DNA from: Deferrisomatales bacterium
Lineage (GTDB): Bacteria > Desulfobacterota > Deferrisomatia > Deferrisomatales > JACRMM01
NCBI GenBank assembly: GCA_033551855.1
Contig: JAWSUI010000005.1
Location: 31,026-95,025 of the forward strand
Length of the DNA stretch: 64,000 nt
Direction of reading: 5' to 3'
Every line of letters begins with the position of its first letter. Within the stretch, counting starts at the first letter, position 1. The notes under the pieces are model-generated. The model had not been told where the DNA came from and did not search any database. It saw only the letters and a program-made list of their open reading frames with translations. Shown here one piece after another: positions 1-64,000 of the stretch. The translations under genes and the position numbers were made by a program.

Positions 1-795
1 CTGCCGCAGGTAACGCGTGATCTCCCGGTACCCGATGGCTTGGAGAGCGGGGGAGTCGGGCGAGACCCCCGCAGTCAGCAGGCCCCGCACCTCGGCCTCC
101 CAACCCTGGGCCATCATGCGCACCACCCGCTCGTCGATGCGGCGGTAGAGCTCCGCCCTCGGCCGCTCCACCCCCAGGCAGAGGGCATCGTAGGTCCGCT
201 CGGCAAAGCCGTGGGCGGCCTGGAGAGCGGAGAGGCGCACCCCCCGCACCCTCCACACCTCGAGGCCTCGCACGATGCGGCTGCGGTCGTTGGGGTGGAG
301 CCGGGCCGCGAGCTCCGGGTCGGCCGTCGCCAACTCCGCGTACAGGAGCCCCCCTTCGCCGGCTGCCCAGGCCGCCTCGAGCTCCCCCCGCACCGCCGGG
401 TCCCGAGGAGGGCCCTCCGCAAGCCCCCCGAGGAGGGTCTTGAGATAGAGGGCGGTTCCCCCGCACACCAGGGGCACCCGCCCCCGGGCCCGGATCTGCC
501 GGATCGCCCGGTCGGCCTCGGCCCGGAAACGCCCCGCGTGGTATGCCTCCCCGGGCTCCGCCACATCGACCAGATGGTGGGGGACCCGCGCCCGCTCCTC
601 CCGGGACGGCTTGGCGGTGCCGATATCCAGGCCGCGGTACACCTGCAGCGCGTCCGCCGAGACGATCTCGCCCCCCAGGGCCTCGGCCAGCCCCAGGGCC
701 AGCTCCGACTTCCCCGAAGCCGTGGGGCCGGTGATGACGAGGATGGAAGGCCGCAGGGCTGCGTCGGTCAGGGAGTGCGGTCGCGGGCCCCTCAT
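1..795 (-). CDS. miaA: tRNA dimethylallyltransferase, C-terminal end cut by window edge
   Basis: Not in ORF track because it runs off the left edge. Hand translation of the minus strand from ATG at 795 gives MRGPRPHSLTDAALRPSILVITGPTASGKSELALGLAEALGGEIVSADALQVYRGLDIGTAKP... This has the P-loop and a typical MiaA N-terminus, and mutL-miaA is classic synteny. Confidence 0.9.
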   Translation of the reverse strand, partial: MRGPRPHSLTDAALRPSILVITGPTASGKSELALGLAEALGGEIVSADALQVYRGLDIGTAKPSREERARVPHHLVDVAEPGEAYHAGRFRAEADRAIRQIRARGRVPLVCGGTALYLKTLLGGLAEGPPRDPAVRGELEAAWAAGEGGLLYAELATADPELAARLHPNDRSRIVRGLEVWRVRGVRLSALQAAHGFAERTYDALCLGVERPRAELYRRIDERVVRMMAQGWEAEVRGLLTAGVSPDSPALQAIGYREITRYLRQ

Positions 796-819
796 CACAG
801 CTTCTTCTCCTGGGCACGA

Positions 820-864
820 GGACCTAGGGGACCGCAGGGACGGCAAGGACCGCAAGGACGGGGG
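820..864. repeat. Five tandem 9-nt units GGACCTAGG GGACCGCAG GGACGGCAA GGACCGCAA GGACGGGGG
   Basis: Read directly; lies 25-70 nt upstream of the miaA start codon. Confidence 0.7.
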
Positions 865-915
865 CCGTTCCTCTTCACGCTTCCCGCCCTCCCAATCACC
901 CCACTTCCTCAATCT

Positions 916-936
916 CCCTCCCCCGCCGGGGGAGGG
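916..936. repeat. G/C hairpin CCCTCCCCC-gcc-GGGGGAGGG (family copy 1)
   Basis: Perfect 9-bp stem with 3-nt loop; same motif recurs at 8422, 10368 and 10433. Confidence 0.7.
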
Positions 937-964
937 CCGGGGCGGGGGTCCCCCGGACCCGGCT

Positions 965-1001
965 ACAAACCCCGTCGCGGGCGGGAGCCCGCTCCCACAG
1001 G
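965..1001 (+). repeat. REP-like element ...CCCGTCGCGGGCGGGAGCCCGCTCCCACAGG
   Basis: Near-identical to two copies at 19382-19420 and 19454-19490; core palindrome GGGAGC-CC-GCTCCC. Confidence 0.7.
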
Positions 1002-1003
1002 CC

Positions 1004-1024
1004 CAGCCTCCAGCCTCCAGCTTC
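1004..1024. repeat. Tandem heptads CAGCCTC CAGCCTC CAGCTTC abutting the mutL stop codon
   Basis: Read directly. Confidence 0.7.
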
Positions 1025-2956
1025 CTACCCCCGATGAAACATCCCCTCCACCTGCCGGCGGGTCAGGCGGACCAGGAGGGGGCGGCCGTGGGGGCAGTGG
1101 GTGGGGTGGCGCAGGGTCTCCAGCCGGGCCAGGAGCTCCCCCACCTCCGAGGGGTCCAGACAGGCCCGGGCCTTCACCGCCGCGGCGCAAGCCGCCCGGC
1201 GGGCCAGGGCCTCGCGCCGGCCGCCCTCTTCGAACCCGGGGACGCCGCCCCACGCCGCGGCCTCGGCCCCCAGCAGGTCCCGCACCGCCGCCTCAACGGC
1301 CTCCACCGGGAGTCCGGCCGGCGCCTCGCGCACGGCCACCGCTGCCGGGCCGAAGGCTTCGGTGCGAAATCCCAGGGCCGCCAAGGCGTCCCGGCGCTCC
1401 TCCCACCCGGCCAGCTCCCCGGGGGAGCACTCCAGGGTCACGGGCAGGAGCAGGGTCTGGGTCTTGGGCGCCCCGGGCCGGCCGGCCGCGTCGTCCAGGA
1501 GCGCCTCGTAGAGCACCCGTTCGTGGGCCGCGTGCTGGTCCAGGAGCACGAGCTCGCGGCTGCCGGGATCCTCGAAGAGGAGGTAGGTGGCGTCGAAGGC
1601 CCCCAGGTAGCGCAGCCCACGAAACGGCCCAGCGCCCGTCCCCGCATCGACGGGCACGCCCTCCCCGGGAACGCCGTCGTCGTGGCGGCTTCCCCCTCCG
1701 GCCCCCGCCCCCCCCGAGACGGTCCGGAAGGACCCGAAGGGCGGCGGAGGCCGGGGGGCCATGCCGCGGGCCTCCGCCCGGCGGGCGTAGTCCTGCAGAG
1801 CCTCGGCTACCCGTGTCGCGGCGGGCGCGTCCCGGCCTCGGCCCGGCGGAGGCGCTCCCTCGCCCGCCGCGCGGCCCCAGCTCGGCGGTGTCCCGGAACC
1901 CCCGACCGGCGGCTCCTCGCCGACCGTCTCGCACCCCGGCTCGCGGCGGCGCCCCGGCCCGGCCCACGCCCCCTCGGCCAGGGCCTGGGCGGTCCGCCCG
2001 GCCACCCAGCGGAACACCCGGGACTCGTCCCGGAACCGCACCTCCCGCTTGGCCGGGTGGACGTTCACGTCCACCTCCTCCGGGGGGAGCCGCAGCCACA
2101 GCAGGGCCACCGGGAACCGCGCCGTCTCCAGCAGGCCCCGGTACCCCTCCAGGAGCGCCCGGAAGAGCAGCCGGTCCTGCACAGGCCGGCCGTTCACGAA
2201 GAGGCGCATCCCCCGGCGGTGCCCCCGCCCCTCGTGGGGGGCCCCGAAGGCGAGCGTGAACCCCCACCCGTCGGCCTCCCCCTGGGCCCAGCGCAGCCCC
2301 GCCGGCGCCTCGGCCCCCACCACCTCGGCCGCGCGGTCCTCGAGGCTCTGGTCGGGGGGAAGGGCCAGGAGCACCCGGTTCCCGCTGCGCAGCTCGAACC
2401 CCACCCCGCAGTGGGCCAGGGAGAGCTGGGTCAGGGTCTCCACCACGTTGCGGAGCTCGGTGGCGTCGCCCTTGAGGAACTTGCGGCGGGCCGGAACATT
2501 GTAAAAGAGGTCCTCCGCCTCCACCCACGTGCCCCGGGCCGCCCCCCGGGTCTCCACCGAGACCAGGCGCCCGCCCTCCAGCCGCACCTCGGTCCCCTCG
2601 GGGTCGCCCTCCGCCCGGGTGAGCAGGCGGAGGCGGCTCACCGAGGCGATGCTCGGCAGGGCCTCGCCCCGAAACCCCAGCGTCCCGATCCGTTCCAGGT
2701 CCTCCGCAGCGGCCAGCTTGCTCGTGGCGTGGCGCTCCAGGGCCAGCAGCGCGTCGTCGCGCCCCATGCCGCACCCGTCGTCCTCCACCGAGATCGCGCG
2801 CCTGCCGGCCCCCTCCACCCGCACCCGCACCCGGCGCCCCCCGGCGTCGACCGCGTTCTCCACCAGCTCCTTCACCACGCTCGCCGGCCGCTCCACCACC
2901 TCCCCCGCCGCGATGCGGTTGGCCACCTCGTCGGGCAGCACGCGTATCCTTGCCAT
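1025..2956 (-). CDS. mutL: DNA mismatch repair endonuclease MutL
   Basis: ORF 1025..3010; start moved to the internal Met. MARIRVLPDEVANRIAAGEVVERPASVVKELVENAVDAGG is the GHKL ATPase N-terminus. The C-terminal endonuclease motif DQHAAHERVLYE and CPHGRP are present. Confidence 0.95.
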   Translation of the reverse strand: MARIRVLPDEVANRIAAGEVVERPASVVKELVENAVDAGGRRVRVRVEGAGRRAISVEDDGCGMGRDDALLALERHATSKLAAAEDLERIGTLGFRGEALPSIASVSRLRLLTRAEGDPEGTEVRLEGGRLVSVETRGAARGTWVEAEDLFYNVPARRKFLKGDATELRNVVETLTQLSLAHCGVGFELRSGNRVLLALPPDQSLEDRAAEVVGAEAPAGLRWAQGEADGWGFTLAFGAPHEGRGHRRGMRLFVNGRPVQDRLLFRALLEGYRGLLETARFPVALLWLRLPPEEVDVNVHPAKREVRFRDESRVFRWVAGRTAQALAEGAWAGPGRRREPGCETVGEEPPVGGSGTPPSWGRAAGEGAPPPGRGRDAPAATRVAEALQDYARRAEARGMAPRPPPPFGSFRTVSGGAGAGGGSRHDDGVPGEGVPVDAGTGAGPFRGLRYLGAFDATYLLFEDPGSRELVLLDQHAAHERVLYEALLDDAAGRPGAPKTQTLLLPVTLECSPGELAGWEERRDALAALGFRTEAFGPAAVAVREAPAGLPVEAVEAAVRDLLGAEAAAWGGVPGFEEGGRREALARRAACAAAVKARACLDPSEVGELLARLETLRHPTHCPHGRPLLVRLTRRQVEGMFHRG

Positions 2957-3280
2957 GGGCCACCTCCGCGGGCACTCTAGCACCCGGCCTCCGGGGGACT
3001 CAAGACGCACCGTCCCCGGACCCCGGCACAGGCCGACACCGCACCTTGCCCCAAGGGGTAGCGCCCTTCCGGGCCGCGAGCTACGATCTGTGGCAACAGG
3101 GAAATTTCCGCCAGGATTGATTCTCGCCTTAGCCTAATCGCCACGGTTTCTCGTAGGTCTCTCCCCGACCCGGTGCTTTCCGTGTCGTTAACCCTTGACT
3201 CGGACCTCCCCCCGAAGGCACCCTGCCGTCCGCAGAGCATTGCGCTCTAAGGGGAAAATGTGCTTTGTTGCCAAAGACGC

Positions 3281-3309
3281 TTGCCTTCCTTGTGTTTGCT
3301 GGCTATACT
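3281..3309 (+). promoter_or_regulatory. Candidate sigma70 promoter TTGCCT-17nt-TATACT
   Basis: Consensus match only, in the lower-GC 680-bp spacer upstream of the porin gene. Confidence 0.35.
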
Positions 3310-3413
3310 CCGCTGCCAAATCGCAGAGCCGTGAAGGAGGGGCGACCTTCGGCAGACCTCCGGGCTTCTTCTGGATCTCGCAGATTCGGGCGAAAAGCAG
3401 CGCTTTCCAGGCC

Positions 3414-3443
3414 TTGACTCTGGATTTAAACCGCTGTTATGCT
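3414..3443 (+). promoter_or_regulatory. Candidate sigma70 promoter TTGACT-18nt-TATGCT with TGn extended -10
   Basis: Consensus match only; would give a roughly 190-nt porin leader. Confidence 0.4.
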
Positions 3444-3639
3444 CCGCGCGCGAGATTTTCGTTTGTGTGGCCGCAGCGGCGGCTCGGCCCTCGGGCCGTA
3501 TGAAATAGAGGGTAGTAGGAGGCGTGTCCTGCTCTTTCAACCTAGGAAAAAGGAGGTGACGCGGACAATCCGAGGTCGGAAGGTACCAAACAGGACCGAT
3601 TCACCAACGGGTTGGGTCAACCACTACAGGAGGAATGGG

Positions 3640-4983
3640 ATGAAGAGACTTCTTCGCACGGCCCTCGTCGGGACCCTGGCCTTGGGCCTGGCCGCCCCGG
3701 CCTTCGCCGACCACGAGATCGGCGGGTACTTCCGCACCCAGTTCATCATGGCATCCCAGGGCGTGTCGGCCGGATGGGGCGCGCCCGTCGTCCCTGGCGC
3801 CGGGCTGGTGACCAAGGACGAAAAGCCGGACAAGATGGTCGACAACCGCCTCCGGATCCGGTGGCAGAACAACATCAACGAGTACGTGAGCATCGTGTGG
3901 TTCGGCGAGATCGACACCCCTTGGGGGCAGCCGTCCAAGGGCGCCATCGGCTCCGGCGGCAGGCAGGGGATGGACGGCGTCAACGTCGAGACCAAGCATG
4001 CCTACGCCGACGTGAAGATCCCCGACACGCCGGTGTCGTTTCGCGTGGGCGGCCAGGGATGGGGCGGAGCCTTCAACGGCGTCGTCATGAACGACGACAT
4101 GATGGGCGTGAGGGCCAACGTCAAGCTGGACATGGTCAGCACCACGCTCTTCTGGGCCAAGCTGCTGGAAAACGACCGCTTTCGGGAGGATGACAAGGAC
4201 CTGTACTCCGTCCAAGTCGGTCTGACGCCGATCAAGGGGCTCAAGATCACCCCGGAGCTGACCTGGATCAGGGATCAGCCGGGCGACCGTGACGACTTTT
4301 TCGCCGGCATCGAACTCGCCCACAAGATTGCCAACATCGACGTGTCCGGATGGTTCCTCTACAATTGGGGCACGGACGAGAGCGGCCCCGCGGACGTGGA
4401 CACCCAGGCCTTTGCCGCCAGCGCGAAGGTGGCTACCCAGATCGCCGGCGTCAAGGCGAGCCTCCGGCTCATGTACTTCAGCAACGACGACGACGCCAAG
4501 GACGACAAGTCGATCAACCCCGGCGGCAGGGACGGCGGAGCCGCCTTCTCCAACGGCGGTTTCGAGTTCTTCGACGAGTACCTCCAGATCTTCCTCACCG
4601 ACATCTACTACAACAACTGGATCGGCGGGAGAAGAGCCCTGCTCGACGCTGCCTACTCCGGCTTCGGCCTCTTCGGCGCGGTGGCGGGAGGGACGTACGT
4701 CCCGCCTGCGGTGAAGGCGCTCACGCTCAGGGGAGCCGTCGGCTACTTCATGGCCCTCGACGACGAGCGCAATGACAGCGCCGCTGCCGCTGACAACCGC
4801 GAGGGCACGAGCCTCGGCACCGAGATCTCCGTCTCGGTCGGCTACAAGATCGCTGGGAACGCCGAGCTGAACCTGCGCGGCGCCTATGCTCTCTTGGGAG
4901 ACTTCTACGACGGCCAGGCGGCCGGCGGCAGGGACCCCGACGACCTCTACATTACCGTTTTGATGCTCAACATCCCCTACTGA
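3640..4983 (+). CDS. Outer-membrane beta-barrel porin (putative)
   Basis: ORF 3439..4983 trimmed to the Met preceded by AGGAGG. Signal peptide MKRLLRTALVGTLALGLAAPAFA, alternating beta-strand-like composition, C-terminal aromatic ...LNIPY. Confidence 0.75.
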   Translation: MKRLLRTALVGTLALGLAAPAFADHEIGGYFRTQFIMASQGVSAGWGAPVVPGAGLVTKDEKPDKMVDNRLRIRWQNNINEYVSIVWFGEIDTPWGQPSKGAIGSGGRQGMDGVNVETKHAYADVKIPDTPVSFRVGGQGWGGAFNGVVMNDDMMGVRANVKLDMVSTTLFWAKLLENDRFREDDKDLYSVQVGLTPIKGLKITPELTWIRDQPGDRDDFFAGIELAHKIANIDVSGWFLYNWGTDESGPADVDTQAFAASAKVATQIAGVKASLRLMYFSNDDDAKDDKSINPGGRDGGAAFSNGGFEFFDEYLQIFLTDIYYNNWIGGRRALLDAAYSGFGLFGAVAGGTYVPPAVKALTLRGAVGYFMALDDERNDSAAAADNREGTSLGTEISVSVGYKIAGNAELNLRGAYALLGDFYDGQAAGGRDPDDLYITVLMLNIPY

Positions 4984-5012
4984 TCATCGAACCGGTAGCA
5001 CCGAAGCACCAA

Positions 5013-5046
5013 GCCCCGGAGGGTCCGCCCTCCGGGGCTTTCTTTC
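5013..5046 (+). terminator. Rho-independent terminator of the porin gene
   Basis: GCCCCGGAGGG-tccg-CCCTCCGGGGC (11-bp stem) followed by TTTCTTTC, 30 nt after the stop. Confidence 0.8.
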
Positions 5047-5478
5047 GCGTTCTTCCCCTGCGTGTCCCGCGGCGGCAACCGGCGCTGTCTTTCGGAACGG
5101 GGACCTGCGTCCGCTCCGAAGCGGCGCTCGCCGAGCCCCTGTTCCCTGTCCTCCAGAACAGGGAGAGAAGCCAGCGGAAGAGCCCCGCCTCGGCCGCCCG
5201 CCTCCGGCTCCACCCCCGCTCGTCGATGAGAAAGGCCACCGGGGCCTCCAGGAGCGAGATCGCGCTGGTGAGGCCCGCGAAGGCGAGGAGGCGTGGAATG
5301 GGGGCTCGGGCCGGGTTCGGGATCGAGGTGGACCGGGCCGCCGGGAGCTCCTCAGCACGCCGCGCGGCGGAGCGAGTCCAGGCCAGTGAGGGTCTCGGGA
5401 GCAAGCGAGCCCCGGAGGCTTGCCTCCGGGGCTCGTGTTTGCCCTGGTCCCCAGCTCGGTTCCGAGCCGGCGCCCTCG

Positions 5479-6573
5479 TCAGCCGTTCACCGCCGCCCGG
5501 CTCTCCTCCACGGCGAAGAGCTCGTCGAAGATCTCCGGGACGGTGGAGATCCGGTCGGACCTCCAGGCGTTGCTGCCGCAGAAGACCAAGCCGCGCTCCA
5601 CGTCGCCGCGCTGGGCCCGGTCCAGGGCCCGGGCGATGCAGAAGCGCTCCCCCTCGTCCCGGTAGGCGCACTTGCGCAGGCACGCGACGGGGCAGCGAAG
5701 CTCGTCGTCCAGGTCGCCCTGGCGGATGCGGCCCACGTTCCCGACGAGGGCGCGGCCCGGCAGCCCCGCCGGGCTCATGACCAGGCCGATGTCCTCCCGG
5801 CGGCTGGCCAGGTAGGCAGCCTTGAAGGCCGGGTCGGCGTCGCACTCCTCGGTGCACACGAAGCGCGTGGCCATCTGCACACCGTCGGCGCCCTGTTCCA
5901 GTGCGGCGACCAGGTCCTCCCGGTCCCAGATGCCCCCCGCCGCGATCACGGGCACGTCGGCCCCCAAGGCTTCCCGGAAGAAGGCCTTCACGCCGCGAAC
6001 GGTGGCGTACTGGTCGTAGGTTCCGTTGCCGATGTTCTCGAGCTTCTCCCCCAGGTGGCCGCCCGCGGTGTCCGGGTCCTCCACCACCACCGCGTCGGGG
6101 AGCCGGTTGTAGCCCTTGCTCCACTTGCGGGCGATCAGCTCGGCGGCCCGCACGGAGGAGACGATCGGGACCAAGGCGACCTCCGGGTAGTCTGCCGTGA
6201 GGCCGGGCAAGGACAGGGGCAGGCCGGCGCCGCTCACGATCACCTTGGCGCCCCCCTCGCAGGAGGCCCGCACCACCTCCTCGTAGTCGCCCAGCGCGAC
6301 CATGCAGTTGGTCCCGACCACCCCGTCGGGAGCAATGGCGTAGGCTTTGCGGAGCTCGTCCTTCACCGCCCCGACGTCGGCTGCGGGCAGGCGCCTCCCG
6401 TCGAAGTGGGGGCTGTTCAGTCCCAGCGCCGCGGTGGCCACGAGGCCCACCCCTCCGCACCGGGCCACGTGACCCGCGAGGTTCCCGGCCGAGATGCGCA
6501 CGCCCATCCCTCCCTGGATCACCGGGAAGTGCGCCGTGTGCCGTCCGATGGCGAGGGGTCGGAATTCTTCCAT
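5479..6573 (-). CDS. NAD(P)H-dependent flavin oxidoreductase, nitronate monooxygenase/FabK-like family
   Basis: 364 aa; FPVIQGGMGVRIS, VPVIAAGGIWD and GADGVQMATRF motifs of the NMO TIM-barrel family. Confidence 0.88.
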   Translation of the reverse strand: MEEFRPLAIGRHTAHFPVIQGGMGVRISAGNLAGHVARCGGVGLVATAALGLNSPHFDGRRLPAADVGAVKDELRKAYAIAPDGVVGTNCMVALGDYEEVVRASCEGGAKVIVSGAGLPLSLPGLTADYPEVALVPIVSSVRAAELIARKWSKGYNRLPDAVVVEDPDTAGGHLGEKLENIGNGTYDQYATVRGVKAFFREALGADVPVIAAGGIWDREDLVAALEQGADGVQMATRFVCTEECDADPAFKAAYLASRREDIGLVMSPAGLPGRALVGNVGRIRQGDLDDELRCPVACLRKCAYRDEGERFCIARALDRAQRGDVERGLVFCGSNAWRSDRISTVPEIFDELFAVEESRAAVNG

Positions 6574-6687
6574 AGAGGGCCTCCGTTCATGGTCTACCGA
6601 TCGATTTCATGGTATCAGAGTCCCTGGGAAGCCGATGTAATACTTGTGTAAAACCTCACCCGCCCCGCCGGGGCGCCGGAAGGGACC

Positions 6688-7650
6688 GTGCCGCGCCTGC
6701 GCAGCCTCCTGTCCCCCATCGTTGTGTTCGTCGCGGTCCAGCTCGCCTGGATCCTCGCGGTGGTGTTCTGGGTGTACGGGAGCCTCCGCAGCCAGCGTCG
6801 GCTGCGGGAGCTGGCGGAAACCTACGGGCCCGAGCTGCCCCACAGCCCCCTGGACTGGCTGATCCTGATCGAGGGCCTCGTGCTCCTGGTGGTGATCCTG
6901 GTCGGCGTCTATGTGATCTTTCTTTACTGGCGCCGACAGGCCGCGCTCTACCGGGAGCAGAAGCGCCTGGTCTCCCAGGTGACCCACGAGCTCAAGTCGC
7001 CCCTGGCCTCCTTGCGGCTCTACCTGGAGACGATCCGGCTGCGCCGCCCCTCCCCCGAACAGCTCGACTCCTTCGTGGAAACGATGCTGGAGGACACGGA
7101 GCGCCTCAACCGACTCACCACCAACCTTTTGACCGCCAACCGCCTGGAGCACCGGGGCCTGAAGCTCGCTTTGCGCCCCGGCGACCTCTCGGCCTTTGTC
7201 GAGGGGTACTTCGGGGACAGGCGTCAGGACCTGCCGGAGGGGGGAACGCTCTCCCTGCACCTCGAACCGGGCCTGCGGGCCCGGTTCGAGGCCGAATCCC
7301 TGAGCATGGCCCTTCGCAACCTCTTCGAGAACGCCCTGCTGTACTCCGAGGGGCCGCCCCGCATCGAGGTCACCCTCCGGGGCCGCGACCGCAGCTGCCA
7401 CCTCGCTATCTCGGACCGGGGCCGCGGCATCGAGCCCCGGGAGCAGCGCAAGGTGTTTCGGATGTTCTACCGGGTGCGGCGCGGGGACGACGGCACCCAG
7501 GGGTCCGGCCTCGGCCTCTTCATCACCCGGGTGGTGGTGCTCCGCCACAAGGGCAAGATCTGGCTCGAGAGCGCGGGGCCGGGCCAGGGCACCACGGTGC
7601 ACCTGGCGCTCCCCCGACTGCGAAACGGCAAGCCCGAGGAGGTCCCGTGA
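6688..7650 (+). CDS. Sensor histidine kinase (two TM segments, HisKA, HATPase_c)
   Basis: GTG start after GGAAGGGA; H-box VSQVTHELKSPL, N-box LRNLFENALLYS, G-boxes DRGRGI / GSGLGL. Confidence 0.9.
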   Translation: MPRLRSLLSPIVVFVAVQLAWILAVVFWVYGSLRSQRRLRELAETYGPELPHSPLDWLILIEGLVLLVVILVGVYVIFLYWRRQAALYREQKRLVSQVTHELKSPLASLRLYLETIRLRRPSPEQLDSFVETMLEDTERLNRLTTNLLTANRLEHRGLKLALRPGDLSAFVEGYFGDRRQDLPEGGTLSLHLEPGLRARFEAESLSMALRNLFENALLYSEGPPRIEVTLRGRDRSCHLAISDRGRGIEPREQRKVFRMFYRVRRGDDGTQGSGLGLFITRVVVLRHKGKIWLESAGPGQGTTVHLALPRLRNGKPEEVP

Positions 7651-8354
7651 GCCAGACGGAGATCCTGCTCGTGGAAGACGAGCCCCACATCGCCCGGGGC
7701 CTGGTGTTCAACCTCGAGCAGGAGGGCTACCGGGTCGTCCACGCGGAAACCGGGGAGGAGGCGCTGCGCCTCCTCCCCGAGCACCCCTTCGCCCTGGTGG
7801 TACTCGACCTGATGCTCCCCGGCATCGGAGGGCTCGAGGTCTGCCGGCGCATCCGGACCCTGGAACCGCGCCTGCCGGTCCTCATGCTCACCGCCCTCTC
7901 CTCCGAGGCCGACCGGGTCGAGGGCCTCCGCCACGGCGCCGACGACTACCTGACCAAACCCTTCAGCCTCGCGGAGTTCCTCTTGCGGGTGCAGGGCATG
8001 CTGCGGCGGTCGGGCTGGTACCGGCAGCCCGTGGATGTCGCGGAGCGGTACCGGTTCGGGGACAACCGCGTCGACCTGGCCTCCGGGGCGGCCGCGGGTC
8101 CCCGGGGGGACGTGACGCTGACCGAGCTCGAGCTGAAGATGCTGCGCCTGTTCGTGGCCCGCGAGGGCGAGGTGCTCCCCCGCGCCGAGCTCCTGGGCTC
8201 GGTCTGGGGAATGCCCCCGGACAGCGAGACCCGGACCCTGGACAACTTCGTGGTGCGACTGCGCAAGTACTTCGAGCCGGATCCGTCGTCCCCCGTGCAC
8301 TTCCTCACCGTGAGGGGCCGGGGCTACCGCTTCGTGCGCGAGGGTGGGTCGTAG
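7647..8354 (+). CDS. OmpR-family response regulator
   Basis: GTG at 7647 overlaps the kinase stop (GTGA). ILLVEDEPHIARGL...VVLDLMLPGIGG receiver domain plus a winged-helix C-terminus ...TVRGRGYRF. Confidence 0.9.
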   Translation: MSQTEILLVEDEPHIARGLVFNLEQEGYRVVHAETGEEALRLLPEHPFALVVLDLMLPGIGGLEVCRRIRTLEPRLPVLMLTALSSEADRVEGLRHGADDYLTKPFSLAEFLLRVQGMLRRSGWYRQPVDVAERYRFGDNRVDLASGAAAGPRGDVTLTELELKMLRLFVAREGEVLPRAELLGSVWGMPPDSETRTLDNFVVRLRKYFEPDPSSPVHFLTVRGRGYRFVREGGS

Positions 8355-8421
8355 AGCCTCCCCCCGGAGGGGCCTGCACGGTCGGGCGGGCACCGCTCGT
8401 GCTTCGAGCGCCCCCCTCCTG

Positions 8422-8441
8422 CCTCCCCCCGGAGGGGGAGG
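8422..8441. repeat. G/C hairpin CCTCCCCC-cgga-GGGGGAGG (family copy 2)
   Basis: Read directly, between the response regulator and the hypothetical gene. Confidence 0.65.
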
Positions 8442-8476
8442 GAATAAGGAAGTACTTAACGATGAAAGGAGCTGCG

Positions 8477-9001
8477 ATGCCCGGAGACCTGCTCAAGGGA
8501 GACCTGGTCCGCCACCCCGCCCTGGGGCTGGGCCGTGTGGAGGAGACCTCAGGCTTCGGGGAGGAACAACGGTGCAAGGTGTGCTTCGTCCGCTCCGGCA
8601 AGGAGACCTACTTCGGCCGCGGCGATCTGGCGCCGCTGACCCCGGCCGAGATCGCCGCCTACGAGCTCGTCAAGCTCGCGGTGCGCGACCTGCGCGAAGA
8701 GGAGCTGCCCGCGGTGGAGATGGCCGAGCGGTGGGAGGGGGGCGAGCTCGTCCTCAAGCCCGCGGATCCCGCCCTGGCCCCCAAGGCCGTGCCGCTCGAG
8801 GCCTTCTTCCACAAGATCGTCATGATCCGGGACCGCCTGCGCGTCCTCGAGCAGCAGGTCAACGCCCACCCCAACCTCACCGACCAGGACCGGGTGGGCC
8901 TCCAGCAGTACATCACCCGCTGCTACGGGAGCCTCACCACGTTCAACGTGCTCTTCAAGCGCAAGGAGGACTGCTTCGTGGGGCAGAAGGGGGAGAAGTA
9001 A
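8477..9001 (+). CDS. Hypothetical protein
   Basis: ORF 8399..9001 trimmed to the ATG 5 nt after AAGGAG. Balanced, non-repetitive composition (…GDLVRHPALGLGRVEE…YITRCYGSLTTFNVLFKRKED). No family recognised. Confidence 0.6.
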   Translation: MPGDLLKGDLVRHPALGLGRVEETSGFGEEQRCKVCFVRSGKETYFGRGDLAPLTPAEIAAYELVKLAVRDLREEELPAVEMAERWEGGELVLKPADPALAPKAVPLEAFFHKIVMIRDRLRVLEQQVNAHPNLTDQDRVGLQQYITRCYGSLTTFNVLFKRKEDCFVGQKGEK

Positions 9002-9869
9002 AGAGCTGCTGCACCGCCAGCCCGCCCACGATGAGGGCGAGGCCGGCGAAGGTGGAGGGGAGGATCGCCTCTCCCACAAACGTCCGGATGAAGACGAGCG
9101 AGAGGAAGGGGGAGAGGAAGACCAGGTTCCCCACCCGCGAGGCGTTCTCCGCCAGCCGCAGCGCCCGCAGCCAGAGAACGAAGGCGATCCCCATCTCGAA
9201 GGTGCCCACATAGGCCGCCCCCAGAAGACCTCCGGCGTCGGGAAGGCGCACCTCCGAGAAAAGGGCGCACCCGAGCCACACGAAGGGGAGCCCGAAGAGG
9301 AAGTTGAGGAAGAGCGCCGCCACGGGGTCCCGGTCGTCCCGGGTGTTGGCGATCCAGTAGAGGGACCAGAGGACGGTGCTTCCCAGGGCCAGGGAGACCC
9401 CCAACGGGTCGGAGAAGTGCAGGCCCAGGGGATCCCCCCGCGTGGCAATGACCACGACCCCCGCATAGCCCAGGAGCCCCCCGGCCACGTCCCCTCGCCG
9501 CAGCCGCTGCCCCAGGAGCGGGACCGAGAGCAACGCCAGGGTGATGGCCCAGGTGTAGTTGAGGGCCTGGGCCTCCTGGGCCGGCAGCCGGTCGTATGCC
9601 CCGAAGAGCACGAGGTAGTAGAGGAGCGGGTTCAGGAGCCCCAGAACGGCCGAGCGCAGGTACTGGCCCCGGGTGTAGGTCAGCAGCACCCCCAGGCGCC
9701 CCTGGGCCGCCAGGATGACCGCGAGGACCAGGGTGGAGACGGCGCTCGCGTACAGGAGGAGCTGGAGCGGATCCAGGCGGCGGAGCGAGAGCTTGAACGC
9801 GCTGGCCACGGTGGACCAGAGGAGCACCGTGGCCAGCGCGTAGAGGGTGGCCCGGGTCCGGCGCGTCAC
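8955..9869 (-). CDS. DMT-superfamily (EamA-like) transporter
   Basis: Part of ORF 8955..10427. GTG start at 9869 overlaps the upstream stop (GTGA). About ten hydrophobic segments, e.g. LYALATVLLWSTVASAFK... and MGIAFVLWLRAL. Confidence 0.85.
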   Translation of the reverse strand: MTRRTRATLYALATVLLWSTVASAFKLSLRRLDPLQLLLYASAVSTLVLAVILAAQGRLGVLLTYTRGQYLRSAVLGLLNPLLYYLVLFGAYDRLPAQEAQALNYTWAITLALLSVPLLGQRLRRGDVAGGLLGYAGVVVIATRGDPLGLHFSDPLGVSLALGSTVLWSLYWIANTRDDRDPVAALFLNFLFGLPFVWLGCALFSEVRLPDAGGLLGAAYVGTFEMGIAFVLWLRALRLAENASRVGNLVFLSPFLSLVFIRTFVGEAILPSTFAGLALIVGGLAVQQLFTSPPSAPRSSPPCA

Positions 9870-10324
9870 CCCCTTTGGGCCCTCCGGATCGCCTGGATCA
9901 CCTCGTCGAGCCGGGAGAGGTAGCGGGACCGGTCCGCCTTGCCCATGGGCGGAGGCCCCCCGGACGCCATCCCCATCTGGCGGAGCTGGTCCATGAGGGC
10001 CCGGCTCGCCAAGGCGTCGCCGATGGTCTCCTCGGTGAAATCCTGGCCCCGGGGGCTCAGCACCCGCGCCCCCTTCTCCAGGCACCGGGCCGCCAGGGGG
10101 ATGTCGGCGGTGACGGCGATGTCGTCCTCTCCCACCCGCTCGGCGATCCAATCGTCGGCCGCGTCGAAGCGCCCCCCCGCCGCGATCGCGTGGATCCGCG
10201 GGTCGCTCGGCACCCCCAGGGCGCGGCTCGCCACCACGTACACCGTGAGCCCGTAGCGCTGGGCGACCCGGTAGGTCTCGTCCTTCACGGGGCACCCGTC
10301 GGCATCCAGGTAGATTTCGGGCAT
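9866..10324 (-). CDS. YaiI/YqxD-family protein (DUF188)
   Basis: 152 aa; MPEIYLDADGCPVKDETYRVA... is typical of UPF0178. Confidence 0.85.
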   Translation of the reverse strand: MPEIYLDADGCPVKDETYRVAQRYGLTVYVVASRALGVPSDPRIHAIAAGGRFDAADDWIAERVGEDDIAVTADIPLAARCLEKGARVLSPRGQDFTEETIGDALASRALMDQLRQMGMASGGPPPMGKADRSRYLSRLDEVIQAIRRAQRG

Positions 10325-10367
10325 CGTGTCTCCTCTTTGGGGACGTCACGGGTGGGTTCGCGAGGTT

Positions 10368-10453
10368 CCTCCCCCCGCCGGGGGGAGGCAGGAGGGGGGC
10401 GCCCTGTCCGGCCCCCGGGTCCCCCACCCCGACCCTCCCCCTGTGGGGGAGGG
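10368..10453. repeat. Two G/C hairpins of the same family: CCTCCCCCC-gcc-GGGGGGAGG at 10368-10388 and CCCTCCCCC-tgt-GGGGGAGGG at 10433-10453
   Basis: Read directly in the yaiI/RND spacer. Confidence 0.7.
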
Positions 10454-10492
10454 AGGGAGAGAGCCCATCCTGTCATCCGCCCAAGTCCCCCC

Positions 10493-13400
10493 TCACGACG
10501 CCGCCATTTCCTTGCGCAGGCCCAGGGCGTCGAGCTCCTCGTCCAGACCCTCCCAGCCGAGCTTGCGGAAGACCCACCGCCGGATGCCCGCATAGCTCAG
10601 GTACAGGGTGGGCACCACCCCGAGGGTCAGCACCGTGGAGAGCGCCAGGCCGAAGATGATGGCCACGGCCATGGACTGCCACCACTGGGACGACTCGGTG
10701 TTGTACTGGTAGGTGAAATTCCAGAAGTCGATGTTGAGCTTGAGCGCCATGGGGAGCAGGCCGAGGATGGTCGTGATCGCGGTGAGGAGCACCGGGCGCA
10801 AGCGGATCATGCCGGCCGTGACCACGGCCTCCCGGGCGCTCTTGCCCTGGGCCTGGAGCTGGCGGATGGCGTCGAGGAGCACGATGGCGTTGTTCACCAC
10901 GACCCCGGCCAGCGAGATGACGCCGATGCCGCTCATGATGATCCCGAAGGGCATGCGAAAGACCAGGAGCCCCGTGAAGACCCCGATGAGCGACAAGATC
11001 ACCGAGCACAGGATGATGCCGGGCACGAGGAGCGAGTTGAATTGGATCACGAGCACCATGGCGATGAGGAAGAGGGCGATGAGGAAGGCCTGCTGGAGGA
11101 ACTCCGTGGACTCCTGCTCCTCCTCGGCCGCCCCCCCGAACCGATAGGTCATGCCCGGGGGAAAGGCGTAGGCCCGCACCTTCTCCTGGAAGGCGGCACG
11201 CACGTCGGCGTCGGCTCGCACCCAGGGCTGCACCTCGGCCCCCGCGTTGAGCACCCGGCCGCGGTCCAGGTGGCGGATGGTCACGGGGCCGGGGACGAGC
11301 TCTGCCCAAGCCACCGAGGCGATGGGGACGGCCCCCCCCAGCTCCGTGGGGATCGTGACGTTCTCCAGCCTCCGCGTGTCGAGCCGGTACCTCTCCGGCA
11401 GGCGCACCAGGATGTCCTGTTCGTCGTCTCCGTGCCCCAGGGTGCCGGTCCTGAGCCCGCCCACCGCCATCTGCAGGGCGGCACCCACGGCGGCCTGGTG
11501 GAGGCCCACCATCCCCGCCCGGTCCCAGTCGACGGTCCACCGAAGGGTCGGCTGGGCCGTTGCGGCGTCGTCGGTGGGCTTGGCTACCCCTTCGGTCTGC
11601 TCCATGAGGGCCTTCATGTCCCGGATGACCTCGGTCATCCGGTTCAGGTCATGCCCAAAGACGTCGATGGACACGGCCTTCCCGGTGGGAGGGCCCTCCT
11701 GGGGCCTGACCACGTCGAACTCCGCGCCGTAGAGGGGATGGGTGACCGTCCGGCCGTCCCGGTCCAGCCCCTCCACCCGGTTGCGGATCTCCGCCAGGGT
11801 CAGGTTCGTGCTCTCGGTGCGGTACTCCCGATCCACGAACTCGATGCGCGTCTTGATCGGGCCCAGGCCCTCCTCCCCGAAGCCCCCCTGGCCCTCCTCG
11901 AGCCCCACGGACACGGTGGCGTGCTTCAGGTTCGCTACCGGCCGGTCGTACCCGCTCCCCGGACGGCCGAAGAGCCGGTCCTCGAGAGTGCGGCTCAGCC
12001 GGTCCGACTCCTCGAGTGAGACCCCGTCGGGGGACTTGATGCTGCCGACGACGAAGTTGGGCTCCAGGGTCGGGAAGAACTCCGTTCCCCTCCCAAAGAC
12101 GCCGTACAGGGTGAAGACCAGGGCCAGCACGGCGAAGGCCGTCGAGAGGGTCCAGCCGGGTCGGTCCAGCAGGAACTCCAGCGCCCTGCCGTACCACACC
12201 GCCAAGGGGTAGGTGGGGCGCCGCGACTCCGGGTCGATGGCTGCCTCGGCCCCTGCGGGACGCTTCAGGAAGAGGGCCGCCAGGGTCGGGTTGATGACCA
12301 GAGCGACGAAGAGGGAGCTGGTGAGGACGATGATCACCGTCTTGGGAAGGAACCCCATGAACTCGCCCATGATCCCGGGCCAGAAGAGCAACGGCGAAAA
12401 AGCCCCCACGGTGGTGGCGGTGGAGGCGATGACCGGCCAGGCCACCTCGGAGGTGCCGTCGAGGGCCGCCCGCGCGCGGCTCGCCCCCATGCACAGGTGC
12501 CGGTAGATGTTCTCCACGATGACGATCGCGTTGTCCACCAGCATCCCCAGCGCGAGGATCAGGGAATAGAGGACGATCATGTTCAGCGTGAGGCCGAGCA
12601 CCTGGAGCGTGAGCACCGACAGGAGCATGGAGAAGGGGATGGCCCAGGCCACGAGCACCGCGGTGCGGGCGCCCAGGCCCACGAAGATCACCAGGAGCAC
12701 CAGCAGGAGCGCCGTGCCGATGCCGTTTTCCAGGTCGGAGAGCATCATCCGGACGTCCTTGGACATGTCGAGCCCGGTGACTACCTGCACGTCCGCGGGC
12801 AGCGGGTAGTGGGTGAGCACCTCCCGCACCGCCTCGGCCATGTCGAGGATGTTCTCCCCGCTCTTCTTCATGATCTCGATGCTGACCGAGTGGCGGGGCT
12901 CCACGTGCTCGTCCCGGGGCCTCTCCCCGTCCGGTCCGGTGAAGTCGTAGAAGCGCGCGCGGGAGGTCTCGTCCTCGAAGCTCTGGCGCACCATGGCCAC
13001 GTCGCGCAGGTGGATCGACGTTCCCCCCGGGCTCCGGCCGACGACCAGGCGGAAGATTTCCGCCGGCGTTCGGAACTCCCCGGGCAGGCGCATCACGATG
13101 CGGCTCGTGGTCGCTTCGGCCACCCCCGCCGAGACGTTGCGGTTGGTCCCGGTGAGCACCCCCTGCACCTGGGCCAGGGTCAGGCGGTAGTGACGGAGCC
13201 GCTCCGGGTCGATCTCCACCAGGACCTGCCGCTCGCGCCCGCCCCGGATCTTCACGTCGAGCACCCCGGGAATCCGCGTGAGCTCGTTCTCGATCTCCTC
13301 CGCGAGGTCCTTGAGCTCGGAGCGCGCCACGTGGCCCGGGGCCACCAGGTTGAGCACCAGCACCGGCACGTCGCCGGCCAGGGAGAACTCCTTCACGATG

Positions 13401-13777
13401 GGCTCGTCCGCCTCGGACGGAAGGTCCGCCTTGGCCTTGTCCACCGCGTCGCGCACCCGGCCCAGGGCGATCTCGATGTTGACCCCCAGCTCGAACTCCA
13501 GGGTGACGGTGGACACCCCCTCGGCGCTGACGCTGCGCATCTCCTTGAGCGCCTCGACGCCGTCGAGCTCGGTCTCCAGGGGGATGGTGAGCGCGAGCTC
13601 CACGTCCTCGGGGTTGGCGCCCTCGAGGAGGGTGGTGACGATGACCACCGGGATCTCCACGTCGGGGAAGTTCTCCCGGGGCATGCTCCGGTAGGAGAGG
13701 GAGCCGAAGAGCGTGATCCCCAAACACAGGACGAGGACCGCCATGAAGTGGCGGATGGCGAAGCGGGTGAGGGTCAC
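10493..13777 (-). CDS. RND efflux transporter permease (AcrB/HAE-like)
   Basis: 1094 aa; MTLTRFAIRHFMAVLVLCLGITLFGSLSYRSMPRENFPDVEIPVV..., 12-TM RND architecture. Confidence 0.95.
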   Translation of the reverse strand: MTLTRFAIRHFMAVLVLCLGITLFGSLSYRSMPRENFPDVEIPVVIVTTLLEGANPEDVELALTIPLETELDGVEALKEMRSVSAEGVSTVTLEFELGVNIEIALGRVRDAVDKAKADLPSEADEPIVKEFSLAGDVPVLVLNLVAPGHVARSELKDLAEEIENELTRIPGVLDVKIRGGRERQVLVEIDPERLRHYRLTLAQVQGVLTGTNRNVSAGVAEATTSRIVMRLPGEFRTPAEIFRLVVGRSPGGTSIHLRDVAMVRQSFEDETSRARFYDFTGPDGERPRDEHVEPRHSVSIEIMKKSGENILDMAEAVREVLTHYPLPADVQVVTGLDMSKDVRMMLSDLENGIGTALLLVLLVIFVGLGARTAVLVAWAIPFSMLLSVLTLQVLGLTLNMIVLYSLILALGMLVDNAIVIVENIYRHLCMGASRARAALDGTSEVAWPVIASTATTVGAFSPLLFWPGIMGEFMGFLPKTVIIVLTSSLFVALVINPTLAALFLKRPAGAEAAIDPESRRPTYPLAVWYGRALEFLLDRPGWTLSTAFAVLALVFTLYGVFGRGTEFFPTLEPNFVVGSIKSPDGVSLEESDRLSRTLEDRLFGRPGSGYDRPVANLKHATVSVGLEEGQGGFGEEGLGPIKTRIEFVDREYRTESTNLTLAEIRNRVEGLDRDGRTVTHPLYGAEFDVVRPQEGPPTGKAVSIDVFGHDLNRMTEVIRDMKALMEQTEGVAKPTDDAATAQPTLRWTVDWDRAGMVGLHQAAVGAALQMAVGGLRTGTLGHGDDEQDILVRLPERYRLDTRRLENVTIPTELGGAVPIASVAWAELVPGPVTIRHLDRGRVLNAGAEVQPWVRADADVRAAFQEKVRAYAFPPGMTYRFGGAAEEEQESTEFLQQAFLIALFLIAMVLVIQFNSLLVPGIILCSVILSLIGVFTGLLVFRMPFGIIMSGIGVISLAGVVVNNAIVLLDAIRQLQAQGKSAREAVVTAGMIRLRPVLLTAITTILGLLPMALKLNIDFWNFTYQYNTESSQWWQSMAVAIIFGLALSTVLTLGVVPTLYLSYAGIRRWVFRKLGWEGLDEELDALGLRKEMAAS

Positions 13778-15303
13778 GGGGTCGCGCCCCCTGTCGCGGC
13801 CGGGCCGCCCCCTCCCTCCCCGGCACCCCCGGTGAAGACGCCGTCCTCCAGCACCACGTTCACCTCGGTGCCCGAGACGAGCCCCTTCCAGCCCGAGACG
13901 ACGAGGCTCTCTCCCCCGGCGAGCCCCTCGAGCACCTGGACCCGGTCCTCCTGGATGGACCCGGGCACGATGTCGCGCGCGTCGGCGTACGCCCTCCCCT
14001 CGTCACGCCGCAGCACGAAGACCCGGGGGCCGGCGTCGGTGACCTGCACGGCCCCCAGGGGGACCACCACGGCGTCGGGAAAGGCGAGGTAGTCGATCTC
14101 CGCCCGGACGATCATGCCGTGGCGCAGCGCCCGCCCGGGGTTCGGCACACGGAGCTCCACGGCAAACGTGTTGCTCTCGGCGTCCGAAGCCTGGGCGATC
14201 CGGACGAGCTCCGCCGGCACCTCGAAGCCCCTCCCTTCCCCCCCGGTGAGCTGGGGGAGCCCCGGCACCACCACCCGGGCGCGCACCTCCCGGAGCGCTC
14301 CCGGCCGGGTGCGGCGCACGAACTCCTCGGCCGCCGGGTTCCAGGTGTCGAGGAAGGACACGAACCGGTCCGGCACGTGGACCACGGCCCGCAGGCGGTC
14401 GAGGTCGTAGAGGAGGGCCAGGGGCCTCGCCGACTCCACCGTCTCCCCCGGCTCGGCCAAATGCTTCTCGAGCATCCCCGGGATCGGCGCCAGGAGCCGG
14501 GTCTTGGACCGCTGCACTTCGAGGCTCGCCACGGCCGCGTCGAGCTCCTCCACCCCCGACCGGGCCAGCGCGAGCCGTGCCTCCGCCTCGGCCAGCCCCA
14601 CCTGGGCCGCCCGGATCCCGAGCCGTGCCGCCGCCAGGGCCTCGCGCGCCTGCTCCGCCCCCACCTCGGCCTGGGTCAGAGCGTTGCGAGCCACGTCGAG
14701 GCGGGCTCGGTCGAGCACCTGTTGGGCCACCAGGCTCTCCGCCCGGGCGTGCTCGGTGCGGACGAGCTCCAGGTTCGCCAGCGCCCCCCGCAGGGCGAGC
14801 TCGCGCACCTCCGCCTCCTTCCCCGCGTGCTCCACCGCGACACTGGCGGCTTCCAGGCCCACCCGGGCGTGCTCCACGGTGCTCTCCGCCGACGCCCGGC
14901 GCGCCCGAAGCTCGGCCAGCGCCGCATCGAGGGCTTCCGTGTCGAGCTCGGCCACCAGCTGCCCCGCGGCCGCCTCCCCTCCCTCGGGGACGTGCCAGCG
15001 GGCAAGCCGGCCGGCGAACTCCGGGCTGACGGCGGCGACCCGGTCGGCTTCCAGACGGGCCGCGAGGATCAGGGCCTCCCGGTACAGGGCAGGCACCACC
15101 GTGCGGACCTCGACGTTGGCGAGCCGCCTCGCCACGTGCGGCGGGGCCGGGGTCTCCCGGGTGACTCCGTACACAACGACGCCGACCGTCAGGACGGCGA
15201 TCGCCAGGGTCACAACCCACGGGCGGAGCCTGCGGAAGCGATCCGCAGCGGGCGACGACGCCGGAGGCGCCGGCTCGATGGGGGGCGAAGGGTCTTGGGT
15301 CAT
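13774..15303 (-). CDS. RND/HlyD-family periplasmic adaptor (membrane fusion protein)
   Basis: ORF 13774..15483 trimmed to the Met at 15303 (MTQDPSPP...). N-terminal TM, very long Ala/Glu/Arg coiled-coil, beta-barrel C-terminus. Its stop overlaps the RND start. Confidence 0.85.
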   Translation of the reverse strand: MTQDPSPPIEPAPPASSPAADRFRRLRPWVVTLAIAVLTVGVVVYGVTRETPAPPHVARRLANVEVRTVVPALYREALILAARLEADRVAAVSPEFAGRLARWHVPEGGEAAAGQLVAELDTEALDAALAELRARRASAESTVEHARVGLEAASVAVEHAGKEAEVRELALRGALANLELVRTEHARAESLVAQQVLDRARLDVARNALTQAEVGAEQAREALAAARLGIRAAQVGLAEAEARLALARSGVEELDAAVASLEVQRSKTRLLAPIPGMLEKHLAEPGETVESARPLALLYDLDRLRAVVHVPDRFVSFLDTWNPAAEEFVRRTRPGALREVRARVVVPGLPQLTGGEGRGFEVPAELVRIAQASDAESNTFAVELRVPNPGRALRHGMIVRAEIDYLAFPDAVVVPLGAVQVTDAGPRVFVLRRDEGRAYADARDIVPGSIQEDRVQVLEGLAGGESLVVSGWKGLVSGTEVNVVLEDGVFTGGAGEGGGGPAATGGATP

Positions 15304-15444
15304 GGCGAGCCTGGGGGGGGCGGAGCGGGACGGCCCCGGGGCCGGACCCCGGGACCCGTGAAGAAGAACACAAGGGTGCAGCCTACCCCAGGGGTAGAGA
15401 CCCCCGCAAGGTCGGCCCCGCGAACAGGAACGAACATCTCTCGC

Positions 15445-15510
15445 TATCGGGATCGAGGTCGGGATCGCCATCGGAATCGGCATCTCGATTTCGATGGCGA
15501 TCCCGATGCG
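15445..15510. repeat. Hexamer-periodic GATC-rich element containing a 15-bp inverted repeat
   Basis: tatcgg gatcga ggtcgg gatcgc catcgg aatcgg catctc gatttc gatggc gatccc gatgcg. Stem 15459-15473 / 15492-15506. A related element lies at 38521-38580. Confidence 0.65.
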
Positions 15511-15519
15511 GGGAGGGGC

Positions 15520-17403
15520 CTACGCCTCTCCGCTCTGCACCGCCCAGAGCCCCGAGTACACGCCCTTGGCGGCGAGGAGCGCGTCGTGGGTGCCCCGCTC
15601 CACCACGACCCCGTCCACCAAGACCAGGATCTCGTCGCTGTGCCGGACGGTGGAGAGGCGATGGGCCACCGCCAGGGTCATCCGCCCCTCCCGGAACTGG
15701 TGGAGGTTTCGCTGGATCACCTCCTCGGTTCGGGTGTCCACCGCCGACGTCGCCTCGTCGAGCACCAGGATCGGGGGATCCCGGAGCACCGCCCGGGCCA
15801 GGGAGATCCTCTGGCGCTGCCCGCCGGAGAGCTTCACGCCCCGCTCCCCCACCCGGGTCTCGTACCCTTCGGGCAGGAGGTGGATGAACTCATCCGCCCC
15901 GGCGATCCTCGCCGCCTCCCGCAGGTCGGCGTCGGACGCAGCGGGAGAGCCCAGGCGAATGTTCTCGGCCACGGTCCCCGAGAAGAGGAACGCCTCCTGC
16001 GAGACGTACCCCACGTGTCGGCGCAGGCTCTCGAGCGTGACTCCGCCGAGGGGCCGTCCGTCCACCGCGATCTCGCCCTCCTGGGGCTCGTAGTAGCGCA
16101 GGAGCAGCTTGACCAGGGTGCTCTTCCCGGCGCCGGTGGGGCCCACCACCCCCAGGACCTTCCCCCTCTTTAGCAGGAAGTCTACCCCGTTGAGCACCGG
16201 GGGCCTGCCGGGGTAGGCGAACCGCACGCCGCGGAACTCCAGGGACCGCGGGGGAGCGCCGAGGGCCTGGGCGTCCGGCCGGTCCGCGATCTTTGGGGTC
16301 GTCCCCAGGAGCTCGGCGATGCGCCGGGCCGAGGCCTCCGAACGCTGGAACTGGTTGATGAGCATGCCGAAGACGAACAGCGGCAGCACCAGCCGCATGG
16401 CAAAGAGGACGAAGGTGGTGTAGTCGCCCACGGTGGGCCCGTGCCCGGCGAAGGTGAGCCACCCCCCGGCGCCGATGAGGGACGCAAAGGCGCACCCCGC
16501 GATGGCGTAGATGACCGGGATGAACTTGGCCCGCTCCCGCGCCGCCTGCATCGCGGCGTCCCGGTACTCGGCGGACCGCTCCACGACCCGGGCGGCCTGC
16601 TGGGCCTCGGCCGTGTAGGCCTGGATCACGCCCATGCCCTGCAGGTTCGTCTCGAGGATGCTGTTGATGGCTCCCACCGCCTGCCGGGAGCGGCGGTACT
16701 GGGGCTGGACGCGCGTGGCGAAGAAACGCACCGCCACCACGGCGAAAGGCAGCGGGGCGAAGAGCAGCAGGGCGAGGCGCCAGTCCAGCCAGAGGAGGAA
16801 CCCGTAGGTGCCGAGGAAGGTCACCGCGATGCGAACGACGCTGGTGGTGGCGTCGGAGAAGAAGTTCTCCAGGTTGTCCACGTCGTTGGACAGCACCGCC
16901 ATGACGTCGCCGGTCTGGCGCTCCTCGAAGAAGGAGAGCTCCAACCGCTGGAGGTGCTCGTAGAGGCGCACCCGAAGGTCGTGGCGCACCTTCTGGGCAA
17001 GGGTGTCCCACGCGTAGTCGCTGGAGCTCTGGAACAGGGCGAGCCCGGCGAAGGTGCCGAGCACGGTCAGGCCGTAGAGCGCAAAGGTTCCCGACCCGCC
17101 CTCCCCTCGCACCGCGGCGTCCACGACCCGGCCGACCACCACCATGGGCAGCAGGTCGAAGAACCGCGCCAGCACGTTGGTGGCCAGGCCGACGGCGACC
17201 CGCCGGCGATAAGGGCGGACGAAGGGGAGCAGCCCCCAGAGGTGGCGTCCCAAGACCGGTGCGGGGGAGGGCTTGCCGACAGTCACGGGGGCCTCGCCCC
17301 CCCGACCCGAGAAGGACGGGTGGCGGGACCCGGCGGGCCCAGAGGGGGCACCTCGTCCCACCGGGGACCCGGTTGCCTCGGACGCAGAAGGCTCTTCTCT
17401 CAC
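15520..17403 (-). CDS. ABC exporter, fused permease/ATPase (MsbA/multidrug type)
   Basis: 627 aa. Six-TM domain, Walker A GPTGAGKST, signature LSGGQRQR, Walker B ILVLDEATS. GTG start is uncertain because of an Arg/Gly-rich N-terminal 60 aa. Confidence 0.9.
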   Translation of the reverse strand: MREEPSASEATGSPVGRGAPSGPAGSRHPSFSGRGGEAPVTVGKPSPAPVLGRHLWGLLPFVRPYRRRVAVGLATNVLARFFDLLPMVVVGRVVDAAVRGEGGSGTFALYGLTVLGTFAGLALFQSSSDYAWDTLAQKVRHDLRVRLYEHLQRLELSFFEERQTGDVMAVLSNDVDNLENFFSDATTSVVRIAVTFLGTYGFLLWLDWRLALLLFAPLPFAVVAVRFFATRVQPQYRRSRQAVGAINSILETNLQGMGVIQAYTAEAQQAARVVERSAEYRDAAMQAARERAKFIPVIYAIAGCAFASLIGAGGWLTFAGHGPTVGDYTTFVLFAMRLVLPLFVFGMLINQFQRSEASARRIAELLGTTPKIADRPDAQALGAPPRSLEFRGVRFAYPGRPPVLNGVDFLLKRGKVLGVVGPTGAGKSTLVKLLLRYYEPQEGEIAVDGRPLGGVTLESLRRHVGYVSQEAFLFSGTVAENIRLGSPAASDADLREAARIAGADEFIHLLPEGYETRVGERGVKLSGGQRQRISLARAVLRDPPILVLDEATSAVDTRTEEVIQRNLHQFREGRMTLAVAHRLSTVRHSDEILVLVDGVVVERGTHDALLAAKGVYSGLWAVQSGEA

Positions 17404-17537
17404 CGACTTTTCACCTCGAGCTCATCGCCGTTTCATCTGGACGGTGTATGCTTCCGCTCGTACCGCGAGGCGGAACCCGGGGAGCGTGGCACTCCCCGGA
17501 TCCGACGAGCGGCACGCTTCCTCCTCCCCTCCTCCTG

Positions 17538-17574
17538 GGAAACGGGGCCGCCGATGCGGCCCCGTTTCCTTTTT
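17538..17574 (+). terminator. Orphan plus-strand Rho-independent terminator
   Basis: GGAAACGGGGCCGC-cgat-GCGGCCCCGTTTCC (14-bp perfect stem) followed by TTTTT. No plus-strand gene lies upstream. Confidence 0.6.
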
Positions 17575-17587
17575 AGGTTCTTCCGGT

Positions 17588-17749
17588 AACGATCGGGTGG
17601 GCCCGCCCACTCCGGCAGACGATGCCGGGCTGCACGGCGGGAGCGCGCTCCCGCGCCGCATCCGGAATCCTCGCGATATCGCGGCTCCCGAAGCAGTTGC
17701 TCCCGTCGAGCGGCCGTCTGCCTACGTGGTCGGGCCCACCCGATCGTCC
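17588..17749. repeat. 162-bp element with 34-nt imperfect terminal inverted repeats (MITE-like or giant hairpin)
   Basis: Left arm AACGATCGGGTGGGCCCGCCCACTCCGGCAGACG. Reverse complement of right arm GGACGATCGGGTGGGCCCGACCACGTAGGCAGACG. Internal palindromes GGGAGCGCGCTCCC and CGCGATATCGCG. Confidence 0.65.
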
Positions 17750-17795
17750 CTGGACACGAGCACCCGGTCATTTCCCGGATGATCCCCTTCTGGGG

Positions 17796-18398
17796 TCAGA
17801 GGAGACCGCTCGGCCCCTGCCGTGCCGGCCGCGCCTTGAGCTTCCGGCCGAAGCGCCGGCGGAGCTTCGCCACCTTGGGGGCGATCACCACACGGCAGTA
17901 GCCCTGGCCCGGGTTGCGGCGGTAGTACTGCCTGTGCTCGGCCTCCGCCGGGTAGAAGGCGTCGAAGGGTACGACCTGGGTGACGAACCGAGCCCCCCAC
18001 AGACCCTCTGCCTCGAGCTGCCCGATGACCTCCTCGGCCGTCGATCTCTGGGCCTCCGAGTGGTAGAAGACCGCGGAGCGGTACTGGCTGCCCACGTCCG
18101 CCCCCTGGCGGTCGGGCGTGGTCGGGTCGTGTACGGCGAAGAAGACCTCGAGGAGCTCGCGAAACGAGAGGATGGCGGGGTCGAAGACCACCTGCACGGC
18201 CTCGGCGTGCCCCGTGGCACCGGTACACACCTGGCGGTAGGTCGGACGAGGCACGGCGCCCCCCGCGTACCCGGGCACCACCTCCTCCACGCCGGCCAGC
18301 TCCTCGAAGAGCGGTTCGAGGCACCAGAAGCACCCTCCGGCCAGGGTGGCCGTCTCCCGCCGTGCCGTTCCCCCCTCGCCGCCCCTTGCCATCGTCAC
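17796..18398 (-). CDS. msrA: Peptide-methionine (S)-S-oxide reductase
   Basis: 200 aa; ATLAGGCFWCLEPLF active site, GHAEAVQVVFDP, YHQQY-type C-terminus. Confidence 0.92.
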   Translation of the reverse strand: MTMARGGEGGTARRETATLAGGCFWCLEPLFEELAGVEEVVPGYAGGAVPRPTYRQVCTGATGHAEAVQVVFDPAILSFRELLEVFFAVHDPTTPDRQGADVGSQYRSAVFYHSEAQRSTAEEVIGQLEAEGLWGARFVTQVVPFDAFYPAEAEHRQYYRRNPGQGYCRVVIAPKVAKLRRRFGRKLKARPARQGPSGLL

Positions 18399-18458
18399 CG
18401 TCCCATCCCCTTTCTATCCCGCAAGCGCCCGCACACACGGCCGTGTCGCGCGGGGCCG

Positions 18459-18487
18459 TTGACCGGCGCGCGGGGCCATGCTATCCA
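18459..18487 (+). promoter_or_regulatory. Candidate sigma70 promoter TTGACC-17nt-TATCCA
   Basis: Consensus match only, about 100 nt upstream of the arginyltransferase-family gene. Confidence 0.35.
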
Positions 18488-18589
18488 GATCCCACCGTGA
18501 CCCTGGAACCCAGCCCCCTCGACCCCTCTGCCGCCGTCCCCGGCGGCGGGAGCGCGCCCGCCCGCGAGACAGGCGTCCGCCCGCAGCGG

Positions 18590-19315
18590 ATGTCCTTCTA
18601 TCCCACCCTCCCGGTGCCTCTCGGCCTCGAGGTCTCCGCCACCCCGCCCCACGAGTGCCCGTACCTGCCGGGCCGATCCGCCGTGAGCCGGGGCTTCCGG
18701 TGCGACGCCGTGCCCGGGTGGGCGTACCAGGAGCTGATGGACGCCGGCTTTCGCCGCTCGGGCCGGGTCTTCTACCAGATGGCGTGCCCGGGCTGCCGGA
18801 ACTGTGTACCGCTCCGGGTTCCGGTGGCGGGATTTCGCCCCGGCAAGAGCCAGCGCAGGGTCTGGCGCCGCAACGGCAACCTGGAGATCAGCCTGGGCCC
18901 TCCGGAGCTCACGGGGGAGAAGGCCGACCTCTTCCGGCGCTACCTCGCCGCCCGCCACGACGGCCGGATGGCCGGTGACCCCCGGGAGCTGGAGGGCTTC
19001 CTGTACCGCTCGCCCACGGACACCCTTGAGACCTGCTACCGGACCCCCGAGGGCCGGTTGGTGGGGGTGGGCATCTGCGACCGGACCCCCACGGCCCTGA
19101 GCACGGTCTACTTCTACTTCGAGCCCGACTGCTCCCCGCGGGGACTCGGCATCTTCAGCAGCCTGGCGGAGATCCGGCTCGCCGAGGCCCTCGGCCTGAC
19201 CCACTACTACTTCGGCTACTGGATCGAGGGTTGTCCCAGGATGGCGTACAAGGCGGGTTTCCGGCCCTGTGAGCTCCTGGGCACCGACGGCCTGTGGCGA
19301 CCCTTCGGGGTTTGA
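18590..19315 (+). CDS. Arginyl/leucyl-tRNA--protein transferase (ATE/Bpt family)
   Basis: ORF 18362..19315 trimmed to MSFYPTLP... HECPYLPGRSA, FRRSGRVFYQMACPGCRNCVPLRV and YYFGYWIEGCPRMAYKAGFRP are typical of the family. Confidence 0.85.
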   Translation: MSFYPTLPVPLGLEVSATPPHECPYLPGRSAVSRGFRCDAVPGWAYQELMDAGFRRSGRVFYQMACPGCRNCVPLRVPVAGFRPGKSQRRVWRRNGNLEISLGPPELTGEKADLFRRYLAARHDGRMAGDPRELEGFLYRSPTDTLETCYRTPEGRLVGVGICDRTPTALSTVYFYFEPDCSPRGLGIFSSLAEIRLAEALGLTHYYFGYWIEGCPRMAYKAGFRPCELLGTDGLWRPFGV

Positions 19316-19330
19316 GCCCCTCGCGTCCCA

Positions 19331-19490
19331 CCCCTGTGGGAGCGCCTCCCGGGCGTGAACCGAGCCGCAGGCCCGCCCGATCACAGACCCGTCTCGGGCA
19401 GGAGCCCGCTCCCACAGAGGCAAGCATCGCGCGTCCCCGCAGGCCCGCCAAGGCACAGACCCGTCGCGGGCGGGAGCCCGCTCCCACGGG
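19331..19490. repeat. REP cluster: one inverted partial copy plus two tandem 72-bp units
   Basis: CCTGTGGGAGCGCCTCCCGGGCG (inverted) lies at about 19331. CACAGACCCGTC[T/G]CGGGC[A/G]GGAGCCCGCTCCCAC occurs at 19382 and 19454. The cluster sits between convergent genes. Confidence 0.7.
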
Positions 19491-19511
19491 CAGCGGCAGC
19501 CGCCCGGCGCC

Positions 19512-19934
19512 CTATCGCCCGGCGCCGTCCTCGCGAAACCCCAGCACCACGAGGACGCAGCTCCCGTCGGCGATGACGTTCACCCCGGCCTCCTCGCACC
19601 GTGCCACCGCCGCCGGGCTCTCGGCCCCGGGCTGCATCCAGACGTTGCGGATGCCTCGGGCGATGGCCTCCTCCACCACCCGCTCCGTGACCGCCGGCGG
19701 AGTGATGACCGAGATGCTCGAGACCTCGTCCGGGAGGTCTGCGACCCCTGCCGCGCAGGGGAGGCCTTCGACCGCTGCCTCCTTCGGGTTCACCGGGACG
19801 ACCCGGCGCCCGTTCTGGACGTAGCAGCGCAAGACCTTGTTGCCGTACTTGGACCGGTCCGCCGAGGCCCCCACCACGCCGAAGGCCGGGGCGACGAGGA
19901 ACTGGCGGATGCGCTCTTCGATGGCGGTGCTCAT
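19512..19934 (-). CDS. CoA-binding domain protein (YccU/YneT-like)
   Basis: Last 140 aa of ORF 19512..20714: MSTAIEERIRQFLVAPAFGVVGASADRSKYGNKVLR... Its ATG overlaps the upstream stop. Confidence 0.85.
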   Translation of the reverse strand: MSTAIEERIRQFLVAPAFGVVGASADRSKYGNKVLRCYVQNGRRVVPVNPKEAAVEGLPCAAGVADLPDEVSSISVITPPAVTERVVEEAIARGIRNVWMQPGAESPAAVARCEEAGVNVIADGSCVLVVLGFREDGAGR

Positions 19935-20902
19935 GGACCCTCCAGTGCAGCGCTGGTCGCGGGCAGGGCGAAGAGCTCCTCGGCGTTCCGGCCCAGGAGC
20001 CGCTCCAGGTGCCCGTCGGTGAGACCCGCCGCCTGGATCCGGCGCAACTCCCGGTCCCAGGCGTAGGGCAAGTGACAAAAATCGGTCCCGTACAGGACCC
20101 GGTCCTCCCGGAACCGGGTCAGGGGAGGCGGCCGCAATCCCGGGAAGTATCCGGAGAGCATCATCGTCGTGTCGAGCCACAGATTGTCCCACCGGCAGCA
20201 AAGGGCGGCGTAGGCGTCGAACTCGTCCGCCCCCAGGTGCGGCACGCACAGGCGCAGCCGGGGGAAGTCCCGCAGGAGCCGCGCCACCTTGTCGACCGCG
20301 CAGTGGGTGTGGGGGTCGCAACGGTAGGCGGGGCTCTTGGGCTCTCGCCCCAGGTGGGCCACAAGGGGCCGGTCGGCGCCCTCGCACACTGCGCAGACCT
20401 CCCGCAGCCCCGGACCGTCCGGGTCGAAGCACTGGACGTGCTGATGGACCTTGACCCCGCCAAGCCCGAGGCCAAAGGCCTCCTCCAGGACGTCGGCGGC
20501 CCCCTCCTCTCCCGGGAACACGGTGGCGAGGCCGGTCAGGCGCGGGCTGCCCGCACACAGGCCCGCCACGTACCGGTTGAGCTCCCGTGCCATACCCGGC
20601 CGGTGGGCGTAGTGCAGGAGCACCAGGCGCTCGACCCCGCGTCCGAGGAGGAAGGCCACGAGCTCCTCGGACGACAGGCGGTACCGCACCGGCCAGCCGT
20701 GGACGTCGAACCATCGCCGCACCGCCCCCATGAGCCCATCCGGGAAGACGTGCACGTGGGCGTCGGTCACGGGGGGGAGGCCCGCCGGCACCCGGGCCCC
20801 TTCGGGGTCGTCGAGGGCGGGAAGGCGAGAGGCGAGCGCCCCGGCCCAGTCGGGGGGAGACCCCGGCCCCGAGGGGAAGCGCGCCCGGTCGGACTCAGCC
20901 AC
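19931..20902 (-). CDS. Amidohydrolase-2 family metal-dependent hydrolase
   Basis: ORF 19931..21028. VTDAHVHVFPDG..., HLGADEF and VLYGTDF motifs. Start placed at the GTG at 20902, just inside the lepA 3' end; the start is uncertain. Confidence 0.75.
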   Translation of the reverse strand: MAESDRARFPSGPGSPPDWAGALASRLPALDDPEGARVPAGLPPVTDAHVHVFPDGLMGAVRRWFDVHGWPVRYRLSSEELVAFLLGRGVERLVLLHYAHRPGMARELNRYVAGLCAGSPRLTGLATVFPGEEGAADVLEEAFGLGLGGVKVHQHVQCFDPDGPGLREVCAVCEGADRPLVAHLGREPKSPAYRCDPHTHCAVDKVARLLRDFPRLRLCVPHLGADEFDAYAALCCRWDNLWLDTTMMLSGYFPGLRPPPLTRFREDRVLYGTDFCHLPYAWDRELRRIQAAGLTDGHLERLLGRNAEELFALPATSAALEGP

Positions 20903-22694
20903 TCTTGTCCGTGCGCAGCACGGCCACGAAGGCCTCTTGCGGGATCTCCACCGAACCGAACATGCGCATCTTCTTTTTCCCCTCTTTCTGCTTCTCGAGG
21001 AGCTTGCGCTTGCGCGTGATGTCGCCACCGTAGCACTTGGCGGTGACGTCCTTGCGCACGGCCTGGATGTTCGTGCGGGCGATGATCGACCCGCCGACGG
21101 CGCCCTGGATGGGAATCTTGAACTGGTGGCGAGGGATCATCTCGGCAAGCTTCTCGCAGTAGTGGAGGGCCCGAGGCCGGGCCTTGTCCCGGTGCACCAG
21201 GTAGGAGAGCGCATCGACCCTCTCCCCGTTGACCAGGATGTCCACCTTGACGATGTCGCTGGGGCGGTACTCGAGCTCCTCCCAGTCGTAGGAGCCGTAG
21301 CCCCGGGTCACCGTCTTGAGTCGGTCGTGGAAGTCGAAGAGCACCTCGGCCAGGGGCATCTCGCTCACGACCTCGACCCGGCCCACCGCCAGGTAATTCA
21401 CGGTGAGGCTCGCCGCCCGGTACTCGCGGCACAGGTCCATCACCGTGCCCATGTACTTCTCGGGGCACAGGATGGTGGCCCGGATGAAGGGCTCTTCCAC
21501 AGACTGGATCTTGACCGGGTCGGGCCAGAAGGTGGGGTTGTCCACCTCCACGAGCTTCCCGTCGGTGAGGGTGACCTTGAAGTGCACCGAGGGGGCCGAG
21601 AGGATGAGCGACATCCCGAACTCCCGGGTCAGCCGCTCCTGGACCACGTCCAGGTGCAGGAGGCCGAGGAACCCGCAGCGGAACCCGTAACCCAGCGCGG
21701 CCGACGAGTCCTTCTGGTAGACGAGGGCGGCGTCGTTGAGGGAAAACTTCTCCAGGGCTCGGGTGAGGTCCTCGTACTCGTCGGTCGACACCGGGTACAT
21801 CGAGGAGAAGACCACGGGCTTCGCCGGCCGGTACCCGGGGATCGGCTCCGCCGTGGGGCGGGCCGCGTCGGTGATCGTGTCGCCGATCTCCACGTCGCGG
21901 ATCGTCTTGATGCCCGCGATCACGTACCCCACGGCCCCGGCGGAGAGCTCCTCCGTCTTGACCCTCCCCAGGCGCAGGAGGCCCACCTCCTCGACCTCGT
22001 GCTCCTTCTCCGTGTGCATGAAGCGAATCCGCCGGCCCGCGCGCAAGACCCCATCCCGGACCCGGCACTGGAGGATGGCCCCCCGGTACGGGTCGTAATA
22101 GGCGTCGAAGATCAAAGCCTTGAGGGGGGCCTCGGGATCCCCCGTGGGCGGGGGCAGATGGGCCACCACTCCCTCGAGCACGTCTTCGACGCCGATGCCC
22201 TTCTTGGCCGAGATCGGGATCGCCTCGAAGGGGTCGAGCCCCAGGTCCGCGTCGATCTCCTCCCGGGCCCCTTCCACGTCCGCGGCGGGGAGGTCGATCT
22301 TGTTGATCACGGGCAGGAGCCGCAGGTCGTACTCCAAAGCCAGGTAGAGGTTGGCCACCGTCTGGGCCTCCACGCCCTGGGTGGCGTCCACGATGAGAAG
22401 CGCCCCCTCGCAGGCCATCAGGGAGCGGCGCACCTCGTGGGAAAAATCCACGTGGCCCGGCGTGTCGATGAGGTTCAGCACATAGGGACGGCCGTCCCGG
22501 GCCGTGTAGCGGAGCGTGATGGTATTGCTCTTGATCGTGATGCCCCGCTCCCGCTCGATGTCCATGCTGTCCAGGAGCTGGTCCTGGAACTCCCGGTCCG
22601 ACACCCCCCCGCAGGCCTGGATCAGCCGATCCGCCAGGGTGGACTTGCCGTGGTCGATGTGCGCGATGATGCAGAAGTTTCGGATCTCGTCCAT
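20895..22694 (-). CDS. lepA: Translation elongation factor 4
   Basis: 599 aa; IRNFCIIAHIDHGKSTLADRL, DTPGHVDF, full-length LepA. Confidence 0.97.
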   Translation of the reverse strand: MDEIRNFCIIAHIDHGKSTLADRLIQACGGVSDREFQDQLLDSMDIERERGITIKSNTITLRYTARDGRPYVLNLIDTPGHVDFSHEVRRSLMACEGALLIVDATQGVEAQTVANLYLALEYDLRLLPVINKIDLPAADVEGAREEIDADLGLDPFEAIPISAKKGIGVEDVLEGVVAHLPPPTGDPEAPLKALIFDAYYDPYRGAILQCRVRDGVLRAGRRIRFMHTEKEHEVEEVGLLRLGRVKTEELSAGAVGYVIAGIKTIRDVEIGDTITDAARPTAEPIPGYRPAKPVVFSSMYPVSTDEYEDLTRALEKFSLNDAALVYQKDSSAALGYGFRCGFLGLLHLDVVQERLTREFGMSLILSAPSVHFKVTLTDGKLVEVDNPTFWPDPVKIQSVEEPFIRATILCPEKYMGTVMDLCREYRAASLTVNYLAVGRVEVVSEMPLAEVLFDFHDRLKTVTRGYGSYDWEELEYRPSDIVKVDILVNGERVDALSYLVHRDKARPRALHYCEKLAEMIPRHQFKIPIQGAVGGSIIARTNIQAVRKDVTAKCYGGDITRKRKLLEKQKEGKKKMRMFGSVEIPQEAFVAVLRTDKSG

Positions 22695-22821
22695 GGGTCG
22701 CCCGCTGTCTCTCCGCCCCTGCCAAAAGGCGGTAGTCTACCCTGAGTGTAGCGCCCGGGGGAAGGACCGCCGGCGACCCGGCCGCCGCCCCCGGCCGTCC
22801 GTGCCTCGACGCCGAAACGGA

Positions 22822-22846
22822 AGCAGGGCCCCGAAGGGGCCCTGCT
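22822..22846 (-). terminator. Stem-loop terminator after nuoN
   Basis: AGCAGGGCCCC-ttc-GGGGCCCTGCT followed on the minus strand by TCCGTTTCGG. A 16-bp palindrome CCGGCCCCGGGGCCGG lies just upstream. Confidence 0.55.
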
Positions 22847-22879
22847 GTCCTCTGCGCTCGCTCCGGCCCCGGGGCCGGT

Positions 22880-24334
22880 TCAGATCAGGAACCGCACGGC
22901 CTCCCGGGCCAGGTCCACGATGCTGCCGGGGATGACGCCCAGGTACAGCACCCCGATGCCCGCCAGGACCGTGGCCAGGGCAGCGGAGGGTCCCCCCCGC
23001 AGCTCTTCCACGACCGGGGTCTCGGGGGCCTCTCGGAAGTACATGACCACGATGACCCGCAGATAGTAGTACACGCTCGCGGCCGAGTTGAGCACCCCCA
23101 GGATCGTGAGCCAGTAGTAGCCCTCGTTCACGGCCGCCTTGAAGATGAGGAACTTTCCGATGAAGCCGGCGGTCGGCGGGATCCCGGCCATGGAGAACAT
23201 GAACACCGTCATCGCCAGGCCGAGAAGGGGAAACTTGAACCCCAGCCCCGAATAGGCCTCGAGCTCGGTGTTCTCCTGGCCGAACTTCCCCACCATGATC
23301 ACGCACGCGAAGGCCCCCACGTTCATGAAGGCGTAGGCCAGGAGGTAGAAGAGCATGCCGGAGCTCGCCTCCGGGGTCCCCACCACGAGCCCGACCAGGA
23401 GGTACCCGGCGTGGGCGATGGAGGAGTAGGCCAGCATGCGCTTGACGTCGGTCTGGGCGATGGCGGCGAGGTTCCCCAGGGTCATCGTGAGCAGCGCGAG
23501 CACCCACAGGGCCCCGGACCACTCGCCGTGCAGCGCGGGGAACGCCGTGACGAAGACGCGCACGAAGGCGCTGAACGCCGCCGCCTTCACCCCGGTCGCC
23601 ATGAACGCCGTCACGGCGGTGGGGGCTCCCTGGTACACGTCGGGGGTCCAGGCGTGGAACGGCACCGCCGCCACCTTGAAGGCGAACCCCACCGTGATCA
23701 GGCCGACGCCGATGAGCGCCATCGGGGAGGCCGTGAGCCCCCGGACCTCGGCGAAGTGCCGCATCACGTCGTGGAGCTGCGTGCTCCCGCAGGCCCCGTA
23801 GATGAGCGCGATGCCGTACAGGAGGAACGCCGAGGCGAACGCCCCCAGGAGGAAGTACTTGTAGCTCGCCTCCGCTCCCCGCTCCGTCCGCAGGAAGCCG
23901 GCCAGGGCGTAGATGGCCAGGCTCATGGTCTCGAGGCCCAGGAAGATCACCAGCAGGTGCGTGCCCCCGGCCATGAGCATCATGCCCACCATGGCCAGCA
24001 GCACCAGCGCGTAGTATTCCCCGTGGTCCATCCGCTCGGAGCGCAGGTAGCCCTCGGAGAGGAGCAGGGTCAGCGCCCCCACCACGTAGATCACGAAGTA
24101 GAAAAACGCGGCGAAGCCGTCCGCGGCCAGCATCCGGGAGAACCCCAGGCGCTGCGGGCCGAAGAGGGCGGGGGTCAGCAGGGCCGCCACGACGATGCCG
24201 GCGATGCCCAGGTACGCCAGGTACCCCTTGCGGCCGGCCGGGTTGAAGGCCTCGGCCAGGAGGACCAGCAGGGCGGTCGCCGCGATCGCCATGTGGGGGG
24301 CCAAGGCCCCGAGGTCAGCCATCTGGAAGTCCAT
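22880..24334 (-). CDS. nuoN: NADH-quinone oxidoreductase subunit N
   Basis: 484 aa, about 14 TM, antiporter-like subunit, last gene of the operon. Confidence 0.93.
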   Translation of the reverse strand: MDFQMADLGALAPHMAIAATALLVLLAEAFNPAGRKGYLAYLGIAGIVVAALLTPALFGPQRLGFSRMLAADGFAAFFYFVIYVVGALTLLLSEGYLRSERMDHGEYYALVLLAMVGMMLMAGGTHLLVIFLGLETMSLAIYALAGFLRTERGAEASYKYFLLGAFASAFLLYGIALIYGACGSTQLHDVMRHFAEVRGLTASPMALIGVGLITVGFAFKVAAVPFHAWTPDVYQGAPTAVTAFMATGVKAAAFSAFVRVFVTAFPALHGEWSGALWVLALLTMTLGNLAAIAQTDVKRMLAYSSIAHAGYLLVGLVVGTPEASSGMLFYLLAYAFMNVGAFACVIMVGKFGQENTELEAYSGLGFKFPLLGLAMTVFMFSMAGIPPTAGFIGKFLIFKAAVNEGYYWLTILGVLNSAASVYYYLRVIVVMYFREAPETPVVEELRGGPSAALATVLAGIGVLYLGVIPGSIVDLAREAVRFLI

Positions 24335-24352
24335 CGAGTTGCCTCCCTCTCC

Positions 24353-25918
24353 TCACTCGGCCGCGGAACGGCTCGGTTCCCGCCCAAGGATCAGGGCCAC
24401 GGCGTCCTGGTGTCCCAGCTCCGCACACGCCACCCTCCGGGACTCCACCCGCTCCAACCACTGCTGCACCGAAGCGTCCATGGGACGCAGGAACACTGCG
24501 GGGTAGATCCCCATCCAGAAGGCCAGCACGACCATGGGGACGAGGTAGGCCCACTCCAGGCCCGTCAGGTCGGCCAGCCCCTTGTTCTTCTCGTTGTCCA
24601 GGGGGCCGAAGAAGACCCGCAACACCATCCACAGCATGTACCCCGCCGCCAGGATCACCCCGGACGCGGCAAAAACCGCAGCGGTCTTGGAGGCCAGGAA
24701 CGCGCCGACCATGATCAGGAACTCGCCCACGAACCCGTTCAGGCCCGGCAGCCCGATGGAGCTCATGGTGATCACCACGAAGATCGCCGCGTACCACGGC
24801 ATCTGCTTGGCCAGGCCGCCGAACTGGGCGATCTCCCTGGTGTGGCGGCGCTCGTAGATGACCCCGACCAGGAGGAACAGGGCGCCCGTCGACACCCCGT
24901 GGGCCAGGCTCTGGAAGATGCCTCCCTCGACGCCCTGGACGTTGAAGGCGAAGAGCCCCAGCATGACGAACCCGAGGTGCGACACCGAGCTGTAGGCCAC
25001 CAGCTTCTTCACGTCGCTCTGGACCATGGCCACCAGGGCACCGTAGATGATGCCGATCACCGCGAGCACCATCATGAAGGGCGCGAAGGCCTCGGCGGCG
25101 TTCGGGAAGAGCGGGATCGCGAAGCGCAGGAAGCCGTAGGTGCCCATCTTCAGGAGCACTCCCGCCAGGATCACGGACCCGGCCGTGGGCGCCTGGGTGT
25201 GGGCGTCCGGGAGCCAGGTGTGGAGCGGGAACATCGGCACCTTGATGGCGAAGGCCAGGGCGAAGGCGGCGAAGAGCCAGAACTGCACGTTGGGGGCGAT
25301 GGGCAGGTCGTAGAGCCGCAGCACGTCGAAGGTCGCCCCGTAGCCCGCCTTGATGTTCAGGAAGTAGAGCGTCAGGATCGCGACCAGCATGAGCAGCGAC
25401 CCCACCATGGTGTAGAGGAAGAACTTGATCGCCGCGTAGATCCGCTCCGCCCCTCCCCAGACTCCGATGAGGAAGTACATGGGGATGAGCATCGCCTCCC
25501 AGAAGATGTAGAAGAGGAAGAGATCAAGGGCCACGAGCGCCCCGAGCATCCCGGTCTCCAGTAGGAGGAAGAAGAACATGTACTCCCGGACCTGCTTCTC
25601 GATGCTCCAGGACGACAGGATGCAGATCACCGAGAGGAAGGTGGTCAGGAGCACCAGGAAGAGGCTGATCCCGTCGATCCCGAGAAGGTACTGAATCCCC
25701 AGGCTCTCAATCCACGGGGCGCGCTCCACGAACTGCATGCCCCCCTCCCCGTTGTCGAAGCCGAACCACAGGGGCAGGCTCAGGGCGAAGGTCAGCAGCG
25801 TCACGAAGAGGGTCCAGCCGCGGAGCAGCCCCAGGCCCCCCCGGGGGAGGAAGAGCAGGACCACCGCCCCCGCCAACGGCAGGAAGGTGATCAGGGTCAG
25901 GATCGGAAGCTCACCCAT
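24353..25918 (-). CDS. nuoM: NADH-quinone oxidoreductase subunit M
   Basis: 521 aa; ...HTWLPDAHTQAPTAGSVILAG... is typical of NuoM. Confidence 0.94.
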   Translation of the reverse strand: MGELPILTLITFLPLAGAVVLLFLPRGGLGLLRGWTLFVTLLTFALSLPLWFGFDNGEGGMQFVERAPWIESLGIQYLLGIDGISLFLVLLTTFLSVICILSSWSIEKQVREYMFFFLLLETGMLGALVALDLFLFYIFWEAMLIPMYFLIGVWGGAERIYAAIKFFLYTMVGSLLMLVAILTLYFLNIKAGYGATFDVLRLYDLPIAPNVQFWLFAAFALAFAIKVPMFPLHTWLPDAHTQAPTAGSVILAGVLLKMGTYGFLRFAIPLFPNAAEAFAPFMMVLAVIGIIYGALVAMVQSDVKKLVAYSSVSHLGFVMLGLFAFNVQGVEGGIFQSLAHGVSTGALFLLVGVIYERRHTREIAQFGGLAKQMPWYAAIFVVITMSSIGLPGLNGFVGEFLIMVGAFLASKTAAVFAASGVILAAGYMLWMVLRVFFGPLDNEKNKGLADLTGLEWAYLVPMVVLAFWMGIYPAVFLRPMDASVQQWLERVESRRVACAELGHQDAVALILGREPSRSAAE

Positions 25919-25937
25919 CGGTCTCTCTCCTCCTACC

Positions 25938-27911
25938 CTAGAACGCAGCCATGAGCGCGTAGTAGGCGACCACCACCACGGCCCCGAAGAGGATCGTCAG
26001 CGCGTAGCCCTGCACCCGGCCCGTCTGGAGCTGCCGTAGCCCGCCGCCCACCGTGCGCACCAGGTACCCGGTGCCGTTGACGATCCCGTCGATCACGACC
26101 ACGTCCCAGAACGCCCACAGGAAGGTCGCCAGGGACAGGCAGGTGTCCACGAACACCGCCTGGTAGATCTCGTCCACGTAGTACTTGTTGTTCAGAAGCT
26201 CGTACGCGCCGCGGCACTTCTCGGCGATCGCCTTCGGCAGGTCGGGCTTCAGGAGGTAGAGGAAGTAGGCGCCCAGGATGCCCAGGAGCGCGTACGCCAC
26301 GCTCAGGAACATGAGCACGTACTCGACGGGATCGTGGTGGGCGGCCCCGTGCTCCCCCGCCGCGCCGGCCATTTCCGCCGCCGCGTGGACGCCGGCCTGG
26401 GACCCGACGTCGAGGACGGGCGCGAGCCAGTGGTGGAAGTGGTTTGCTCCCCCCAGGGCCGCGGGGATTCCGATCCAACCGCCCACCACCGAGAGCAGGG
26501 CCAGGATCCACAGAGGCCCGGTCATGCTCACGGGCGACTCGTGAACGTGGACCTCGTGATGGTCGAAGCGCTCCTTGCCGAAGAAGGTCATGAACACGAG
26601 GCGGAACATGTAGAACGCCGTGATGCCGGCCGCTATGAACCCCAGGAACCACTGAAACTGGAATCCGTTGGACCACGCCATCCACAGGATCTCGTCCTTC
26701 GAGAAGAACCCGGCCAGGGGCGGAAGCCCCGCGATGGCGATGGTGGCCACGAGGAAGGTGAGATAGGTGTGGGGCATGTGGGCCTTCAGGCCCCCCATCT
26801 TGCGCATGTCCTGCTCGCCGCCCATCCCGTGGATCACCGACCCGGACCCGAGGAACAGGCAGGCCTTGAAGAAGGCGTGGGTCATGAGGTGGAAGATGCC
26901 CGCCACGTACGCCCCCACCCCCATGGCCGTGAACATGTAGCCGAGCTGGCTCACGGTGGAGTAGGCGAGCACCTTCTTGATGTCGTTCTGGGTCAGGGCG
27001 ATGGTCCCGGCGAAGAGGGCCGTGAGGGCCCCGATGGTCGCCACCACCGCCATGGTGGTCGGGGCCAGGGAGTAGAGCACCGCCGCCCGGCCGATCATGT
27101 AGACGCCCGCGGTGACCATGGTGGCCGCGTGGATCAGGGCCGATACGGGGGTCGGGCCCGCCATCGCGTCGGGGAGCCAGACGTAGAGGGGAATCTGGGC
27201 GCTCTTGCCCGTGGCTCCGACGAAGAGCAGGAGGGTGATCGCGGTCACCGCGGCCCCTCCGACCGCAAGGGTCGCCGGCGCCTGGGCCATGACGGTGCGG
27301 AAGTCCAGGGTGCCGAAGTACACGAAGATCAGGAACATGCCCAGCAGGAAGCCGAAGTCGCCGATCCGGTTGACGATGAAGGCCTTCATGCCGGCCGCCG
27401 CCTTGGCGCGGTCCTCGAACCAGAATCCTATGAGGAGGTAGGAGCACAGCCCCACCCCTTCCCAACCCACGAACATCACCAGGAAGTTGCTCCCCAGCAC
27501 CAGGGTGAGCATCGCGAAGCTGAAGAGGTTGAGGTACGCAAAGTAGCGGGAGTAGCCCGGGTCGTGGTGCATGTACCCCACCGAGTACACGTGGATCAGG
27601 AACCCCACGCCCGTGACCACCAGGATCATCACGGCGCTCAGGGGATCCAGCAGGTACGCGAGATCGACCTTCAGCGAGCCGGCGGCGATCCACTCGAACA
27701 GCGTCTGGGTCAGGACCCGCTCGGTCTCCGGGAGGGCCCGCAGGGTGAAGAACCCCCACACCGAGACCAGGAACGAGAGAAACACGCTCCCGCACGCGAT
27801 CCAGTGGACGAGGCTCTTGGGCAGCCGCTTCCCGATGAGGCCGTTGATCAGGGCCCCCACCATCGGGAAGAGCGGGATGAGCCAGATGTACTCCCAGGTG
27901 TGTTCGTGCAT
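25938..27911 (-). CDS. nuoL: NADH-quinone oxidoreductase subunit L
   Basis: 657 aa; ...PLYVWLPDAMAGPTPVSALIHAATMVTAG..., with lateral-helix C-terminus. Confidence 0.95.
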   Translation of the reverse strand: MHEHTWEYIWLIPLFPMVGALINGLIGKRLPKSLVHWIACGSVFLSFLVSVWGFFTLRALPETERVLTQTLFEWIAAGSLKVDLAYLLDPLSAVMILVVTGVGFLIHVYSVGYMHHDPGYSRYFAYLNLFSFAMLTLVLGSNFLVMFVGWEGVGLCSYLLIGFWFEDRAKAAAGMKAFIVNRIGDFGFLLGMFLIFVYFGTLDFRTVMAQAPATLAVGGAAVTAITLLLFVGATGKSAQIPLYVWLPDAMAGPTPVSALIHAATMVTAGVYMIGRAAVLYSLAPTTMAVVATIGALTALFAGTIALTQNDIKKVLAYSTVSQLGYMFTAMGVGAYVAGIFHLMTHAFFKACLFLGSGSVIHGMGGEQDMRKMGGLKAHMPHTYLTFLVATIAIAGLPPLAGFFSKDEILWMAWSNGFQFQWFLGFIAAGITAFYMFRLVFMTFFGKERFDHHEVHVHESPVSMTGPLWILALLSVVGGWIGIPAALGGANHFHHWLAPVLDVGSQAGVHAAAEMAGAAGEHGAAHHDPVEYVLMFLSVAYALLGILGAYFLYLLKPDLPKAIAEKCRGAYELLNNKYYVDEIYQAVFVDTCLSLATFLWAFWDVVVIDGIVNGTGYLVRTVGGGLRQLQTGRVQGYALTILFGAVVVVAYYALMAAF

Positions 27912-27933
27912 CGCAGCGTCCTCTTTCGGGCGC

Positions 27934-28236
27934 TCAGCCCTTGAGCAGATCGAGCTCGTCCGCGTACACCGTGTGCCGGATCCGGTACAGCGACACGATG
28001 ATAGCCAACCCCACCGCGGCCTCGGCCGCCGCCACCGTCATGACGAAGAGCACGTAGATGAGCCCCTCGGCGCTGTTGAGGTGGTCGGCGATGGCCACGA
28101 AGGCCAGGTTTACGCCGTTGAGCATGAGCTCGATGCACATGAGAAGGACGATGACGTTGCGCCGGAGCAGGACGCCCACGGCCCCCAGGGTAAAGAGCAC
28201 TGCCGAGAGGGTCATCGAGTACTCGAGGGGAATCAT
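27934..28236 (-). CDS. nuoK: NADH-quinone oxidoreductase subunit K
   Basis: 100 aa, 3 TM, MCIELMLNGVNL motif. Confidence 0.93.
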   Translation of the reverse strand: MIPLEYSMTLSAVLFTLGAVGVLLRRNVIVLLMCIELMLNGVNLAFVAIADHLNSAEGLIYVLFVMTVAAAEAAVGLAIIVSLYRIRHTVYADELDLLKG

Positions 28237-28287
28237 CTCATCCTCCGTTGCCCGTCGGGCCTGAACACAACGTCCGCCCCGCGGGGA

Positions 28288-28794
28288 TCACAGGCGCTTC
28301 TTCGCGAGGACAACCGCGCCGACGAGCCCCACCAGGAGCAGGATGCCGGCGGCCTCGAAGGGCAGCAGGTACGTGGTGAAGAGCTCGTCGGCGATGAGCT
28401 CCACGCTGCCCACCTGCTCCCGGGCCTCGAGGGTCATCCCCCCGGTCACCCCCGTGAGCCGGGAGGCCAGGGGCACCACGAGGAGCACGAAGAGCAGGCC
28501 CGCCCAGACCAAGCCCACCAGCTTCGCCCCCGAGGGCCGCTTCCCGGCGCCTTCCTCCTTCCGGATGTCCAGGAGCATGATCACGAACACGATGAGCATC
28601 ATCACGGCCCCGGCGTACACCATGAGCTGGATGGCGAAGATGAACTCGGCGTGGTGGAGCAGGTAGATCACCGCCAGGCTCACCATGGTCCCCACCAGGG
28701 ACATGGCCGAGTGGATGGGGTTGCGGCAGGTCAGCACCCCCAGCGCGCCCAGCACCGCCAGACCCGCGAAGACGAAAAAGAGCGCTACGGCCAT
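28288..28794 (-). CDS. nuoJ: NADH-quinone oxidoreductase subunit J
   Basis: Last 168 aa of ORF 28288..29064 from MAVALFFVFAGLAVLGALGVLTCRNPIHSAMSLV. Confidence 0.9.
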   Translation of the reverse strand: MAVALFFVFAGLAVLGALGVLTCRNPIHSAMSLVGTMVSLAVIYLLHHAEFIFAIQLMVYAGAVMMLIVFVIMLLDIRKEEGAGKRPSGAKLVGLVWAGLLFVLLVVPLASRLTGVTGGMTLEAREQVGSVELIADELFTTYLLPFEAAGILLLVGLVGAVVLAKKRL

Positions 28795-28817
28795 AGAGAA
28801 CCTCCTCCCCTTTCGCC

Positions 28818-29219
28818 TCAGTTCCGGGCCAGCACGTCCCGGGTCATGTGGAACTCCTCCCGGGTGTACCCGCAGAACTCGTATTCGCGCGTGAGCTCGA
28901 TGGCGTCCTTGGGGCACGCCTCCGCGCAGTACCCGCAGAAGATGCAGCGCGACACCTCCACCACGAACCGCTCCGGAAACCGGCGGCCGTCGGGGGTCTC
29001 CTTCGCCTCCACGGTGATCACGTCGGCCGGGCACACCGCCTCGCACAGGCCGCAGGCCACGCACTTGAGGCGTCCGTTCTCGCTCTTGAGCCGGTGCAGC
29101 CCTCGCCAGCGCTCTGCGGGCTCCCGCTTCTCCTCGGGATACTGGATGGTGACGGGCTTGGTGAAGAACCGCCCCAGGGTGAACGCCAGTCCCTTGAGGA
29201 GGGGGGTGATGACCGCCAT
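28818..29219 (-). CDS. nuoI: NADH-quinone oxidoreductase subunit I (2x[4Fe-4S])
   Basis: 133 aa; CVACGLCEAVCP and CIFCGYCAEACP. Confidence 0.95.
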   Translation of the reverse strand: MAVITPLLKGLAFTLGRFFTKPVTIQYPEEKREPAERWRGLHRLKSENGRLKCVACGLCEAVCPADVITVEAKETPDGRRFPERFVVEVSRCIFCGYCAEACPKDAIELTREYEFCGYTREEFHMTRDVLARN

Positions 29220-29253
29220 CTCGTCTCTCCTGTGCCGGCCCGCGCCGCGCCGG

Positions 29254-30261
29254 TTACGCGAACACCGTGTAGTACACGCCCACCACCACCACGTTGGCGA
29301 TGGACACCGGGATCAGCACCTTCCACCCGAAGTTCATCACCTGGTCGTACCGGAATCGGGGGAAGGTGCCCCTCTCCCAGATGAAGAAGAAGACCAGCAC
29401 GAACACCTTGAGGAGGAACCACACGACCTTCGGGACGAAGGGCACCTCGATGCCGAAGGGCAGGTGCCACCCGCCCAGGAAGAGGCAGGTGATCAGTGCG
29501 GCCAGCGAGATCGCGTGGGCATACTCGGCCATGAAGAACATGGCGAACTTCATGCTCGAGTACTCGATGTTGAAGCCGCAGGCGAGCTCGCTCTCGGCTT
29601 CCGGCATGTCGAAGGGCGTGCGGTTGATCTCGGCCAGCCCGCAGATCAGGTACAGGACGAAGGGAACCCAGAGGATGGGGTTGAAGATGTTCCACATGTG
29701 GCTCTGGCCGTCCACGATCTGCACCAGGGAGAGGCTGCCGCTGACCATGATGACGCTGATCAGCGTGAATCCCAGGGCGAGCTCGTAACTGACCATCTGG
29801 GCCGCCGCCCGCAGGGAGCCCATCAGGCCGTACCGGTTGTTCGAGCCCCACCCCCCCAGGACGACGCCGAACTCGCCGAGGCTCGCCAACCCGAGAATGA
29901 AGATCAGCGCCACGTTGATGTCCGCCACCCTCATCGTGATTTCCCGCCCGAAGAGGGTGATCGACTCCCCGAAGGGGATCACCGAGACGATCAGGATGGC
30001 CGGGATGATGGAGAGGGCCGGCGCCAGGATGTACGCCACCCGGTCCGCGTTCGCCGGGACGATGTCCTCCTTGAAGAACCCCTTGATGCCGTCGGCGATG
30101 GGCTGGAGCAGGCCGAAGGGGCCCACGCGGTTGGGCCCGCGGCGCACCTGGATGCGGCCCAGCACCCGGCGCTCCAGCCAGGTGGTGTAGGCCACCATCA
30201 GCATGAGAACGCCGAAGACCACCACCACCTTGATCACGCTCTCGATCAGGAAGGCAACCAT
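29254..30261 (-). CDS. nuoH: NADH-quinone oxidoreductase subunit H
   Basis: 335 aa; ...TWLERRVLGRIQVRRGPNRVGPFGLLQPIADG... Confidence 0.95.
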   Translation of the reverse strand: MVAFLIESVIKVVVVFGVLMLMVAYTTWLERRVLGRIQVRRGPNRVGPFGLLQPIADGIKGFFKEDIVPANADRVAYILAPALSIIPAILIVSVIPFGESITLFGREITMRVADINVALIFILGLASLGEFGVVLGGWGSNNRYGLMGSLRAAAQMVSYELALGFTLISVIMVSGSLSLVQIVDGQSHMWNIFNPILWVPFVLYLICGLAEINRTPFDMPEAESELACGFNIEYSSMKFAMFFMAEYAHAISLAALITCLFLGGWHLPFGIEVPFVPKVVWFLLKVFVLVFFFIWERGTFPRFRYDQVMNFGWKVLIPVSIANVVVVGVYYTVFA

Positions 30262-30283
30262 GGGCTCCTCGCTTTGCTCGGCC

Positions 30284-30311
30284 GCGACGCGTGACGGGTG
30301 ACGCGTGACGC
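30284..30311. repeat. Tandem heptads GCGACGC GTGACGG GTGACGC GTGACGC in the spacer between the FdhA-like gene and nuoH
   Basis: Read directly; the mRNA (minus) sense is GCGUCAC repeats. Confidence 0.65.
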
Positions 30312-30389
30312 GCTACCCCCTAGCCGCTGCCCGTCGCGCGTTGCTGTCGGCCGACGGCGTTTGGCCGTTGACCCTTCACTCTTCAACGT

Positions 30390-33062
30390 TCACACCTTCT
30401 CCACCCGCACCGCGCAGACCTTGTACTCGGGGATCTTGGCCGTGGGGCAGACCACCGGGTTGGTCAGCACGTTCACCGGGGACTCGCTGTAGTGGAAGCT
30501 CAGGAACACGGTGCCGGGCGCGGTGCGGTCCACCACCTGTACCTTGGTCCGGATCTCGCCCCGGCGGGAGGACACCTGGACGGTGTCGCCGGTCCGGAGT
30601 CCCAGCTTCTCCGCGTCGGCCGGGTGCACCTCCATGAAGCCCTCGGGAAAGCAGTCGTTGATGCGCCCGCACCGCCGGGTCATGGTGCCCGAGTGGTAGT
30701 GGGCGTGCTCCCGGCCGGTGGTGAGCAGGAGCGGGTACTCGGCGTCCGCCTTCTCGTCCGCCCCGCGGAACGCGACCGGCGTGAAGAGCCCCTGGCCCCG
30801 GGTGAACTTGCCCACGTGGAGGATCGGCGTGCCCGGGTGATCCTTGCTCGGGCAGGGCCACTGGAGCCCCTCGCGCTCGAGCCGGGCGTAGTCCATGCCG
30901 GCGTAGCTGGGCGTCAGGCGGGCGATCTCGTCGAAGACCTCCGAGGGCCCTTCGTAGCTCATCTTGAGGCCCATGCGGCCGGCCAGGTCCTGAAAGATCT
31001 CCCAGTCCGGCCGGGACTCGCCCCGGGGCGCCACGGCCGCCCGCACCCGCTGGACTCTGCGCTCGGTGTTGGCGAAGGTGCCGTCCTTCTCGGCGAAGGA
31101 GCTGGCCGGGAGCACCACGTGGGCCTTGGCGGCGGTCTCGGTGAGGAAGATGTCCTGGACCACCAGGAGCTCGAGCTTCTCGAGCGCCTCTCCGACGTGG
31201 CTCAAGTCCGGGTCGGTGATCATGGGGTTCTCGCCCATGACGTAGAGGGCCTTGACCGTACCGTCCAGCGCGCCGTGGGTGGCCTCGGTCACGGTGAGCC
31301 CGGGCTTGCGGGGGACCTTGCGGCCCCAGGCCTCTTCGAACTTGGCCGCGGCCGCGTCGTCGTCCACCCGCTGGTACCCGGTGAGGACGTTGGGGAGGCC
31401 CCCCATGTCGCAGGCGCCCTGCACGTTGTTCTGGCCCCGCAAGGGGTTCAGCCCCCCGCCCTCCACGCCGACGTTGCCGCACAGCATCGCGAGGTTGGCC
31501 AGGGCCTTGACGGCATCGGTGCCCTGGGAGTGCTGGGTGACGCCCATGCAGTAGAGGATCGATGCCGGCTTCGCGGCGGCGTAGAGGCGCGCGGCCTCCC
31601 GGAGGGACTCCGCGGGCACCCCGATGATCAGCTCCACCTTCTCCGGCGTGAAGTCGGCCAAGGACGCGGCGAGTTCCTCGAAGCCCTCGCACCGCTCGGC
31701 CACGTAGGCCGCGTCGTGGAGCCCCTCCGCGAGGATCACGTGCATCATCGCGTTGAGGACGGGGATGTTGTGGCCGGGTTCGATCTGCAGGAAGACGTTC
31801 GCGTAGTCCGTGAGCGGGATCCGGCGGGGATCGACCACGACCAGCTTGGCCCCCTTCCGGGTGATGGCTCGTTTGAGCACATCGCCGATGATCGGATGGT
31901 TCTCGGTGGTGTTGGAGCCGATGACCAGGAACGCCGCGGCCTTCTCGAAGTCGGCGATGGAGTTGGTCATCGCGCCGGAGCCGAAGCTGGTGGCCAGACC
32001 GGCCACGGTGGCGCTGTGTCAGAGTCGTGCGCAGTGATCGACGTTGTTGGTGCCGATCACCGCGCGGAAGAACTTCTGGAAGAGGTAGTTGTCCTCGTTC
32101 GTGCACCGGGCGCTCGCGAACCCTGCGACCGCGTCGGGGCCGCTCTCGTCCTTGATCTGCTGGAGCTTCGACGCGACAAAACCGAGGGCCTCGTCCCAGG
32201 TGGCCTCCGCGAGCTGGCCGTTCTTCCGCACCAGGGGCACGGTGAGCCGGTCGGGGTGGTTGACGAACTCCCAGCCGAACCGGCCCTTCACGCACAGGCT
32301 CCCCCGGTTCGGGACCGCGTCGAAGTCGGTGGTGGTGACCCGCAGGACCTGGTCGTTCTTCGCGTTGAGCTCGAGCTGACACCCGACGCCGCAGTACCCG
32401 CACGTGGTGCGGACGCGGCTGGCCTGCCAGGTGCGTGCCTTGCGGGGCATCACCGAGTCGGTCAGCGCCCCCACCGGGCAGACCGAGAGGCACTCGCCGC
32501 AGGAGATGCACTCCACCCCCGGCACCGGGCCGATGTAGGAGTGGAACCCGTTGTCGACGATCTGGATGCACCCGATGCCCTTGATCTCCTTGCAGGCGTG
32601 GACGCACCGGGCGCACAGCACGCATCGGTCGGGCCACTGCTGGATGAATGGGGAGACGTACCGGGGCACGGGGCGCTCGAAGGTCTCGGCCGCAAAGTCC
32701 TGCTTCGTGACGCCGAATTCCCAGGTCAGGTCCTGGAGGTCGCACTCGCCCCCCTTGTCGCAGACCGGGCAGTCCAGGGGGTGGCGCACGAGGAGGAGCT
32801 TGAGGACGTCGCGCCGCATCTCCCGGAGCTCCTCCGACTCGGTGCGCACGACGAGGCCCTCTCCGGCCGGGGTGTCGCAGGCGGTGATGGGCTTCCGATA
32901 CCCCTCCACCTCCACCACGCACATGCGGCAGGACCCGATGGGGGCGAGCTTCTTGAGCCAGCACAGGGTCGGGATCCGAATCCCCACCGACTGGGCGGCC
33001 TCGAGAATCGTCGTCCCCTTGGGGACGCTCACCGCTTTGCCGTCGATCGTCAGGCTGATCAT
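30390..33062 (-). CDS. Selenocysteine-containing FdhA/NuoG-like molybdopterin oxidoreductase subunit (ORF-track pieces 32019..33098 and 30390..32006 joined across an in-frame TGA)
   Basis: Both pieces are in the same frame, separated only by TGA at 32019-32021: ...[30 protein letters not shown]... N-terminus has 2Fe-2S plus HPLDCPVCDKGGECDLQD (NuoG/FdsA-like). Then CVLCARCVHAC, CISCGECLSVCP, TTCGYCGVGCQL (MopB 4Fe-4S) and a C-terminal molybdopterin dinucleotide-binding domain. Start at MISLTIDGK (GAGGGG 8 nt upstream) or 12 codons earlier at 33098. Confidence 0.9.
31990..32021 (-). promoter_or_regulatory. UGA(Sec) codon plus bacterial SECIS hairpin
   Basis: mRNA reads UGA CAC AGC GCC ACC GUGGCC-GGUCU-GGCCAC. 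A 6-bp stem carries apical loop GGUCU at nt 22-26 from the U of UGA, the same loop sequence and spacing as E. coli fdhF. Confidence 0.8.
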
Positions 33063-33165
33063 GCAGAACCCCTCGCGGAGATGCAGGCTGTCGGCCATGG
33101 ACTGTTTGCCCTCAGCCCTTCCCGTGTCACGTATGACCCAACGCTTGGCATACTCGCTGTGAACT

Positions 33166-33204
33166 TCCTATAGGACCTATAGGTCCCATAGGTCCTATAG
33201 GACC
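33166..33204. repeat. AT-richer 9-nt periodic palindrome TCCTATAGGACCTAT-aggtccc-ATAGGTCCTATAGGA
   Basis: 15-bp perfect stem with four TATAGG(A/T)CC-type units, in the 131-nt spacer between the two input-module genes. Confidence 0.75.
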
Positions 33205-33229
33205 CCCAAGGGGAAAGCTCCGTCATCCC

Positions 33230-35188
33230 TCACGCCCCCGTCGCCACTGCCAGCAGCCGGTAACACCGCAGGCACCGGCTGGCGTCGGCGATGGCCTCCT
33301 CGTGGGTGAACCCGATCTCGGCCTCCCGGAAGTCCGTCACCCGCTCCTCGACCGGCGCGTGGTGGATGTGGGCGGGCTCGGTGGTCGGGGGCACCCCCAC
33401 GTCTTCCTTGGGGTCGTAGGGCTTGAGCTTCTCCACGTACTGGTTCATGACCCACTCCTCCAGGGCCTCGGTGCGCCCCTCCCGGAGGAACCGGTCGATC
33501 TGGAAGGCCGCTTCCTTGCCCCCGGCCAGTCCGGCAATCAGGGTGAGGGGGCCGGAGACGCAGTCGCCGGCGGAAAAGACCCCCACTCCGTTGTGGACCG
33601 CGGCGAGTTTGTTGAGCCCCTCGACCTGGATCTGCTTCCACTTGTCCGCCTTCACCGGCCCGTCCGCGAACAGGAAGGAGAGGTCGATGGCCTGGCCGAT
33701 GGCGGGGATGACCGCATCCACCGGGATCACGAGCTCGCTCCCCTTGACCTCTACGGGCCGCCGCCGTCCCGAGGCGTCGGGCTCCCCGAGTTCCATCCGG
33801 ACGAGCTCCACCCCCGTGACCTTCCCCTTCTCGTCCAGCACCAGCCGGGTGGGGTTGTGCAGCACCAGGAACTCCACGTTCTCGGCCTTGGCGTCGGCGA
33901 TCTCCACCTTGTCGGCGGGCATCTCCGCCTCGCTGCGCCGGTACACCAGCTTCACGTTCTCGTAACCCAGGCGCAGGGCCGTGCGCACGCAGTCGATGGC
34001 CACGTTGCCGCCGCCCACCACGGCCACCGTCTTTCCCACGAACACCGGTGTCCCCAGGGCGACGTCCCGGAGGAAGTCGGCGCCCCGCATGAAGCCTTCC
34101 TTCGCTTCCCCCTCGCCGGGCACGCCCATGCCGGTGCCGAGGCGAGCCCCCACCCCCAGGAACACCGCCCGGTACTCCCCGCCCAGCAGGTCCGCAAAAG
34201 GCACGTCCGTGCCCACATCGGTGCCGTAGCGCATCGTCACCCCCATCTCCCCGATCAGGTCCGCCTCTCGGCGGAGGATCGCGCGGGGGAGGCGGTAGTC
34301 CGGGATGCCCACGGCCGCCATGCCGCCGGGCTCCGGGAGGGCCTCGAACACCGTGCAGTCGTACCCCATCTGGGCCAGGTAGAAGGCGCAGGAGAGCCCC
34401 GCGGGCCCGGCGCCCACCACCGCCACCTTCTCCTTGTCGATGACCGGCTTGGGCAGCCGGGGGGGCCGCTTGCGCTCCAGCTCGTAATCCGCCACGAAGC
34501 GCTTGAGGAACTTGATCTGGACCGGCCCATCCACGTTCTGACGGCGGCAGTTGAACTCGCAAGGCCGGACGCAGACCCTCCCCACCGTGCCCGGCAGGCA
34601 GTTGTCCTGGCGGATCACGTCCAGACTCTCCAGGAACTTCCCGTTCTTGACGTGCTCCACGTAGGTGGGGATGTCGAGGTGGGCCGGGCAGGCGCTCTTA
34701 CACGGCGCCGTCACCTTGAGTCGGTAGGTGCCCCGGGGGATCTCCGACTCCCCCCCCGCCGCCGCATCGAGCTCGGCGCGGAAGTGGGTGACGAGGTCCA
34801 GGAACGCCTTCCCGCAGGACTGCCCCAGATCGCACAGCGCCTGCTCGCGGAGGCGGCCCGCCAGCCGCGCCACGGTCTCCACGTCGCCGGCCTGCCCCCG
34901 GCCCAGGCAGATGCGGTCGAGGCAGTCGTGGATGACCTTGCTCCCCACCCGGCAGGGGACGCACTGGCCGCAGGAGTTTCTCACCAGCCCCTCGGCGTAG
35001 GCCCGGCCCAGATCGACGGGGTTCACCCCGTCGTCCCACAGGGCGATCCCGTCCCATCCCATGATTCCGAGGACCGGGGTGCCGGAGGACAAGGACTTGG
35101 GCAGGGCTACGTCGTCGGGGCCCTGGGCCGTGGCCTGCCGGCTGTCGAGGAGCTTGCCGCCCCAGCTCGAAAAGATCCGATCGGACAT
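33230..35188 (-). CDS. NuoF-C-terminal Fe-S domain fused to a GltD-like NAD(P)H flavoprotein (SfrB-like)
   Basis: Last 652 aa of ORF 33230..36076 from MSDRIFSSWGG (GAGGAGAG upstream). NSCGQCVPCRVG...ALCDLGQSCG matches the NuoF N3-cluster region, but no FMN/NADH domain is present. CKSACPAHLDIP / CVRPCEFNC Fe-S motifs follow. Two dinucleotide folds: VAVVGAGPAGLSCAFYLA and VAVVGGGNVAIDCVR. Confidence 0.88.
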   Translation of the reverse strand: MSDRIFSSWGGKLLDSRQATAQGPDDVALPKSLSSGTPVLGIMGWDGIALWDDGVNPVDLGRAYAEGLVRNSCGQCVPCRVGSKVIHDCLDRICLGRGQAGDVETVARLAGRLREQALCDLGQSCGKAFLDLVTHFRAELDAAAGGESEIPRGTYRLKVTAPCKSACPAHLDIPTYVEHVKNGKFLESLDVIRQDNCLPGTVGRVCVRPCEFNCRRQNVDGPVQIKFLKRFVADYELERKRPPRLPKPVIDKEKVAVVGAGPAGLSCAFYLAQMGYDCTVFEALPEPGGMAAVGIPDYRLPRAILRREADLIGEMGVTMRYGTDVGTDVPFADLLGGEYRAVFLGVGARLGTGMGVPGEGEAKEGFMRGADFLRDVALGTPVFVGKTVAVVGGGNVAIDCVRTALRLGYENVKLVYRRSEAEMPADKVEIADAKAENVEFLVLHNPTRLVLDEKGKVTGVELVRMELGEPDASGRRRPVEVKGSELVIPVDAVIPAIGQAIDLSFLFADGPVKADKWKQIQVEGLNKLAAVHNGVGVFSAGDCVSGPLTLIAGLAGGKEAAFQIDRFLREGRTEALEEWVMNQYVEKLKPYDPKEDVGVPPTTEPAHIHHAPVEERVTDFREAEIGFTHEEAIADASRCLRCYRLLAVATGA

Positions 35189-35205
35189 GGACGTCTCTCC
35201 TCGCT

Positions 35206-36384
35206 TCAGCGGTCGATCTCGCCGAGGACGATGTCGAGGGAACCGATCACCGCGACGACGTCCGCGACCATCCGGCCCAGGATCATCGGCTCCAGGGCCT
35301 GGAGATTCACGAAGCAGGGAGGCCTGACCCGGAACCGCCAGGGCTTCTCCGTGCCGTCGGAGACCAGGTAGTAGCCCAGTTCCCCCTTGCTCGCCTCCAC
35401 GCTCATGTACACGTCCCCGACCGGCGCCTTGTAGCCGTCGCTCATGAGCTTGAAGTGGCGGATGAGGGCCTCGATGTGCTCGTAGACGTCCTGCTTGGGG
35501 GGCGGGGTGAAGCGAGGGTCGTCGAGCATCACCGGACCCTCGGGCATCCGGTCCAGGGCCTGCTCGGCGATCCGCAGAGATTGGCGCATCTCCACCAGGC
35601 GCACCAGATAGCGCTCGTACACGTCGCCCACCGTCCCGGTGGGGATCTCGAAATCGTAGGTCTCGTAGTCGCAATAGGGCTGGGCCTTGCGCAGGTCCCA
35701 CTGGATACCGGCTGCGCGCAGCACGGGGCCGGTCAGGGCGAACTGGACGCATTCCTCGGCGCTGATGATCCCGATGCCCTCGGTGCGCCCTCTCCAGATC
35801 TTGTTCTGGGTCAGGAGGCGCTCGTACTCGTCGATCCGTGAGGGGAACTCCTGGATGAAGGCCCGGGCCTTCTCGAAGAACACCGGCGGCACGTCCTCCG
35901 GCAAGCCCCCCACCCGGATGTAGCTCGGGGTGAGGCGCGCGCCGTGGACGTCCTCCAGGAGGTCCATGACCTTCTCGCGGTCCCGGAAGGTGTAGAACAG
36001 CACCGTCATGGCACCGATGTCGAGGGCATGGCTGGCCAGCCACAGCAGGTGGCTGGCGATCCGCTGGAGCTCGCACAGGCAGACCCGAAGGACCGTCGCC
36101 CGGGCCGGGATCTGATCCTCGATGCCCAGGAGCTTCTCCACGGCCAGGGTGTACCCCAGGTTGTTGAGCAGGGCGCCCACGTAGTCCATCCGGTCCGTGA
36201 GCGTCAGGGCCTGGTGGTAGGTCTTGGTTTCCGCCAGCTTCTCGAGTCCGCGGTGCAGGTGGCCCAGGTGCGGCGTCACCCCCACGACGGTCTCGCCGTC
36301 GAGCTCCAGCACGAGCCGGAGCACCCCGTGGGTGGCCGGGTGCTGGGGGCCCATATTGACGACCATGTTCCGGGTCTCGCCCAT
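35206..36384 (-). CDS. nuoD: NADH-quinone oxidoreductase subunit D
   Basis: 392 aa; MVVNMGPQHPATHGVLRLVLELDGE... Confidence 0.96.
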   Translation of the reverse strand: MGETRNMVVNMGPQHPATHGVLRLVLELDGETVVGVTPHLGHLHRGLEKLAETKTYHQALTLTDRMDYVGALLNNLGYTLAVEKLLGIEDQIPARATVLRVCLCELQRIASHLLWLASHALDIGAMTVLFYTFRDREKVMDLLEDVHGARLTPSYIRVGGLPEDVPPVFFEKARAFIQEFPSRIDEYERLLTQNKIWRGRTEGIGIISAEECVQFALTGPVLRAAGIQWDLRKAQPYCDYETYDFEIPTGTVGDVYERYLVRLVEMRQSLRIAEQALDRMPEGPVMLDDPRFTPPPKQDVYEHIEALIRHFKLMSDGYKAPVGDVYMSVEASKGELGYYLVSDGTEKPWRFRVRPPCFVNLQALEPMILGRMVADVVAVIGSLDIVLGEIDR

Positions 36385-36433
36385 GATGCCCTCCGTCCGG
36401 GTGCGCCCTGGCGGGACGCGGCCGGGTCAGCTC

Positions 36434-36913
36434 TCAGCGGTAGTGCACCTTCTGGGGAATGCCATGGAGCGGAAAATCCTTGCGCAGGGGGTGCCCCACG
36501 TACCCGTCCCACAGCAGGATGCGCCGCAGGTCCGAGTGCCCTTCGAACACGATGCCGAAGAGGTCGTACACCTCGCGCTCCAGCCAGTTGGCAGCCTTCC
36601 AGACCCCCTCCACCGTGCGGATCGTCGCATTCTGGGCCACGGCGGCCTTCAGGCGGAGCCGGCGGTTGTGGGGGAAGGAGTACAGGTTGTAGACGACCTC
36701 GAATCGCGGCTCGCCGGGCAGGCGGTCCACCGCGGTGAGGTCGGCGAGCATGTCGAACCGCAGCGCCTCATGGTCCCGGCAGCAGGCGCACACGTCCACG
36801 ATGCGCTCCGGGTCCACCGCCACGCTGAGCTGGCCGCGGAAGGCGGTGTCGCCCAAGATGGCGTCGCCGCAGCTACCTTTCAGGATCTCGACGATCGGGG
36901 ATTGGTCGCTCAT
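36434..36913 (-). CDS. nuoC: NADH-quinone oxidoreductase subunit C
   Basis: 159 aa; ...ANWLEREVYDLFGIVFEGHSDLRRILL... Confidence 0.93.
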   Translation of the reverse strand: MSDQSPIVEILKGSCGDAILGDTAFRGQLSVAVDPERIVDVCACCRDHEALRFDMLADLTAVDRLPGEPRFEVVYNLYSFPHNRRLRLKAAVAQNATIRTVEGVWKAANWLEREVYDLFGIVFEGHSDLRRILLWDGYVGHPLRKDFPLHGIPQKVHYR

Positions 36914-36929
36914 TTCGGCCTCACGCTGG

Positions 36930-36957
36930 TTGCGTGTTGCGTGTTGCGTGTTGGGCG
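36930..36957. repeat. Tandem heptads TTGCGTG x3 plus variant TTGGGCG in the nuoB-nuoC spacer
   Basis: Read directly; the mRNA sense is CACGCAA x3. Confidence 0.7.
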
Positions 36958-37006
36958 CCGGAAAAGCTTTCTCCCACGCGCAACGTACCGCCCGCCGCGA
37001 GCAGCT

Positions 37007-37507
37007 CTACGCGATCAGCCGCCCCTCGGTGTCCGGACGGTCCGAGAACTTCTCGCTGCCGATCTTGTCCTGGAGCTTGATGATCGCGGCCAGGAGCTGC
37101 TCGGGGCGGGGAGGACAGCCGGGCACGTACACGTCCACCGGCAGGAACTGGTCCACGCCCTGGACGGTGTTGTACGTGTTGAAGATGCCGCCGGAGCACG
37201 CACACGACCCGTAGGCGATCACCCACTTGGGCTCCGGCATCTGGCGATAGATGCGCTCCACCATGCCCGCCATCTTCTTGGTCACGGTACCGGCCACGAT
37301 CATCAGGTCCGACTGCCGGGGAGAGGGGCGGAAGACCTCGGCCCCGAACCGGGCGATGTCGTAGTTGGAGGCCGACGCCGCCATCATCTCCAGCGCACAG
37401 CAGGCCAGGCCGAAGGTCGCGGGCCAGATGGAGTTCTTCCGCGCCCAGCCCACCACCTTCTCGAGCCGCGTGACCAGGACGGGGGGCAGCTTGCTCTCTA
37501 CTCCCAT
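37007..37507 (-). CDS. nuoB: NADH-quinone oxidoreductase subunit B
   Basis: Last 166 aa of ORF 37007..37900 from MGVESKLPP... [11 protein letters not shown] and [10 protein letters not shown]...PGCPPRPE (N2 cluster ligands). Start overlaps the nuoA end by 10 nt. Confidence 0.94.
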
Positions 37508-37854
37508 TGCAGGACTCCTTTCCTCCAGGTGTAGGCGAATCCCACCACGAGGACGAAGAGGAAGACCATCATGCCCACGAACGCCTCGGGCCCCAGATGA
37601 CGGAAGCGGACGGCCCAGGGGTAGAGGAAGGCCACCTCCAGATCGAAGACCAGGAACTCCATGGCGACGAGGTAGTACTTGATGTCGAAGGCCCGGCGCC
37701 CGCCCGGCTCCACGACCATCCCGCACTCGTAGGTGGCGAGCTTGTCGGCGTTGGGGCGCCGGGGGCCGAGGAAGGTGGAGATCAGAACCACACCCAGGCC
37801 GAACGCCGTGGCCAGGAGGAACAGGATGAGGATCGGCACGTAGTTCTGAAGCAT
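37498..37854 (-). CDS. nuoA: NADH-quinone oxidoreductase subunit A
   Basis: 118 aa, 3 TM, ...[32 protein letters not shown]... Confidence 0.93.
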
Positions 37855-37927
37855 GCGGGCCTCCTCGGACCGGGCTCAGGGAGAGCGAGGCTGTACGCAA
37901 GTGAAGATCCGGAACAAACTCGCGCGT

Positions 37928-37957
37928 ATGCTACTTTGCAGCATTTTCACCTGTCAA
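37928..37957 (-). promoter_or_regulatory. Candidate sigma70 promoter of the nuo operon, TTGACA-18nt-TAGCAT
   Basis: Consensus match on the minus strand, in the lower-GC spacer about 75-100 nt upstream of nuoA. Confidence 0.4.
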
Positions 37958-38042
37958 GGCGGAAACACCGGCGCTTTTGCGAGAAACGTTCTAAAGTGAA
38001 GACGCGCCGCCCCAGGCGCCGGAGGGCCCTCGACAGCCCCCC

Positions 38043-38480
38043 TCACCGCGCCGCCCGTGGACCCGTTCCATCGTCCGGCCCGTCCCCCAACAGTCTCCGG
38101 ACGAGCGGCCGGTCGGCCGCGGGCATCGGGCGGGAGAGCAGGCCGGCGGGCTCGACCCAGGCCAGCTCCTGCCCCTGGAGCGGCTCCGGGGTGCCCGAGA
38201 CCAGGGTGCACGCGTAGGCCGTGAGGCGGATCGCCACGTGGGGGTAGACGTGGTCGACGCTTCCCACCTCGCCCCCCACGGCCACCACGACCCCAAGCTC
38301 CTCCCGGAGCTCTCGGGCAACCGCCTCCCGGGAGGATTCCCCCGCCTCCACCTTTCCCCCGGGGAGTTCCCACAGCCCTCCGTGGGGCCCGCCGGGCGGC
38401 CGCCGGGCCAGCAGCACCCTTCCCCGGCCGTCGCGAAGCACCGCAGCGACCACGGGGAGGAACACGGGTCCTTCTTCCAT
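38043..38480 (-). CDS. Nudix hydrolase (MutT-like)
   Basis: 145 aa; Nudix box GGKVEAGESSREAVARELREELGV. Confidence 0.88.
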   Translation of the reverse strand: MEEGPVFLPVVAAVLRDGRGRVLLARRPPGGPHGGLWELPGGKVEAGESSREAVARELREELGVVVAVGGEVGSVDHVYPHVAIRLTAYACTLVSGTPEPLQGQELAWVEPAGLLSRPMPAADRPLVRRLLGDGPDDGTGPRAAR

Positions 38481-38520
38481 GTCGGACGGGCCTTCGCCTC
38501 GACCGTGCCCTGCTCGAACC

Positions 38521-38580
38521 GGTCTCGGTATCGGTATCGCAGTCGGCGTCGATCCCGATCCGGGTCCAGATTTCGATGGG
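38521..38580. repeat. Hexamer-periodic element related to 15445-15510
   Basis: ggtctc ggtatc ggtatc gcagtc ggcgtc gatccc gatccg ggtcca gatttc gatggg; shares the tail GATTTCGATGG. Confidence 0.6.
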
Positions 38581-38600
38581 CGGTGAGGCGCGGCGGGCCC

Positions 38601-40547
38601 TCAGGTCTTGAGGTCCTCCAGGTCCTGGAAGTGGCTCAGGGCCTGGGGGTTGGCCAGGGCGTCCTTGTTCTTGACCTCCTCGCCCTGCACCGTCTTGAGC
38701 ACCGCCATCTCGACCAGCTTCCCGCTGATGGTCCGCGGGATCTCGGGCACCTGGATGATCTTGGCGGGCACGTGCCGGGGGGTGGTGTTCTGGCGGATGT
38801 GGTCGCGAATCCTCTTCTTCAGGGCCTCGTCGAGCGTCACCCCTGGCCGGAGCACGAGGAACAGCACCACCCGAACGTCGTCCTCCCAAGGCTGGCCGAT
38901 GACCAGGGCCTCCACCACCTCCTCCAGGGCTTCCACCTGGCGGTAGATTTCGGCGGTGCCGATCCGCACCCCGCCGGGGTTGAGGGTGGCGTCGGAGCGG
39001 CCGTACACGATCACGCCGCCGTTCTCGGTGATCTCGATGTAGTCCCCGTGGCGCCACACCCCGGGGTAGTGTCGGAAGTACGCGTCGAGGTACTTCTCGT
39101 CGCCCGGGTCGTTCCAGAAGCTCACCGGCATGGACGGGAAGGGGGCGGTGCACACGAGCTCGCCCTTCCGGCCCACGACGGGTTTCCCGTCGTCGTCCCA
39201 GGCCTCCACCTTCATCCCCAAGCCCCGCTTCTGGATCTCACCCGCGTACACCGGGCTGATGGGCGACCCCAGGATGAAGCAGGAGATGATGTCGGTGCCC
39301 CCGGAGATCGAGGCGAGTTGGAGGTCCTGCTTCACCTCCCGGTACACCCACTCGAAACTCTCGACGGAGAGCGGCGAGCCGGTGGAGCAGACGGCCTTCA
39401 CGGGCGAGAGGTCGAAACGGGCACCGGGGTGCACCTCGCTCTTCTCGCACATCGCGAGATACTTCGCGCTCGTGCCGAAGATCGTGACCTTCAGGTCCTG
39501 GGCCATCTTCCACAGCACGGACATGTCCGGGTAGCCGGGGCTGCCGTCGAAGAGGACGACGGTGGAGCCCACGTAGAGGGAGCTCACGAGCCAGTTCCAC
39601 ATCATCCACCCGCAGGTGGTGAAGTAGAAGATCGTGTCCTCCCGCTTGAGGTCGCAGTGGAGCATGAGCTCCTTCGCGTGTTGGATCAGGGTTCCCCCCG
39701 CCCCGTGCACGATGCACTTCGGGACCCCGGTGGTTCCCGAGGAGTACATGATGTAGATCGGATGGTCGAAGGGCAGTTGGGCGAACTCCACCTCCCGCGC
39801 GTCGTTGCCCAGGGCCTCGGCCCAGAGAAGCGCCTTCGGTACGGAGGAGAGGTCCGGCTGGGCCGTCACGAAGGGCACCACCACGATCTTCTCGATGGAC
39901 CGGATCTCCCGGGCCACCTCCGCAACCCGGGCCAGGGAGTCGAAGGACTTGCCGTTGTAGAAGTACCCGTCCGCGGTGAGGAGCACCTTCGGCTCGATCT
40001 GGCCGAACCGGTCCATCACCCCCTTGAACCCGAAGTCCGGGCTGCAGGAGGACCAGATCGCCCCCAGGCTCGTGGCCGCCAACATCCCCACCACCGTCTC
40101 GATCCGGTTGGGCATGAAGCCGGCCACCCGATCCCCCTGGCCGACCCCGGCGCGCCGGAGGAAGCGGGCAAACCGGGCCACCTGGAGATAGAGCTCCTTG
40201 TAGGACACGCGCTCCGGGATCCCCTGCTCGCCCACGAAGACCAGGGCAGTGCGCTCGTCCCGATGTCGGAGCAGGTTCTCCGCGAAGTTCAGGCGGGCCC
40301 CCCGGAACCACCGGGCCCCCGGCATGACCGGGTTCTCCAGCACCGCCTCGTAGGGGGTGGAGGACCGGATGTCGGCAAACTTCCACATCGCCTCCCAGAA
40401 GGCCGGGATCTCCCGGACCGACCACTCGTACAGGTCGTCGTACCCCTGGAGCGAGAGGCCGTGGTCCCGGTTCACGTCGGCGAGGAACCGGGTCAGATTG
40501 GCCTGGGCCACCTTGTCCGCGGACGGGGTCCAAAGGAGCTTGCTCAT
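38601..40547 (-). CDS. Acetoacetyl-CoA synthetase (acetoacetate--CoA ligase)
   Basis: 648 aa. MSKLLWTPSADKVAQANLTRFLADV... is typical of the AACS N-terminus. AMP-binding motif YSSGTTGVPKCIVH. Confidence 0.9.
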   Translation of the reverse strand: MSKLLWTPSADKVAQANLTRFLADVNRDHGLSLQGYDDLYEWSVREIPAFWEAMWKFADIRSSTPYEAVLENPVMPGARWFRGARLNFAENLLRHRDERTALVFVGEQGIPERVSYKELYLQVARFARFLRRAGVGQGDRVAGFMPNRIETVVGMLAATSLGAIWSSCSPDFGFKGVMDRFGQIEPKVLLTADGYFYNGKSFDSLARVAEVAREIRSIEKIVVVPFVTAQPDLSSVPKALLWAEALGNDAREVEFAQLPFDHPIYIMYSSGTTGVPKCIVHGAGGTLIQHAKELMLHCDLKREDTIFYFTTCGWMMWNWLVSSLYVGSTVVLFDGSPGYPDMSVLWKMAQDLKVTIFGTSAKYLAMCEKSEVHPGARFDLSPVKAVCSTGSPLSVESFEWVYREVKQDLQLASISGGTDIISCFILGSPISPVYAGEIQKRGLGMKVEAWDDDGKPVVGRKGELVCTAPFPSMPVSFWNDPGDEKYLDAYFRHYPGVWRHGDYIEITENGGVIVYGRSDATLNPGGVRIGTAEIYRQVEALEEVVEALVIGQPWEDDVRVVLFLVLRPGVTLDEALKKRIRDHIRQNTTPRHVPAKIIQVPEIPRTISGKLVEMAVLKTVQGEEVKNKDALANPQALSHFQDLEDLKT

Positions 40548-40741
40548 CGGGGTTCCTCCTCAAAGAAGGGCGTGGCGGGCGCCACCGCGCAGACGGCCCG
40601 GGAACCTCCGACGCTCGGATGCTCCGGCCGGAGCCGCGACAATACCCAAACGCTCCCTTCCCTTCAACCCGGTTTCGGGGCCCCGCACCGACCCTCCGCA
40701 GGCAAGCGTGCTCGTGCCGTCCGGCCCGTGGGCCCTGCCTG

Positions 40742-40952
40742 GTAGTACAACGAGAGTTGCGTCCGAGTCGGGCGCGGGGCCTTCCTGGACAGCAGGCAGG
40801 CGGCCTTGGAACGATGCTCCGGGCGCACCCAAGGGCCGTAGGGCCGCTCGAAACCGCCTCGCGATCTGCACTGCGCGCCGGGATCCTGCCCGCCGGAGGG
40901 GTGGTTTCGCGCCGAACGCACACGAAGACCCGATCGCTCGTTGCGGTACTAG
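40742..40952 (+). repeat. Structured element, copy A (about 211 nt, self-complementary termini)
   Basis: 193-nt core (40751-40943) matches the reverse complement of 48363-48555 with 18 substitutions and no indels by hand alignment. Termini GGTAGTACAACGAG / CTCGTTGCGGTACTAG can pair. Confidence 0.8.
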
Positions 40953-41446
40953 CCCCCGGTCTCGGTGTGGGACAGCCCTGTGAGCCTGTCTACCACCGAC
41001 AGGGGGAGGGGCCCGTGGAGCCCGCAAAGGCGCCAATTCCTCCTTCCAGGTTCGGGCCATCCCTCCCTCACAGGTGTTCCCCGTACCGATGGAGGCGCGG
41101 CGCCGCAAAGGCCCCTTTCAGGGGCGGCGCTCCCCCCCGAAAACCGGCTCCCCTTCGAGCACCACGAGCCGCTCCGCGAAGTCGACGGCCTCTGGGGCAT
41201 CGACCCGGATGTCTCCCGGGTCCGTCCGGCAAAGCGGTCGAGGTTCTCCATATCCCAGGCGGACACGGGGGTCTCGCGCGGCCGGGGGATGAGGTCCGGC
41301 GCCTCCAGGGGGCACGGCCGCGCACCCTCTTTGTGCATGCCCGGCATGCCAACTGCCCTGCGACACGAGCCCTCACGGGAAACGAGCGCAGGACCTCCCC
41401 GACCCTGCTCCCCTTGGCCGCTTGGCCATCCGCGGCCCAATGCCTA

Positions 41447-41475
41447 TTGACATTCGTTCCCGGATTCCTTAAGAT
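41447..41475 (+). promoter_or_regulatory. Candidate sigma70 promoter TTGACA-17nt-TAAGAT upstream of metK
   Basis: Best consensus match in the window; implies a leader of roughly 410 nt. Confidence 0.5.
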
Positions 41476-41894
41476 CCTGTGCGCAATTCCAATAGTGGCC
41501 TTGCGCCTACAGGGGAACAGAATCAATCCCGGATGGCCGGGGAGCATGGCAACGGCGCAGCAAACCCAAGAGAGGCCCGCCTGAAGCCTGGAGGGGACGT
41601 CATCGCAGATTGCGCAGAACCATCCAGTTTACGCCTCCGAACCACACGCCCCGACTCTCCCCGCCTCCCTGTACCTCGACCTCCGTAGGTCTGCCCCAGG
41701 ACTTCTGAGGAGCCGAGAGGCTCCCTGCCTCCCCCGCACGGGATCGTTCCGTCCCGGTGCGGCCTGTGCGCGGCATCTCCCCTGGACACGGCGCTTACCG
41801 TCTTCCCCCGGCGCGTTCGGCACCGCTCGGGCGTTGCAGCCGGCCTTCTTCTTCCCCCTGTGAACCCCGACGAACACCAAAGAGGAGAGCAACC

Positions 41895-43070
41895 ATGGGC
41901 ATGACCGACTTTCTCTTCACCTCCGAGAGCGTCACCGAGGGACACCCCGACAAGGTGGCCGACCAGATCTCCGACGCCGTGCTCGACACCCTGCTGGCCC
42001 AGGACCCAGCGAGCCGCGTGGCCTGCGAGACCATGGTGACCACGGGGATGGCCATCATCGCCGGGGAGATCACCACCCAAGGGTACGCGCACATGCCCGA
42101 CGTGGTACGTCAGACGATCCGGGACATCGGCTACACCGACCCGGCGCTGGGCTTCGACTGGGAGACCTGCGCGGTGCTGACCTCCATCGACCGGCAGAGC
42201 CCGGACATCGCCCTGGGCGTCGACGAGTCTGAAGGACACGAGCAGGGGGCAGGCGACCAGGGCCTGATGTTCGGTTACGCCACGAACGAGACGCCGGAGC
42301 TCATGCCCATGCCCATCGTGTACGCCCACAAGCTCACGCGCCGGCTCGCCGAGGTCCGCAAGCAGAAGCTCGTGGACTGCCTCCGGCCCGACGGCAAGAG
42401 CCAGGTGACGATCCGCTACGTGGACGGCAGGCCCGTGAGCGTGGACGCGGTGGTGGTGAGCACCCAGCACTCCCCCGACGTCACCCAGCAGACGGTGAGG
42501 GAGGCGGTGATCGAGACCGTGATCAAGCCCGTCATCCCCGAATCCCTGCTCACCGAACAGACCCGGTTCTACATCAACCCCACCGGCCGTTTCGTGGTAG
42601 GGGGCCCCATGGGCGACTGCGGCCTCACGGGCCGAAAGATCATTGTCGACACCTACGGGGGGCAGGGAAGCCACGGCGGGGGAGCCTTCTCGGGCAAGGA
42701 CCCGTCGAAGGTGGACCGGTCCGCCTCCTACCTGTGCCGGTACGTGGCCAAGAACATCGTCGCCGGCGGGCTGGCAGACCGGTGCGAGGTCCAGTTGGCT
42801 TACGCCATCGGCGTGGCCGACCCCGTCTCGGTGATGATCGACACCGGCGGCACCTGGAAGATCGAACCCGACCGCATCGCCTCACTCGTCCGGGAGATCT
42901 TCCCGCTCAAGCCCAGGGAGATCATCCGGCACCTCGACCTCCTGCGCCCCATTTACCGCAAGACCGCCGCCAACGGCCACTTCGGCCACGACGACCCCGA
43001 CTTCACGTGGGAGCGAACGGACAAGGCGGAGGAGCTCGCCCGGGCAGCCGGGCTAGACGCCGCCGCATAG
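41895..43070 (+). CDS. metK: S-adenosylmethionine synthetase
   Basis: ORF 41757..43070 trimmed to the ATG after [53 protein letters not shown]. Confidence 0.97.
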
Positions 43071-43145
43071 CCCCCAGCCGAGCCCCCTCCTCGGGGGGCC
43101 CCCGGTGACGAAACCGGCGCGCTTTCCACCCCACACGGAGGAACC

Positions 43146-44078
43146 ATGTCCGCGTTGATCTGCGGATCGGTCGCCTACGACACGATCATGGTGTTCGAGG
43201 ACCGCTTTCGGAACCACATCCTGGCCGACCAGGTGCACATCCTCAACGTCGCCTTCCACGTCCCGACCCTGCGGCGCGAATTCGGGGGGTGCGCCGGCAA
43301 CGTCGCCTACAACCTCGTCCAACTCGGGATGGACGCGCACCCCCTGGCCACCGTGGGGGACGACTTCGCCCCCTACGCGGCCTGGATGGACCGCTGCGGG
43401 ATCCGGCGCGACCTGGTGCGCACAGTGCCCGGTACCTTCACGGCCCAGGCGTTCATCACCACCGATCTGGACGACAACCAGATCACCGCGTTCCACCCGG
43501 GGGCCATGGACCACGCCCACGTGCAGCCGATCCCCACCGGGGGGGCCTTCCGGGTCGCCATGGTCTCCCCGGACGGGAGGCGCGGGATGATCGAGCACGC
43601 GGAGCAGCTGGCCGAGGCCTCGATCCCCTTCGTGTTCGACCCCGGCCAGGGCCTGCCCCTGTTCTCGGGGGAGGAGCTGCGGCGCTTCGTCGATCTGGCG
43701 AGCTGGGTCGCCCTGAACGACTACGAGTCCCGGCTCCTGGCTGAGCGCACCGGCCTGGGGCCGGCGCAGATGGCCGAGCGCGTCGAGGCCGTGGTCGTAA
43801 CTCGCGGGGCCGAGGGGTCCCGGATCTGGGCACAGGGTACGATCCACGAGATCCCGGCGGCCCCGGCGAGGACGGTGGCGGACCCTACCGGCTGCGGCGA
43901 CGCCTACCGGGCCGGCATCCTCTACGGGATCCTAGAGGGGCTGGACTGGCCCACCGCCGGCAGGATCGCCGCGCTCCTGGGAGCGGCCAAGGTCGCCTCC
44001 CACGGCACCCAGAACCACGCCTTCGATGTCGGGACCCTGGCTGAGCGTTTCTTCGAGGCGTTCGGATACCGCATCTGA
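43146..44078 (+). CDS. PfkB-family carbohydrate/nucleoside kinase, probable adenosine kinase
   Basis: 310 aa; [11 protein letters not shown] and [12 protein letters not shown] PfkB signatures; position between metK and ahcY. Confidence 0.8.
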
Positions 44079-44128
44079 CCTCACTAGAAGACACCTCGGG
44101 CCTCCCCGGGGAGAAGAGGAGAGACGAC

Positions 44129-45640
44129 ATGACCGCACTTCCCGCCCTTTCGCTGACCAACGAGCGACCGGCCTTCCGGGTTGCCGACCTGAGCGAGGCC
44201 ACCGTGCGCTTCGGACGCAAGGAGATCGAGCTGGCCGAGCACGAGATGCCGGGGCTGATGGCCCTGCGTGCGGAGTACGCCGGCGAGAGGCCCCTGGCGG
44301 GGGCACGCATCATGGGCTCCCTGCACATGACCATCCAGACCGCCGTGCTCATCGAGACCCTGGTGGAGCTCGGTGCCGACGTGCGCTGGGTGAGCTGCAA
44401 CATCTTCTCCACCCAGGACCACGCGGCGGCGGCCACCGTGGTCGGCCCGGGCGGCAATGCGGATCACCCCTCGGGAGTTCCGGTGTTCGCGTGGAAGGGC
44501 GAGACTCTGGCCGAGTACTGGTGGTGCACCCTGCAGGCGCTGATCTGGCCGGACGGCTCGGGGCCGAACCTCCTTCTGGACGACGGCGGCGACGCCACCT
44601 TGCTCGCCCACCTGGGAGCCGAGTGCGAGGAGAAGGGAGTCATTCCGGACCCCGCCACGGCCGAGAGCGAGGAGTTCTCGATCATTCTCGCGCTGCTCCA
44701 CCGGGTGCGCGAAGAGCAGGGAGCGGACTTCTGGCGGCCGCTTGCGGCGGCGATCCGGGGGGTCTCGGAGGAGACCACCACGGGGGTGCACCGGCTCTAC
44801 GAGCGGATGGAGAACGGCACGCTCCGGTTTCCCGCGATCAACGTCAACGACTCGGTGACCAAGAGCAAGTTCGACAACATCTACGGTTGCCGCCACTCCC
44901 TGGTGGACGGGCTCATGCGTGCCACGGACGTCATGCTCGCGGGCAAGCGGGCGCTGGTGTGCGGTTACGGCGACGTGGGCAAGGGCTGTGTGGAAAGCCT
45001 TCGGGGCCAGCAGGCCCGGGTCGCGGTGAGCGAGATCGACCCGATCTGCGCCCTGCAGGCATGCATGCACGGGCTCGACGTGATCACGGTGGAGGACGCC
45101 CTCCCCGATTTCGACGTCTACGTGACCGCCACGGGCAACAAGGCGATCATCCGCGCCGAGCACATGGCGCGCATGAAGCACAACGCGGTCGTGTGCAACA
45201 TCGGGCACTTCGACAACGAGATCGACATGGCGGGGCTGGAGCGGATGCGCCGTTCCGGCGAAGTGGAGAAGATCGAGATCAAGCCTCAGGTGCACGAGTG
45301 GCGGTTCACGAAGAGCTCCCACGGGCCGGGGGGAGGCGCCCATTCCATCCTGCTCCTGGCCGAGGGGCGGCTGGTGAACCTGGGCTGCGCCACCGGGCAC
45401 CCGAGTTTCGTCATGTCGGCCTCCTTCACGAACCAGGTGATGGCGCAGATCGAGCTGCACCGGAACGCCGAGAGGTACGGGAAGAGCGTCACCGTGCTCC
45501 CCAAACAGCTCGACGAGAAAGTGGCACGGCTCCACCTGGGCCGGTTCGGCGCCAGGCTCACCCGGTTGACCTCGGATCAGGCTGCCTACATCGGGGTGCA
45601 CCCGGAGGGCCCCTACAAGACCGACCACTACCGGTATTGA
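44129..45640 (+). CDS. ahcY: Adenosylhomocysteinase
   Basis: 503 aa; [42 protein letters not shown]. Confidence 0.97.
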
Positions 45641-45710
45641 CCGACGCGGTGGCGAGACCCGTGAACCCGCAGCACCGTCGGCGCCGCCACGACGCCGGCA
45701 GGAGGTTCCC

Positions 45711-46493
45711 ATGAGAAGACGGCATCGAATCCAGTTTCCGAGAGAAGAGGGACGCCACCTGGGCCAGGACGAGGCGTTCTTCTACCTGATCCGCGGCGAC
45801 ACGAAGGAACGCATCCGCTTTCACGACTACGACAAGCTTTACAGCGTCCCCGGGCTGTATGAGCAACTCTTCTACGACCGGCTCAAGTGCCAGTCCCCTA
45901 AGAAGGTCACCCAGATCCTCAAGGCGGCGCTCGCCCAGTGCCAGGAGAGCATCAGTGAGCTGCGGGTCCTGGATCTGGGTGCGGGCAACGGGATGATGGG
46001 GGAAGCCCTGGTTCAAGAGCACGGCGTGTCGCGCCTGGTAGGCGCCGACATCATCCCCGAGGCGTACGAGGCTACCGAGCGGGACCGCCCCGGTCTGTAC
46101 GACGAGTACTACGTCGCGGACTTCTGCAACCTCGACGAGGGGTTGCGGGAGGAGATCGCCTCTTGGCAGTTCAACTGTTTGACCACCGTGGCCGCCTTGG
46201 GCTTCGGGGACATACCCACAAAGGCCTTCATCGAGGCATTCAACATCATCCGAAGCCAGGGTTGGGTCGCGTTCAACATCAAGGAGACGTTCCTAGACGC
46301 CAGCGATCAGACGGGGTTCTCCCGGACCATTCGGGAGCTGATATGGTCCGATTACCTCGATCTCTACTATCTGGAGCGGTACCGCCACCGTCTCTCCATG
46401 GAGGGCGAACCCCTGTCGTACTTCGCCATCGCTGCCCGCAAGAACGCGGACATCCCGGAGGGGTATCTGCAGGACCTCGGGATCAACGGCTGA
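45711..46493 (+). CDS. Class I SAM-dependent methyltransferase, substrate unknown
   Basis: 260 aa. Motif I VLDLGAGNGMMGE. Conserved-looking N-terminal segment IRFHDYDKLYSVPGLYEQLFYDRLKCQSP. Visibly lower G+C and some rarer codons than the neighbours. Confidence 0.85.
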   Translation: MRRRHRIQFPREEGRHLGQDEAFFYLIRGDTKERIRFHDYDKLYSVPGLYEQLFYDRLKCQSPKKVTQILKAALAQCQESISELRVLDLGAGNGMMGEALVQEHGVSRLVGADIIPEAYEATERDRPGLYDEYYVADFCNLDEGLREEIASWQFNCLTTVAALGFGDIPTKAFIEAFNIIRSQGWVAFNIKETFLDASDQTGFSRTIRELIWSDYLDLYYLERYRHRLSMEGEPLSYFAIAARKNADIPEGYLQDLGING

Positions 46494-46553
46494 CCCGCCC
46501 CCCCCGGACGCCCGTAGGCGCGCCGGCGGGAACGGGCACAGGGGGCGGAAGCT

Positions 46554-47150
46554 TCAGGCGCCCCGTTCGCCGGGGCGGCGCACCCGGGCCTTGAGGAGGG
46601 GAAGGACCTCGGGGAACCGGGGGTGTCGGCCGCTGCCGAGCCAGGCGAAGAGCAGGGTCTCCGCGGTGAGGGGGGTCACCCCTCCGGCCTCCAGGAGGCG
46701 TCGCCCCACCCTCTCGTCGGCCGCCGCGCGGGAGGCGACCGCGTCGGCCAGGTAGTGGGCGCGAAAACCCCGGGCCCGGAGCCCCAGTGCGGTGTGGAGG
46801 ACGCACACGTGTGCCTCCACGCCGGCCAACAGGGCCACCGGGCGCCCCAGGGATGCGGTCGCCGAGACGAAGGCGGGCTCGGCATTGGCGTCGTAGGGCA
46901 CCTTGGGCACCACCGGCGACTCGGCCGGTGCCGCCGCCAGGACATCGGGATGGACCGGCCCCATCTTTTCGGGCTCCAAGGCCAGGAGGACGGCGGGCAC
47001 GCCGAACGCTCCGAGGGCGGCGACGGCAAAAGCCGCGCTCCGGGGGACCCGGCGGGCCCGTCCCGGGGGGTAGGCCTTGAGCAGGCCCGGCTGCACGTCC
47101 ACCACCACCAGGAAATAGTCCTCGACCGTCGGGATCAGCTCCGCTCCCAC
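46554..47150 (-). CDS. Isochorismatase-family (cysteine) hydrolase
   Basis: ORF 46554..47297 trimmed to the GTG 5 nt after AAGGAG. FLVVVDVQ, GVEAHVCVLHTAL. Start overlaps the upstream gene by 16 nt. Confidence 0.8.
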   Translation of the reverse strand: MGAELIPTVEDYFLVVVDVQPGLLKAYPPGRARRVPRSAAFAVAALGAFGVPAVLLALEPEKMGPVHPDVLAAAPAESPVVPKVPYDANAEPAFVSATASLGRPVALLAGVEAHVCVLHTALGLRARGFRAHYLADAVASRAAADERVGRRLLEAGGVTPLTAETLLFAWLGSGRHPRFPEVLPLLKARVRRPGERGA

Positions 47151-48319
47151 GTCTTCTCCTTCCCCGAGCCGCCGCCGACGCCCCCCCGGGCCGCCTTCTT
47201 CCCGGGCGCTTCGCCGGGCCCGAGCGCCTCTGCCACCACGCACCGCACGCCCCTGCCCTCTCTTCCCGGGGCGAAGCAGCCGCTGCAGCTCGTGCACCGG
47301 GCAGGGCTCCGGTCTCCGGCCGCCCAGCGGGACGGCAGGTCGGGTTCCCAGAGGAGAGGTCGGGAGAGACTGAAGAAGTCAGCGACCCCCTCGAAAAGGA
47401 GGCTCTCCAGGGTCTCGACCTGCCGGAGCCCCCCCACGACGGCCACCGGCGCGGAGACCCGGCGTTTGACCGCGGCAGCCAAACCCCGGAAGTAGGCCTC
47501 GTCGTCGGGCCCCTCCACCCGCCGCACCGGGCCCAGGGCCCCGGACCCCGGTGTCCCCCCGCTCACTTCGATGAGGCACGGAGCCCGCAGGTCGACCCAC
47601 TCCGCCACCCGGGCCGCCTCGTCGAGCTCCAGGCCGCCGGGGATGAAGTCCGCGCCATTGAGCTTGATCGCCACCGGGTAGTCGGGCCCCGCGCTTCCCT
47701 GCACGGCAGCCCAGACCTCCTGGAGGAAGCGGAATCGCTGCCGCACGCCGCCCCCGTAGCGGTCGGTGCGCAGGTTCGTCGCCGGGGAGAGGAACTGGTT
47801 GATCAGGAAGCCGTGAGCCGCGTGGAGCTGGACGAAGTCGAACCCGGCGTCCCGGGCGCGCCGCGCAGCCCTGCCGAAGTCGGCGACGATGCTGCCGATC
47901 TCTGCGGCGGAGAGCTCCCGGGGCACTTCCGGATACTGTGCCGCAGGGGTGAAAGAGGGCGCCAGGGGCGCCCGTCCCCCGATCCACTCGCCGCGCGTCT
48001 GGCCGCCGGCGTGCACGAGCTGGAGGCCCGCCAGGGCTCCCCCGTCCCGCATGGCGGCGGCGAGCCGCGTCAGCCCGGGCACGAGGGAGTCCTCCTGGGC
48101 CCCCAGCATCCCCGGCTGGTGGCGCCCCTCTGGGCTCACCGAGGCGTAACCCGTGACGATGACCCCCGCCCCCCCCTGCCCGAGCTCCCGGTAGCGCTCC
48201 ACGAGCGCTTCGGTTACCGCCCCCCGGCCGTCGGCCAGCCCCAGCCAGGTGGCGGAGCGCACGAGCCGGTTCCGTGCGGTGAGGGTGCCCATCTCCACGG
48301 GCTCGAAAAGGCTGTACAT
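47135..48319 (-). CDS. NADH:flavin oxidoreductase, Old Yellow Enzyme family
   Basis: ORF 47135..48532 trimmed to MYSLFEPVEMG...; HAAHGFLINQFLSPATNLRTDRYGG. Confidence 0.9.
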   Translation of the reverse strand: MYSLFEPVEMGTLTARNRLVRSATWLGLADGRGAVTEALVERYRELGQGGAGVIVTGYASVSPEGRHQPGMLGAQEDSLVPGLTRLAAAMRDGGALAGLQLVHAGGQTRGEWIGGRAPLAPSFTPAAQYPEVPRELSAAEIGSIVADFGRAARRARDAGFDFVQLHAAHGFLINQFLSPATNLRTDRYGGGVRQRFRFLQEVWAAVQGSAGPDYPVAIKLNGADFIPGGLELDEAARVAEWVDLRAPCLIEVSGGTPGSGALGPVRRVEGPDDEAYFRGLAAAVKRRVSAPVAVVGGLRQVETLESLLFEGVADFFSLSRPLLWEPDLPSRWAAGDRSPARCTSCSGCFAPGREGRGVRCVVAEALGPGEAPGKKAARGGVGGGSGKEKTWERS

Positions 48320-48353
48320 GGCATCTCCCGCTCCGGCCTTGGACAAAGAGGAC

Positions 48354-48566
48354 CTATTGCTACAACGAGCGATCGGTTCTCCGCGCCCGTTCGGCGCGAA
48401 ACCACCCATCCGGCGGGCAGGATCCCGGCGCGCAGTGCAACTCGCGAGGCGGTTTCCAGCGGCCCTGCGGCCCTTCGGTGCGCCCAGAGGATCGCTCCAA
48501 GGCCGCCTTCCCGCTCTCCAGGAAGGCCCCACGCCCGACTCGGACGCAACTCTCGCGGTAGTACGA
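48354..48566 (-). repeat. Structured element, copy B (inverted relative to copy A)
   Basis: See copy A. It fills the whole spacer from the thioesterase stop (48567) to 34 nt before the OYE start. Confidence 0.8.
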
Positions 48567-49076
48567 TCACCCCCCGGGAGTGTCCTTTACGGGCGCTTCC
48601 CCCTGCGGCTGCCCCCGCGCCAGGCGAAACCGGGAGCCGAAGGTCGCGACCAGGGTCCCCCCCTCGGCGTAGACCTCCGCTTCCCCCTCCAGGTCCCGCC
48701 CCTCGAAGCGGGTCACACGGGCTCGCGCCTCCGCCGTCCCCCGCACCACGGGCGCCCGGAAACGGGTGGTCATCTCCACCGTGGCGAAGTGGGTCCCTTC
48801 GGGCAGGAGGCTCTTGATGGCCATCGCCACCGCCGTGTCCGCGAGGGTGGTCACGGCCCCGCCGTGGAGCAGGCCGGCACCCTGGGAAAGCTTTACCCGG
48901 AAAGGCATCCGCAGCACCGCCCGGCCTTCGGCGGCCTCCAGGATCTCCAGGCCGCAGAGCTCCTCGAAGGGGGCCGGTGCGATCCAGGCCGAGAGGGCGA
49001 ACTGGGGCTCCCCGGCTTCCGGGTCCCGGAGCTCGTCCCAACAATCTCGCCGAGAGCCGTCAGCCATCTGCCTCAT
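48567..49076 (-). CDS. PaaI-family hotdog-fold thioesterase
   Basis: ORF 48567..49172 trimmed to the ATG overlapping the upstream stop (ATGA); GLLHGGAVTTLADTAVAMA. Confidence 0.85.
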   Translation of the reverse strand: MRQMADGSRRDCWDELRDPEAGEPQFALSAWIAPAPFEELCGLEILEAAEGRAVLRMPFRVKLSQGAGLLHGGAVTTLADTAVAMAIKSLLPEGTHFATVEMTTRFRAPVVRGTAEARARVTRFEGRDLEGEAEVYAEGGTLVATFGSRFRLARGQPQGEAPVKDTPGG

Positions 49077-50092
49077 CCCCCATGCCCGGGGCCTCCCGGT
49101 CTCGTCAGGAGCAGCCCCTGGTATTCTGCCACATGGTCGTAGAATTCGCGAAACACCTCGGCCGCCTCGCACTGCGCGTTGGGAACCCGCACCAGGGATC
49201 GGGCGCCGGGGTCACGGCGCAGGCCGAGAAACTCCATCACGTGGAAGCGCTCGACGGCGTAGCCCAGGCGTCGGGCCACCCGCTCGAGGTGTGCGAACCG
49301 GATCGTGTACTCGTCGTGCCCCTTGAGGGCGATACGGCGGGGAAACCCGTCGGAGGGAGGCAGCTCCGCGAGCTCCCGGTAGGGGGCGGGCACGACCGTA
49401 TCGGCGCCGTGCTCGGTCAGGAAGACCGCCCGGGCTCGTGGCGCCAGGGCCTCCAGGTACTCGACCGCGCCCACGTTGAAGGCGAAGGTGTCGGGCGCTC
49501 CCTCCACGTCCCCCTCGAGGCCGTAGGCCGCGACGAGTCGGGCGGCCCGGCCCACCGGATCGTCCGGCGGGGCGAGGACGTGCTCCCGCCGGGCAGCCCG
49601 CCGGAGCACGTCGTCCCGGGGCAGGTTCACGTAGGTCCGCAGGTCCCCGATGTTCTCGTTGCTCACGACGAGATCGATGGGGGCGTCGGAGCGGCCCAGG
49701 TACTCGACGGCGTCGGCCACGACGAACCGCACCCCCGGCCGGCCGCAGAGAGCGGCCTCCTGAAGGCCCAGGAAACGGGGGCTCAGATCCACCATGGTGA
49801 GATCGGAGACCTCGACGACCTCGAGGAACGCCGCCATGAGACTCCCCGTTCCGCCCCCCACCTCCACCACGGTCCCGAACGCGCGCGTCCCCAGCCGGTC
49901 CGCGAGGAGCTCCCCCACGGCCTCCCCGTAGCGACGGGGCCGCTCCAGGGCAGCCAGGTAGGGGCTGTCCCTGTCGGCCAGGCACTGGCAGACCGTCATC
50001 TCCCACAGGAGGCTGGGCGCCTCCTCCCCGGCGTAGTAGGCAGACGGGTCGTTGACCGACACCGCCTCCGGGGCTCCCGGCTGGGGCTTCAT
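49073..50092 (-). CDS. SAM-dependent methyltransferase-fold protein, function unknown
   Basis: 339 aa; motif I VVEVGGGTGSLMAAF and post-I acidic MVDLSP; long C-terminal extension. Confidence 0.75.
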   Translation of the reverse strand: MKPQPGAPEAVSVNDPSAYYAGEEAPSLLWEMTVCQCLADRDSPYLAALERPRRYGEAVGELLADRLGTRAFGTVVEVGGGTGSLMAAFLEVVEVSDLTMVDLSPRFLGLQEAALCGRPGVRFVVADAVEYLGRSDAPIDLVVSNENIGDLRTYVNLPRDDVLRRAARREHVLAPPDDPVGRAARLVAAYGLEGDVEGAPDTFAFNVGAVEYLEALAPRARAVFLTEHGADTVVPAPYRELAELPPSDGFPRRIALKGHDEYTIRFAHLERVARRLGYAVERFHVMEFLGLRRDPGARSLVRVPNAQCEAAEVFREFYDHVAEYQGLLLTRPGGPGHGG

Positions 50093-50139
50093 CGGCGTCT
50101 GTCCCTCGGGTCACGCTCGAGTGACGCGGACCGCACACG

Positions 50140-50177
50140 GCAAACGGGGCCGGCCCTCTCGGGCCGGCCCCGTTTGC
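50140..50177 (-). terminator. Strong stem-loop downstream of acs (no U-tract)
   Basis: GCAAACGGGGCCGGCCC-tctc-GGGCCGGCCCCGTTTGC, 17-bp stem, 20 nt after the acs stop. Confidence 0.5.
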
Positions 50178-50197
50178 CTGCTCTGGTCGGAGCGACC

Positions 50198-52180
<1,983 letters not shown>

Positions 52181-52280
52181 GCTTCCCTCCTTACCCACAG
52201 GTTGACAAACGGAGCCTCTCACGTGAATACCGCAGCCGAGCACCGGCGCGGGCCCAACCGGGCGAACAGGGTGGAGGCGG

Positions 52281-52309
52281 ATTCTACCGAAGCGAACAGC
52301 GGTGGACAA
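52281..52309 (-). promoter_or_regulatory. Candidate sigma70 promoter of acs, TTGTCC-17nt-TAGAAT
   Basis: Consensus match on the minus strand about 100 nt upstream of the acs start. Confidence 0.4.
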
Positions 52310-52652
52310 CCCCAAAACGACGTTATGAAACCAACCGATCGGTAGGCGGCGGGCGCCGGGGGCGCTCTCAACGGGTCGAGAACCGGCTTTTCCGGGGAAA
52401 GACGGGTTTCACACCCAGGGACGGCCGGTGGATCCGAGAGCGCAGGCGGACGGCCGATCGATGACCACACCCCCTTCGGGGCCGGGGTTCCCCCCCTGGC
52501 GGGTCGGAGGACCTGAGGGCTCGCAGGCGTGGGGTCGTCCGTCGGCGGCGGCCGGAGTCGGCGGACCCGCCCGGCCCTTTCTCGGATGGTCCCGAAGACC
52601 TGCCCCGCGCGACCTCCGCGAACGCCCCCACGGCGCAACACCCTTCGCGGGA

Positions 52653-52739
52653 GGAACCTCCCGGGTGCGCGGAGACGGAGCGCGAAGCTGCTCTCGGGTC
52701 ATGCGAATCTCCGGAACCTCCCGGGTGCGCGGAGACGGA
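52653..52739 (+). repeat. Two exact 27-nt direct repeats GGAACCTCCCGGGTGCGCGGAGACGGA separated by a unique 33-nt spacer
   Basis: Copies at 52653-52679 and 52713-52739 (positions confirmed from ORF 52428..52772, which translates GTSRVRGDG twice). The sequences between and after the copies are unrelated. Confidence 0.85.
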
Positions 52740-52905
52740 ACCGCCGCCGACAAACAGGACGGCCTCCGGTAGACTATGGGCGGCCGCAACCCCGCTCGCA
52801 GGAACCCGGCCGGGGTCATGGCGCCCAGTGGGGGGCGAACGCCCCACGGCCGGCCCGCGGCGCAGCATCCGGCGGCCCGGCGCCCCGTCCACCAGGAGAC
52901 CGACC

Positions 52906-54471
52906 GTGTACAACCGCCCCGAGCTGTCCGACGAAGACCTCGCCCTCCTGGTGCCCCACACGATGGGGACGCAGCACCCGGACAACGTCGGCCGGGTACC
53001 TTTCGGCCCGAGCCCGCGGGTGGATCGGAACCTGGAGGAAGAGGAGGTTCTTCACAATGTGACGGTCCTGGGCCTTCGGGAGCTGATGATCGACTACGAA
53101 AAGAAGCGGGGGGGCTGCACCCCGCTGTGGGACTGGCTGCACAAGTGCCCCACGTGCCTGGAGGAGCGGGTCATCGGCCGGGACTTCCACGTGACCCCTC
53201 GCCTGCCCAACCCCGACACCGACCGGGACGACCCGTATTTCTGGCAGAGCCTGGGGATCTTCTCCAACTCGCTGCTCGTGATGCGCCGCCTGGGACTGCC
53301 CTGGCTCGCCTTCTCGGAGTTCATCCTCCCGGACGTGACCTCCGGGGCCACCGTGGCTCGGGTGGAGCGCCACATCCAGGAGCGGTTCCGCCTGGACGCG
53401 GCGCAGTACCGCGCCTACGGCGACGGCAACGACTTCCCGTTCGCGGGGGATTTCTTCGTCCAGGGGATACCGCTCATCGAGACGGTGGAAGCCCTCCTGG
53501 AGCCGGAAAGAATCTGGGACGACCTCGTTCGGGCCCGCTGGGAGCTCTCGGGGGTGGAGACCCGCGTGCAGCGAAGCTTCATCGCCCGCAGCGATCCCGC
53601 GTTGAAGGCGGGCCTCGTGGCGGCCCTGGTCGCCGCGACCGTCGCCCTGCACAAGGGCCGCGCCTACGAGCGGCGCACGGGGGTGCGCATCCCCCAGATC
53701 GTCGGCATCGGGTCGGCGCCCTTCCGGGGCGGACTCACGCCCGATCCTGCCAGCATCGAAGTCGTGGCGAAGACCTACCCGGGGGCGGCCACCCTGACCG
53801 TGCAGTCCGCCTTCCGCTACGACCACCCGGAACACGACGTGCGGCGGGCGGCGGCGGAGATCGAGGGGCGCCTGGCCCGGGGGTGGGTGGCGCGGCACCG
53901 GGGGGCTCCGGGTCCGGACGCCCGGGAGACGGACGTCTTGAAGCGCGTGGTCGCACGCCTCAAAGCGGCCTACGAAGACTCCTACCGGGAGCTGCTGCCC
54001 CTGGTGACCCGGGTGGCGCCGTCGGTGCCGAGTCACCGGGAGCGCTACGAGAACGTGGGGGTGACGGGGGAGGTCCGCCGGGTGGGGGGGCTGCCGGCGG
54101 TCCGCGCCATCAAGTACGCGGCCTCCTGCTACACCCTCGGCCTGCCGCCCGGAATCCTGGGCTTCCGGGCCTGGGAGAACCTCTCGGAAGGCGAGCGGGC
54201 GCTCGTGGAGCGGACCTGCCCCACCCTGGGCCACTGGCTCCGCGAGGAGCTGCGCTTATCGAGCCCGGACACCGTCCGCCGGCTGCTGTCCCGGGAGGGC
54301 CTGAGCCTGTGCTCCCGCGACCTGGCGGCGGCCACCGCCTACGCGGGGCGCGTTGCCCCCGACTCCCGGCACGCCGAGGCGTGCGCGCGGGCGGCAGCCG
54401 CCGTGGGGGATCGCGCGGCGCTGGAAGAGGCCGTCCTGGAGGCCGCCTCCCTTCGCAGGTTTCTCGGGTAG
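52906..54471 (+). CDS. ppcA: Archaeal-type phosphoenolpyruvate carboxylase
   Basis: ORF 52828..54471 trimmed to the GTG 6 nt after AGGAGA. LVPHTMGTQHPDN hallmark. The roughly 520-aa length fits atPEPC, not the 900-aa bacterial Ppc. Confidence 0.85.
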   Translation: MYNRPELSDEDLALLVPHTMGTQHPDNVGRVPFGPSPRVDRNLEEEEVLHNVTVLGLRELMIDYEKKRGGCTPLWDWLHKCPTCLEERVIGRDFHVTPRLPNPDTDRDDPYFWQSLGIFSNSLLVMRRLGLPWLAFSEFILPDVTSGATVARVERHIQERFRLDAAQYRAYGDGNDFPFAGDFFVQGIPLIETVEALLEPERIWDDLVRARWELSGVETRVQRSFIARSDPALKAGLVAALVAATVALHKGRAYERRTGVRIPQIVGIGSAPFRGGLTPDPASIEVVAKTYPGAATLTVQSAFRYDHPEHDVRRAAAEIEGRLARGWVARHRGAPGPDARETDVLKRVVARLKAAYEDSYRELLPLVTRVAPSVPSHRERYENVGVTGEVRRVGGLPAVRAIKYAASCYTLGLPPGILGFRAWENLSEGERALVERTCPTLGHWLREELRLSSPDTVRRLLSREGLSLCSRDLAAATAYAGRVAPDSRHAEACARAAAAVGDRAALEEAVLEAASLRRFLG

Positions 54472-54535
54472 CTCCCCCGGAGCATGCGCCGCCCTCCCGC
54501 CCCCCGGGAGCCGTCCCGCCCCGTTCCCCGTTCGT

Positions 54536-59632
<5,097 letters not shown>

Positions 59633-59783
59633 ACCACGTCTGGTCTCTCGGTTTCACCCCCCTGACACCCCGCGGCGCCTCCGACCGCCGTCCCCCAACT
59701 ACCAACTCATCCCCAGGACGCACCGTACACCCCCCGCCCGAGGCGCCGGAAGAGAGGACCCCTTCGACGAGCCATCGCCCCGC

Positions 59784-60605
59784 TCAGGGAAGGATCTCCC
59801 AGGTGCCGTCCGCGGCGCGACACGCCACGCCCCGTGCCTCCAACTCGCCCCCCTGGAGCGCCACGACGTGCCGGAACTCACGGCACCGCCCCACGCCGTC
59901 CAGATCCCGGATGGGGGTTACGGTGGTCTCGGCTCCGGTTCGGGGGTCCGTCCAGCGGCCCGGCTGCCCCACCGCGTTCCCTTCCAACACGCTCGCCACG
60001 CGCGGGAACGCCGTGCCCGGCCGGCCGTCCTCGACGGCCCGGGATTCCCCGGGCTTCCCCGGGTCGTCCCGGTCGGGCCGGTACACCCTCGCGCCGGGCC
60101 CCTCACCTCGGTGCACGACCCCTCCATAGGGGTCCACGCCGTACGGGCCATAGGGATCGACCGAATAGCCGGGCGCAACCGTGTAGCCGTAGGATCGGAT
60201 CCGGATCGGCGCCGCGCGGCTCCTCCCGGTGTGGAACCGCCCCCGGACCCTGTCCTCGAAGAAGGACCCCTGCTGGTGAGGAAGAACCGGTCGACTGTGG
60301 ACCGGGACCGCGAACACCGGGCCCGGCCGCCTATCGCGGTGCACCTGCCACGCCGGGTGGGGTGCGAGCGGCTCATGGCCCCGGAAGAAGGACACGCCGC
60401 CCACCCCCGCCGGGGCCGTTCCGCCCCGCGGGAAGCCGCCGACAACACGGCCTCCGGCCTGTCGGGCCGGGCCGACCACGACCTCCACACTGCCCCGGCC
60501 AAACACCGACTCCCCGGTGCCCCTGGCCTGGGCCCATGCCGTCGCGCCGGACATCGCCACCGCGGCGATCAGAAACCCAATCGTCAACACCCAACTGCGC
60601 ATCAT
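59784..60605 (-). CDS. Secreted protein with C-terminal surface-antigen-like domain
   Basis: ORF 59784..60782 trimmed to MMRSWVLTIGFLIAAVAMSGATAWAQA (signal peptide). The C-terminus GRWTDPRTG...GRCREFRHVV...GVACRAADGTWEI resembles the 17-kDa surface antigen/COG4520 domain. The Arg/Gly/Pro-rich middle makes this call less certain. Confidence 0.6.
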   Translation of the reverse strand: MMRSWVLTIGFLIAAVAMSGATAWAQARGTGESVFGRGSVEVVVGPARQAGGRVVGGFPRGGTAPAGVGGVSFFRGHEPLAPHPAWQVHRDRRPGPVFAVPVHSRPVLPHQQGSFFEDRVRGRFHTGRSRAAPIRIRSYGYTVAPGYSVDPYGPYGVDPYGGVVHRGEGPGARVYRPDRDDPGKPGESRAVEDGRPGTAFPRVASVLEGNAVGQPGRWTDPRTGAETTVTPIRDLDGVGRCREFRHVVALQGGELEARGVACRAADGTWEILP

Positions 60606-61056
60606 TTTGCTCACCCCCTTTCGACACCTCTTCGATGCGCGGGCTCCGCGGCGGGGTTCACCCGGCCGAGGCCATGGGTGTGGTTCGGGAGGCCGAAGGC
60701 CAACCGGGGTGACCGGCGCGTGGGCCCGACCATCGCGAGGCGCAGCGCGCTCGGCCACCACCCCCCAACCAACCCACGTCATTCACGAAGGGCGCAACAA
60801 CACACACCCCATTTTACGGACGAACTCCTCCTTGGAAAGCCGATGAGGTTGTACACCATCCCCCGGCGCGGACAAAGGAAAGGGGCCGCCTGCGTCCCGC
60901 CGGGACCCAGTGCTTTCGGCAGGCACGGGAAGAACGGTACACTCACGCCCCGAGCCGCTTCGCATGCGAGCCGTGTGGGCGGCGCTGCCGCACCGTTCGA
61001 AAGGCAATCGAGAAGGGGGCCCCGAGGAGCGGCATCAGGGCACGGGAATCAGGCGA

Positions 61057-61142
61057 GCCCGGGTGGTGGAACGGCAGACACAGGGGACTTAAAATCCCCA
61101 GGCCGAGAGGCCGTGCGGGTTCGAATCCCGCCCCGGGCACCA
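61057..61142 (+). tRNA. tRNA-Leu (anticodon UAA), CCA encoded
   Basis: Acceptor stem GCCCGGG/CCCGGGC. Anticodon stem-loop GGGGA-CTTAAAA-TCCCC. Long variable arm GGCCGAGAGGCC. T-arm GCGGGTTCGAATCCCGC. Discriminator A plus CCA. Coordinates may be off by 1 nt. Confidence 0.93.
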
Positions 61143-61191
61143 CCAATAGGAACAAGGTTCATCCGGGAAACGACCGGGGCCACGTGCCTGG

Positions 61192-61216
61192 GGACGATCG
61201 GGTGGGCCCGGCCACG
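61192..61216 (+). repeat. Solo copy of the 17588-17749 element arm (GGACGATCGGGTGGGCCCGGCCACGG)
   Basis: Matches both arms of the TIR element; lies 50 nt downstream of tRNA-Leu. Confidence 0.6.
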
Positions 61217-61282
61217 GCCGAAAATACGGTTCCGAACGCGTACGAAGTCGAGGTGAGCCTCGAGGCGAAGCCGTTCTGCAAG

Positions 61283-64000
61283 TCAACCCCGACTTGCCTC
61301 CCTCGCCCCCTGGAAAAACCTCTCCATCCCGGTCAACTCCCCTTGCAGCTCCTCGATGAGGTCAGCCGCCTCCTCCAGCTCGCCGCTCTCCCCCAGGGCC
61401 TCCAGTCGCGCACAGAGTTCTGCCACCCGCTTCGCGTCGAAGAGAAGTGCGGAGCCCCGCAGCGTGTGCGCCGCCGCAGCCAATCCCGATCCGTCCCCGC
61501 GGGCCAGAGCGGCCCGCATGGCGGTTACCCGCTCGGACGTCGTCTTGCGGAAGACCTCCACCAGCTTCCAAGCCTTGTCGAGAGGCAGCCGTCCCAGCCA
61601 GTCCTCGAGACGCCGCGCCAGGTCCTCCCGCTGCTCGGGCGGCGCGTCGGAGGCCAGCCCCCCGGCACCGACCGTCGGCCCGCTCATCCAGCCGGCCAAG
61701 ATCGCGTCGAGCGCGTACGGGTCGAAGGGCTTGCACAGGTAGTCATCCATGCCGGCCCCCAGGAAGCGCTCCCTGTCCCCCCGCAACGCGTGGGCCGTGA
61801 GGGCCACGATCGGGAGGTTCTTCCGAACGCCGGGGACTTCGCCTCGCCGGATCCGGCGGGCCGCCTCCAACCCGTCGATTTCGGGCATCTGCACGTCCAT
61901 GAGCACCCCGTCAACGTGCCCCTGGGCCAGTTCCTCCAGCGCTTCCCGCCCGTTCGACGCCTCCGTCACGGAGTGTCCCCGGCTTTCGAGCAGGGTGCGC
62001 ACGAACAACCGATTCACCACGTTGTCTTCTGCGAGAAGGACCCGCAGGGAACGAACCGGCGGGGGAGTGCCGCGTCTCGGCTCGTGGGCGCCGGCGGTAT
62101 CCCCGGTTTCGCAGCACTCGAGCTCGGCCGTGAAGACGAACAGGCTCCCCTCTCCCGGGGTGCTCTCCACCCGGATCTCGCCCCCCATGAGCTCCACCAG
62201 GTGCTTGGCGATGGACAGGCCGAGGCCGGTCCCGCCGTATCGGGAGTGGGTCGACCGCGTGGCGGCGGAGAAGCTGTCGAAGAGGAGACCCAGGTTTTCG
62301 GCGGGGATGCCGATGCCGGTATCCCGCACGGCGAAGCACAGGCGCACCGTGGCAGGGCCCGCGGACTCTCGGGCGCTGCCGCACTGGATCCGACTCCCCG
62401 TCGGGGCCCCTGCCCCCTCCGCCTGCGCGAACCCGACGGTTACCTCCACCTCACCACGAGCCGTGAACTTGATCGCGTTGGCCACCAGGTTGGTGAGCAC
62501 TTGGCGAAGACGCCCCTCATCCCCCCTCAGCGCATCCGGGATTCCCGCATCGACGTGGTGCGAGAGCCGCAGCCCTTTCTCGTGCGCGCCAACGCCCAGG
62601 GTGGAGACCATTTCCTCCATGAGGCGCCGCAGGTGGAAAGGCGCAGTGTCGAGCTCCGCCTTCCCGGCCTCGATCCTCGAGAGGTCCAAGATGTCGTTGA
62701 TGATGTCGAGCAGGTTCTTCGCCGACTGCTTGGCAAGCCGCAGGTACTGCGCCGGTTTGGCCGGCACCCCTTCCAGGAGGGCCAGCTCGGTCATGCCCAT
62801 GACCCCGTTCATCGGGGTGCGGATCTCGTGGCTCATCCGGGCGAGGAAGTCGCTCTTCGCCCGGTTGGCCGCTTGCGCCTCCCCCGCGGCCTTCCCGAGG
62901 GCCTCCTGCGTCTTGACCAGCTCGTCGATGTTCAGCGCCGTGCCGAACCAGCGGATGATCTGCCCCGCCTCGTCGCGAATCGGGTTGGCCCGCACCTTGA
63001 ACCACTCGTAGACGCCGTCGTGTCGCCGCACCCGGTACTCGAGATCGTAGGGGGCGCGCTCCTCGACGGCGGCCCGCCAGGCGGCGAAGGCCCGGGGCTG
63101 GTCCTCCGGGTGCAGGAGCCGGCTCCAACCGTCGCCGAGATGTTCCTTCATCGGCACACCGGTGAAGTCGATCCATTGCTGGCTCTGGTAGTCGCAGTAC
63201 CCGTCGGGTCTCGTCGTGAACACCATGCCCGGGATGGACTCGAGCGCCTGCCGGTGGAACGACTCGCTCTCCCGCAGCGACGCCTCGGCCCGGCGTCTCT
63301 CGGTGATGTCGCGCACCACGCTGACCAGGCAGCGCTCGCCGTTGATGATCGCCCCCCGGGCGCTCACCTCCACCGGAAAGGTGGTTGCGTCCCTGCGCCG
63401 GTGCACGGTCTCGAAGAGGGCGCCCCGGGCGCTCGCGTCGGCCATTTGCTCCGCCGCCATCCCCCGCGCATCGGGCGCGCGCAGGTCCTGGATCGACAGG
63501 GCGAGCAGCTCCGCGCGTGTGTACCCGTATGCCGCTACCGCGGCGGCGTTGGCCTCGAGGACGCGCCAGTCGCCCCCCCGCAGGAACAAGATGATGTCCC
63601 GGCTCTGCTCGGCCAGCAACTCGTAGCGGCGAAGCGCCTCCTCCGTCCGCTTGCGCTCGGTGACGTCCAGGAAGACGACCCCGAACCGTTCCGGCTCGGT
63701 GCGGTAGGCGTGCACCTCGTACCAGCGGCCCAGCGCCTCGCTGTACGATTCGAAGTGCGCGGGCTCGCCGGTGAGGGCCACGCGGCCGAAACGCTCGATC
63801 CAGAGAGACTCGATGCCGGGCAGGACCTCCCGCGCGGTGCGCCCCACCACGTCCGCGGCCCGAAGCCCGGTCTGGCGCTCGAACGCGGCATTCACCAAGA
63901 GGAACCGATAGTCGGCGGGATTGCCGTCGGCGTCACGGAGGAGCTCGTGGAGCGCGAAGCCCTCGCCCATGGTCTCGAAGAGCCTTCGGAAGCGCTCTTC
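61283..64000 (-). CDS. Hybrid sensor histidine kinase (PAS x3, HisKA/HATPase, REC, Hpt), N-terminus beyond window
   Basis: ORF 61283..63970. The frame stays open to the window edge (..[21 protein letters not shown], i.e. mid-PAS). [20 protein letters not shown]-box, REC VLLAEDN..., C-terminal Hpt (AHTLRGSAL). Confidence 0.92.

Follow-up and report, generated by a model that had tools for sequence, protein, structure and literature searches.

Organization of the nuo operon

The window analyzed here is a 64-kb stretch of DNA (64,000 nucleotides) that makes up nearly the whole of a 65.4-kb contig of GCA_047921355.1. On its minus strand it carries 13 co-directional genes which run from position 37854 down to 22880 in the order nuoABCD, a 652-aa gene, an 890-aa gene and nuoHIJKLMN, exactly as given in the preliminary description of this DNA. 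The slot between nuoD and nuoH, normally the place of nuoEFG, is filled exactly by the 652-aa and 890-aa pair, and no nuoE, nuoF, nuoG, fdhD, sel or formate transporter gene was found elsewhere within the window.

Upstream of the pair, all on the minus strand, are nuoA (37498..37854, 118 aa; NCBIfam NuoA models, E=2e-37), nuoB (37007..37507, 166 aa; NCBIfam NF005012, 243 bits against a cut-off of 116), which overlaps nuoA by 10 nt, nuoC (36434..36913, 159 aa; TIGR01961, 143 bits against 122) and nuoD (35206..36384, 392 aa; TIGR01962, 567 bits against 459). NuoB has the tandem-Cys N2 motif GLACCALE, while the 392-aa NuoD sequence contains the quinone-site motifs GPQHPATHG and DRMDY and lacks the NiFe Cys motifs. 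Judging from the CC motif for N2 and the His/Tyr quinone-site motifs, the Q module is of the quinone type. Downstream of the pair, on the same strand, follow nuoH (29254..30261, 335 aa; NCBIfam profile search), nuoI with its two 4Fe-4S motifs (28818..29219, 133 aa; TIGR01971, 138 bits against a cut-off of 113), nuoJ (28288..28794, 168 aa), nuoK (27934..28236, 100 aa; NCBIfam profile search), nuoL (25938..27911, 657 aa), nuoM (24353..25918, 521 aa) and nuoN (22880..24334, 484 aa).

The largest intergenic gap in the operon, 167 nt, separates the stop of the 652-aa gene from the start of the 890-aa gene at 33062, which is served by a Shine-Dalgarno sequence (GAGGGG) that is conserved in the homologous locus L007. 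The gaps had previously been put at no more than about 130 nt, a figure which holds with an upstream ATG at 33098 and not with the start at 33062. The two longest spacers (167 and 128 nt) flank the 890-aa gene and both contain repeats. In the 167-nt spacer there are four tandem 9-nt units of CCTATAGGN, each an 8-bp palindrome (33167..33201), of which three exact copies were observed against 0.08 expected; the units are not conserved in L007 or L008. Through these two long repeat-containing spacers the 890-aa gene could be regulated separately. A sigma-70-like promoter match (TTGACA-18-TAGCAT, 37928..37957, minus strand) lies upstream of nuoA and is the sole promoter-like site in 22000-38600; with one found against 0.9 expected, which is chance level, it is weak evidence of a promoter.

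The flavoprotein and the FdhA/NuoG-type subunit

The product of the 652-aa gene (33230..35188, minus strand) is predicted from Pfam, NCBIfam and its motifs to be an SfrB/FdhB-like flavoprotein. It possesses the Pfam domains NADH_4Fe-4S (62-142), Fer4_20 (160-239) and Pyr_redox_2 (254-547), with no match to PF01512, SLBB or PF01257 at E<=0.01, and contains the motifs NSCGQCVPCRVG, ALCDLGQSCG, GAGPAG and GGGNVAID. Only the C-terminal [4Fe-4S] region of NuoF is retained, as the N-terminal part of the protein with an N3-type cluster (ligands C73/76/79/119), and the FMN/NADH domain of NuoF is absent. The remainder is a GltD/NfnB-type module with two [4Fe-4S] clusters, an FAD site (GAGPAG, 259-264) and an NAD(P)H site (GGGNVAID, 392-399) followed by YRRS (416-419), and the cofactor motifs are invariant in 84 of the 84 homologues examined. 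Judging by its family and its YRR[ST] motif, the protein probably takes NADPH rather than NADH as donor.

The 890-aa gene (30390..33062, minus strand) encodes an FdhA/NuoG-type subunit, recognized by Pfam, TIGR01591 and alignment. Its product contains HPLDCPVCDKGGECDLQD and possesses the domains Fer2_4, NADH-G_4Fe-4S_3, Fer4_Nqo3, Molybdop_Fe4S4, Molybdopterin and Molydop_binding. Ligands are present for a [2Fe-2S] cluster (C34/45/48/62), a His-ligated N5-type cluster (H94/C98/101/107), two [4Fe-4S] clusters (C147/150/153/157 and C185/188/191/195) and the FS0/N7 cluster (C221/224/228/257), while the Mo/W-bisPGD domain has Sec348, His349 and Arg542. Sec348 and His349 align with Cys386 and His387 of FdsA, Arg542 lies within PLRGQNNVQG, and His349, Arg542 and Lys259 are all intact. 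The protein shows a hybrid similarity: over its whole length it is formate dehydrogenase-like, being closest to Rhodobacter capsulatus FdsA (821 bits, 6tg9), whereas its N-terminal 208 residues appear equally NuoG-like and FdsA-like (152-163 bits with true NuoG/75-kDa subunits, 165 bits with FdsA). It scores 875 bits against TIGR01591, the NCBI Fdh-alpha model (cut-off 666). This score, the Sec/His/Arg alignment and the SECIS_3 match described below make the formate site look live, and the protein is a full-length formate dehydrogenase alpha subunit, apparently active. The earlier reading of the pair (no nuoE and no NuoF FMN/NADH domain, a NuoF Fe-S tail joined to a GltD-type flavoprotein, and a selenocysteine-containing FdhA with a NuoG-like N-terminus) is borne out by the domain searches, quoted motifs, TGA and alignment, and the profile search outcomes it had predicted for both proteins were all obtained.

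Selenocysteine 348 corresponds to an in-frame TGA (32019..32021, minus strand). A SECIS-like element overlaps it (31966..32024, minus strand; Rfam SECIS_3, E=1.5e-7), in exact register with the UGA yet below the Rfam gathering score (38 against 63 bits), and its hairpin GUGGCC-GGUCU-GGCCAC begins 12 nt past the UGA. Reading frame and homology are unbroken across the TGA, GC3 is 0.93-0.96 both upstream and downstream of it, dozens of homologues share the TGA-His pair, and public annotation gives one 890-residue product. The SECIS_3 register, the GC3 values on both sides and the conservation of the TGA indicate that the codon is read as selenocysteine rather than as a stop.

Distribution and evolution of the pair

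The preliminary description treated the operon as a single oddity; it is rather one member of a large family. Among 84 homologous loci that were classified (80 of them from species-representative genomes), 51 share the nuo context, in several orders and with flavoprotein identities of 43-78%. About 50 species-level genomes have the same gene order, in Syntrophales, Syntrophorhabdales, Deferrisomatales and others, although identities are as low as 43-50%. Coupling of the genes is often tight: L005 and L006 have gaps of just 2-16 nt, with a 4-8 nt overlap between the flavoprotein gene and the G gene. The flavoprotein's pairwise distances correlate with those of NuoD, NuoH and NuoL (Spearman 0.68-0.74) as those among Nuo core subunits do (0.66-0.82), so the flavoprotein is co-inherited with the Nuo core as tightly as the core subunits are with one another.

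The formate site has fared differently from the Fe-S clusters. Of 45 nuo-embedded G-type subunits, 34 (about three quarters) have lost one or more of Sec, His and Arg, and nearly all of these lack all three, the exceptions being L043, which retains Cys-His, and L048, which retains Arg. Across copies the Fdh-alpha HMM score decays (875, 725, 652, 474, 410, none) as the NuoG score stays at 345-462, and all 20 Fe-S ligands persist in the nuo-embedded copies without catalytic residues, as would be expected if the conserved role were electron transfer into complex I. Since the formate site is dead in most members, the constant donor site of the family would be the NAD(P)H flavoprotein, and formate may serve as an additional donor in the smaller group of members to which the present operon belongs.

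Six of the 890 positions separate nuo-embedded from stand-alone copies, and four of the six fall in the 13-residue N5 loop. In complex I, N5 passes electrons to NuoI. The canonical complex I motif HPL[DE]CPxCDxxGEC occurs in about 47 of 50 nuo-linked copies against 1-2 of the non-nuo FdhA copies, which number only about 16 and are phylogenetically clustered.

Proposed complex and alternative readings

Recurrent gene order, retention of Fe-S ligands without catalysis and the N5 loop together argue that the pair is a true input module. We consider it probable, at about 0.6, that the products of the operon form a complex I of 13 subunits in which a docked two-protein module takes the place of NuoEFG. 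From the observed gene content, cofactor motifs, catalytic residues, SECIS-like element and deep conservation we infer where the module docks, which donors feed it, the path and direction that electrons take and the quinone used. The 890-aa subunit would replace NuoG, with its N-terminal 'Y-junction' Fe-S domain placed on NuoI. In canonical complex I NuoF binds NuoG, and the 652-aa subunit would likewise hold the 890-aa subunit by means of the [4Fe-4S] domain that it has kept from the NuoF C-terminus. The module would be fed by NADPH and formate. NAD(P)H, probably NADPH, would reduce the FAD in the GltD-type flavoprotein, and electrons would travel to the junction by way of two [4Fe-4S] clusters, then the N3-like cluster and finally the [2Fe-2S] cluster; formate would donate at the Mo/W-bisPGD-selenocysteine site, from which they would reach the same junction by a proximal and a bridging [4Fe-4S] cluster. 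The exit would lead from the N5-type cluster to N6a/N6b in NuoI, N2 in NuoB and (mena)quinone, where the arrival of electrons would drive proton pumping by NuoL, NuoM, NuoN and NuoH. With both donor paths and the N5 exit present, the junction seems complete in all three of its arms. Such an enzyme would act as a proton-pumping formate/NADPH:quinone oxidoreductase and could probably interconvert formate and NADPH as well. The earlier suggestion that NADPH and/or formate feed the Q and P modules is strengthened by gene order, co-inheritance, Fe-S ligands and the N5 loop, and it is retained here as a proposal.

There is a smaller but real chance that the pair is an ordinary soluble NADP-dependent formate dehydrogenase of the SfrAB or Moorella FdhAB type, merely co-transcribed with an 11-subunit complex I fed by ferredoxin or otherwise, the link being regulatory or metabolic. 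The two-gene pair occurs without any nuo genes at nine loci (L029, L030, L040, L062, L067, L072, L079, L082 and L086), so the module can function in soluble form; a neighbour-joining tree mixes the nuo-embedded flavoproteins with the stand-alone ones and shows no clean split, and the JGI annotation of homologues is 'formate dehydrogenase (NADP+) beta subunit'. The long spacers around the 890-aa gene would also fit, as would the common occurrence of 11-subunit complexes whose donors are unassigned (PMC11238625). However, a soluble enzyme gives no reason for placement precisely between nuoD and nuoH in different orders whose copies share only 43-50% identity, nor would it be expected to keep that place and 20 Fe-S ligands after catalytic loss or to have a complex-I-type N5 loop missing from its soluble relatives, and the overlaps with adjoining nuo genes in other lineages fit one complex.

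It is rather unlikely that the complex is built as proposed and runs in reverse, the proton motive force driving electrons from menaquinol to NADP+ and/or CO2 and making NADPH or formate for syntrophic or autotrophic metabolism. Members of the family are found chiefly in Syntrophales, Smithellaceae, Syntrophorhabdales and Syntrophobacterales genomes, groups which must raise electrons from quinol to the level of formate or H2; a Hdr-linked Sec-FDH adjoins the nuo operon at several loci of these groups, and complex I and metal-dependent formate dehydrogenases are both reversible. Yet the sequence carries no sign of direction, the formate site is dead in most syntroph members, and Deferrisomatales relatives have been characterized as respiring Fe(III)/sulfur, so that for them forward oxidation of formate or NADPH is the simpler reading.

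That the 890-aa gene is a pseudogene or catalytically dead, with the TGA a real stop and the product at most an Fe-S scaffold as in most members, is very improbable. The SECIS-like hairpin is no more stable than shuffled sequence and its match falls below the gathering score, no tRNA-Sec or selenium-insertion genes were found within the 64-kb window, and most nuo-embedded homologues have lost catalysis; against this stand the continuity across the TGA, the recurrent TGA-His pair, the intact His349, Arg542 and Lys259, the Fdh-alpha equivalog score far above cut-off, the exact SECIS register and the single annotated product. The least probable reading is that the enzyme bifurcates or confurcates electrons in the manner of Bfu/Stn/Nfn complexes (e.g., obligatory formate-NADP(H)-quinone coupling). 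In its favour, the flavoprotein has NfnB and the GltD-like portion of StnC among its homologues, and Geobacter-type operons have been proposed to encode 'Nuo-Bfu' complexes (PMC9304861). The defining Bfu core (a NuoF-type subunit with FMN and a NuoE-type subunit) is, however, absent by Pfam, no second acceptor branch is evident, and on thermodynamic reasoning coupling is unneeded, formate and NADPH both being far more reducing than menaquinone.

Comparison with known complexes

In the literature searched, no published description was found of a nuo operon with a flavoprotein and FdhA pair. The recurrent gene order, the loss of catalysis with Fe-S ligands kept and the nuo-specific N5 loop are new. 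For one class of 'headless' complex I enzymes, this operon of an uncultured Deferrisomatales bacterium suggests an electron donor that can be identified. The N5 loop of canonical complex I is common to nearly all nuo-linked copies of the G-type subunit, unlike their soluble relatives, and the 890-aa protein retains the bridging [4Fe-4S] cluster that canonical NuoG has lost.

Gene organization of the operon

The thirteen genes are all encoded on the minus strand, the order being nuoA (37498-37854), nuoB (37007-37507), nuoC (36434-36913), nuoD (35206-36384), the gene of the 652-aa flavoprotein (33230-35188), the gene of the 890-aa G subunit (30390-33062), nuoH (29254-30261), nuoI (28818-29219), nuoJ (28288-28794), nuoK (27934-28236), nuoL (25938-27911), nuoM (24353-25918) and nuoN (22880-24334). 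Gene calls and NCBIfam/Pfam searches bear out this order with its two inserted genes, as given in the preliminary description, and also the absence of nuoE and of the NuoF FMN/NADH domain, as neither PF01257 (NuoE) nor PF01512 was matched in the two inserted proteins or in the other scanned ORFs of the window. The architecture proposed there for the pair was right as well, with the Pfam domains as predicted, a match of the larger protein to formate dehydrogenase alpha and a position between nuoD and nuoH. Its figure of at most about 130 nt for the gaps is slightly too low, since the start of the 890-aa gene at 33062, with a GAGGGG ribosome-binding site kept in one relative, makes a gap of 167 nt; the rest of the observed layout stands. 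Intergenic distances range from a 10-nt overlap to this value, the widest preceding the 890-aa gene.

The eleven conserved subunits NuoA, B, C, D, H, I, J, K, L, M and N are all present, each with an NCBIfam or Pfam match, and NuoD, NuoB, NuoC, NuoI and NuoK exceed the curated NCBIfam cut-offs. Three of the subunits are antiporter-like. The Q module reads as quinone-reducing and not hydrogenase-type, with the tandem-Cys N2 motif GLACCALE in NuoB, and with GPQHPATHG and DRMDY (the quinone-site His and Tyr) and a C-terminus ending in LGEIDR in NuoD, which has no NiFe Cys ligands.

Downstream of the operon lies lepA, while a NUDIX hydrolase and an acyl/acetoacetyl-CoA synthetase-like gene lie upstream. 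No sign of internal terminators was seen in a scan of the operon, terminator and promoter counts being at chance level, and no nuoEFG, fdhD/E, selABD, Mo/W-cofactor or formate transporter genes were found elsewhere in the window. On either side of the 890-aa gene lie the operon's two longest spacers, both of which contain repeats. The spacer between the two inserted genes carries four tandem 9-nt units of CCTATAGGN (33167-33201), the cores of which are 8-bp palindromes. This stretch is AT-rich against the G+C of the window (~69%) and absent from elsewhere in it (3 exact copies versus 0.08 expected), and it is missing from the matching spacers of the homologous loci L007 and L008, which carry other repeats (GCTGACAGC...). 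The units may serve as an operator or form an RNA structure. There is also a repeated GTCACGCGTCAC/CCGTCACGCGTC motif (30285-30325, minus strand) within the 128-nt spacer between the 890-aa gene and nuoH.

The favored reading is that the inserted pair is physically part of this complex I as its input module and takes electrons from formate and NAD(P)H; it is given a probability of about 0.6. The main rival, considered unlikely, is that the pair is a soluble enzyme of the SfrAB/FdhAB type which is merely co-transcribed with the nuo genes; the location of the G gene between the two longest, repeat-bearing spacers of the operon speaks in its favor.

The 652-aa flavoprotein

This protein possesses the domains NADH_4Fe-4S (62-142), Fer4_20 (160-239) and Pyr_redox_2 (254-547), which is the domain order of SfrB and the NADP-linked formate dehydrogenase beta subunit; none of the cluster cysteines is missing, nor is either of the two dinucleotide motifs. 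For residues 10-143 the only match is to the cluster domain at the C-terminus of NuoF-like subunits, and residues 156-642 have their best solved relatives in NfnB and in the GltD-like parts of Stn/Nfn-type enzymes. Among 84 homologs the four N3-type cysteines, the Fer4_20 cysteines, the C-terminal CxxC cysteines, the FAD motif GAGPAG, the second dinucleotide motif GGGNVA[IM]D and YRR[ST] are invariant or nearly so. No motif of the flavoprotein was found that separates nuo-embedded forms from stand-alone ones, the cofactor motifs and an N-terminal FSW...P...GWG being identical in both. YRR[ST] is typical of NADPH-using GltD-like proteins, and together with family membership it suggests NADPH over NADH as the donor. 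Such proteins carry the public labels 'FAD-dependent oxidoreductase', 'dihydropyrimidine dehydrogenase subunit A' and 'formate dehydrogenase beta subunit', so that metagenome studies would class operons of this kind as 'nuo lacking EFG' and the arrangement would stay hidden.

The 890-aa subunit and its predicted selenocysteine

The Pfam domains of the 890-aa protein are Fer2_4, NADH-G_4Fe-4S_3, a two-cluster ferredoxin domain, Molybdop_Fe4S4, Molybdopterin and Molydop_binding. It scores 875 bits against the formate dehydrogenase alpha equivalog TIGR01591, above the cut-off of 666, and 440 bits against the NuoG equivalog TIGR01973, just under the cut-off of 470. It aligns end to end with Rhodobacter capsulatus FdsA (6tg9, E-value 1e-245), with Sec348-His349 falling on FdsA Cys386-His387 and Arg542 lying within the conserved PLRGQNNVQG, and has the U/C-H ... 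RGQ pattern of class I formate dehydrogenases, which are defined by a Sec/Cys-His dyad and an Arg (PMC8808070). The first 208 residues score 152-163 bits against true complex I NuoG/75-kDa subunits and 165 bits against FdsA, and both this N-terminal domain and its N5 loop are NuoG-grade.

The in-frame TGA (32019-32021, minus strand) is followed by a hairpin, GUGGCC-GGUCU-GGCCAC, which Rfam SECIS_3 aligns in the exact UGA register (E-value 1.5e-7, under the gathering score). Folding free energy of this element is uninformative (z = -0.95 and -0.06), the informative result being that of the covariance model. Codon bias and homology continue unbroken across the TGA, and the TGA-His pair is seen again in many homologs. 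From the register, this continuity and the recurrence of the pair, the TGA is predicted to be read as selenocysteine. A pseudogene with the TGA as a true stop is poorly supported, with frame, codon bias, homology and TGA-His conservation against it, and was rejected. Within the 64-kb window there are no sel genes and no tRNA-Sec. Judged by its triad and SECIS match, the protein looks to be a catalytically complete formate dehydrogenase alpha subunit.

Distribution of the arrangement

Flavoprotein homologs at 78%, 66% and ~50% identity all lie in the nuoD-nuoH slot, and the conservation of this slot argues against a soluble enzyme that is simply co-transcribed. A species scan with one genome per species gave 80 loci, and with these included, 84 loci were classed for context by tblastn with all thirteen window proteins. 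A nuo context was present in 51 of them, 19 were clearly without and 14 were too short for judging. The carriers include Syntrophales (among them a Syntrophus MAG and Smithellaceae), Syntrophorhabdales, Syntrophobacterales, the complete ORM2a genome, Desulfohalobiaceae and other Thermodesulfobacteriota, and the packing of the genes in other lineages is tight or overlapping.

In pairwise distances, flavoprotein divergence follows that of NuoD, NuoH and NuoL (rho 0.68-0.74), a correlation as strong as that within the Nuo core (0.66-0.82), and the module has therefore long been co-inherited with the membrane engine. In the neighbor-joining tree of the flavoprotein, the deep nodes of which are without resolution, embedded and stand-alone forms interleave, so that a single clade of nuo-embedded flavoproteins finds no support. 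The lack of a clean split, and the existence of stand-alone pairs as such, count in favor of the soluble-enzyme explanation.

Variations on the arrangement were also seen. In three loci (L026, L046, L059) nuoH directly follows the flavoprotein gene; in L046 a full-length Sec-FdhA with a complex-I-type N5 loop precedes nuoA and in L059 the same follows nuoN. A 1.36-kb insertion lies between the flavoprotein and G genes in L057 (11935-13294). L055 (1-21343) has tandem nuo clusters, the end of a distant nuoH..N (31-44% identity) being directly followed by a complete cluster of nuoABCD-flavoprotein-Sec-FdhA-nuoH..N. One flavoprotein of 81% identity is labelled 'Candidatus Dadabacteria bacterium' and one of 48% 'Spirochaetes bacterium', and stand-alone pairs occur also in Anaerolineae, Nitrospirota and Thermodesulfovibrio MAGs. 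These labels and scattered pairs point to lateral spread or else to noise in binning or taxonomy.

Loss of the formate site across the family

The survey of G subunits covers 45 nuo-embedded sequences. Sec-His-Arg is kept in 11 of these (the window and loci L002, L007, L008, L014, L027, L042, L044, L049, L055 and L073) and the triad is gone in the remainder, with the exceptions of L048, where the Arg is left, and L043, which has Cys-His and no Arg. In all 45, each of the five Fe-S clusters still has its four ligands. Their formate dehydrogenase scores step down (875, 725, 652, 474, 410, none) and their NuoG scores hold at 345-462. With its active site lost and its electron wire and operon place kept, the subunit behaves like NuoG, and that dead-site forms persist with every cluster in place is a further point against a soluble enzyme. 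In L043 (12049-14706) Cys-His stands for Sec-His, the catalytic Arg has become His and the N5 His is shifted (GHHDCPICD); its G subunit is a possible intermediate state.

An extra Sec-formate dehydrogenase adjoins the operon in 13 of 40 dead-site loci versus 0 of 11 Sec-site loci (Fisher p=0.046, borderline). In L020 (30-7218) such a set, present in many dead-site loci, consists of an HdrB-like protein (CCG), an HdrA-like 905-aa flavoprotein, an Fe-S protein and a short Sec-FdhA, lies directly upstream of nuoA on the same strand and looks like a formate dehydrogenase linked to Hdr that adjoins the variant complex I. Similar sets were found in L013, L016, L032, L035, L043, L045 and L048. Because the p-value is borderline and the L020 enzyme belongs to an Hdr-like cluster, this adjacency was left out as evidence. 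There is also a divergent neighbor cluster in L004 (500-6832) and L036 (211-4763), with a NuoE-like protein, a 1038-aa NuoF-GltD fusion (Complex1_51K, SLBB, NADH_4Fe-4S, Fer4_20 and Pyr_redox_2) and a Sec-FdhA whose N5 loop is not of complex I type (HPYDCMTCEKSG[ST]C). It seems to specify a soluble formate dehydrogenase of a Stn/Bfu-like type, next to the variant nuo operon.

The N5 loop

A blind column search comparing nuo-embedded with stand-alone G subunits gave six discriminating positions of 890, four of them in the 13-residue loop binding the His-ligated N5 cluster (the N5 loop). The canonical complex I motif HPL[DE]CPxCDxxGEC is found in ~47 of 50 nuo-linked G subunits, a number which includes two loci with the G gene moved to the cluster edge, and in only 1-2 of 16 FdhA outside nuo clusters, this latter sample being small and phylogenetically clustered. 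One clear exception to the rule is L030 (3974-6637), a stand-alone FdhA with a canonical complex-I N5 loop, a Ser-His active site and no nuo genes in its flanks. In complex I the N5 cluster hands electrons to NuoI, and the loop is the best available sequence-level sign that the G subunit may dock on the Q module. Such a nuo-linked loop also argues against a soluble enzyme.

Proposed electron transfer

In the favored reading as input module, the 890-aa subunit would take the position of NuoG, joined by the 652-aa subunit through its retained NuoF cluster domain. NAD(P)H would reduce the FAD, with electrons then passing over two [4Fe-4S] clusters, an N3-like cluster and the [2Fe-2S] cluster to a junction cluster. 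Formate would be oxidized at the Mo/W-Sec site, its electrons arriving at the same junction by way of the proximal cluster and the second cluster of the ferredoxin domain. Beyond the junction, electrons would flow through N5, NuoI and NuoB to the quinone, coupled to proton pumping. In soluble formate dehydrogenases the N5 arm is not known to lead anywhere; here all three arms of the junction look connected. Canonical complex I lacks the bridging cluster, and its N7 is ~20 Å from N4 and electrically isolated (PMC10068793).

The preliminary description had proposed a complex I fed by formate and/or NADPH. This functional claim is plausible and now better supported by slot conservation, wire retention and the N5 loop. 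The description treated the operon as a single odd case and missed the family of 51 nuo-context loci among 84 and their mostly dead formate sites.

An attractive alternative to the forward direction is that in the many syntroph carriers the reaction runs in reverse, driven by the pmf. A wider reading may tentatively be offered, though it is doubtful as a whole. The complex would be a reversible, pmf-coupled hub joining formate/CO2, NADP(H) and menaquinone, with all three arms of the Y-junction live; the family would preserve, in one slot, a stepwise series from a catalytically complete formate dehydrogenase to a NuoG-like subunit of electron transfer only, with extant intermediates of the acquisition and then silencing of the G subunit by complex I; and syntrophs would run it in reverse, supplying the long-sought route from the quinol level to NADPH and formate. 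Electron bifurcation of the Bfu type was rejected, as its defining core of BfuB (NuoF-type with FMN) and BfuC (NuoE-type) (PMC9304861) is missing, with no PF01512 or PF01257 in the inserted pair.

The donor of complex I lacking NuoEFG has been unresolved from its cataloguing in 2011 (PMC3144371) to 2024 (PMC11238625, on 11-subunit complexes). Here a candidate donor module is encoded within the operon, which gives a concrete hypothesis, namely a proton-pumping formate/NADPH:quinone oxidoreductase. Were this so, these anaerobes would conserve much more energy on oxidizing formate or NADPH than non-pumping dehydrogenases allow, and the reverse reaction could account for uphill electron flow in syntrophs. 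The graded loss of the formate site with the Fe-S wire kept is also natural material for work on how the N module arose out of soluble formate dehydrogenase or hydrogenase modules.

Other genes in the window

A compact methyl-cycle cluster (41709-45640, plus strand) encodes S-adenosylmethionine synthetase, a PfkB-family kinase and S-adenosylhomocysteine hydrolase. There is an archaeal-type phosphoenolpyruvate carboxylase in this bacterial genome (52465-54471, plus strand, PEPcase_2 E-value 4e-84). Two very large hybrid sensor kinases lie on the minus strand, one of ~1700 aa with CHASE, multiple PAS, HisKA/HATPase, two receiver and Hpt domains (54536-59653), and one of >900 aa which runs past the window end (61283-64000), with a tRNA-Leu(TAA) between them (61057-61142). 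Two plus-strand ORFs of 517 aa (3430-4983, GC3 0.86) and 307 aa (45570-46493, GC3 0.81) have strong coding-type GC3 and no Pfam match at E<=1e-5.

Comparison with known systems

Neither the order nuoABCD-flavoprotein-FdhA-nuoH..N nor a GltD-type flavoprotein with a catalytically complete Sec-formate dehydrogenase in the NuoFG slot was found described in the open-access literature searched. Canonical 14-subunit complex I (T. thermophilus, E. coli, M. smegmatis and the mitochondrial core) has the same eleven Q/P subunits, in the same order and with the same nuoD-nuoH slot; the M. smegmatis enzyme showed no formate activity (PMC10068793). The N-terminal Fe-S domain of the G subunit with its N5 loop HPLDCPxCDxGGEC is shared, and the N3-type domain of NuoF is kept here. 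In place of canonical NuoE and the FMN/NADH domain of NuoF, the window operon has a GltD-type FAD/NAD(P)H flavoprotein, and its G subunit retains the second ferredoxin-domain [4Fe-4S] cluster and a complete Mo/W-Sec site, whereas canonical NuoG lost the bridging cluster.

Alternative input modules include FpoF of Fpo (F420H2), that of cyanobacterial NDH-1 (ferredoxin) and that of Campylobacter Nuo (flavodoxin). 'Nuo-Bfu' has been proposed as another (PMC9304861), and 12-subunit forms with a NuoG-like subunit and no NuoE/F were noted in a 2011 survey (PMC3144371). All of these likewise have an 11-subunit engine with an exchangeable donor module, but none has a GltD-type flavoprotein with a complete formate dehydrogenase in the G position.

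The FdhAB of Moorella thermoacetica and the SfrAB of Geobacter sulfurreducens are soluble two-subunit enzymes of the NADP-linked formate dehydrogenase/SfrAB type. In this type the alpha subunit has a NuoG-like N-terminus and a Mo/W-bisPGD domain, often with Sec, and the beta subunit a NuoF Fe-S tail and a GltD-like FAD/NADPH module. The window pair shares this two-protein architecture at the level of domains. These enzymes are cytoplasmic and encoded outside nuo operons, whereas the window pair lies inside one. Stand-alone pairs like them occur in the same homolog set, their alpha subunits being mostly without the complex-I-type N5 loop.

FdsABG(D) of Rhodobacter capsulatus and Cupriavidus necator (PDB 6tg9/6tga) is the best full-length solved-structure match for the 890-aa protein, with the same cluster set and Cys/Sec-His...Arg active site. 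It differs in being soluble, in its NuoF/NuoE-type FdsB and FdsG with FMN, in having Cys in place of Sec and in its N5-equivalent loop, HPLDCLTCAANGDC. Stn of the Stn/Nfn-Bfu enzymes (PDB 8oh5, 9bov, 9n5u), the best structural match of flavoprotein residues 156-642, has a GltD-like NADP(H) domain alongside a NuoG/FDH-like Fe-S protein, as in the window, but these enzymes are soluble, have NuoE/NuoF-type bifurcating cores and lack a Mo site. B. subtilis ForCE (8rqz) is a menaquinone-linked formate dehydrogenase with a NuoG-like N-terminus (PMC8808070), but its active site is Cys-Gln and it is without the membrane arm of complex I. Formate hydrogenlyase (FdhF-Hyc/Hyf) and Fdh-Mfh-Mnh likewise have a formate dehydrogenase feeding a complex-I-related membrane module. 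FdhF is without the NuoG-like N-terminal domain and docks via a separate ferredoxin-like subunit, and the acceptor in both systems is a proton-reducing [NiFe] hydrogenase, whereas that encoded in the window is of the quinone reductase type.

Follow-up and report, generated by a model that had tools for sequence, protein, structure and literature searches.

The NADP-dependent formate dehydrogenase (FDH) FdhAB of Moorella thermoacetica (Moth_2312-2314) contains selenocysteine (Sec) (PMC5736913), and ForCE of B. subtilis is a menaquinone-linked FDH with a NuoG-like N terminus (PMC8808070). The SfrAB proteins of Geobacter are annotated as the alpha and beta subunits of an NADPH oxidoreductase (PMC7894505). 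The NuoG subunit of complex I no longer carries the Mo cofactor or the residues needed for catalysis (PMC3144371); its descent from FDH has so far been inferred just from degenerate remnants, and mycobacterial complex I showed no formate activity (PMC10068793). What donates electrons to the 11-subunit complex I that is widespread in anaerobes has yet to be settled (PMC3144371, PMC11238625, PMC5736913).

Here we describe a locus within a 64-kb stretch of Deferrisomatales DNA, the whole of which was analysed and is called the window below. Two of its open reading frames very probably form one gene, encoding the catalytic alpha subunit of an FdhA/FdsA/SfrA-type formate dehydrogenase with Mo/W-bis-PGD, and a UGA within this gene would be decoded as Sec, the active-site metal ligand; from the sequence and its homologues we put the probability of this reading at roughly 0.93. 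The selenocysteine reading is well supported as a known kind of feature, ordinary in itself, and its value is mainly for annotation. The operon context matters more: a Sec-FDH with its SECIS is already of a known kind, and what may be new here is the conserved linkage of the FDH to the nuo genes.

Gene structure and the in-frame TGA

30390..33062, minus strand: complete fdhA gene, predicted 890 codons including Sec348, identified by TIGR01591 and domain profiles
32019..32021, minus strand: in-frame UGA, the predicted Sec codon, at the alignment position of Cys386 in R. capsulatus FdsA; the next codon specifies the conserved catalytic His

The TGA at 32019-32021 is the sole interruption of a minus-strand frame of 890 codons (30390-33062). 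The ORF 32019..33098 closes at this triplet (32021-32019), the ORF 30390..32006 lies in the same frame, and just four codons, CAC AGC GCC ACC (H S A T), stand between the TGA and the second ORF, giving an active-site junction of ARL-U-HS in the joined protein. GC3 is 0.93-0.96 in both halves of fdhA, which indicates that both are coding, and dN/dS against orthologues is similar and low on the two sides of the TGA (0.15-0.33 before it, 0.09-0.40 after it). Frame and junction are as described in the first-pass annotation, which had proposed a single selenoprotein gene split in two by the ORF track, and the low dN/dS on both sides agrees with that proposal. The true start of fdhA is probably ATG 33062, which is M13 of the listed ORF; orthologues begin MI(N/S)LTIDGK after a GAGGGG-like ribosome-binding site, and the listed start at 33098 probably precedes the real one by 12 codons.

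As had been anticipated for pipelines without Sec awareness, public gene callers either split the homologous gene into 347- and 538-aa products or read the TGA as W or G, and 19 independent public N-terminal fragments (347-359 aa) cluster with the truncated N-terminal ORF product of the window. We infer that NCBI annotates fdhA as one CDS, because there are two accession numbers between NuoH (MDW7709539) and NuoD (MDW7709542). Were the TGA a real stop, the locus would hold either a pseudogene or two polypeptides, a 347-aa NuoG-like Fe-S protein and a 538-aa molybdopterin protein starting from GTG 32006. Genes of this genome usually end in TGA, and exactly these two split products are given by ORF callers and by the JGI annotation of a close relative. 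Termination would, however, forfeit the active-site Cys/Sec position, and it sits badly with purifying selection that is equal on either side of the TGA without any shift of frame; together with the comparative data below, these observations make a real stop very improbable.

The three public homologues in which the codon is rendered as W or G would fit a sequencing or assembly error, or an alternative code in which TGA means Trp or Gly. The same TGA is, however, present in a contig of a close relative (locus L004) and at 68 homologous sites, and the truncated N-terminal product of the window is matched exactly in an independent sequencing-run assembly. TGA terminates 32 of the 44 genes of the window, which points to local recoding rather than an alternative code, and a scan of the 64 kb found no further in-frame TGA junction; both error and alternative code are effectively refuted. 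A candidate junction at 24355 was rejected, since it is merely the stop codon of nuoM, behind which nuoN lies in that frame. Gene callers unaware of Sec split the gene or pick the wrong genetic code for it, with the result that a complete formate dehydrogenase goes unnoticed in Deferrisomatales and in anaerobes related to them.

Identity of the FdhA protein

With C in place of U, the joined protein scores 875.1 bits against the NCBIfam model TIGR01591 (Fdh-alpha; cut-off 666.25). Its domains are Fer2_4, NADH-G_4Fe-4S_3, Fer4_Nqo3, Molybdop_Fe4S4, Molybdopterin and Molydop_binding. The N-terminal Fe-S domains carry the N1b, N4 and N5 motifs, and the catalytic set is present, with the Sec-His pair, the Arg motif LRGQNNVQG, the proximal 4Fe-4S motif and both Mo/W-bisPGD-binding domains. 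The closest solved structure, R. capsulatus FdsA (6TG9), aligns end to end (residues 2-887, E 1e-245) and has every cluster motif in common with the window protein, as well as the His and Arg of the active site, with Cys386 matching the Sec position. Model and alignment thus both bear out the active-site context of FDH alpha subunits that the first reading of the sequence had recognized.

Sec might nonetheless be inserted into a protein that is not primarily an FDH, either an SfrAB-like NADPH:acceptor oxidoreductase or a mere NuoG-like electron-transfer subunit of complex I. The architecture of the gene pair is that reported for Geobacter SfrAB, 'NADPH oxidoreductase' alpha/beta (PMC7894505), the gene is located in the nuoG slot, and FdhA scores 440 bits on the NuoG model (NCBIfam TIGR01973), just below the cut-off of 470. 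Stand-alone FdhAs, however, score 372-457 on the same model, so that 440 is not special. The cut-off of TIGR01591 is exceeded by ~200 bits, the Sec, His and Arg residues and both molybdopterin domains are intact where true NuoG has lost them (PMC3144371), and the keeping of a costly Sec argues for catalysis at the metal site. A role other than that of an FDH is therefore unlikely. The idea that the nuo-embedded FdhA is unusually NuoG-like was rejected on the same scores.

A SECIS hairpin downstream of the UGA

31990..32006, minus strand: putative SECIS apical hairpin with a 6-bp stem, from covariation and folding
32006-32001, minus strand: 5' arm GUGGCC, nt 16-21 from the U of UGA
32000-31996, minus strand: loop GGUCU, nt 22-26 from the U of UGA
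31995-31990, minus strand: 3' arm GGCCAC, nt 27-32 from the U of UGA
31966..32024, minus strand: sub-threshold match to Rfam SECIS_3 (RF01989), 38.1 bits

The hairpin begins 15 nt past the UGA, and its GGUCU loop occupies the same position as that of E. coli fdhF, the sequence of which, TGACACGGCCCATCGGTTGCAGGTCTGC, was confirmed in 5419 of 5426 E. coli genomes. The fdhF-like element GUGGCC-GGUCU-GGCCAC noted in the first-pass annotation therefore stands, at the distance that it gave. The stem is continuous over 6 bp, U17 pairing with A31 rather than being bulged, and most homologues have the same geometry. The Gly codon of the loop is GGT, a rare choice here (just 4.2% of all Gly codons of the window), and its retention in the loop counts in favour of recoding.

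In 45-nt and 141-nt contexts the hairpin is the minimum free energy (MFE) structure, with a pair probability of 0.74-0.78. The 65-nt fold shows a competing structure, with the hairpin 0.2 kcal/mol above its MFE, and is no more stable than shuffles (z = -0.82). Given this non-significant z-score and a DNA of 69% G+C, fold stability was dropped as a criterion and covariation was used. An Rfam SECIS model had also been proposed as a check: SECIS_3 does match at the site, with an E value of 2.3e-7 in a 301-nt search, but its 38.1 bits lie under the gathering threshold of 63. At gathering threshold, Rfam returned one tRNA and nothing else over the whole window, and no SECIS family match in 12 homologous loci. 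With 0/12 of these loci reaching the SECIS_3 threshold, the family is narrower than the present class of fdhA SECIS, and Rfam thresholds are uninformative for the fdhA type.

Sequence and comparison show that the mRNA folds into a short hairpin exposing GGUCU at nt 22-26. By analogy with E. coli fdhF and Moorella fdhA, SelB·GTP·Sec-tRNA(Sec) would bind the exposed G23/U24, and this complex would supply Sec while the ribosome pauses at the UGA. The full 890-aa protein would oxidize formate or reduce CO2, and electrons could pass through the NuoG-like Fe-S chain of FdhA to the GltD/NuoF-like flavoprotein (NAD(P)+), to the complex I core of the same operon, or to both. Neither selA, selB, selD nor tRNA-Sec is found within the 64-kb window, and selABCD and tRNA-Sec are likewise absent from 16 related loci, where a dedicated tRNA-Sec search found nothing.

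Comparative evidence for recoding

The decisive support for the proposed hairpin is comparative, not thermodynamic. The codon at the aligned position is TGA in 68 of 78 homologous sites and TGC or TGT in 10, and the TGA-bearing sites span many phyla. Among the 68, all six stem pairs form in 63 and the loop is GGUCU in 54; in Cys-type homologues a mean of 4.0 of 6 pairs remains and the hairpin is mostly absent. The closest of these Cys-type homologues (76% identity) has a GGGCU loop and a broken stem. The first-pass annotation had staked its reading beforehand on conservation of the hairpin in orthologues that keep UGA, which is what we found, and the alignment with Cys and Sec homologues that it called for separates the two types as just described.

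The stem changes are compensatory. Paired stem cells amount to 97.2%, compared with 80.4% in shuffles, and there are 59 two-sided stem changes; these observed values were reached by 0 of 500 shuffles, and slid controls were 21-60% paired. Pairs 18:30 (G-C/U-A/C-G/A-U) and 21:27 (C-G/A-U) covary at synonymous third positions, and RNAalifold independently gives the same helix. A covariance model built from distant orthologues, with the window and its close relatives left out, has a single strong match in the 64 kb, at 31974-32024 (56.8 bits, E 1.7e-12; next match 11.5 bits). A conserved VAGL peptide, in which Gly-Leu is encoded as GGN CUN, partly constrains the loop sequence, so that conservation of the loop is not fully independent of that of the protein.

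These data also weigh against a real stop. Conservation extends over the four codons that separate the TGA from the GTG, their His being invariant in 66 sequences, and the Val GTG that would start the second ORF is GTT, GTA or GTC, which are not start codons, in many orthologues, so that separate initiation there is not conserved. A TGA at the exact codon in 68 sites, accompanied by a covarying hairpin, favours instead the decoding of UGA as Sec.

An FDH gene in the nuoG slot of a complex I operon

37498-37854, minus strand: nuoA, upstream in the same operon
37007-37507, minus strand: nuoB, upstream in the same operon
36434-36913, minus strand: nuoC, upstream in the same operon
35206-36384, minus strand: nuoD, upstream in the same operon
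35206..37854, minus strand: nuoABCD block, upstream of the flavoprotein gene and fdhA
33230..35188, minus strand: gene for a 652-aa SfrB/FdhB-like flavoprotein, in the nuoE/F slot
29254-30261, minus strand: nuoH, downstream in the same operon
28818-29219, minus strand: nuoI, downstream in the same operon
28288-28794, minus strand: nuoJ, downstream in the same operon
27934-28236, minus strand: nuoK, downstream in the same operon
25938-27911, minus strand: nuoL, downstream in the same operon
24353-25918, minus strand: nuoM, downstream in the same operon
22880-24334, minus strand: nuoN, downstream in the same operon
22880..30261, minus strand: nuoHIJKLMN block, downstream of fdhA

The nuo operon has no nuoE, nuoF or ordinary nuoG; fdhA and the GltD/NuoF-like gene stand in their place, in the order nuoABCD-[..]-nuoHIJKLMN. 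A sigma-70-like promoter is matched just once, ahead of nuoA (37957-37928), and terminators between sfrB, fdhA and nuoH do not exceed the number expected by chance. In the flavoprotein, a NuoF C-terminal 4Fe-4S domain is followed by GltD-like Fer4_20 and Pyr_redox_2 domains (PF10589, PF14691, PF07992), and its best solved matches are NfnA and the GltD-like parts of 9BOV/8OH5; an exact look-up of this protein gave no match. The flavoprotein is presumably the NAD(P)-linked partner of FdhA.

The same gene order is found in Deferrisomatales loci and in four others (L013, L014, L015 and L021). Members of one FdhA clade keep the linkage to nuo in several orders, with fdhA either embedded in the operon or appended to its nuoN end; the appended form occurs in the cultured Desulfoferrobacter suflitae DRH4 and Desulforhabdus sp. 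TSK, and one isolate carries fdhA behind nuoN but has no flavoprotein gene in the vicinity. The position in the nuoG slot did not figure in the first-pass annotation. We found no description of an FDH/GltD-like pair inside a nuo operon in the literature, the coverage of which was incomplete, so that this is weak evidence of novelty.

Tentatively, Sec-FdhA, with or without the flavoprotein, could be the electron-input module of the 11-subunit complex I, replacing NuoEFG in an assembly that would pump protons as a formate (and/or NADPH):menaquinone oxidoreductase or, working backwards, would use the pmf to reduce CO2; we consider this possible, though less likely than not. Exact positional replacement of nuoEFG, linkage across several orders and the lack of a published description in our search speak for such a role. 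Alternatively, FdhAB may be a soluble enzyme whose genes are merely transcribed together with nuo. The operon places an FDH that is, by its sequence, catalytically intact in the NuoG slot and, if the complex I-input role is true, this would be a living example of the FDH state presumed ancestral to NuoG. Given cultured carriers of the appended form and the embedded operon, the question of the complex I donor becomes experimentally testable.

Comparison with known systems

The locus shares with E. coli fdhF a UGA at the catalytic position followed by His, GGUCU at nt 22-26 and a homologous catalytic domain (1AA6, E 1e-177). The E. coli SECIS, which has A21-U26 as the closing pair of a GGUC tetraloop and a U17 bulge that is particular to E. 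coli rather than general, differs from the window hairpin, in which a 5-nt loop is closed by C21-G27 and U17-A31 is paired. The latter is closer to the GUUGCC-GGUCU-GGCAAC type of many fdhA genes, and the form GUNGCN-GGUCU-NGCNAC is common to the window and Firmicutes homologues. FdhF also has no NuoG-like Fe-S domains at its N terminus, and its docking partner is the Hyc hydrogenase, not a Nuo complex. The E. coli formate hydrogenlyase is a precedent for a cytoplasmic FDH that supplies electrons to a membrane module resembling complex I, although it reduces protons on a NiFe subunit and is not encoded within a nuo operon. B. subtilis ForCE is a precedent for a cytoplasmic FDH that feeds menaquinone; its ForC, with a Cys-Gln motif and a DUF1641 partner, is likewise not encoded within a nuo operon.

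FdsA of R. capsulatus and Cupriavidus belongs to the NAD+-dependent FdsABG(D) (6TG9/6TGA) and carries Cys, not Sec; its partners are the NuoE/NuoF homologues FdsG and FdsB (with FMN) rather than a GltD-like FAD protein. With the NuoEFG N-module the window pair shares the slot between nuoD and nuoH, homologous N-terminal Fe-S domains and, in the gene neighbouring fdhA, the NuoF C-terminal 4Fe-4S domain, but it is without NuoE and without the FMN domain of NuoF. Geobacter sulfurreducens SfrAB, compared by description, has the same two-gene architecture of an FdhA-like alpha and a NuoF-C-terminal plus GltD-like beta subunit; it is a stand-alone cytoplasmic pair of debated function, whereas the window pair is in a nuo operon. 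Moorella FdhAB likewise combines a NuoG-like N terminus and a Sec site in alpha with an Fe-S/flavin beta partner, and several close homologues of the window protein are named 'formate dehydrogenase (NADP+) alpha subunit' by JGI. Moorella FdhA and the window FdhA are ~50% identical, but the Moorella enzyme is soluble and serves the Wood-Ljungdahl pathway, whereas the gene pair described here lies between nuoD and nuoH.

Gene structure and decoding of the in-frame UGA

On the minus strand, ORF 32019..33098 terminates in a TGA (T at 32021), and only CAC AGC GCC ACC lies between it and the same-frame ORF 30390..32006, which confirms the arrangement of TGA plus four sense codons described in the first-pass annotation. 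The GC3 of both fdhA halves is 0.93-0.96, a coding composition. The gene probably starts at ATG 33062, giving 890 codons: orthologues begin with MI(N/S)LTIDGK, and a GAGGGG-like ribosome-binding site precedes this ATG. The start listed for the ORF (ATG 33098) is thus likely 12 codons too far upstream (window 33062-33098). Sec-containing formate dehydrogenase alpha subunits are the commonest kind of bacterial selenoprotein, and we consider it very probable (roughly 0.93) that fdhA encodes one, with a canonical fdhA-type SECIS. That the two ORFs form one selenoprotein gene, as had been proposed, is supported by the codon distribution at the site, the covariation of the hairpin, and dN/dS.

A protein search, combined with scanning a single genome from each species, gave 84 loci, in which the homologous codon is TGA at 68 sites, TGC at 8, and TGT at 2. 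Comparison of fdhA with five orthologues that have TGA and one that has Cys gave dN/dS values just as low downstream of the codon (0.09-0.40) as upstream (0.15-0.33), with no indels over 300 codons. Separate initiation at the Val codon listed as an ORF start is not conserved, since that codon is GTT, GTA, or GTC in many orthologues. A genetic code in which TGA is a sense codon is excluded by its use as the stop of 32 of the 44 window genes, together with the lack of any further in-frame TGA junction within the window. Sequencing error is excluded as well: 19 independent N-terminal fragments (347-359 aa) share a protein cluster with the product of the window's truncated N-terminal ORF, TGA splits the gene of the close relative L004 in the same way, and TGA stands at 68 homologous sites. 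No selA, selB, selD, or tRNA-Sec was found within the window; the GTPase gene at 20895-22694 is lepA.

Conservation of the SECIS hairpin

The sequence and spacing of the predicted hairpin were confirmed, counting from the U of UGA:

32006-31990, minus strand: SECIS hairpin, GUGGCC at nt 16-21, GGUCU loop at nt 22-26, GGCCAC at nt 27-32

The hairpin, whose conservation in UGA orthologues the first-pass annotation had named as one test, is kept in them, with all six stem pairs (nt 16-21/27-32) present in 63 of the 68 TGA sites and the GGUCU loop in 54; the ten Cys sites have a mean of 4.0 pairs. Compensatory variants occur at synonymous third positions, both for pair 18:30 (GUG/GCC, GUA/GCU, GUU/GCA, and GUC/GCG) and for pair 21:27 (GCC/CUG versus GCA/CUU). 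In 66 distinct sequences, pairing is seen in 97.2% of cells versus 80.4% in shuffles, a value reached by none of 500 shuffles, and two-sided stem changes number 59 against 23.8 expected. Pairing falls to 21-60% once the partner columns are slid, and RNAalifold predicted the identical helix without prior instruction. A covariance model built only from 53 distant orthologues (at most about 58% protein identity), with the window and all Deferrisomatales loci excluded, has a single match in the 64-kb window (31974-32024, minus strand, 56.8 bits, E 1.7e-12), the next scoring 11.5 bits. The Gly codon in the loop is GGT, which makes up just 4.2% of Gly codons in window genes, a sign that the RNA itself is under selection.

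In DNA of 69% G+C the hairpin does not stand out by thermodynamics alone: it is the minimum free energy fold in 45-nt and 141-nt contexts, and at 65 nt the z-score is -0.82 and a competing fold is better by 0.2 kcal/mol. In the Rfam check that had been suggested, SECIS_3 matches the site (31966-32024) with 38.1 bits, below its gathering score of 63, which none of the 12 homologous loci searched reached either.

In the nearest Cys orthologue (L001 11042-11090; also L002 and L003), which is 76% identical and lies in the same operon, the codon is TGC, the loop is GGGCU, and the stem is disrupted, which looks like a switch from Sec to Cys followed by SECIS decay. The Moorella mulderi locus (L078) has TGC yet a perfect hairpin and may represent a more recent switch. 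Four loci (L066 8182; L068, L070, and L081 11135, the last labeled a Methanosarcinales MAG) keep TGA, but the sequence downstream is GTTGCAGGCCTCGTGAAGGCC, from which the standard hairpin cannot fold; their SECIS may be of another geometry.

Identity of FdhA

Translated with C in place of U, FdhA contains the Pfam domains Fer2_4, NADH-G_4Fe-4S_3, Fer4_Nqo3, Molybdop_Fe4S4, Molybdopterin, and Molydop_binding. It scores 875 bits on TIGR01591, the NCBIfam equivalog for formate dehydrogenase alpha (cut-off 666), and 440 bits on the NuoG model, below the 470 cut-off. The closest solved structure is Rhodobacter capsulatus FdsA (6TG9; aligned over residues 2-887, E 1e-245), and the TIGR01591 score and this alignment bear out the active-site context recognized earlier. 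Because the UGA lies opposite the Mo-ligand Cys of FdsA, and the following His and the arginine motif LRGQNNVQG are kept, the catalytic apparatus is intact.

The nuo operon and its recurrence

The first-pass annotation overlooked that fdhA lies within a nuo operon (22880-37854), in this order:

37854-35206, minus strand: nuoA, B, C, and D, start of the operon
35188-33230, minus strand: sfrB-like gene for a 652-aa protein in which the C-terminal 4Fe-4S domain of NuoF is joined to a GltD-like Fe-S/FAD/NAD(P)H module
between the 652-aa protein gene and nuoH, minus strand: fdhA
30261-22880, minus strand: nuoH, I, J, K, L, M, and N

The operon lacks nuoE, nuoF, and an ordinary nuoG, with the flavoprotein gene and fdhA in their place. 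Its sole sigma-70-like promoter match is upstream of nuoA, and no terminators beyond chance expectation were found between its genes. Short tandem repeats lie in its intergenic spacers at 33167-33204 (9 nt x4.2, palindromic CCTATAGGA units; the sfrB-fdhA spacer), 30286-30312 (7 nt x3.9 GACGCGT), and 36929-36953 (7 nt x3.6 GTTGCGT); other short tandem repeats occur in the sfrB-fdhA spacer of the relatives L001, L004, L006, and L017.

The same order recurs in every Deferrisomatales locus with enough flank, Cys variant included, and, at a greater distance (FdhA identity 55-58%), in the four loci L013, L014, L015, and L021; L065 has fdhA-nuoABCD-sfrB-nuoHI. In a Syntrophobacterales/Desulfobacterales group fdhA directly follows nuoN, and neighbor-joining places these appended FdhAs in a single clade with the embedded ones. 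Sec-fdhA of the isolate Desulfoferrobacter suflitae DRH4 (L050 10001-12655) follows nuoN and precedes a two-component system, with no flavoprotein gene within 10 kb of it. Loci L025, L033, L036, and L038 group with L050, having Sec-fdhA directly 3' of nuoN in an 11-subunit-type operon and no flavoprotein gene nearby; in this group the matches to nuoL and nuoM are ~3.4 kb apart, room that suggests an additional antiporter-like subunit.

Annotation and other features

Sec-unaware pipelines do yield two genes, as anticipated: JGI splits an orthologue into 347-aa and 538-aa genes, one NuoG-type by name and the other "formate dehydrogenase alpha subunit." Public gene calls for the homologous proteins P0003, P0005, and P0007 have Gly or Trp at the TGA; their contigs, to which the caller assigned genetic code 25 or 4, simply carry a selenoprotein gene. 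Among the NCBI proteins of this Deferrisomatales MAG (MDW7709532-548) fdhA may be one CDS already, as the accessions of NuoH and NuoD have just two numbers between them.

A riboswitch for Moco (molybdenum/tungsten cofactor) is located ~2.4 kb downstream of Sec-fdhA in a Tissierella MAG (L031 13100-13224). Elsewhere in the window are:

52828-54471, plus strand: archaeal-type phosphoenolpyruvate carboxylase (TIGR02751, 277 bits, cut-off 146), in a bacterial MAG
54536-59632, minus strand: very large hybrid sensor kinase, 1698 aa, with CHASE, several PAS, HisKA/HATPase, two receiver domains, and Hpt
61057-61142, plus strand: tRNA-Leu(UAA), flanked by the two kinase genes
61283-63970, minus strand: second such kinase, 895 aa

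Comparison with known systems

The persistence of the linkage suggests that FdhA supplies the 11-subunit core of complex I with electrons. A formate-driven complex I is a tentative proposal, somewhat short of even odds. Counting against a specialized adaptation, the embedded FdhA is of ordinary length and no more NuoG-like than stand-alone FdhAs, its 440 bits falling within their 372-457. Co-transcription of a soluble NADP-type FdhAB with the nuo genes is therefore also plausible. Reviews of complex I types name 11-, 12-, and 14-subunit forms only (PMC3144371, PMC4758237). What donates electrons to the 11-subunit form is given as unknown in PMC11238625 and PMC5736913, and mycobacterial NuoG tested negative for formate activity (PMC10068793). 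An FDH/GltD-like pair in a nuo operon was not described anywhere in the full-text literature searched. The SECIS has a counterpart in E. coli fdhF, where TGACACGGCCCATCGGTTGCAGGTCTGCACC... was found in 5419 of 5426 complete genomes; these data verify the equal loop distance claimed at first pass, with GGTCT at nt 22-26, the position identical to that of the GGUCU loop in the window.

Follow-up and report, generated by a model that had tools for sequence, protein, structure and literature searches.

A sharp-edged 211-bp inverted repeat in a Deferrisomatales contig: a candidate lineage-specific, MITE-like mobile element

Introduction

The window analysed here, a continuous stretch of 64,000 nucleotides (64 kb) from a Deferrisomatales bacterium, contains a sequence of about 211 nt that is found twice, in opposite orientations, once in a stretch free of genes and once between two genes of an operon. 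What kind of element is it, and how did it come to occupy these two sites? The initial annotation of the window described it as a structured, internally self-complementary element, and a MITE-like mobile hairpin, an RNA and a recombination site were named as candidates. In this study, the two copies and their sites were compared with each other and with the corresponding loci of related lineages, and the ends, the fold and the coding potential of the element were examined. Our results favour, with some reserve, a MITE-like mobile repeat.

Results

Gene content of the window

About 40 ORFs in the window have GC3 support, and these are ordinary chromosomal genes, which include mutL, lepA, the nuo and metK operons, two acs-like genes and genes for an RND efflux system, PEP carboxylase and hybrid kinases. 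A search of these ~40 GC3-supported ORFs revealed no transposase, integrase or reverse transcriptase. Within the nuo cluster, two adjacent ORFs at 30390-33098 on the minus strand represent one gene that is interrupted by an in-frame TGA (32019-32021). The first ORF carries 2Fe-2S and 4Fe-4S domains together with the start of a molybdopterin domain, and the second ORF carries the rest of that domain. The TGA lies in the motif VIGTNNVDHCARL[TGA]HSATVAGL, where catalytic subunits of the formate-dehydrogenase-like type classically have their selenocysteine.

The repeat is a single pair with sharp edges

The repeat search of the 64-kb window returned a single inverted pair of 211 nt, with copy A at 40742-40952 on the plus strand and copy B at 48354-48564 on the minus strand, 88% complementary and by far the longest repeat of the window. 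The recurrence in inverted orientation that had been reported is thus real (blastn E=6.6e-75 between the copies), except that copy B ends at 48564, and the earlier end coordinate of 48566 was 2 nt too far. The copies are separated by 25 substitutions (13 transitions and 12 transversions) and no indels, and the longest identical run is 31 nt. The earlier hand count of 18 substitutions without indels in a 193-nt core (positions 10-202) was exact. The similarity breaks off abruptly at both edges, and neither blastn with a word size of 7 nor nhmmer with a two-copy profile detected any further copy, whole or partial, in the window. The GC content of copy A is 68.7%, against 69.5% for the window. 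Copy A is located upstream of both a divergent acs-like gene (by 194 nt) and the metK promoter (by 495 nt). Copy B is inverted with respect to copy A; it is co-oriented with a minus-strand operon and fills the spacer between its thioesterase and Old Yellow Enzyme genes. The repeat is a discrete, sharp-edged unit whose two copies have unrelated surroundings and opposite orientations.

Other, smaller repeats were observed in the window. A second small family consists of a 61-nt inverted pair at 17725-17785 and 61156-61216 (85% identical), and the latter arm starts 14 nt after a tRNA-Leu(TAA) gene at 61057-61142. There is also a 51-nt direct repeat (19365-19415 and 19437-19487, 88%, with a spacing of 72 nt) inside a 1.5-kb stretch (18398-19931) that has no GC3-supported ORF, and a 2.2-kb stretch at 7650-9866 likewise has none.

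Copy B interrupts a conserved gene order

Copy B follows a 4HBT thioesterase gene (48567..49067, minus strand), whose TGA stop codon at 48567-48569 is located 2 nt before the copy, and it precedes an Old Yellow Enzyme family gene (OYE, Oxidored_FMN; 47135..48319, minus strand), whose ATG comes 34 nt after the copy with its GGGAGA ribosome-binding site kept. The order methyltransferase-thioesterase-OYE-isochorismatase is common to four related lineages (L020/L021, L022, L023 and L138), in which the OYE is 86, 84, 78 and 72% identical, respectively, to that of the window. The thioesterase-OYE spacer measures 75 nt in L020/L021, 52 nt in L022, 56 nt in L023 and 75 nt in L138, compared with 247 nt in the window, and nhmmer found the element in none of the relatives' loci examined. 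In the L023 spacer, a short tandem repeat, CCAATCA x3, was observed upstream of OYE (L023 1648-1703).

The pairwise OYE identities indicate that L023 is the outgroup of the window lineage, L020 and L022; because L023 stands outside these three, parsimony favours a single gain, in the window lineage. The orthologous spacers are empty in four related lineages, and therefore copy B was inserted. On this comparative sequence evidence, copy B reads as an insertion into a conserved operon and not as a conserved regulatory leader. The idea of a cis-regulatory leader of the OYE operon was rejected on the same grounds, as the element is absent at the orthologous position in all four lineages.

Copy A lies in a rearranged region

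The stretch around copy A (40548..41893, 1.35 kb) had been described as gene-free, and our tests agreed with this. It shows no codon-phase GC signal, compared with GC3 values of 0.9-1.0 in the flanking genes, and its ORFs have no Pfam match. In all six relatives' loci examined (L018, L019 and L024-L027), ptsI is found directly upstream of metK; the ptsI-metK spacers of these loci are 86-255 nt long, are not homologous to the stretch in the window and do not contain the element. Since ptsI precedes metK in the relatives, copy A therefore lies in a region that was rearranged in the window lineage. The metK of the window shares 91% identity with proteins of Deferrisomatales MAGs and 83% with the Deferrisoma camini protein, and the OYE of the window matches a protein of a Deferrisomatales MAG at 100% identity.

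Several further features of this region were recorded. The metK-ahcY block (41894-46493) occupies a genomic place unlike that in all relatives examined (ptsI-metK-ahcY-icd in L018, L019 and L024-L027), and among these relatives only the window has a pfkB-family kinase gene (43146-44078) between metK and ahcY and a methyltransferase gene after ahcY. Tandem repeats of the CTAGAGACTAGAAA type were seen upstream of metK in D. camini (L019 9745-9800). In the window, a strong sigma-70-like promoter (TTGACA-17-TAAGAT) at 41447-41475 precedes metK and leaves a leader of ~420 nt before the metK start (~41894). No SAM riboswitch or other Rfam family matched this leader (41447-41893), which may be an unrecognised regulatory leader or a small RNA. 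Two acetyl-CoA-synthetase-like paralogs (ACAS_N plus AMP-binding) are both encoded on the minus strand, one (38601-40547) just beyond copy A and the other (50198-52315) at the head of the operon of copy B.

Beside copy A, a faint codon-phase GC signal was noticed at 41101-41250 (ORFs 41118-41366 on the minus strand and 40965-41450 on the plus strand). The minus strand of 41118-41366 reads as a protein-like tail that ends in …DIRVDAPEAVDFAERLVVLEGEPVFGG and a stop, and it has no Pfam match; the segment 41101-41250 may be a decayed gene fragment. A hidden gene or transposase remnant in 40953-41446 was considered and rejected, as there was no Pfam match and only the faint phase signal at 41101-41250.

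Ends and subterminal hairpins

In copy A, the left terminal inverted repeat (TAGTACAACGAG, 40743..40754, plus strand) pairs with the right one (CTCGTTGCGGTACTA, 40937..40951, plus strand, the reverse complement of TAGTACCGCAACGAG). Aligned with TAGTACCGCAACGAG, the left end reads TAGTA and then, after a 3-nt gap, CAACGAG, and it agrees at 12 of 12 positions; 0.7% of random 211-nt windows match as well (p ~0.007). The ends of copy B are degenerate, with only CTAC..CGAG remaining (p ~0.21), which is not above the window background. When the outermost 60 nt were compared, the inverted similarity did not exceed the window null, and no extended terminal inverted repeat (TIR) was found. The initial annotation had read the terminal change between the copies (GTAC/GTAC in A, CTAC/GTAG in B) as compensatory. 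This reading does not hold, as the change is out of register and the 3' partners are 3 alignment columns apart. No other site in the window has ends that match those of the element.

Both copies begin with G-TA and end with TA-G, so that TA is found at aligned columns 2-3 and 209-210. The left flanks outside the shared GTA differ (CCTG and GATC), and the thioesterase-OYE spacers of the relatives are too diverged to reveal the sequence before insertion. The TA at both edges possibly represents a 2-bp target duplication, or else it is part of the element. Of the two marks of insertion that the initial annotation had named, empty sites were found at copy B, but a direct repeat of at least 3 nt flanks neither copy.

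Near its left end, copy A carries a 7-bp subterminal hairpin, GCGTCCG-AGT-CGGGCGC (40759..40775, plus strand; positions 18-34); its counterpart in copy B (48531-48547) is closed by a G-U pair. Near the right end, the hairpin CGCGCC-GAAC-GGGCGCG is intact in copy B (48382..48398, minus strand; positions 167-183) and is broken in copy A (40908-40924) by four one-sided substitutions.

These hairpins raise the possibility that the element derives from a hairpin-dependent single-strand transposon (PATE/REPIN-like, of the IS200/IS605 or RAYT type). Such a derivative would be mobile and would have neither true TIRs nor a target duplication; it would be recognised via its subterminal hairpins and inserted beside a short specific sequence. 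The presence of a hairpin near each end (GCGTCCG-AGT-CGGGCGY on the left and CGCGCC-GAAC-GGGCGCG in copy B on the right), which are alike on the same strand, agrees with this idea, as does the lack of a clear target duplication, and the GTA shared at the left edge could then be a conserved target outside the element. However, the likeness between the left and right hairpins is at the level of the window null (direct score of 9.5, with a mean of 9.3 for the null), and copy A has a disrupted right hairpin and yet ends in an inverted repeat. Moreover, no Y1 transposase, TnpB or RAYT is encoded in the window, and no described transposon-associated RNA family in Rfam matches either copy. We consider this origin rather unlikely.

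Folding, substitutions and coding potential

The pairings named in the initial annotation are present in the element (GCGTCCG/CGGGCGC, CCTTCC/GG(C/A)AGG, GGCCTTGG/CCAAGGGCC, CGAAACCGCC/GGTGGTTTCG and the terminal pairing). However, GC-rich hairpins are to be expected because the sequence is 69% GC, and self-complementarity beyond chance was not borne out, as neither copy folds on either strand significantly better than its shuffles. Against dinucleotide shuffles, the z score of the minimum free energy (MFE) was +0.24 for the plus strand of copy A and -0.62 for its minus strand. For copy B it was -1.5 in the orientation that matches the plus strand of copy A, with a fold energy of -104.4 kcal/mol, and -0.9 on the other strand. 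In Rfam 15, nothing credible matched copy A or copy B at E<=10, and the sole gathering-level match in the window was the tRNA-Leu at 61057.

In the RNAalifold structure of the two sequences, the A+/B- orientation shows one double change (75:178) and the reverse orientation shows two, and there is therefore no strand preference. The substitutions were also compared with simulated ones, in which 25 random substitutions were introduced with the observed mix of transitions and transversions. The consensus fold of the real pair was no better than that of copy B combined with its own random mutants (p 0.39), and the stability of copy A was that of a random mutant of copy B (p 0.53). Of the random mutants of copy A with 25 substitutions, 99.5% were less stable than copy B (p 0.005). 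This pattern fits a history in which copy B is nearer to the ancestral sequence and copy A is decaying freely. The hint of selection on an RNA or hairpin structure that had been drawn from the two copies thus found no support in three results: there is no excess of folding, there is no Rfam match, and the substitutions preserve the fold no better than random ones. The reading of the repeat as a structured RNA is not supported.

A more specific form of this reading would be a structured non-coding or cis-regulatory RNA module in the A+/B- orientation, which was duplicated or mobilised within the genome and whose copy B would act on OYE through mRNA processing or stability or through translational control. 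It is in line with this proposal that copy B is so oriented inside the transcript of the operon, with the OYE start 34 nt downstream, and that it folds somewhat better that way. The G-C to C-G exchange at 75:178 and several changes from G-C to G-U also fit the RNAalifold structure, and the stability of copy B relative to mutants of copy A points in the same direction. Nevertheless, no fold was significantly better than the shuffles, the simulations gave no advantage to the real pair, and the opposite strand shows as many "consistent" changes. The orthologous spacers of four relatives do without the element, which argues against a conserved regulator of the operon. The nearest start codon in the orientation of copy A is 940 nt away, and the copy lies upstream of the promoter of the gene concerned; moreover, no Rfam family matches. 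An identity of 88% over 211 nt at unrelated loci is also atypically high for paralogous regulatory RNAs. We regard such a module as distinctly unlikely and continue to prefer a mobile repeat of the MITE-like kind.

The view that the element encodes no credible protein was confirmed. The substitutions between the copies are distributed over the three phases as 11:10:4, none of the frames stands out in its conservation, and the overlapping ORFs have neither a GC3 phase signal nor a Pfam match. A protein-coding remnant was rejected on the lack of a conserved frame, of a phase bias and of a GC3 signal. The concatenated six-frame translation of copies A and B matched no protein among 5.8 billion protein clusters, and a consensus scan revealed no promoter-like site within the element.

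Copies A and B do not bound a mobile or invertible segment

The inverted copies bracket 7,401 nt that include metK-pfkB-ahcY, and this arrangement could reflect a non-mobile duplication, in which a patch of intergenic DNA was copied once by ectopic recombination or gene conversion, or a recombination substrate in which a composite or invertible segment of 7.6 kb, with the metK operon, is bounded by the copies. The unusual placement of the metK block compared with all relatives examined would agree with this explanation, as would the fact that no other copies are known. On the other hand, the ancestral order (methyltransferase-thioesterase, then OYE-isochorismatase) spans copy B, so that copy B does not mark a boundary and the segment has kept the orientation of the ancestor; OYE and isochorismatase are in their ancestral place although the copies enclose them. 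The identical sharp edges at both sites and the terminal inverted repeat in copy A are unlike a random copied patch, and a longest identical run of 31 nt at 88% identity makes a poor substrate for homologous recombination. The gene order that continues through copy B contradicts the earlier candidate of a recombination site, as it does a segment boundary, and we judge this whole explanation to be very unlikely; an inserted, MITE-like repeat remains our preferred one.

The following candidates were rejected: a composite transposon or invertible segment bounded by A and B, because synteny crosses B; a TR/VR pair of a diversity-generating retroelement, because all kinds of substitution occur, both copies are intergenic and the window has no reverse transcriptase; and a retron or an integron attC site, because of the substitution pattern, the size and the lack of a reverse transcriptase or integrase in the window.

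Searches for relatives of the element

Public genome contigs were scanned for the exact block AGTTGCGTCCGAGTCGGG and public metagenome contigs for the exact block CACTGCGCGCCGGGATCCTG, and these scans, carried out with exact 18- and 20-mers, gave 8 and 9 matches, respectively. All of these matches were due to chance, and the source species was not among the contigs scanned in either collection. Of four exact blocks searched in viral contigs, two had no match, one had a single match and one had 108; the 108 matches belong to an unrelated prophage family that shares only ~21 nt with the element. No match to the element was obtained by blastn in the plasmid and phage collections, and a literature search returned nothing on such repeats in Deferrisoma. 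The element is without detectable relatives in the data searched.

Discussion

In this study, we found that a 211-nt unit with sharp edges occurs twice in the window, in inverted orientation, and that its copy B sits in an operon spacer where four related lineages have none. Taken together, we think it reasonably likely that the element is a lineage-specific, non-coding, non-autonomous mobile repeat of ~211 bp that is MITE-like. The MITE-like candidate of the initial annotation has thus fared well, with the empty sites at copy B, the short, non-coding and sharp-edged character of the unit and the terminal inverted repeat in copy A all in its favour. Several observations are less easily reconciled with it. 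There are two copies in the window, neither has an unambiguous target-site duplication, and the ends of copy B do not exceed the background (p 0.21). In addition, the GC3-supported ORFs of the window include no transposase, no other site of the window has matching ends, no related sequence turned up in the genome, metagenome, viral, plasmid, phage and protein data searched, and the element is not AT-rich.

If the element is indeed a MITE-like repeat, a transposase encoded elsewhere in the genome would have recognised the inverted termini (TAGTAC..AACGAG) and inserted the copies, possibly with duplication of a TA target. Copy B would have landed 2 nt past the thioesterase stop codon and 34 nt before the OYE start, inside the conserved operon. 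With a divergence of 12%, both copies are presumably old and decaying, copy A more than copy B. The internal GC-rich hairpins would then be a product of the 69% GC content, or features of the ends at the DNA level, rather than a selected RNA fold. Copy B is probably transcribed within the operon mRNA, and any effect on expression would be a side effect.

A more far-reaching proposal would see in the element a mobile gene or module for a structured RNA, one that inserts copies of itself into transcribed spacers and functions as RNA. It would be, for example, an orphan guide or scaffold RNA of the kind associated with transposons, or an independent element for processing or stability, and its functional form would be the A+/B- multi-hairpin fold, best kept in copy B. 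We hold this proposal to be highly improbable.

The MITE-like reading, if true, would add one more lineage-specific miniature mobile repeat, in Deferrisomatales. The element would mark a datable insertion in a conserved operon and a rearranged region beside the relocated metK operon. Its practical value would be modest, for instance in tracing genome rearrangement or in typing strains of the group. A greater importance would follow only if further copies showed that an RNA fold is conserved or led to a new transposase partner.

Comparison with known systems

The element resembles the large structured intergenic RNAs and riboswitch leaders of Rfam in its length of ~200 nt, in its several GC-rich hairpins and in the position of copy B just upstream of a gene. 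It is unlike them in that it has no match at E<=10 and no excess stability and is absent at the orthologous sites. Moreover, copies A and B are far more alike than unrelated loci with the same riboswitch class usually are.

With the IS200/IS605-derived PATEs and the REP/REPIN sequences, the element shares subterminal GC-rich hairpins, the lack of an obvious target duplication and an intergenic location. It differs from these in that the likeness of its hairpins is not above chance, in the terminal inverted repeat of copy A and in having no Y1 transposase or RAYT nearby. REP units are also much shorter than the 211-nt element.

Compared with typical MITEs, the element is as GC-rich as its host (69% GC) and not AT-rich, it has two copies in the window, its TIR is short and gapped and has degenerated in one of the copies, and no partner insertion sequence is found in the window. 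The TA at both edges, if it is a target duplication, would match the behaviour of Correia and IS630-type elements. Like the Correia/nemis elements of Neisseria and the ERIC/IRU elements of enterobacteria, it is short and non-coding, it has inverted termini in copy A, it occupies intergenic positions, including operon spacers, and it is present or absent at the same site between lineages. These families are likened to the element by such features and not by sequence similarity. Prokaryotic MITEs are described as shorter than 500 bp, with TIRs of between 4 and 30 bp and with direct repeats that are lost gradually in old copies (PMC10969869). The element resembles them in its size and in the length of the TIR of copy A, and direct repeats that have faded would fit as well.
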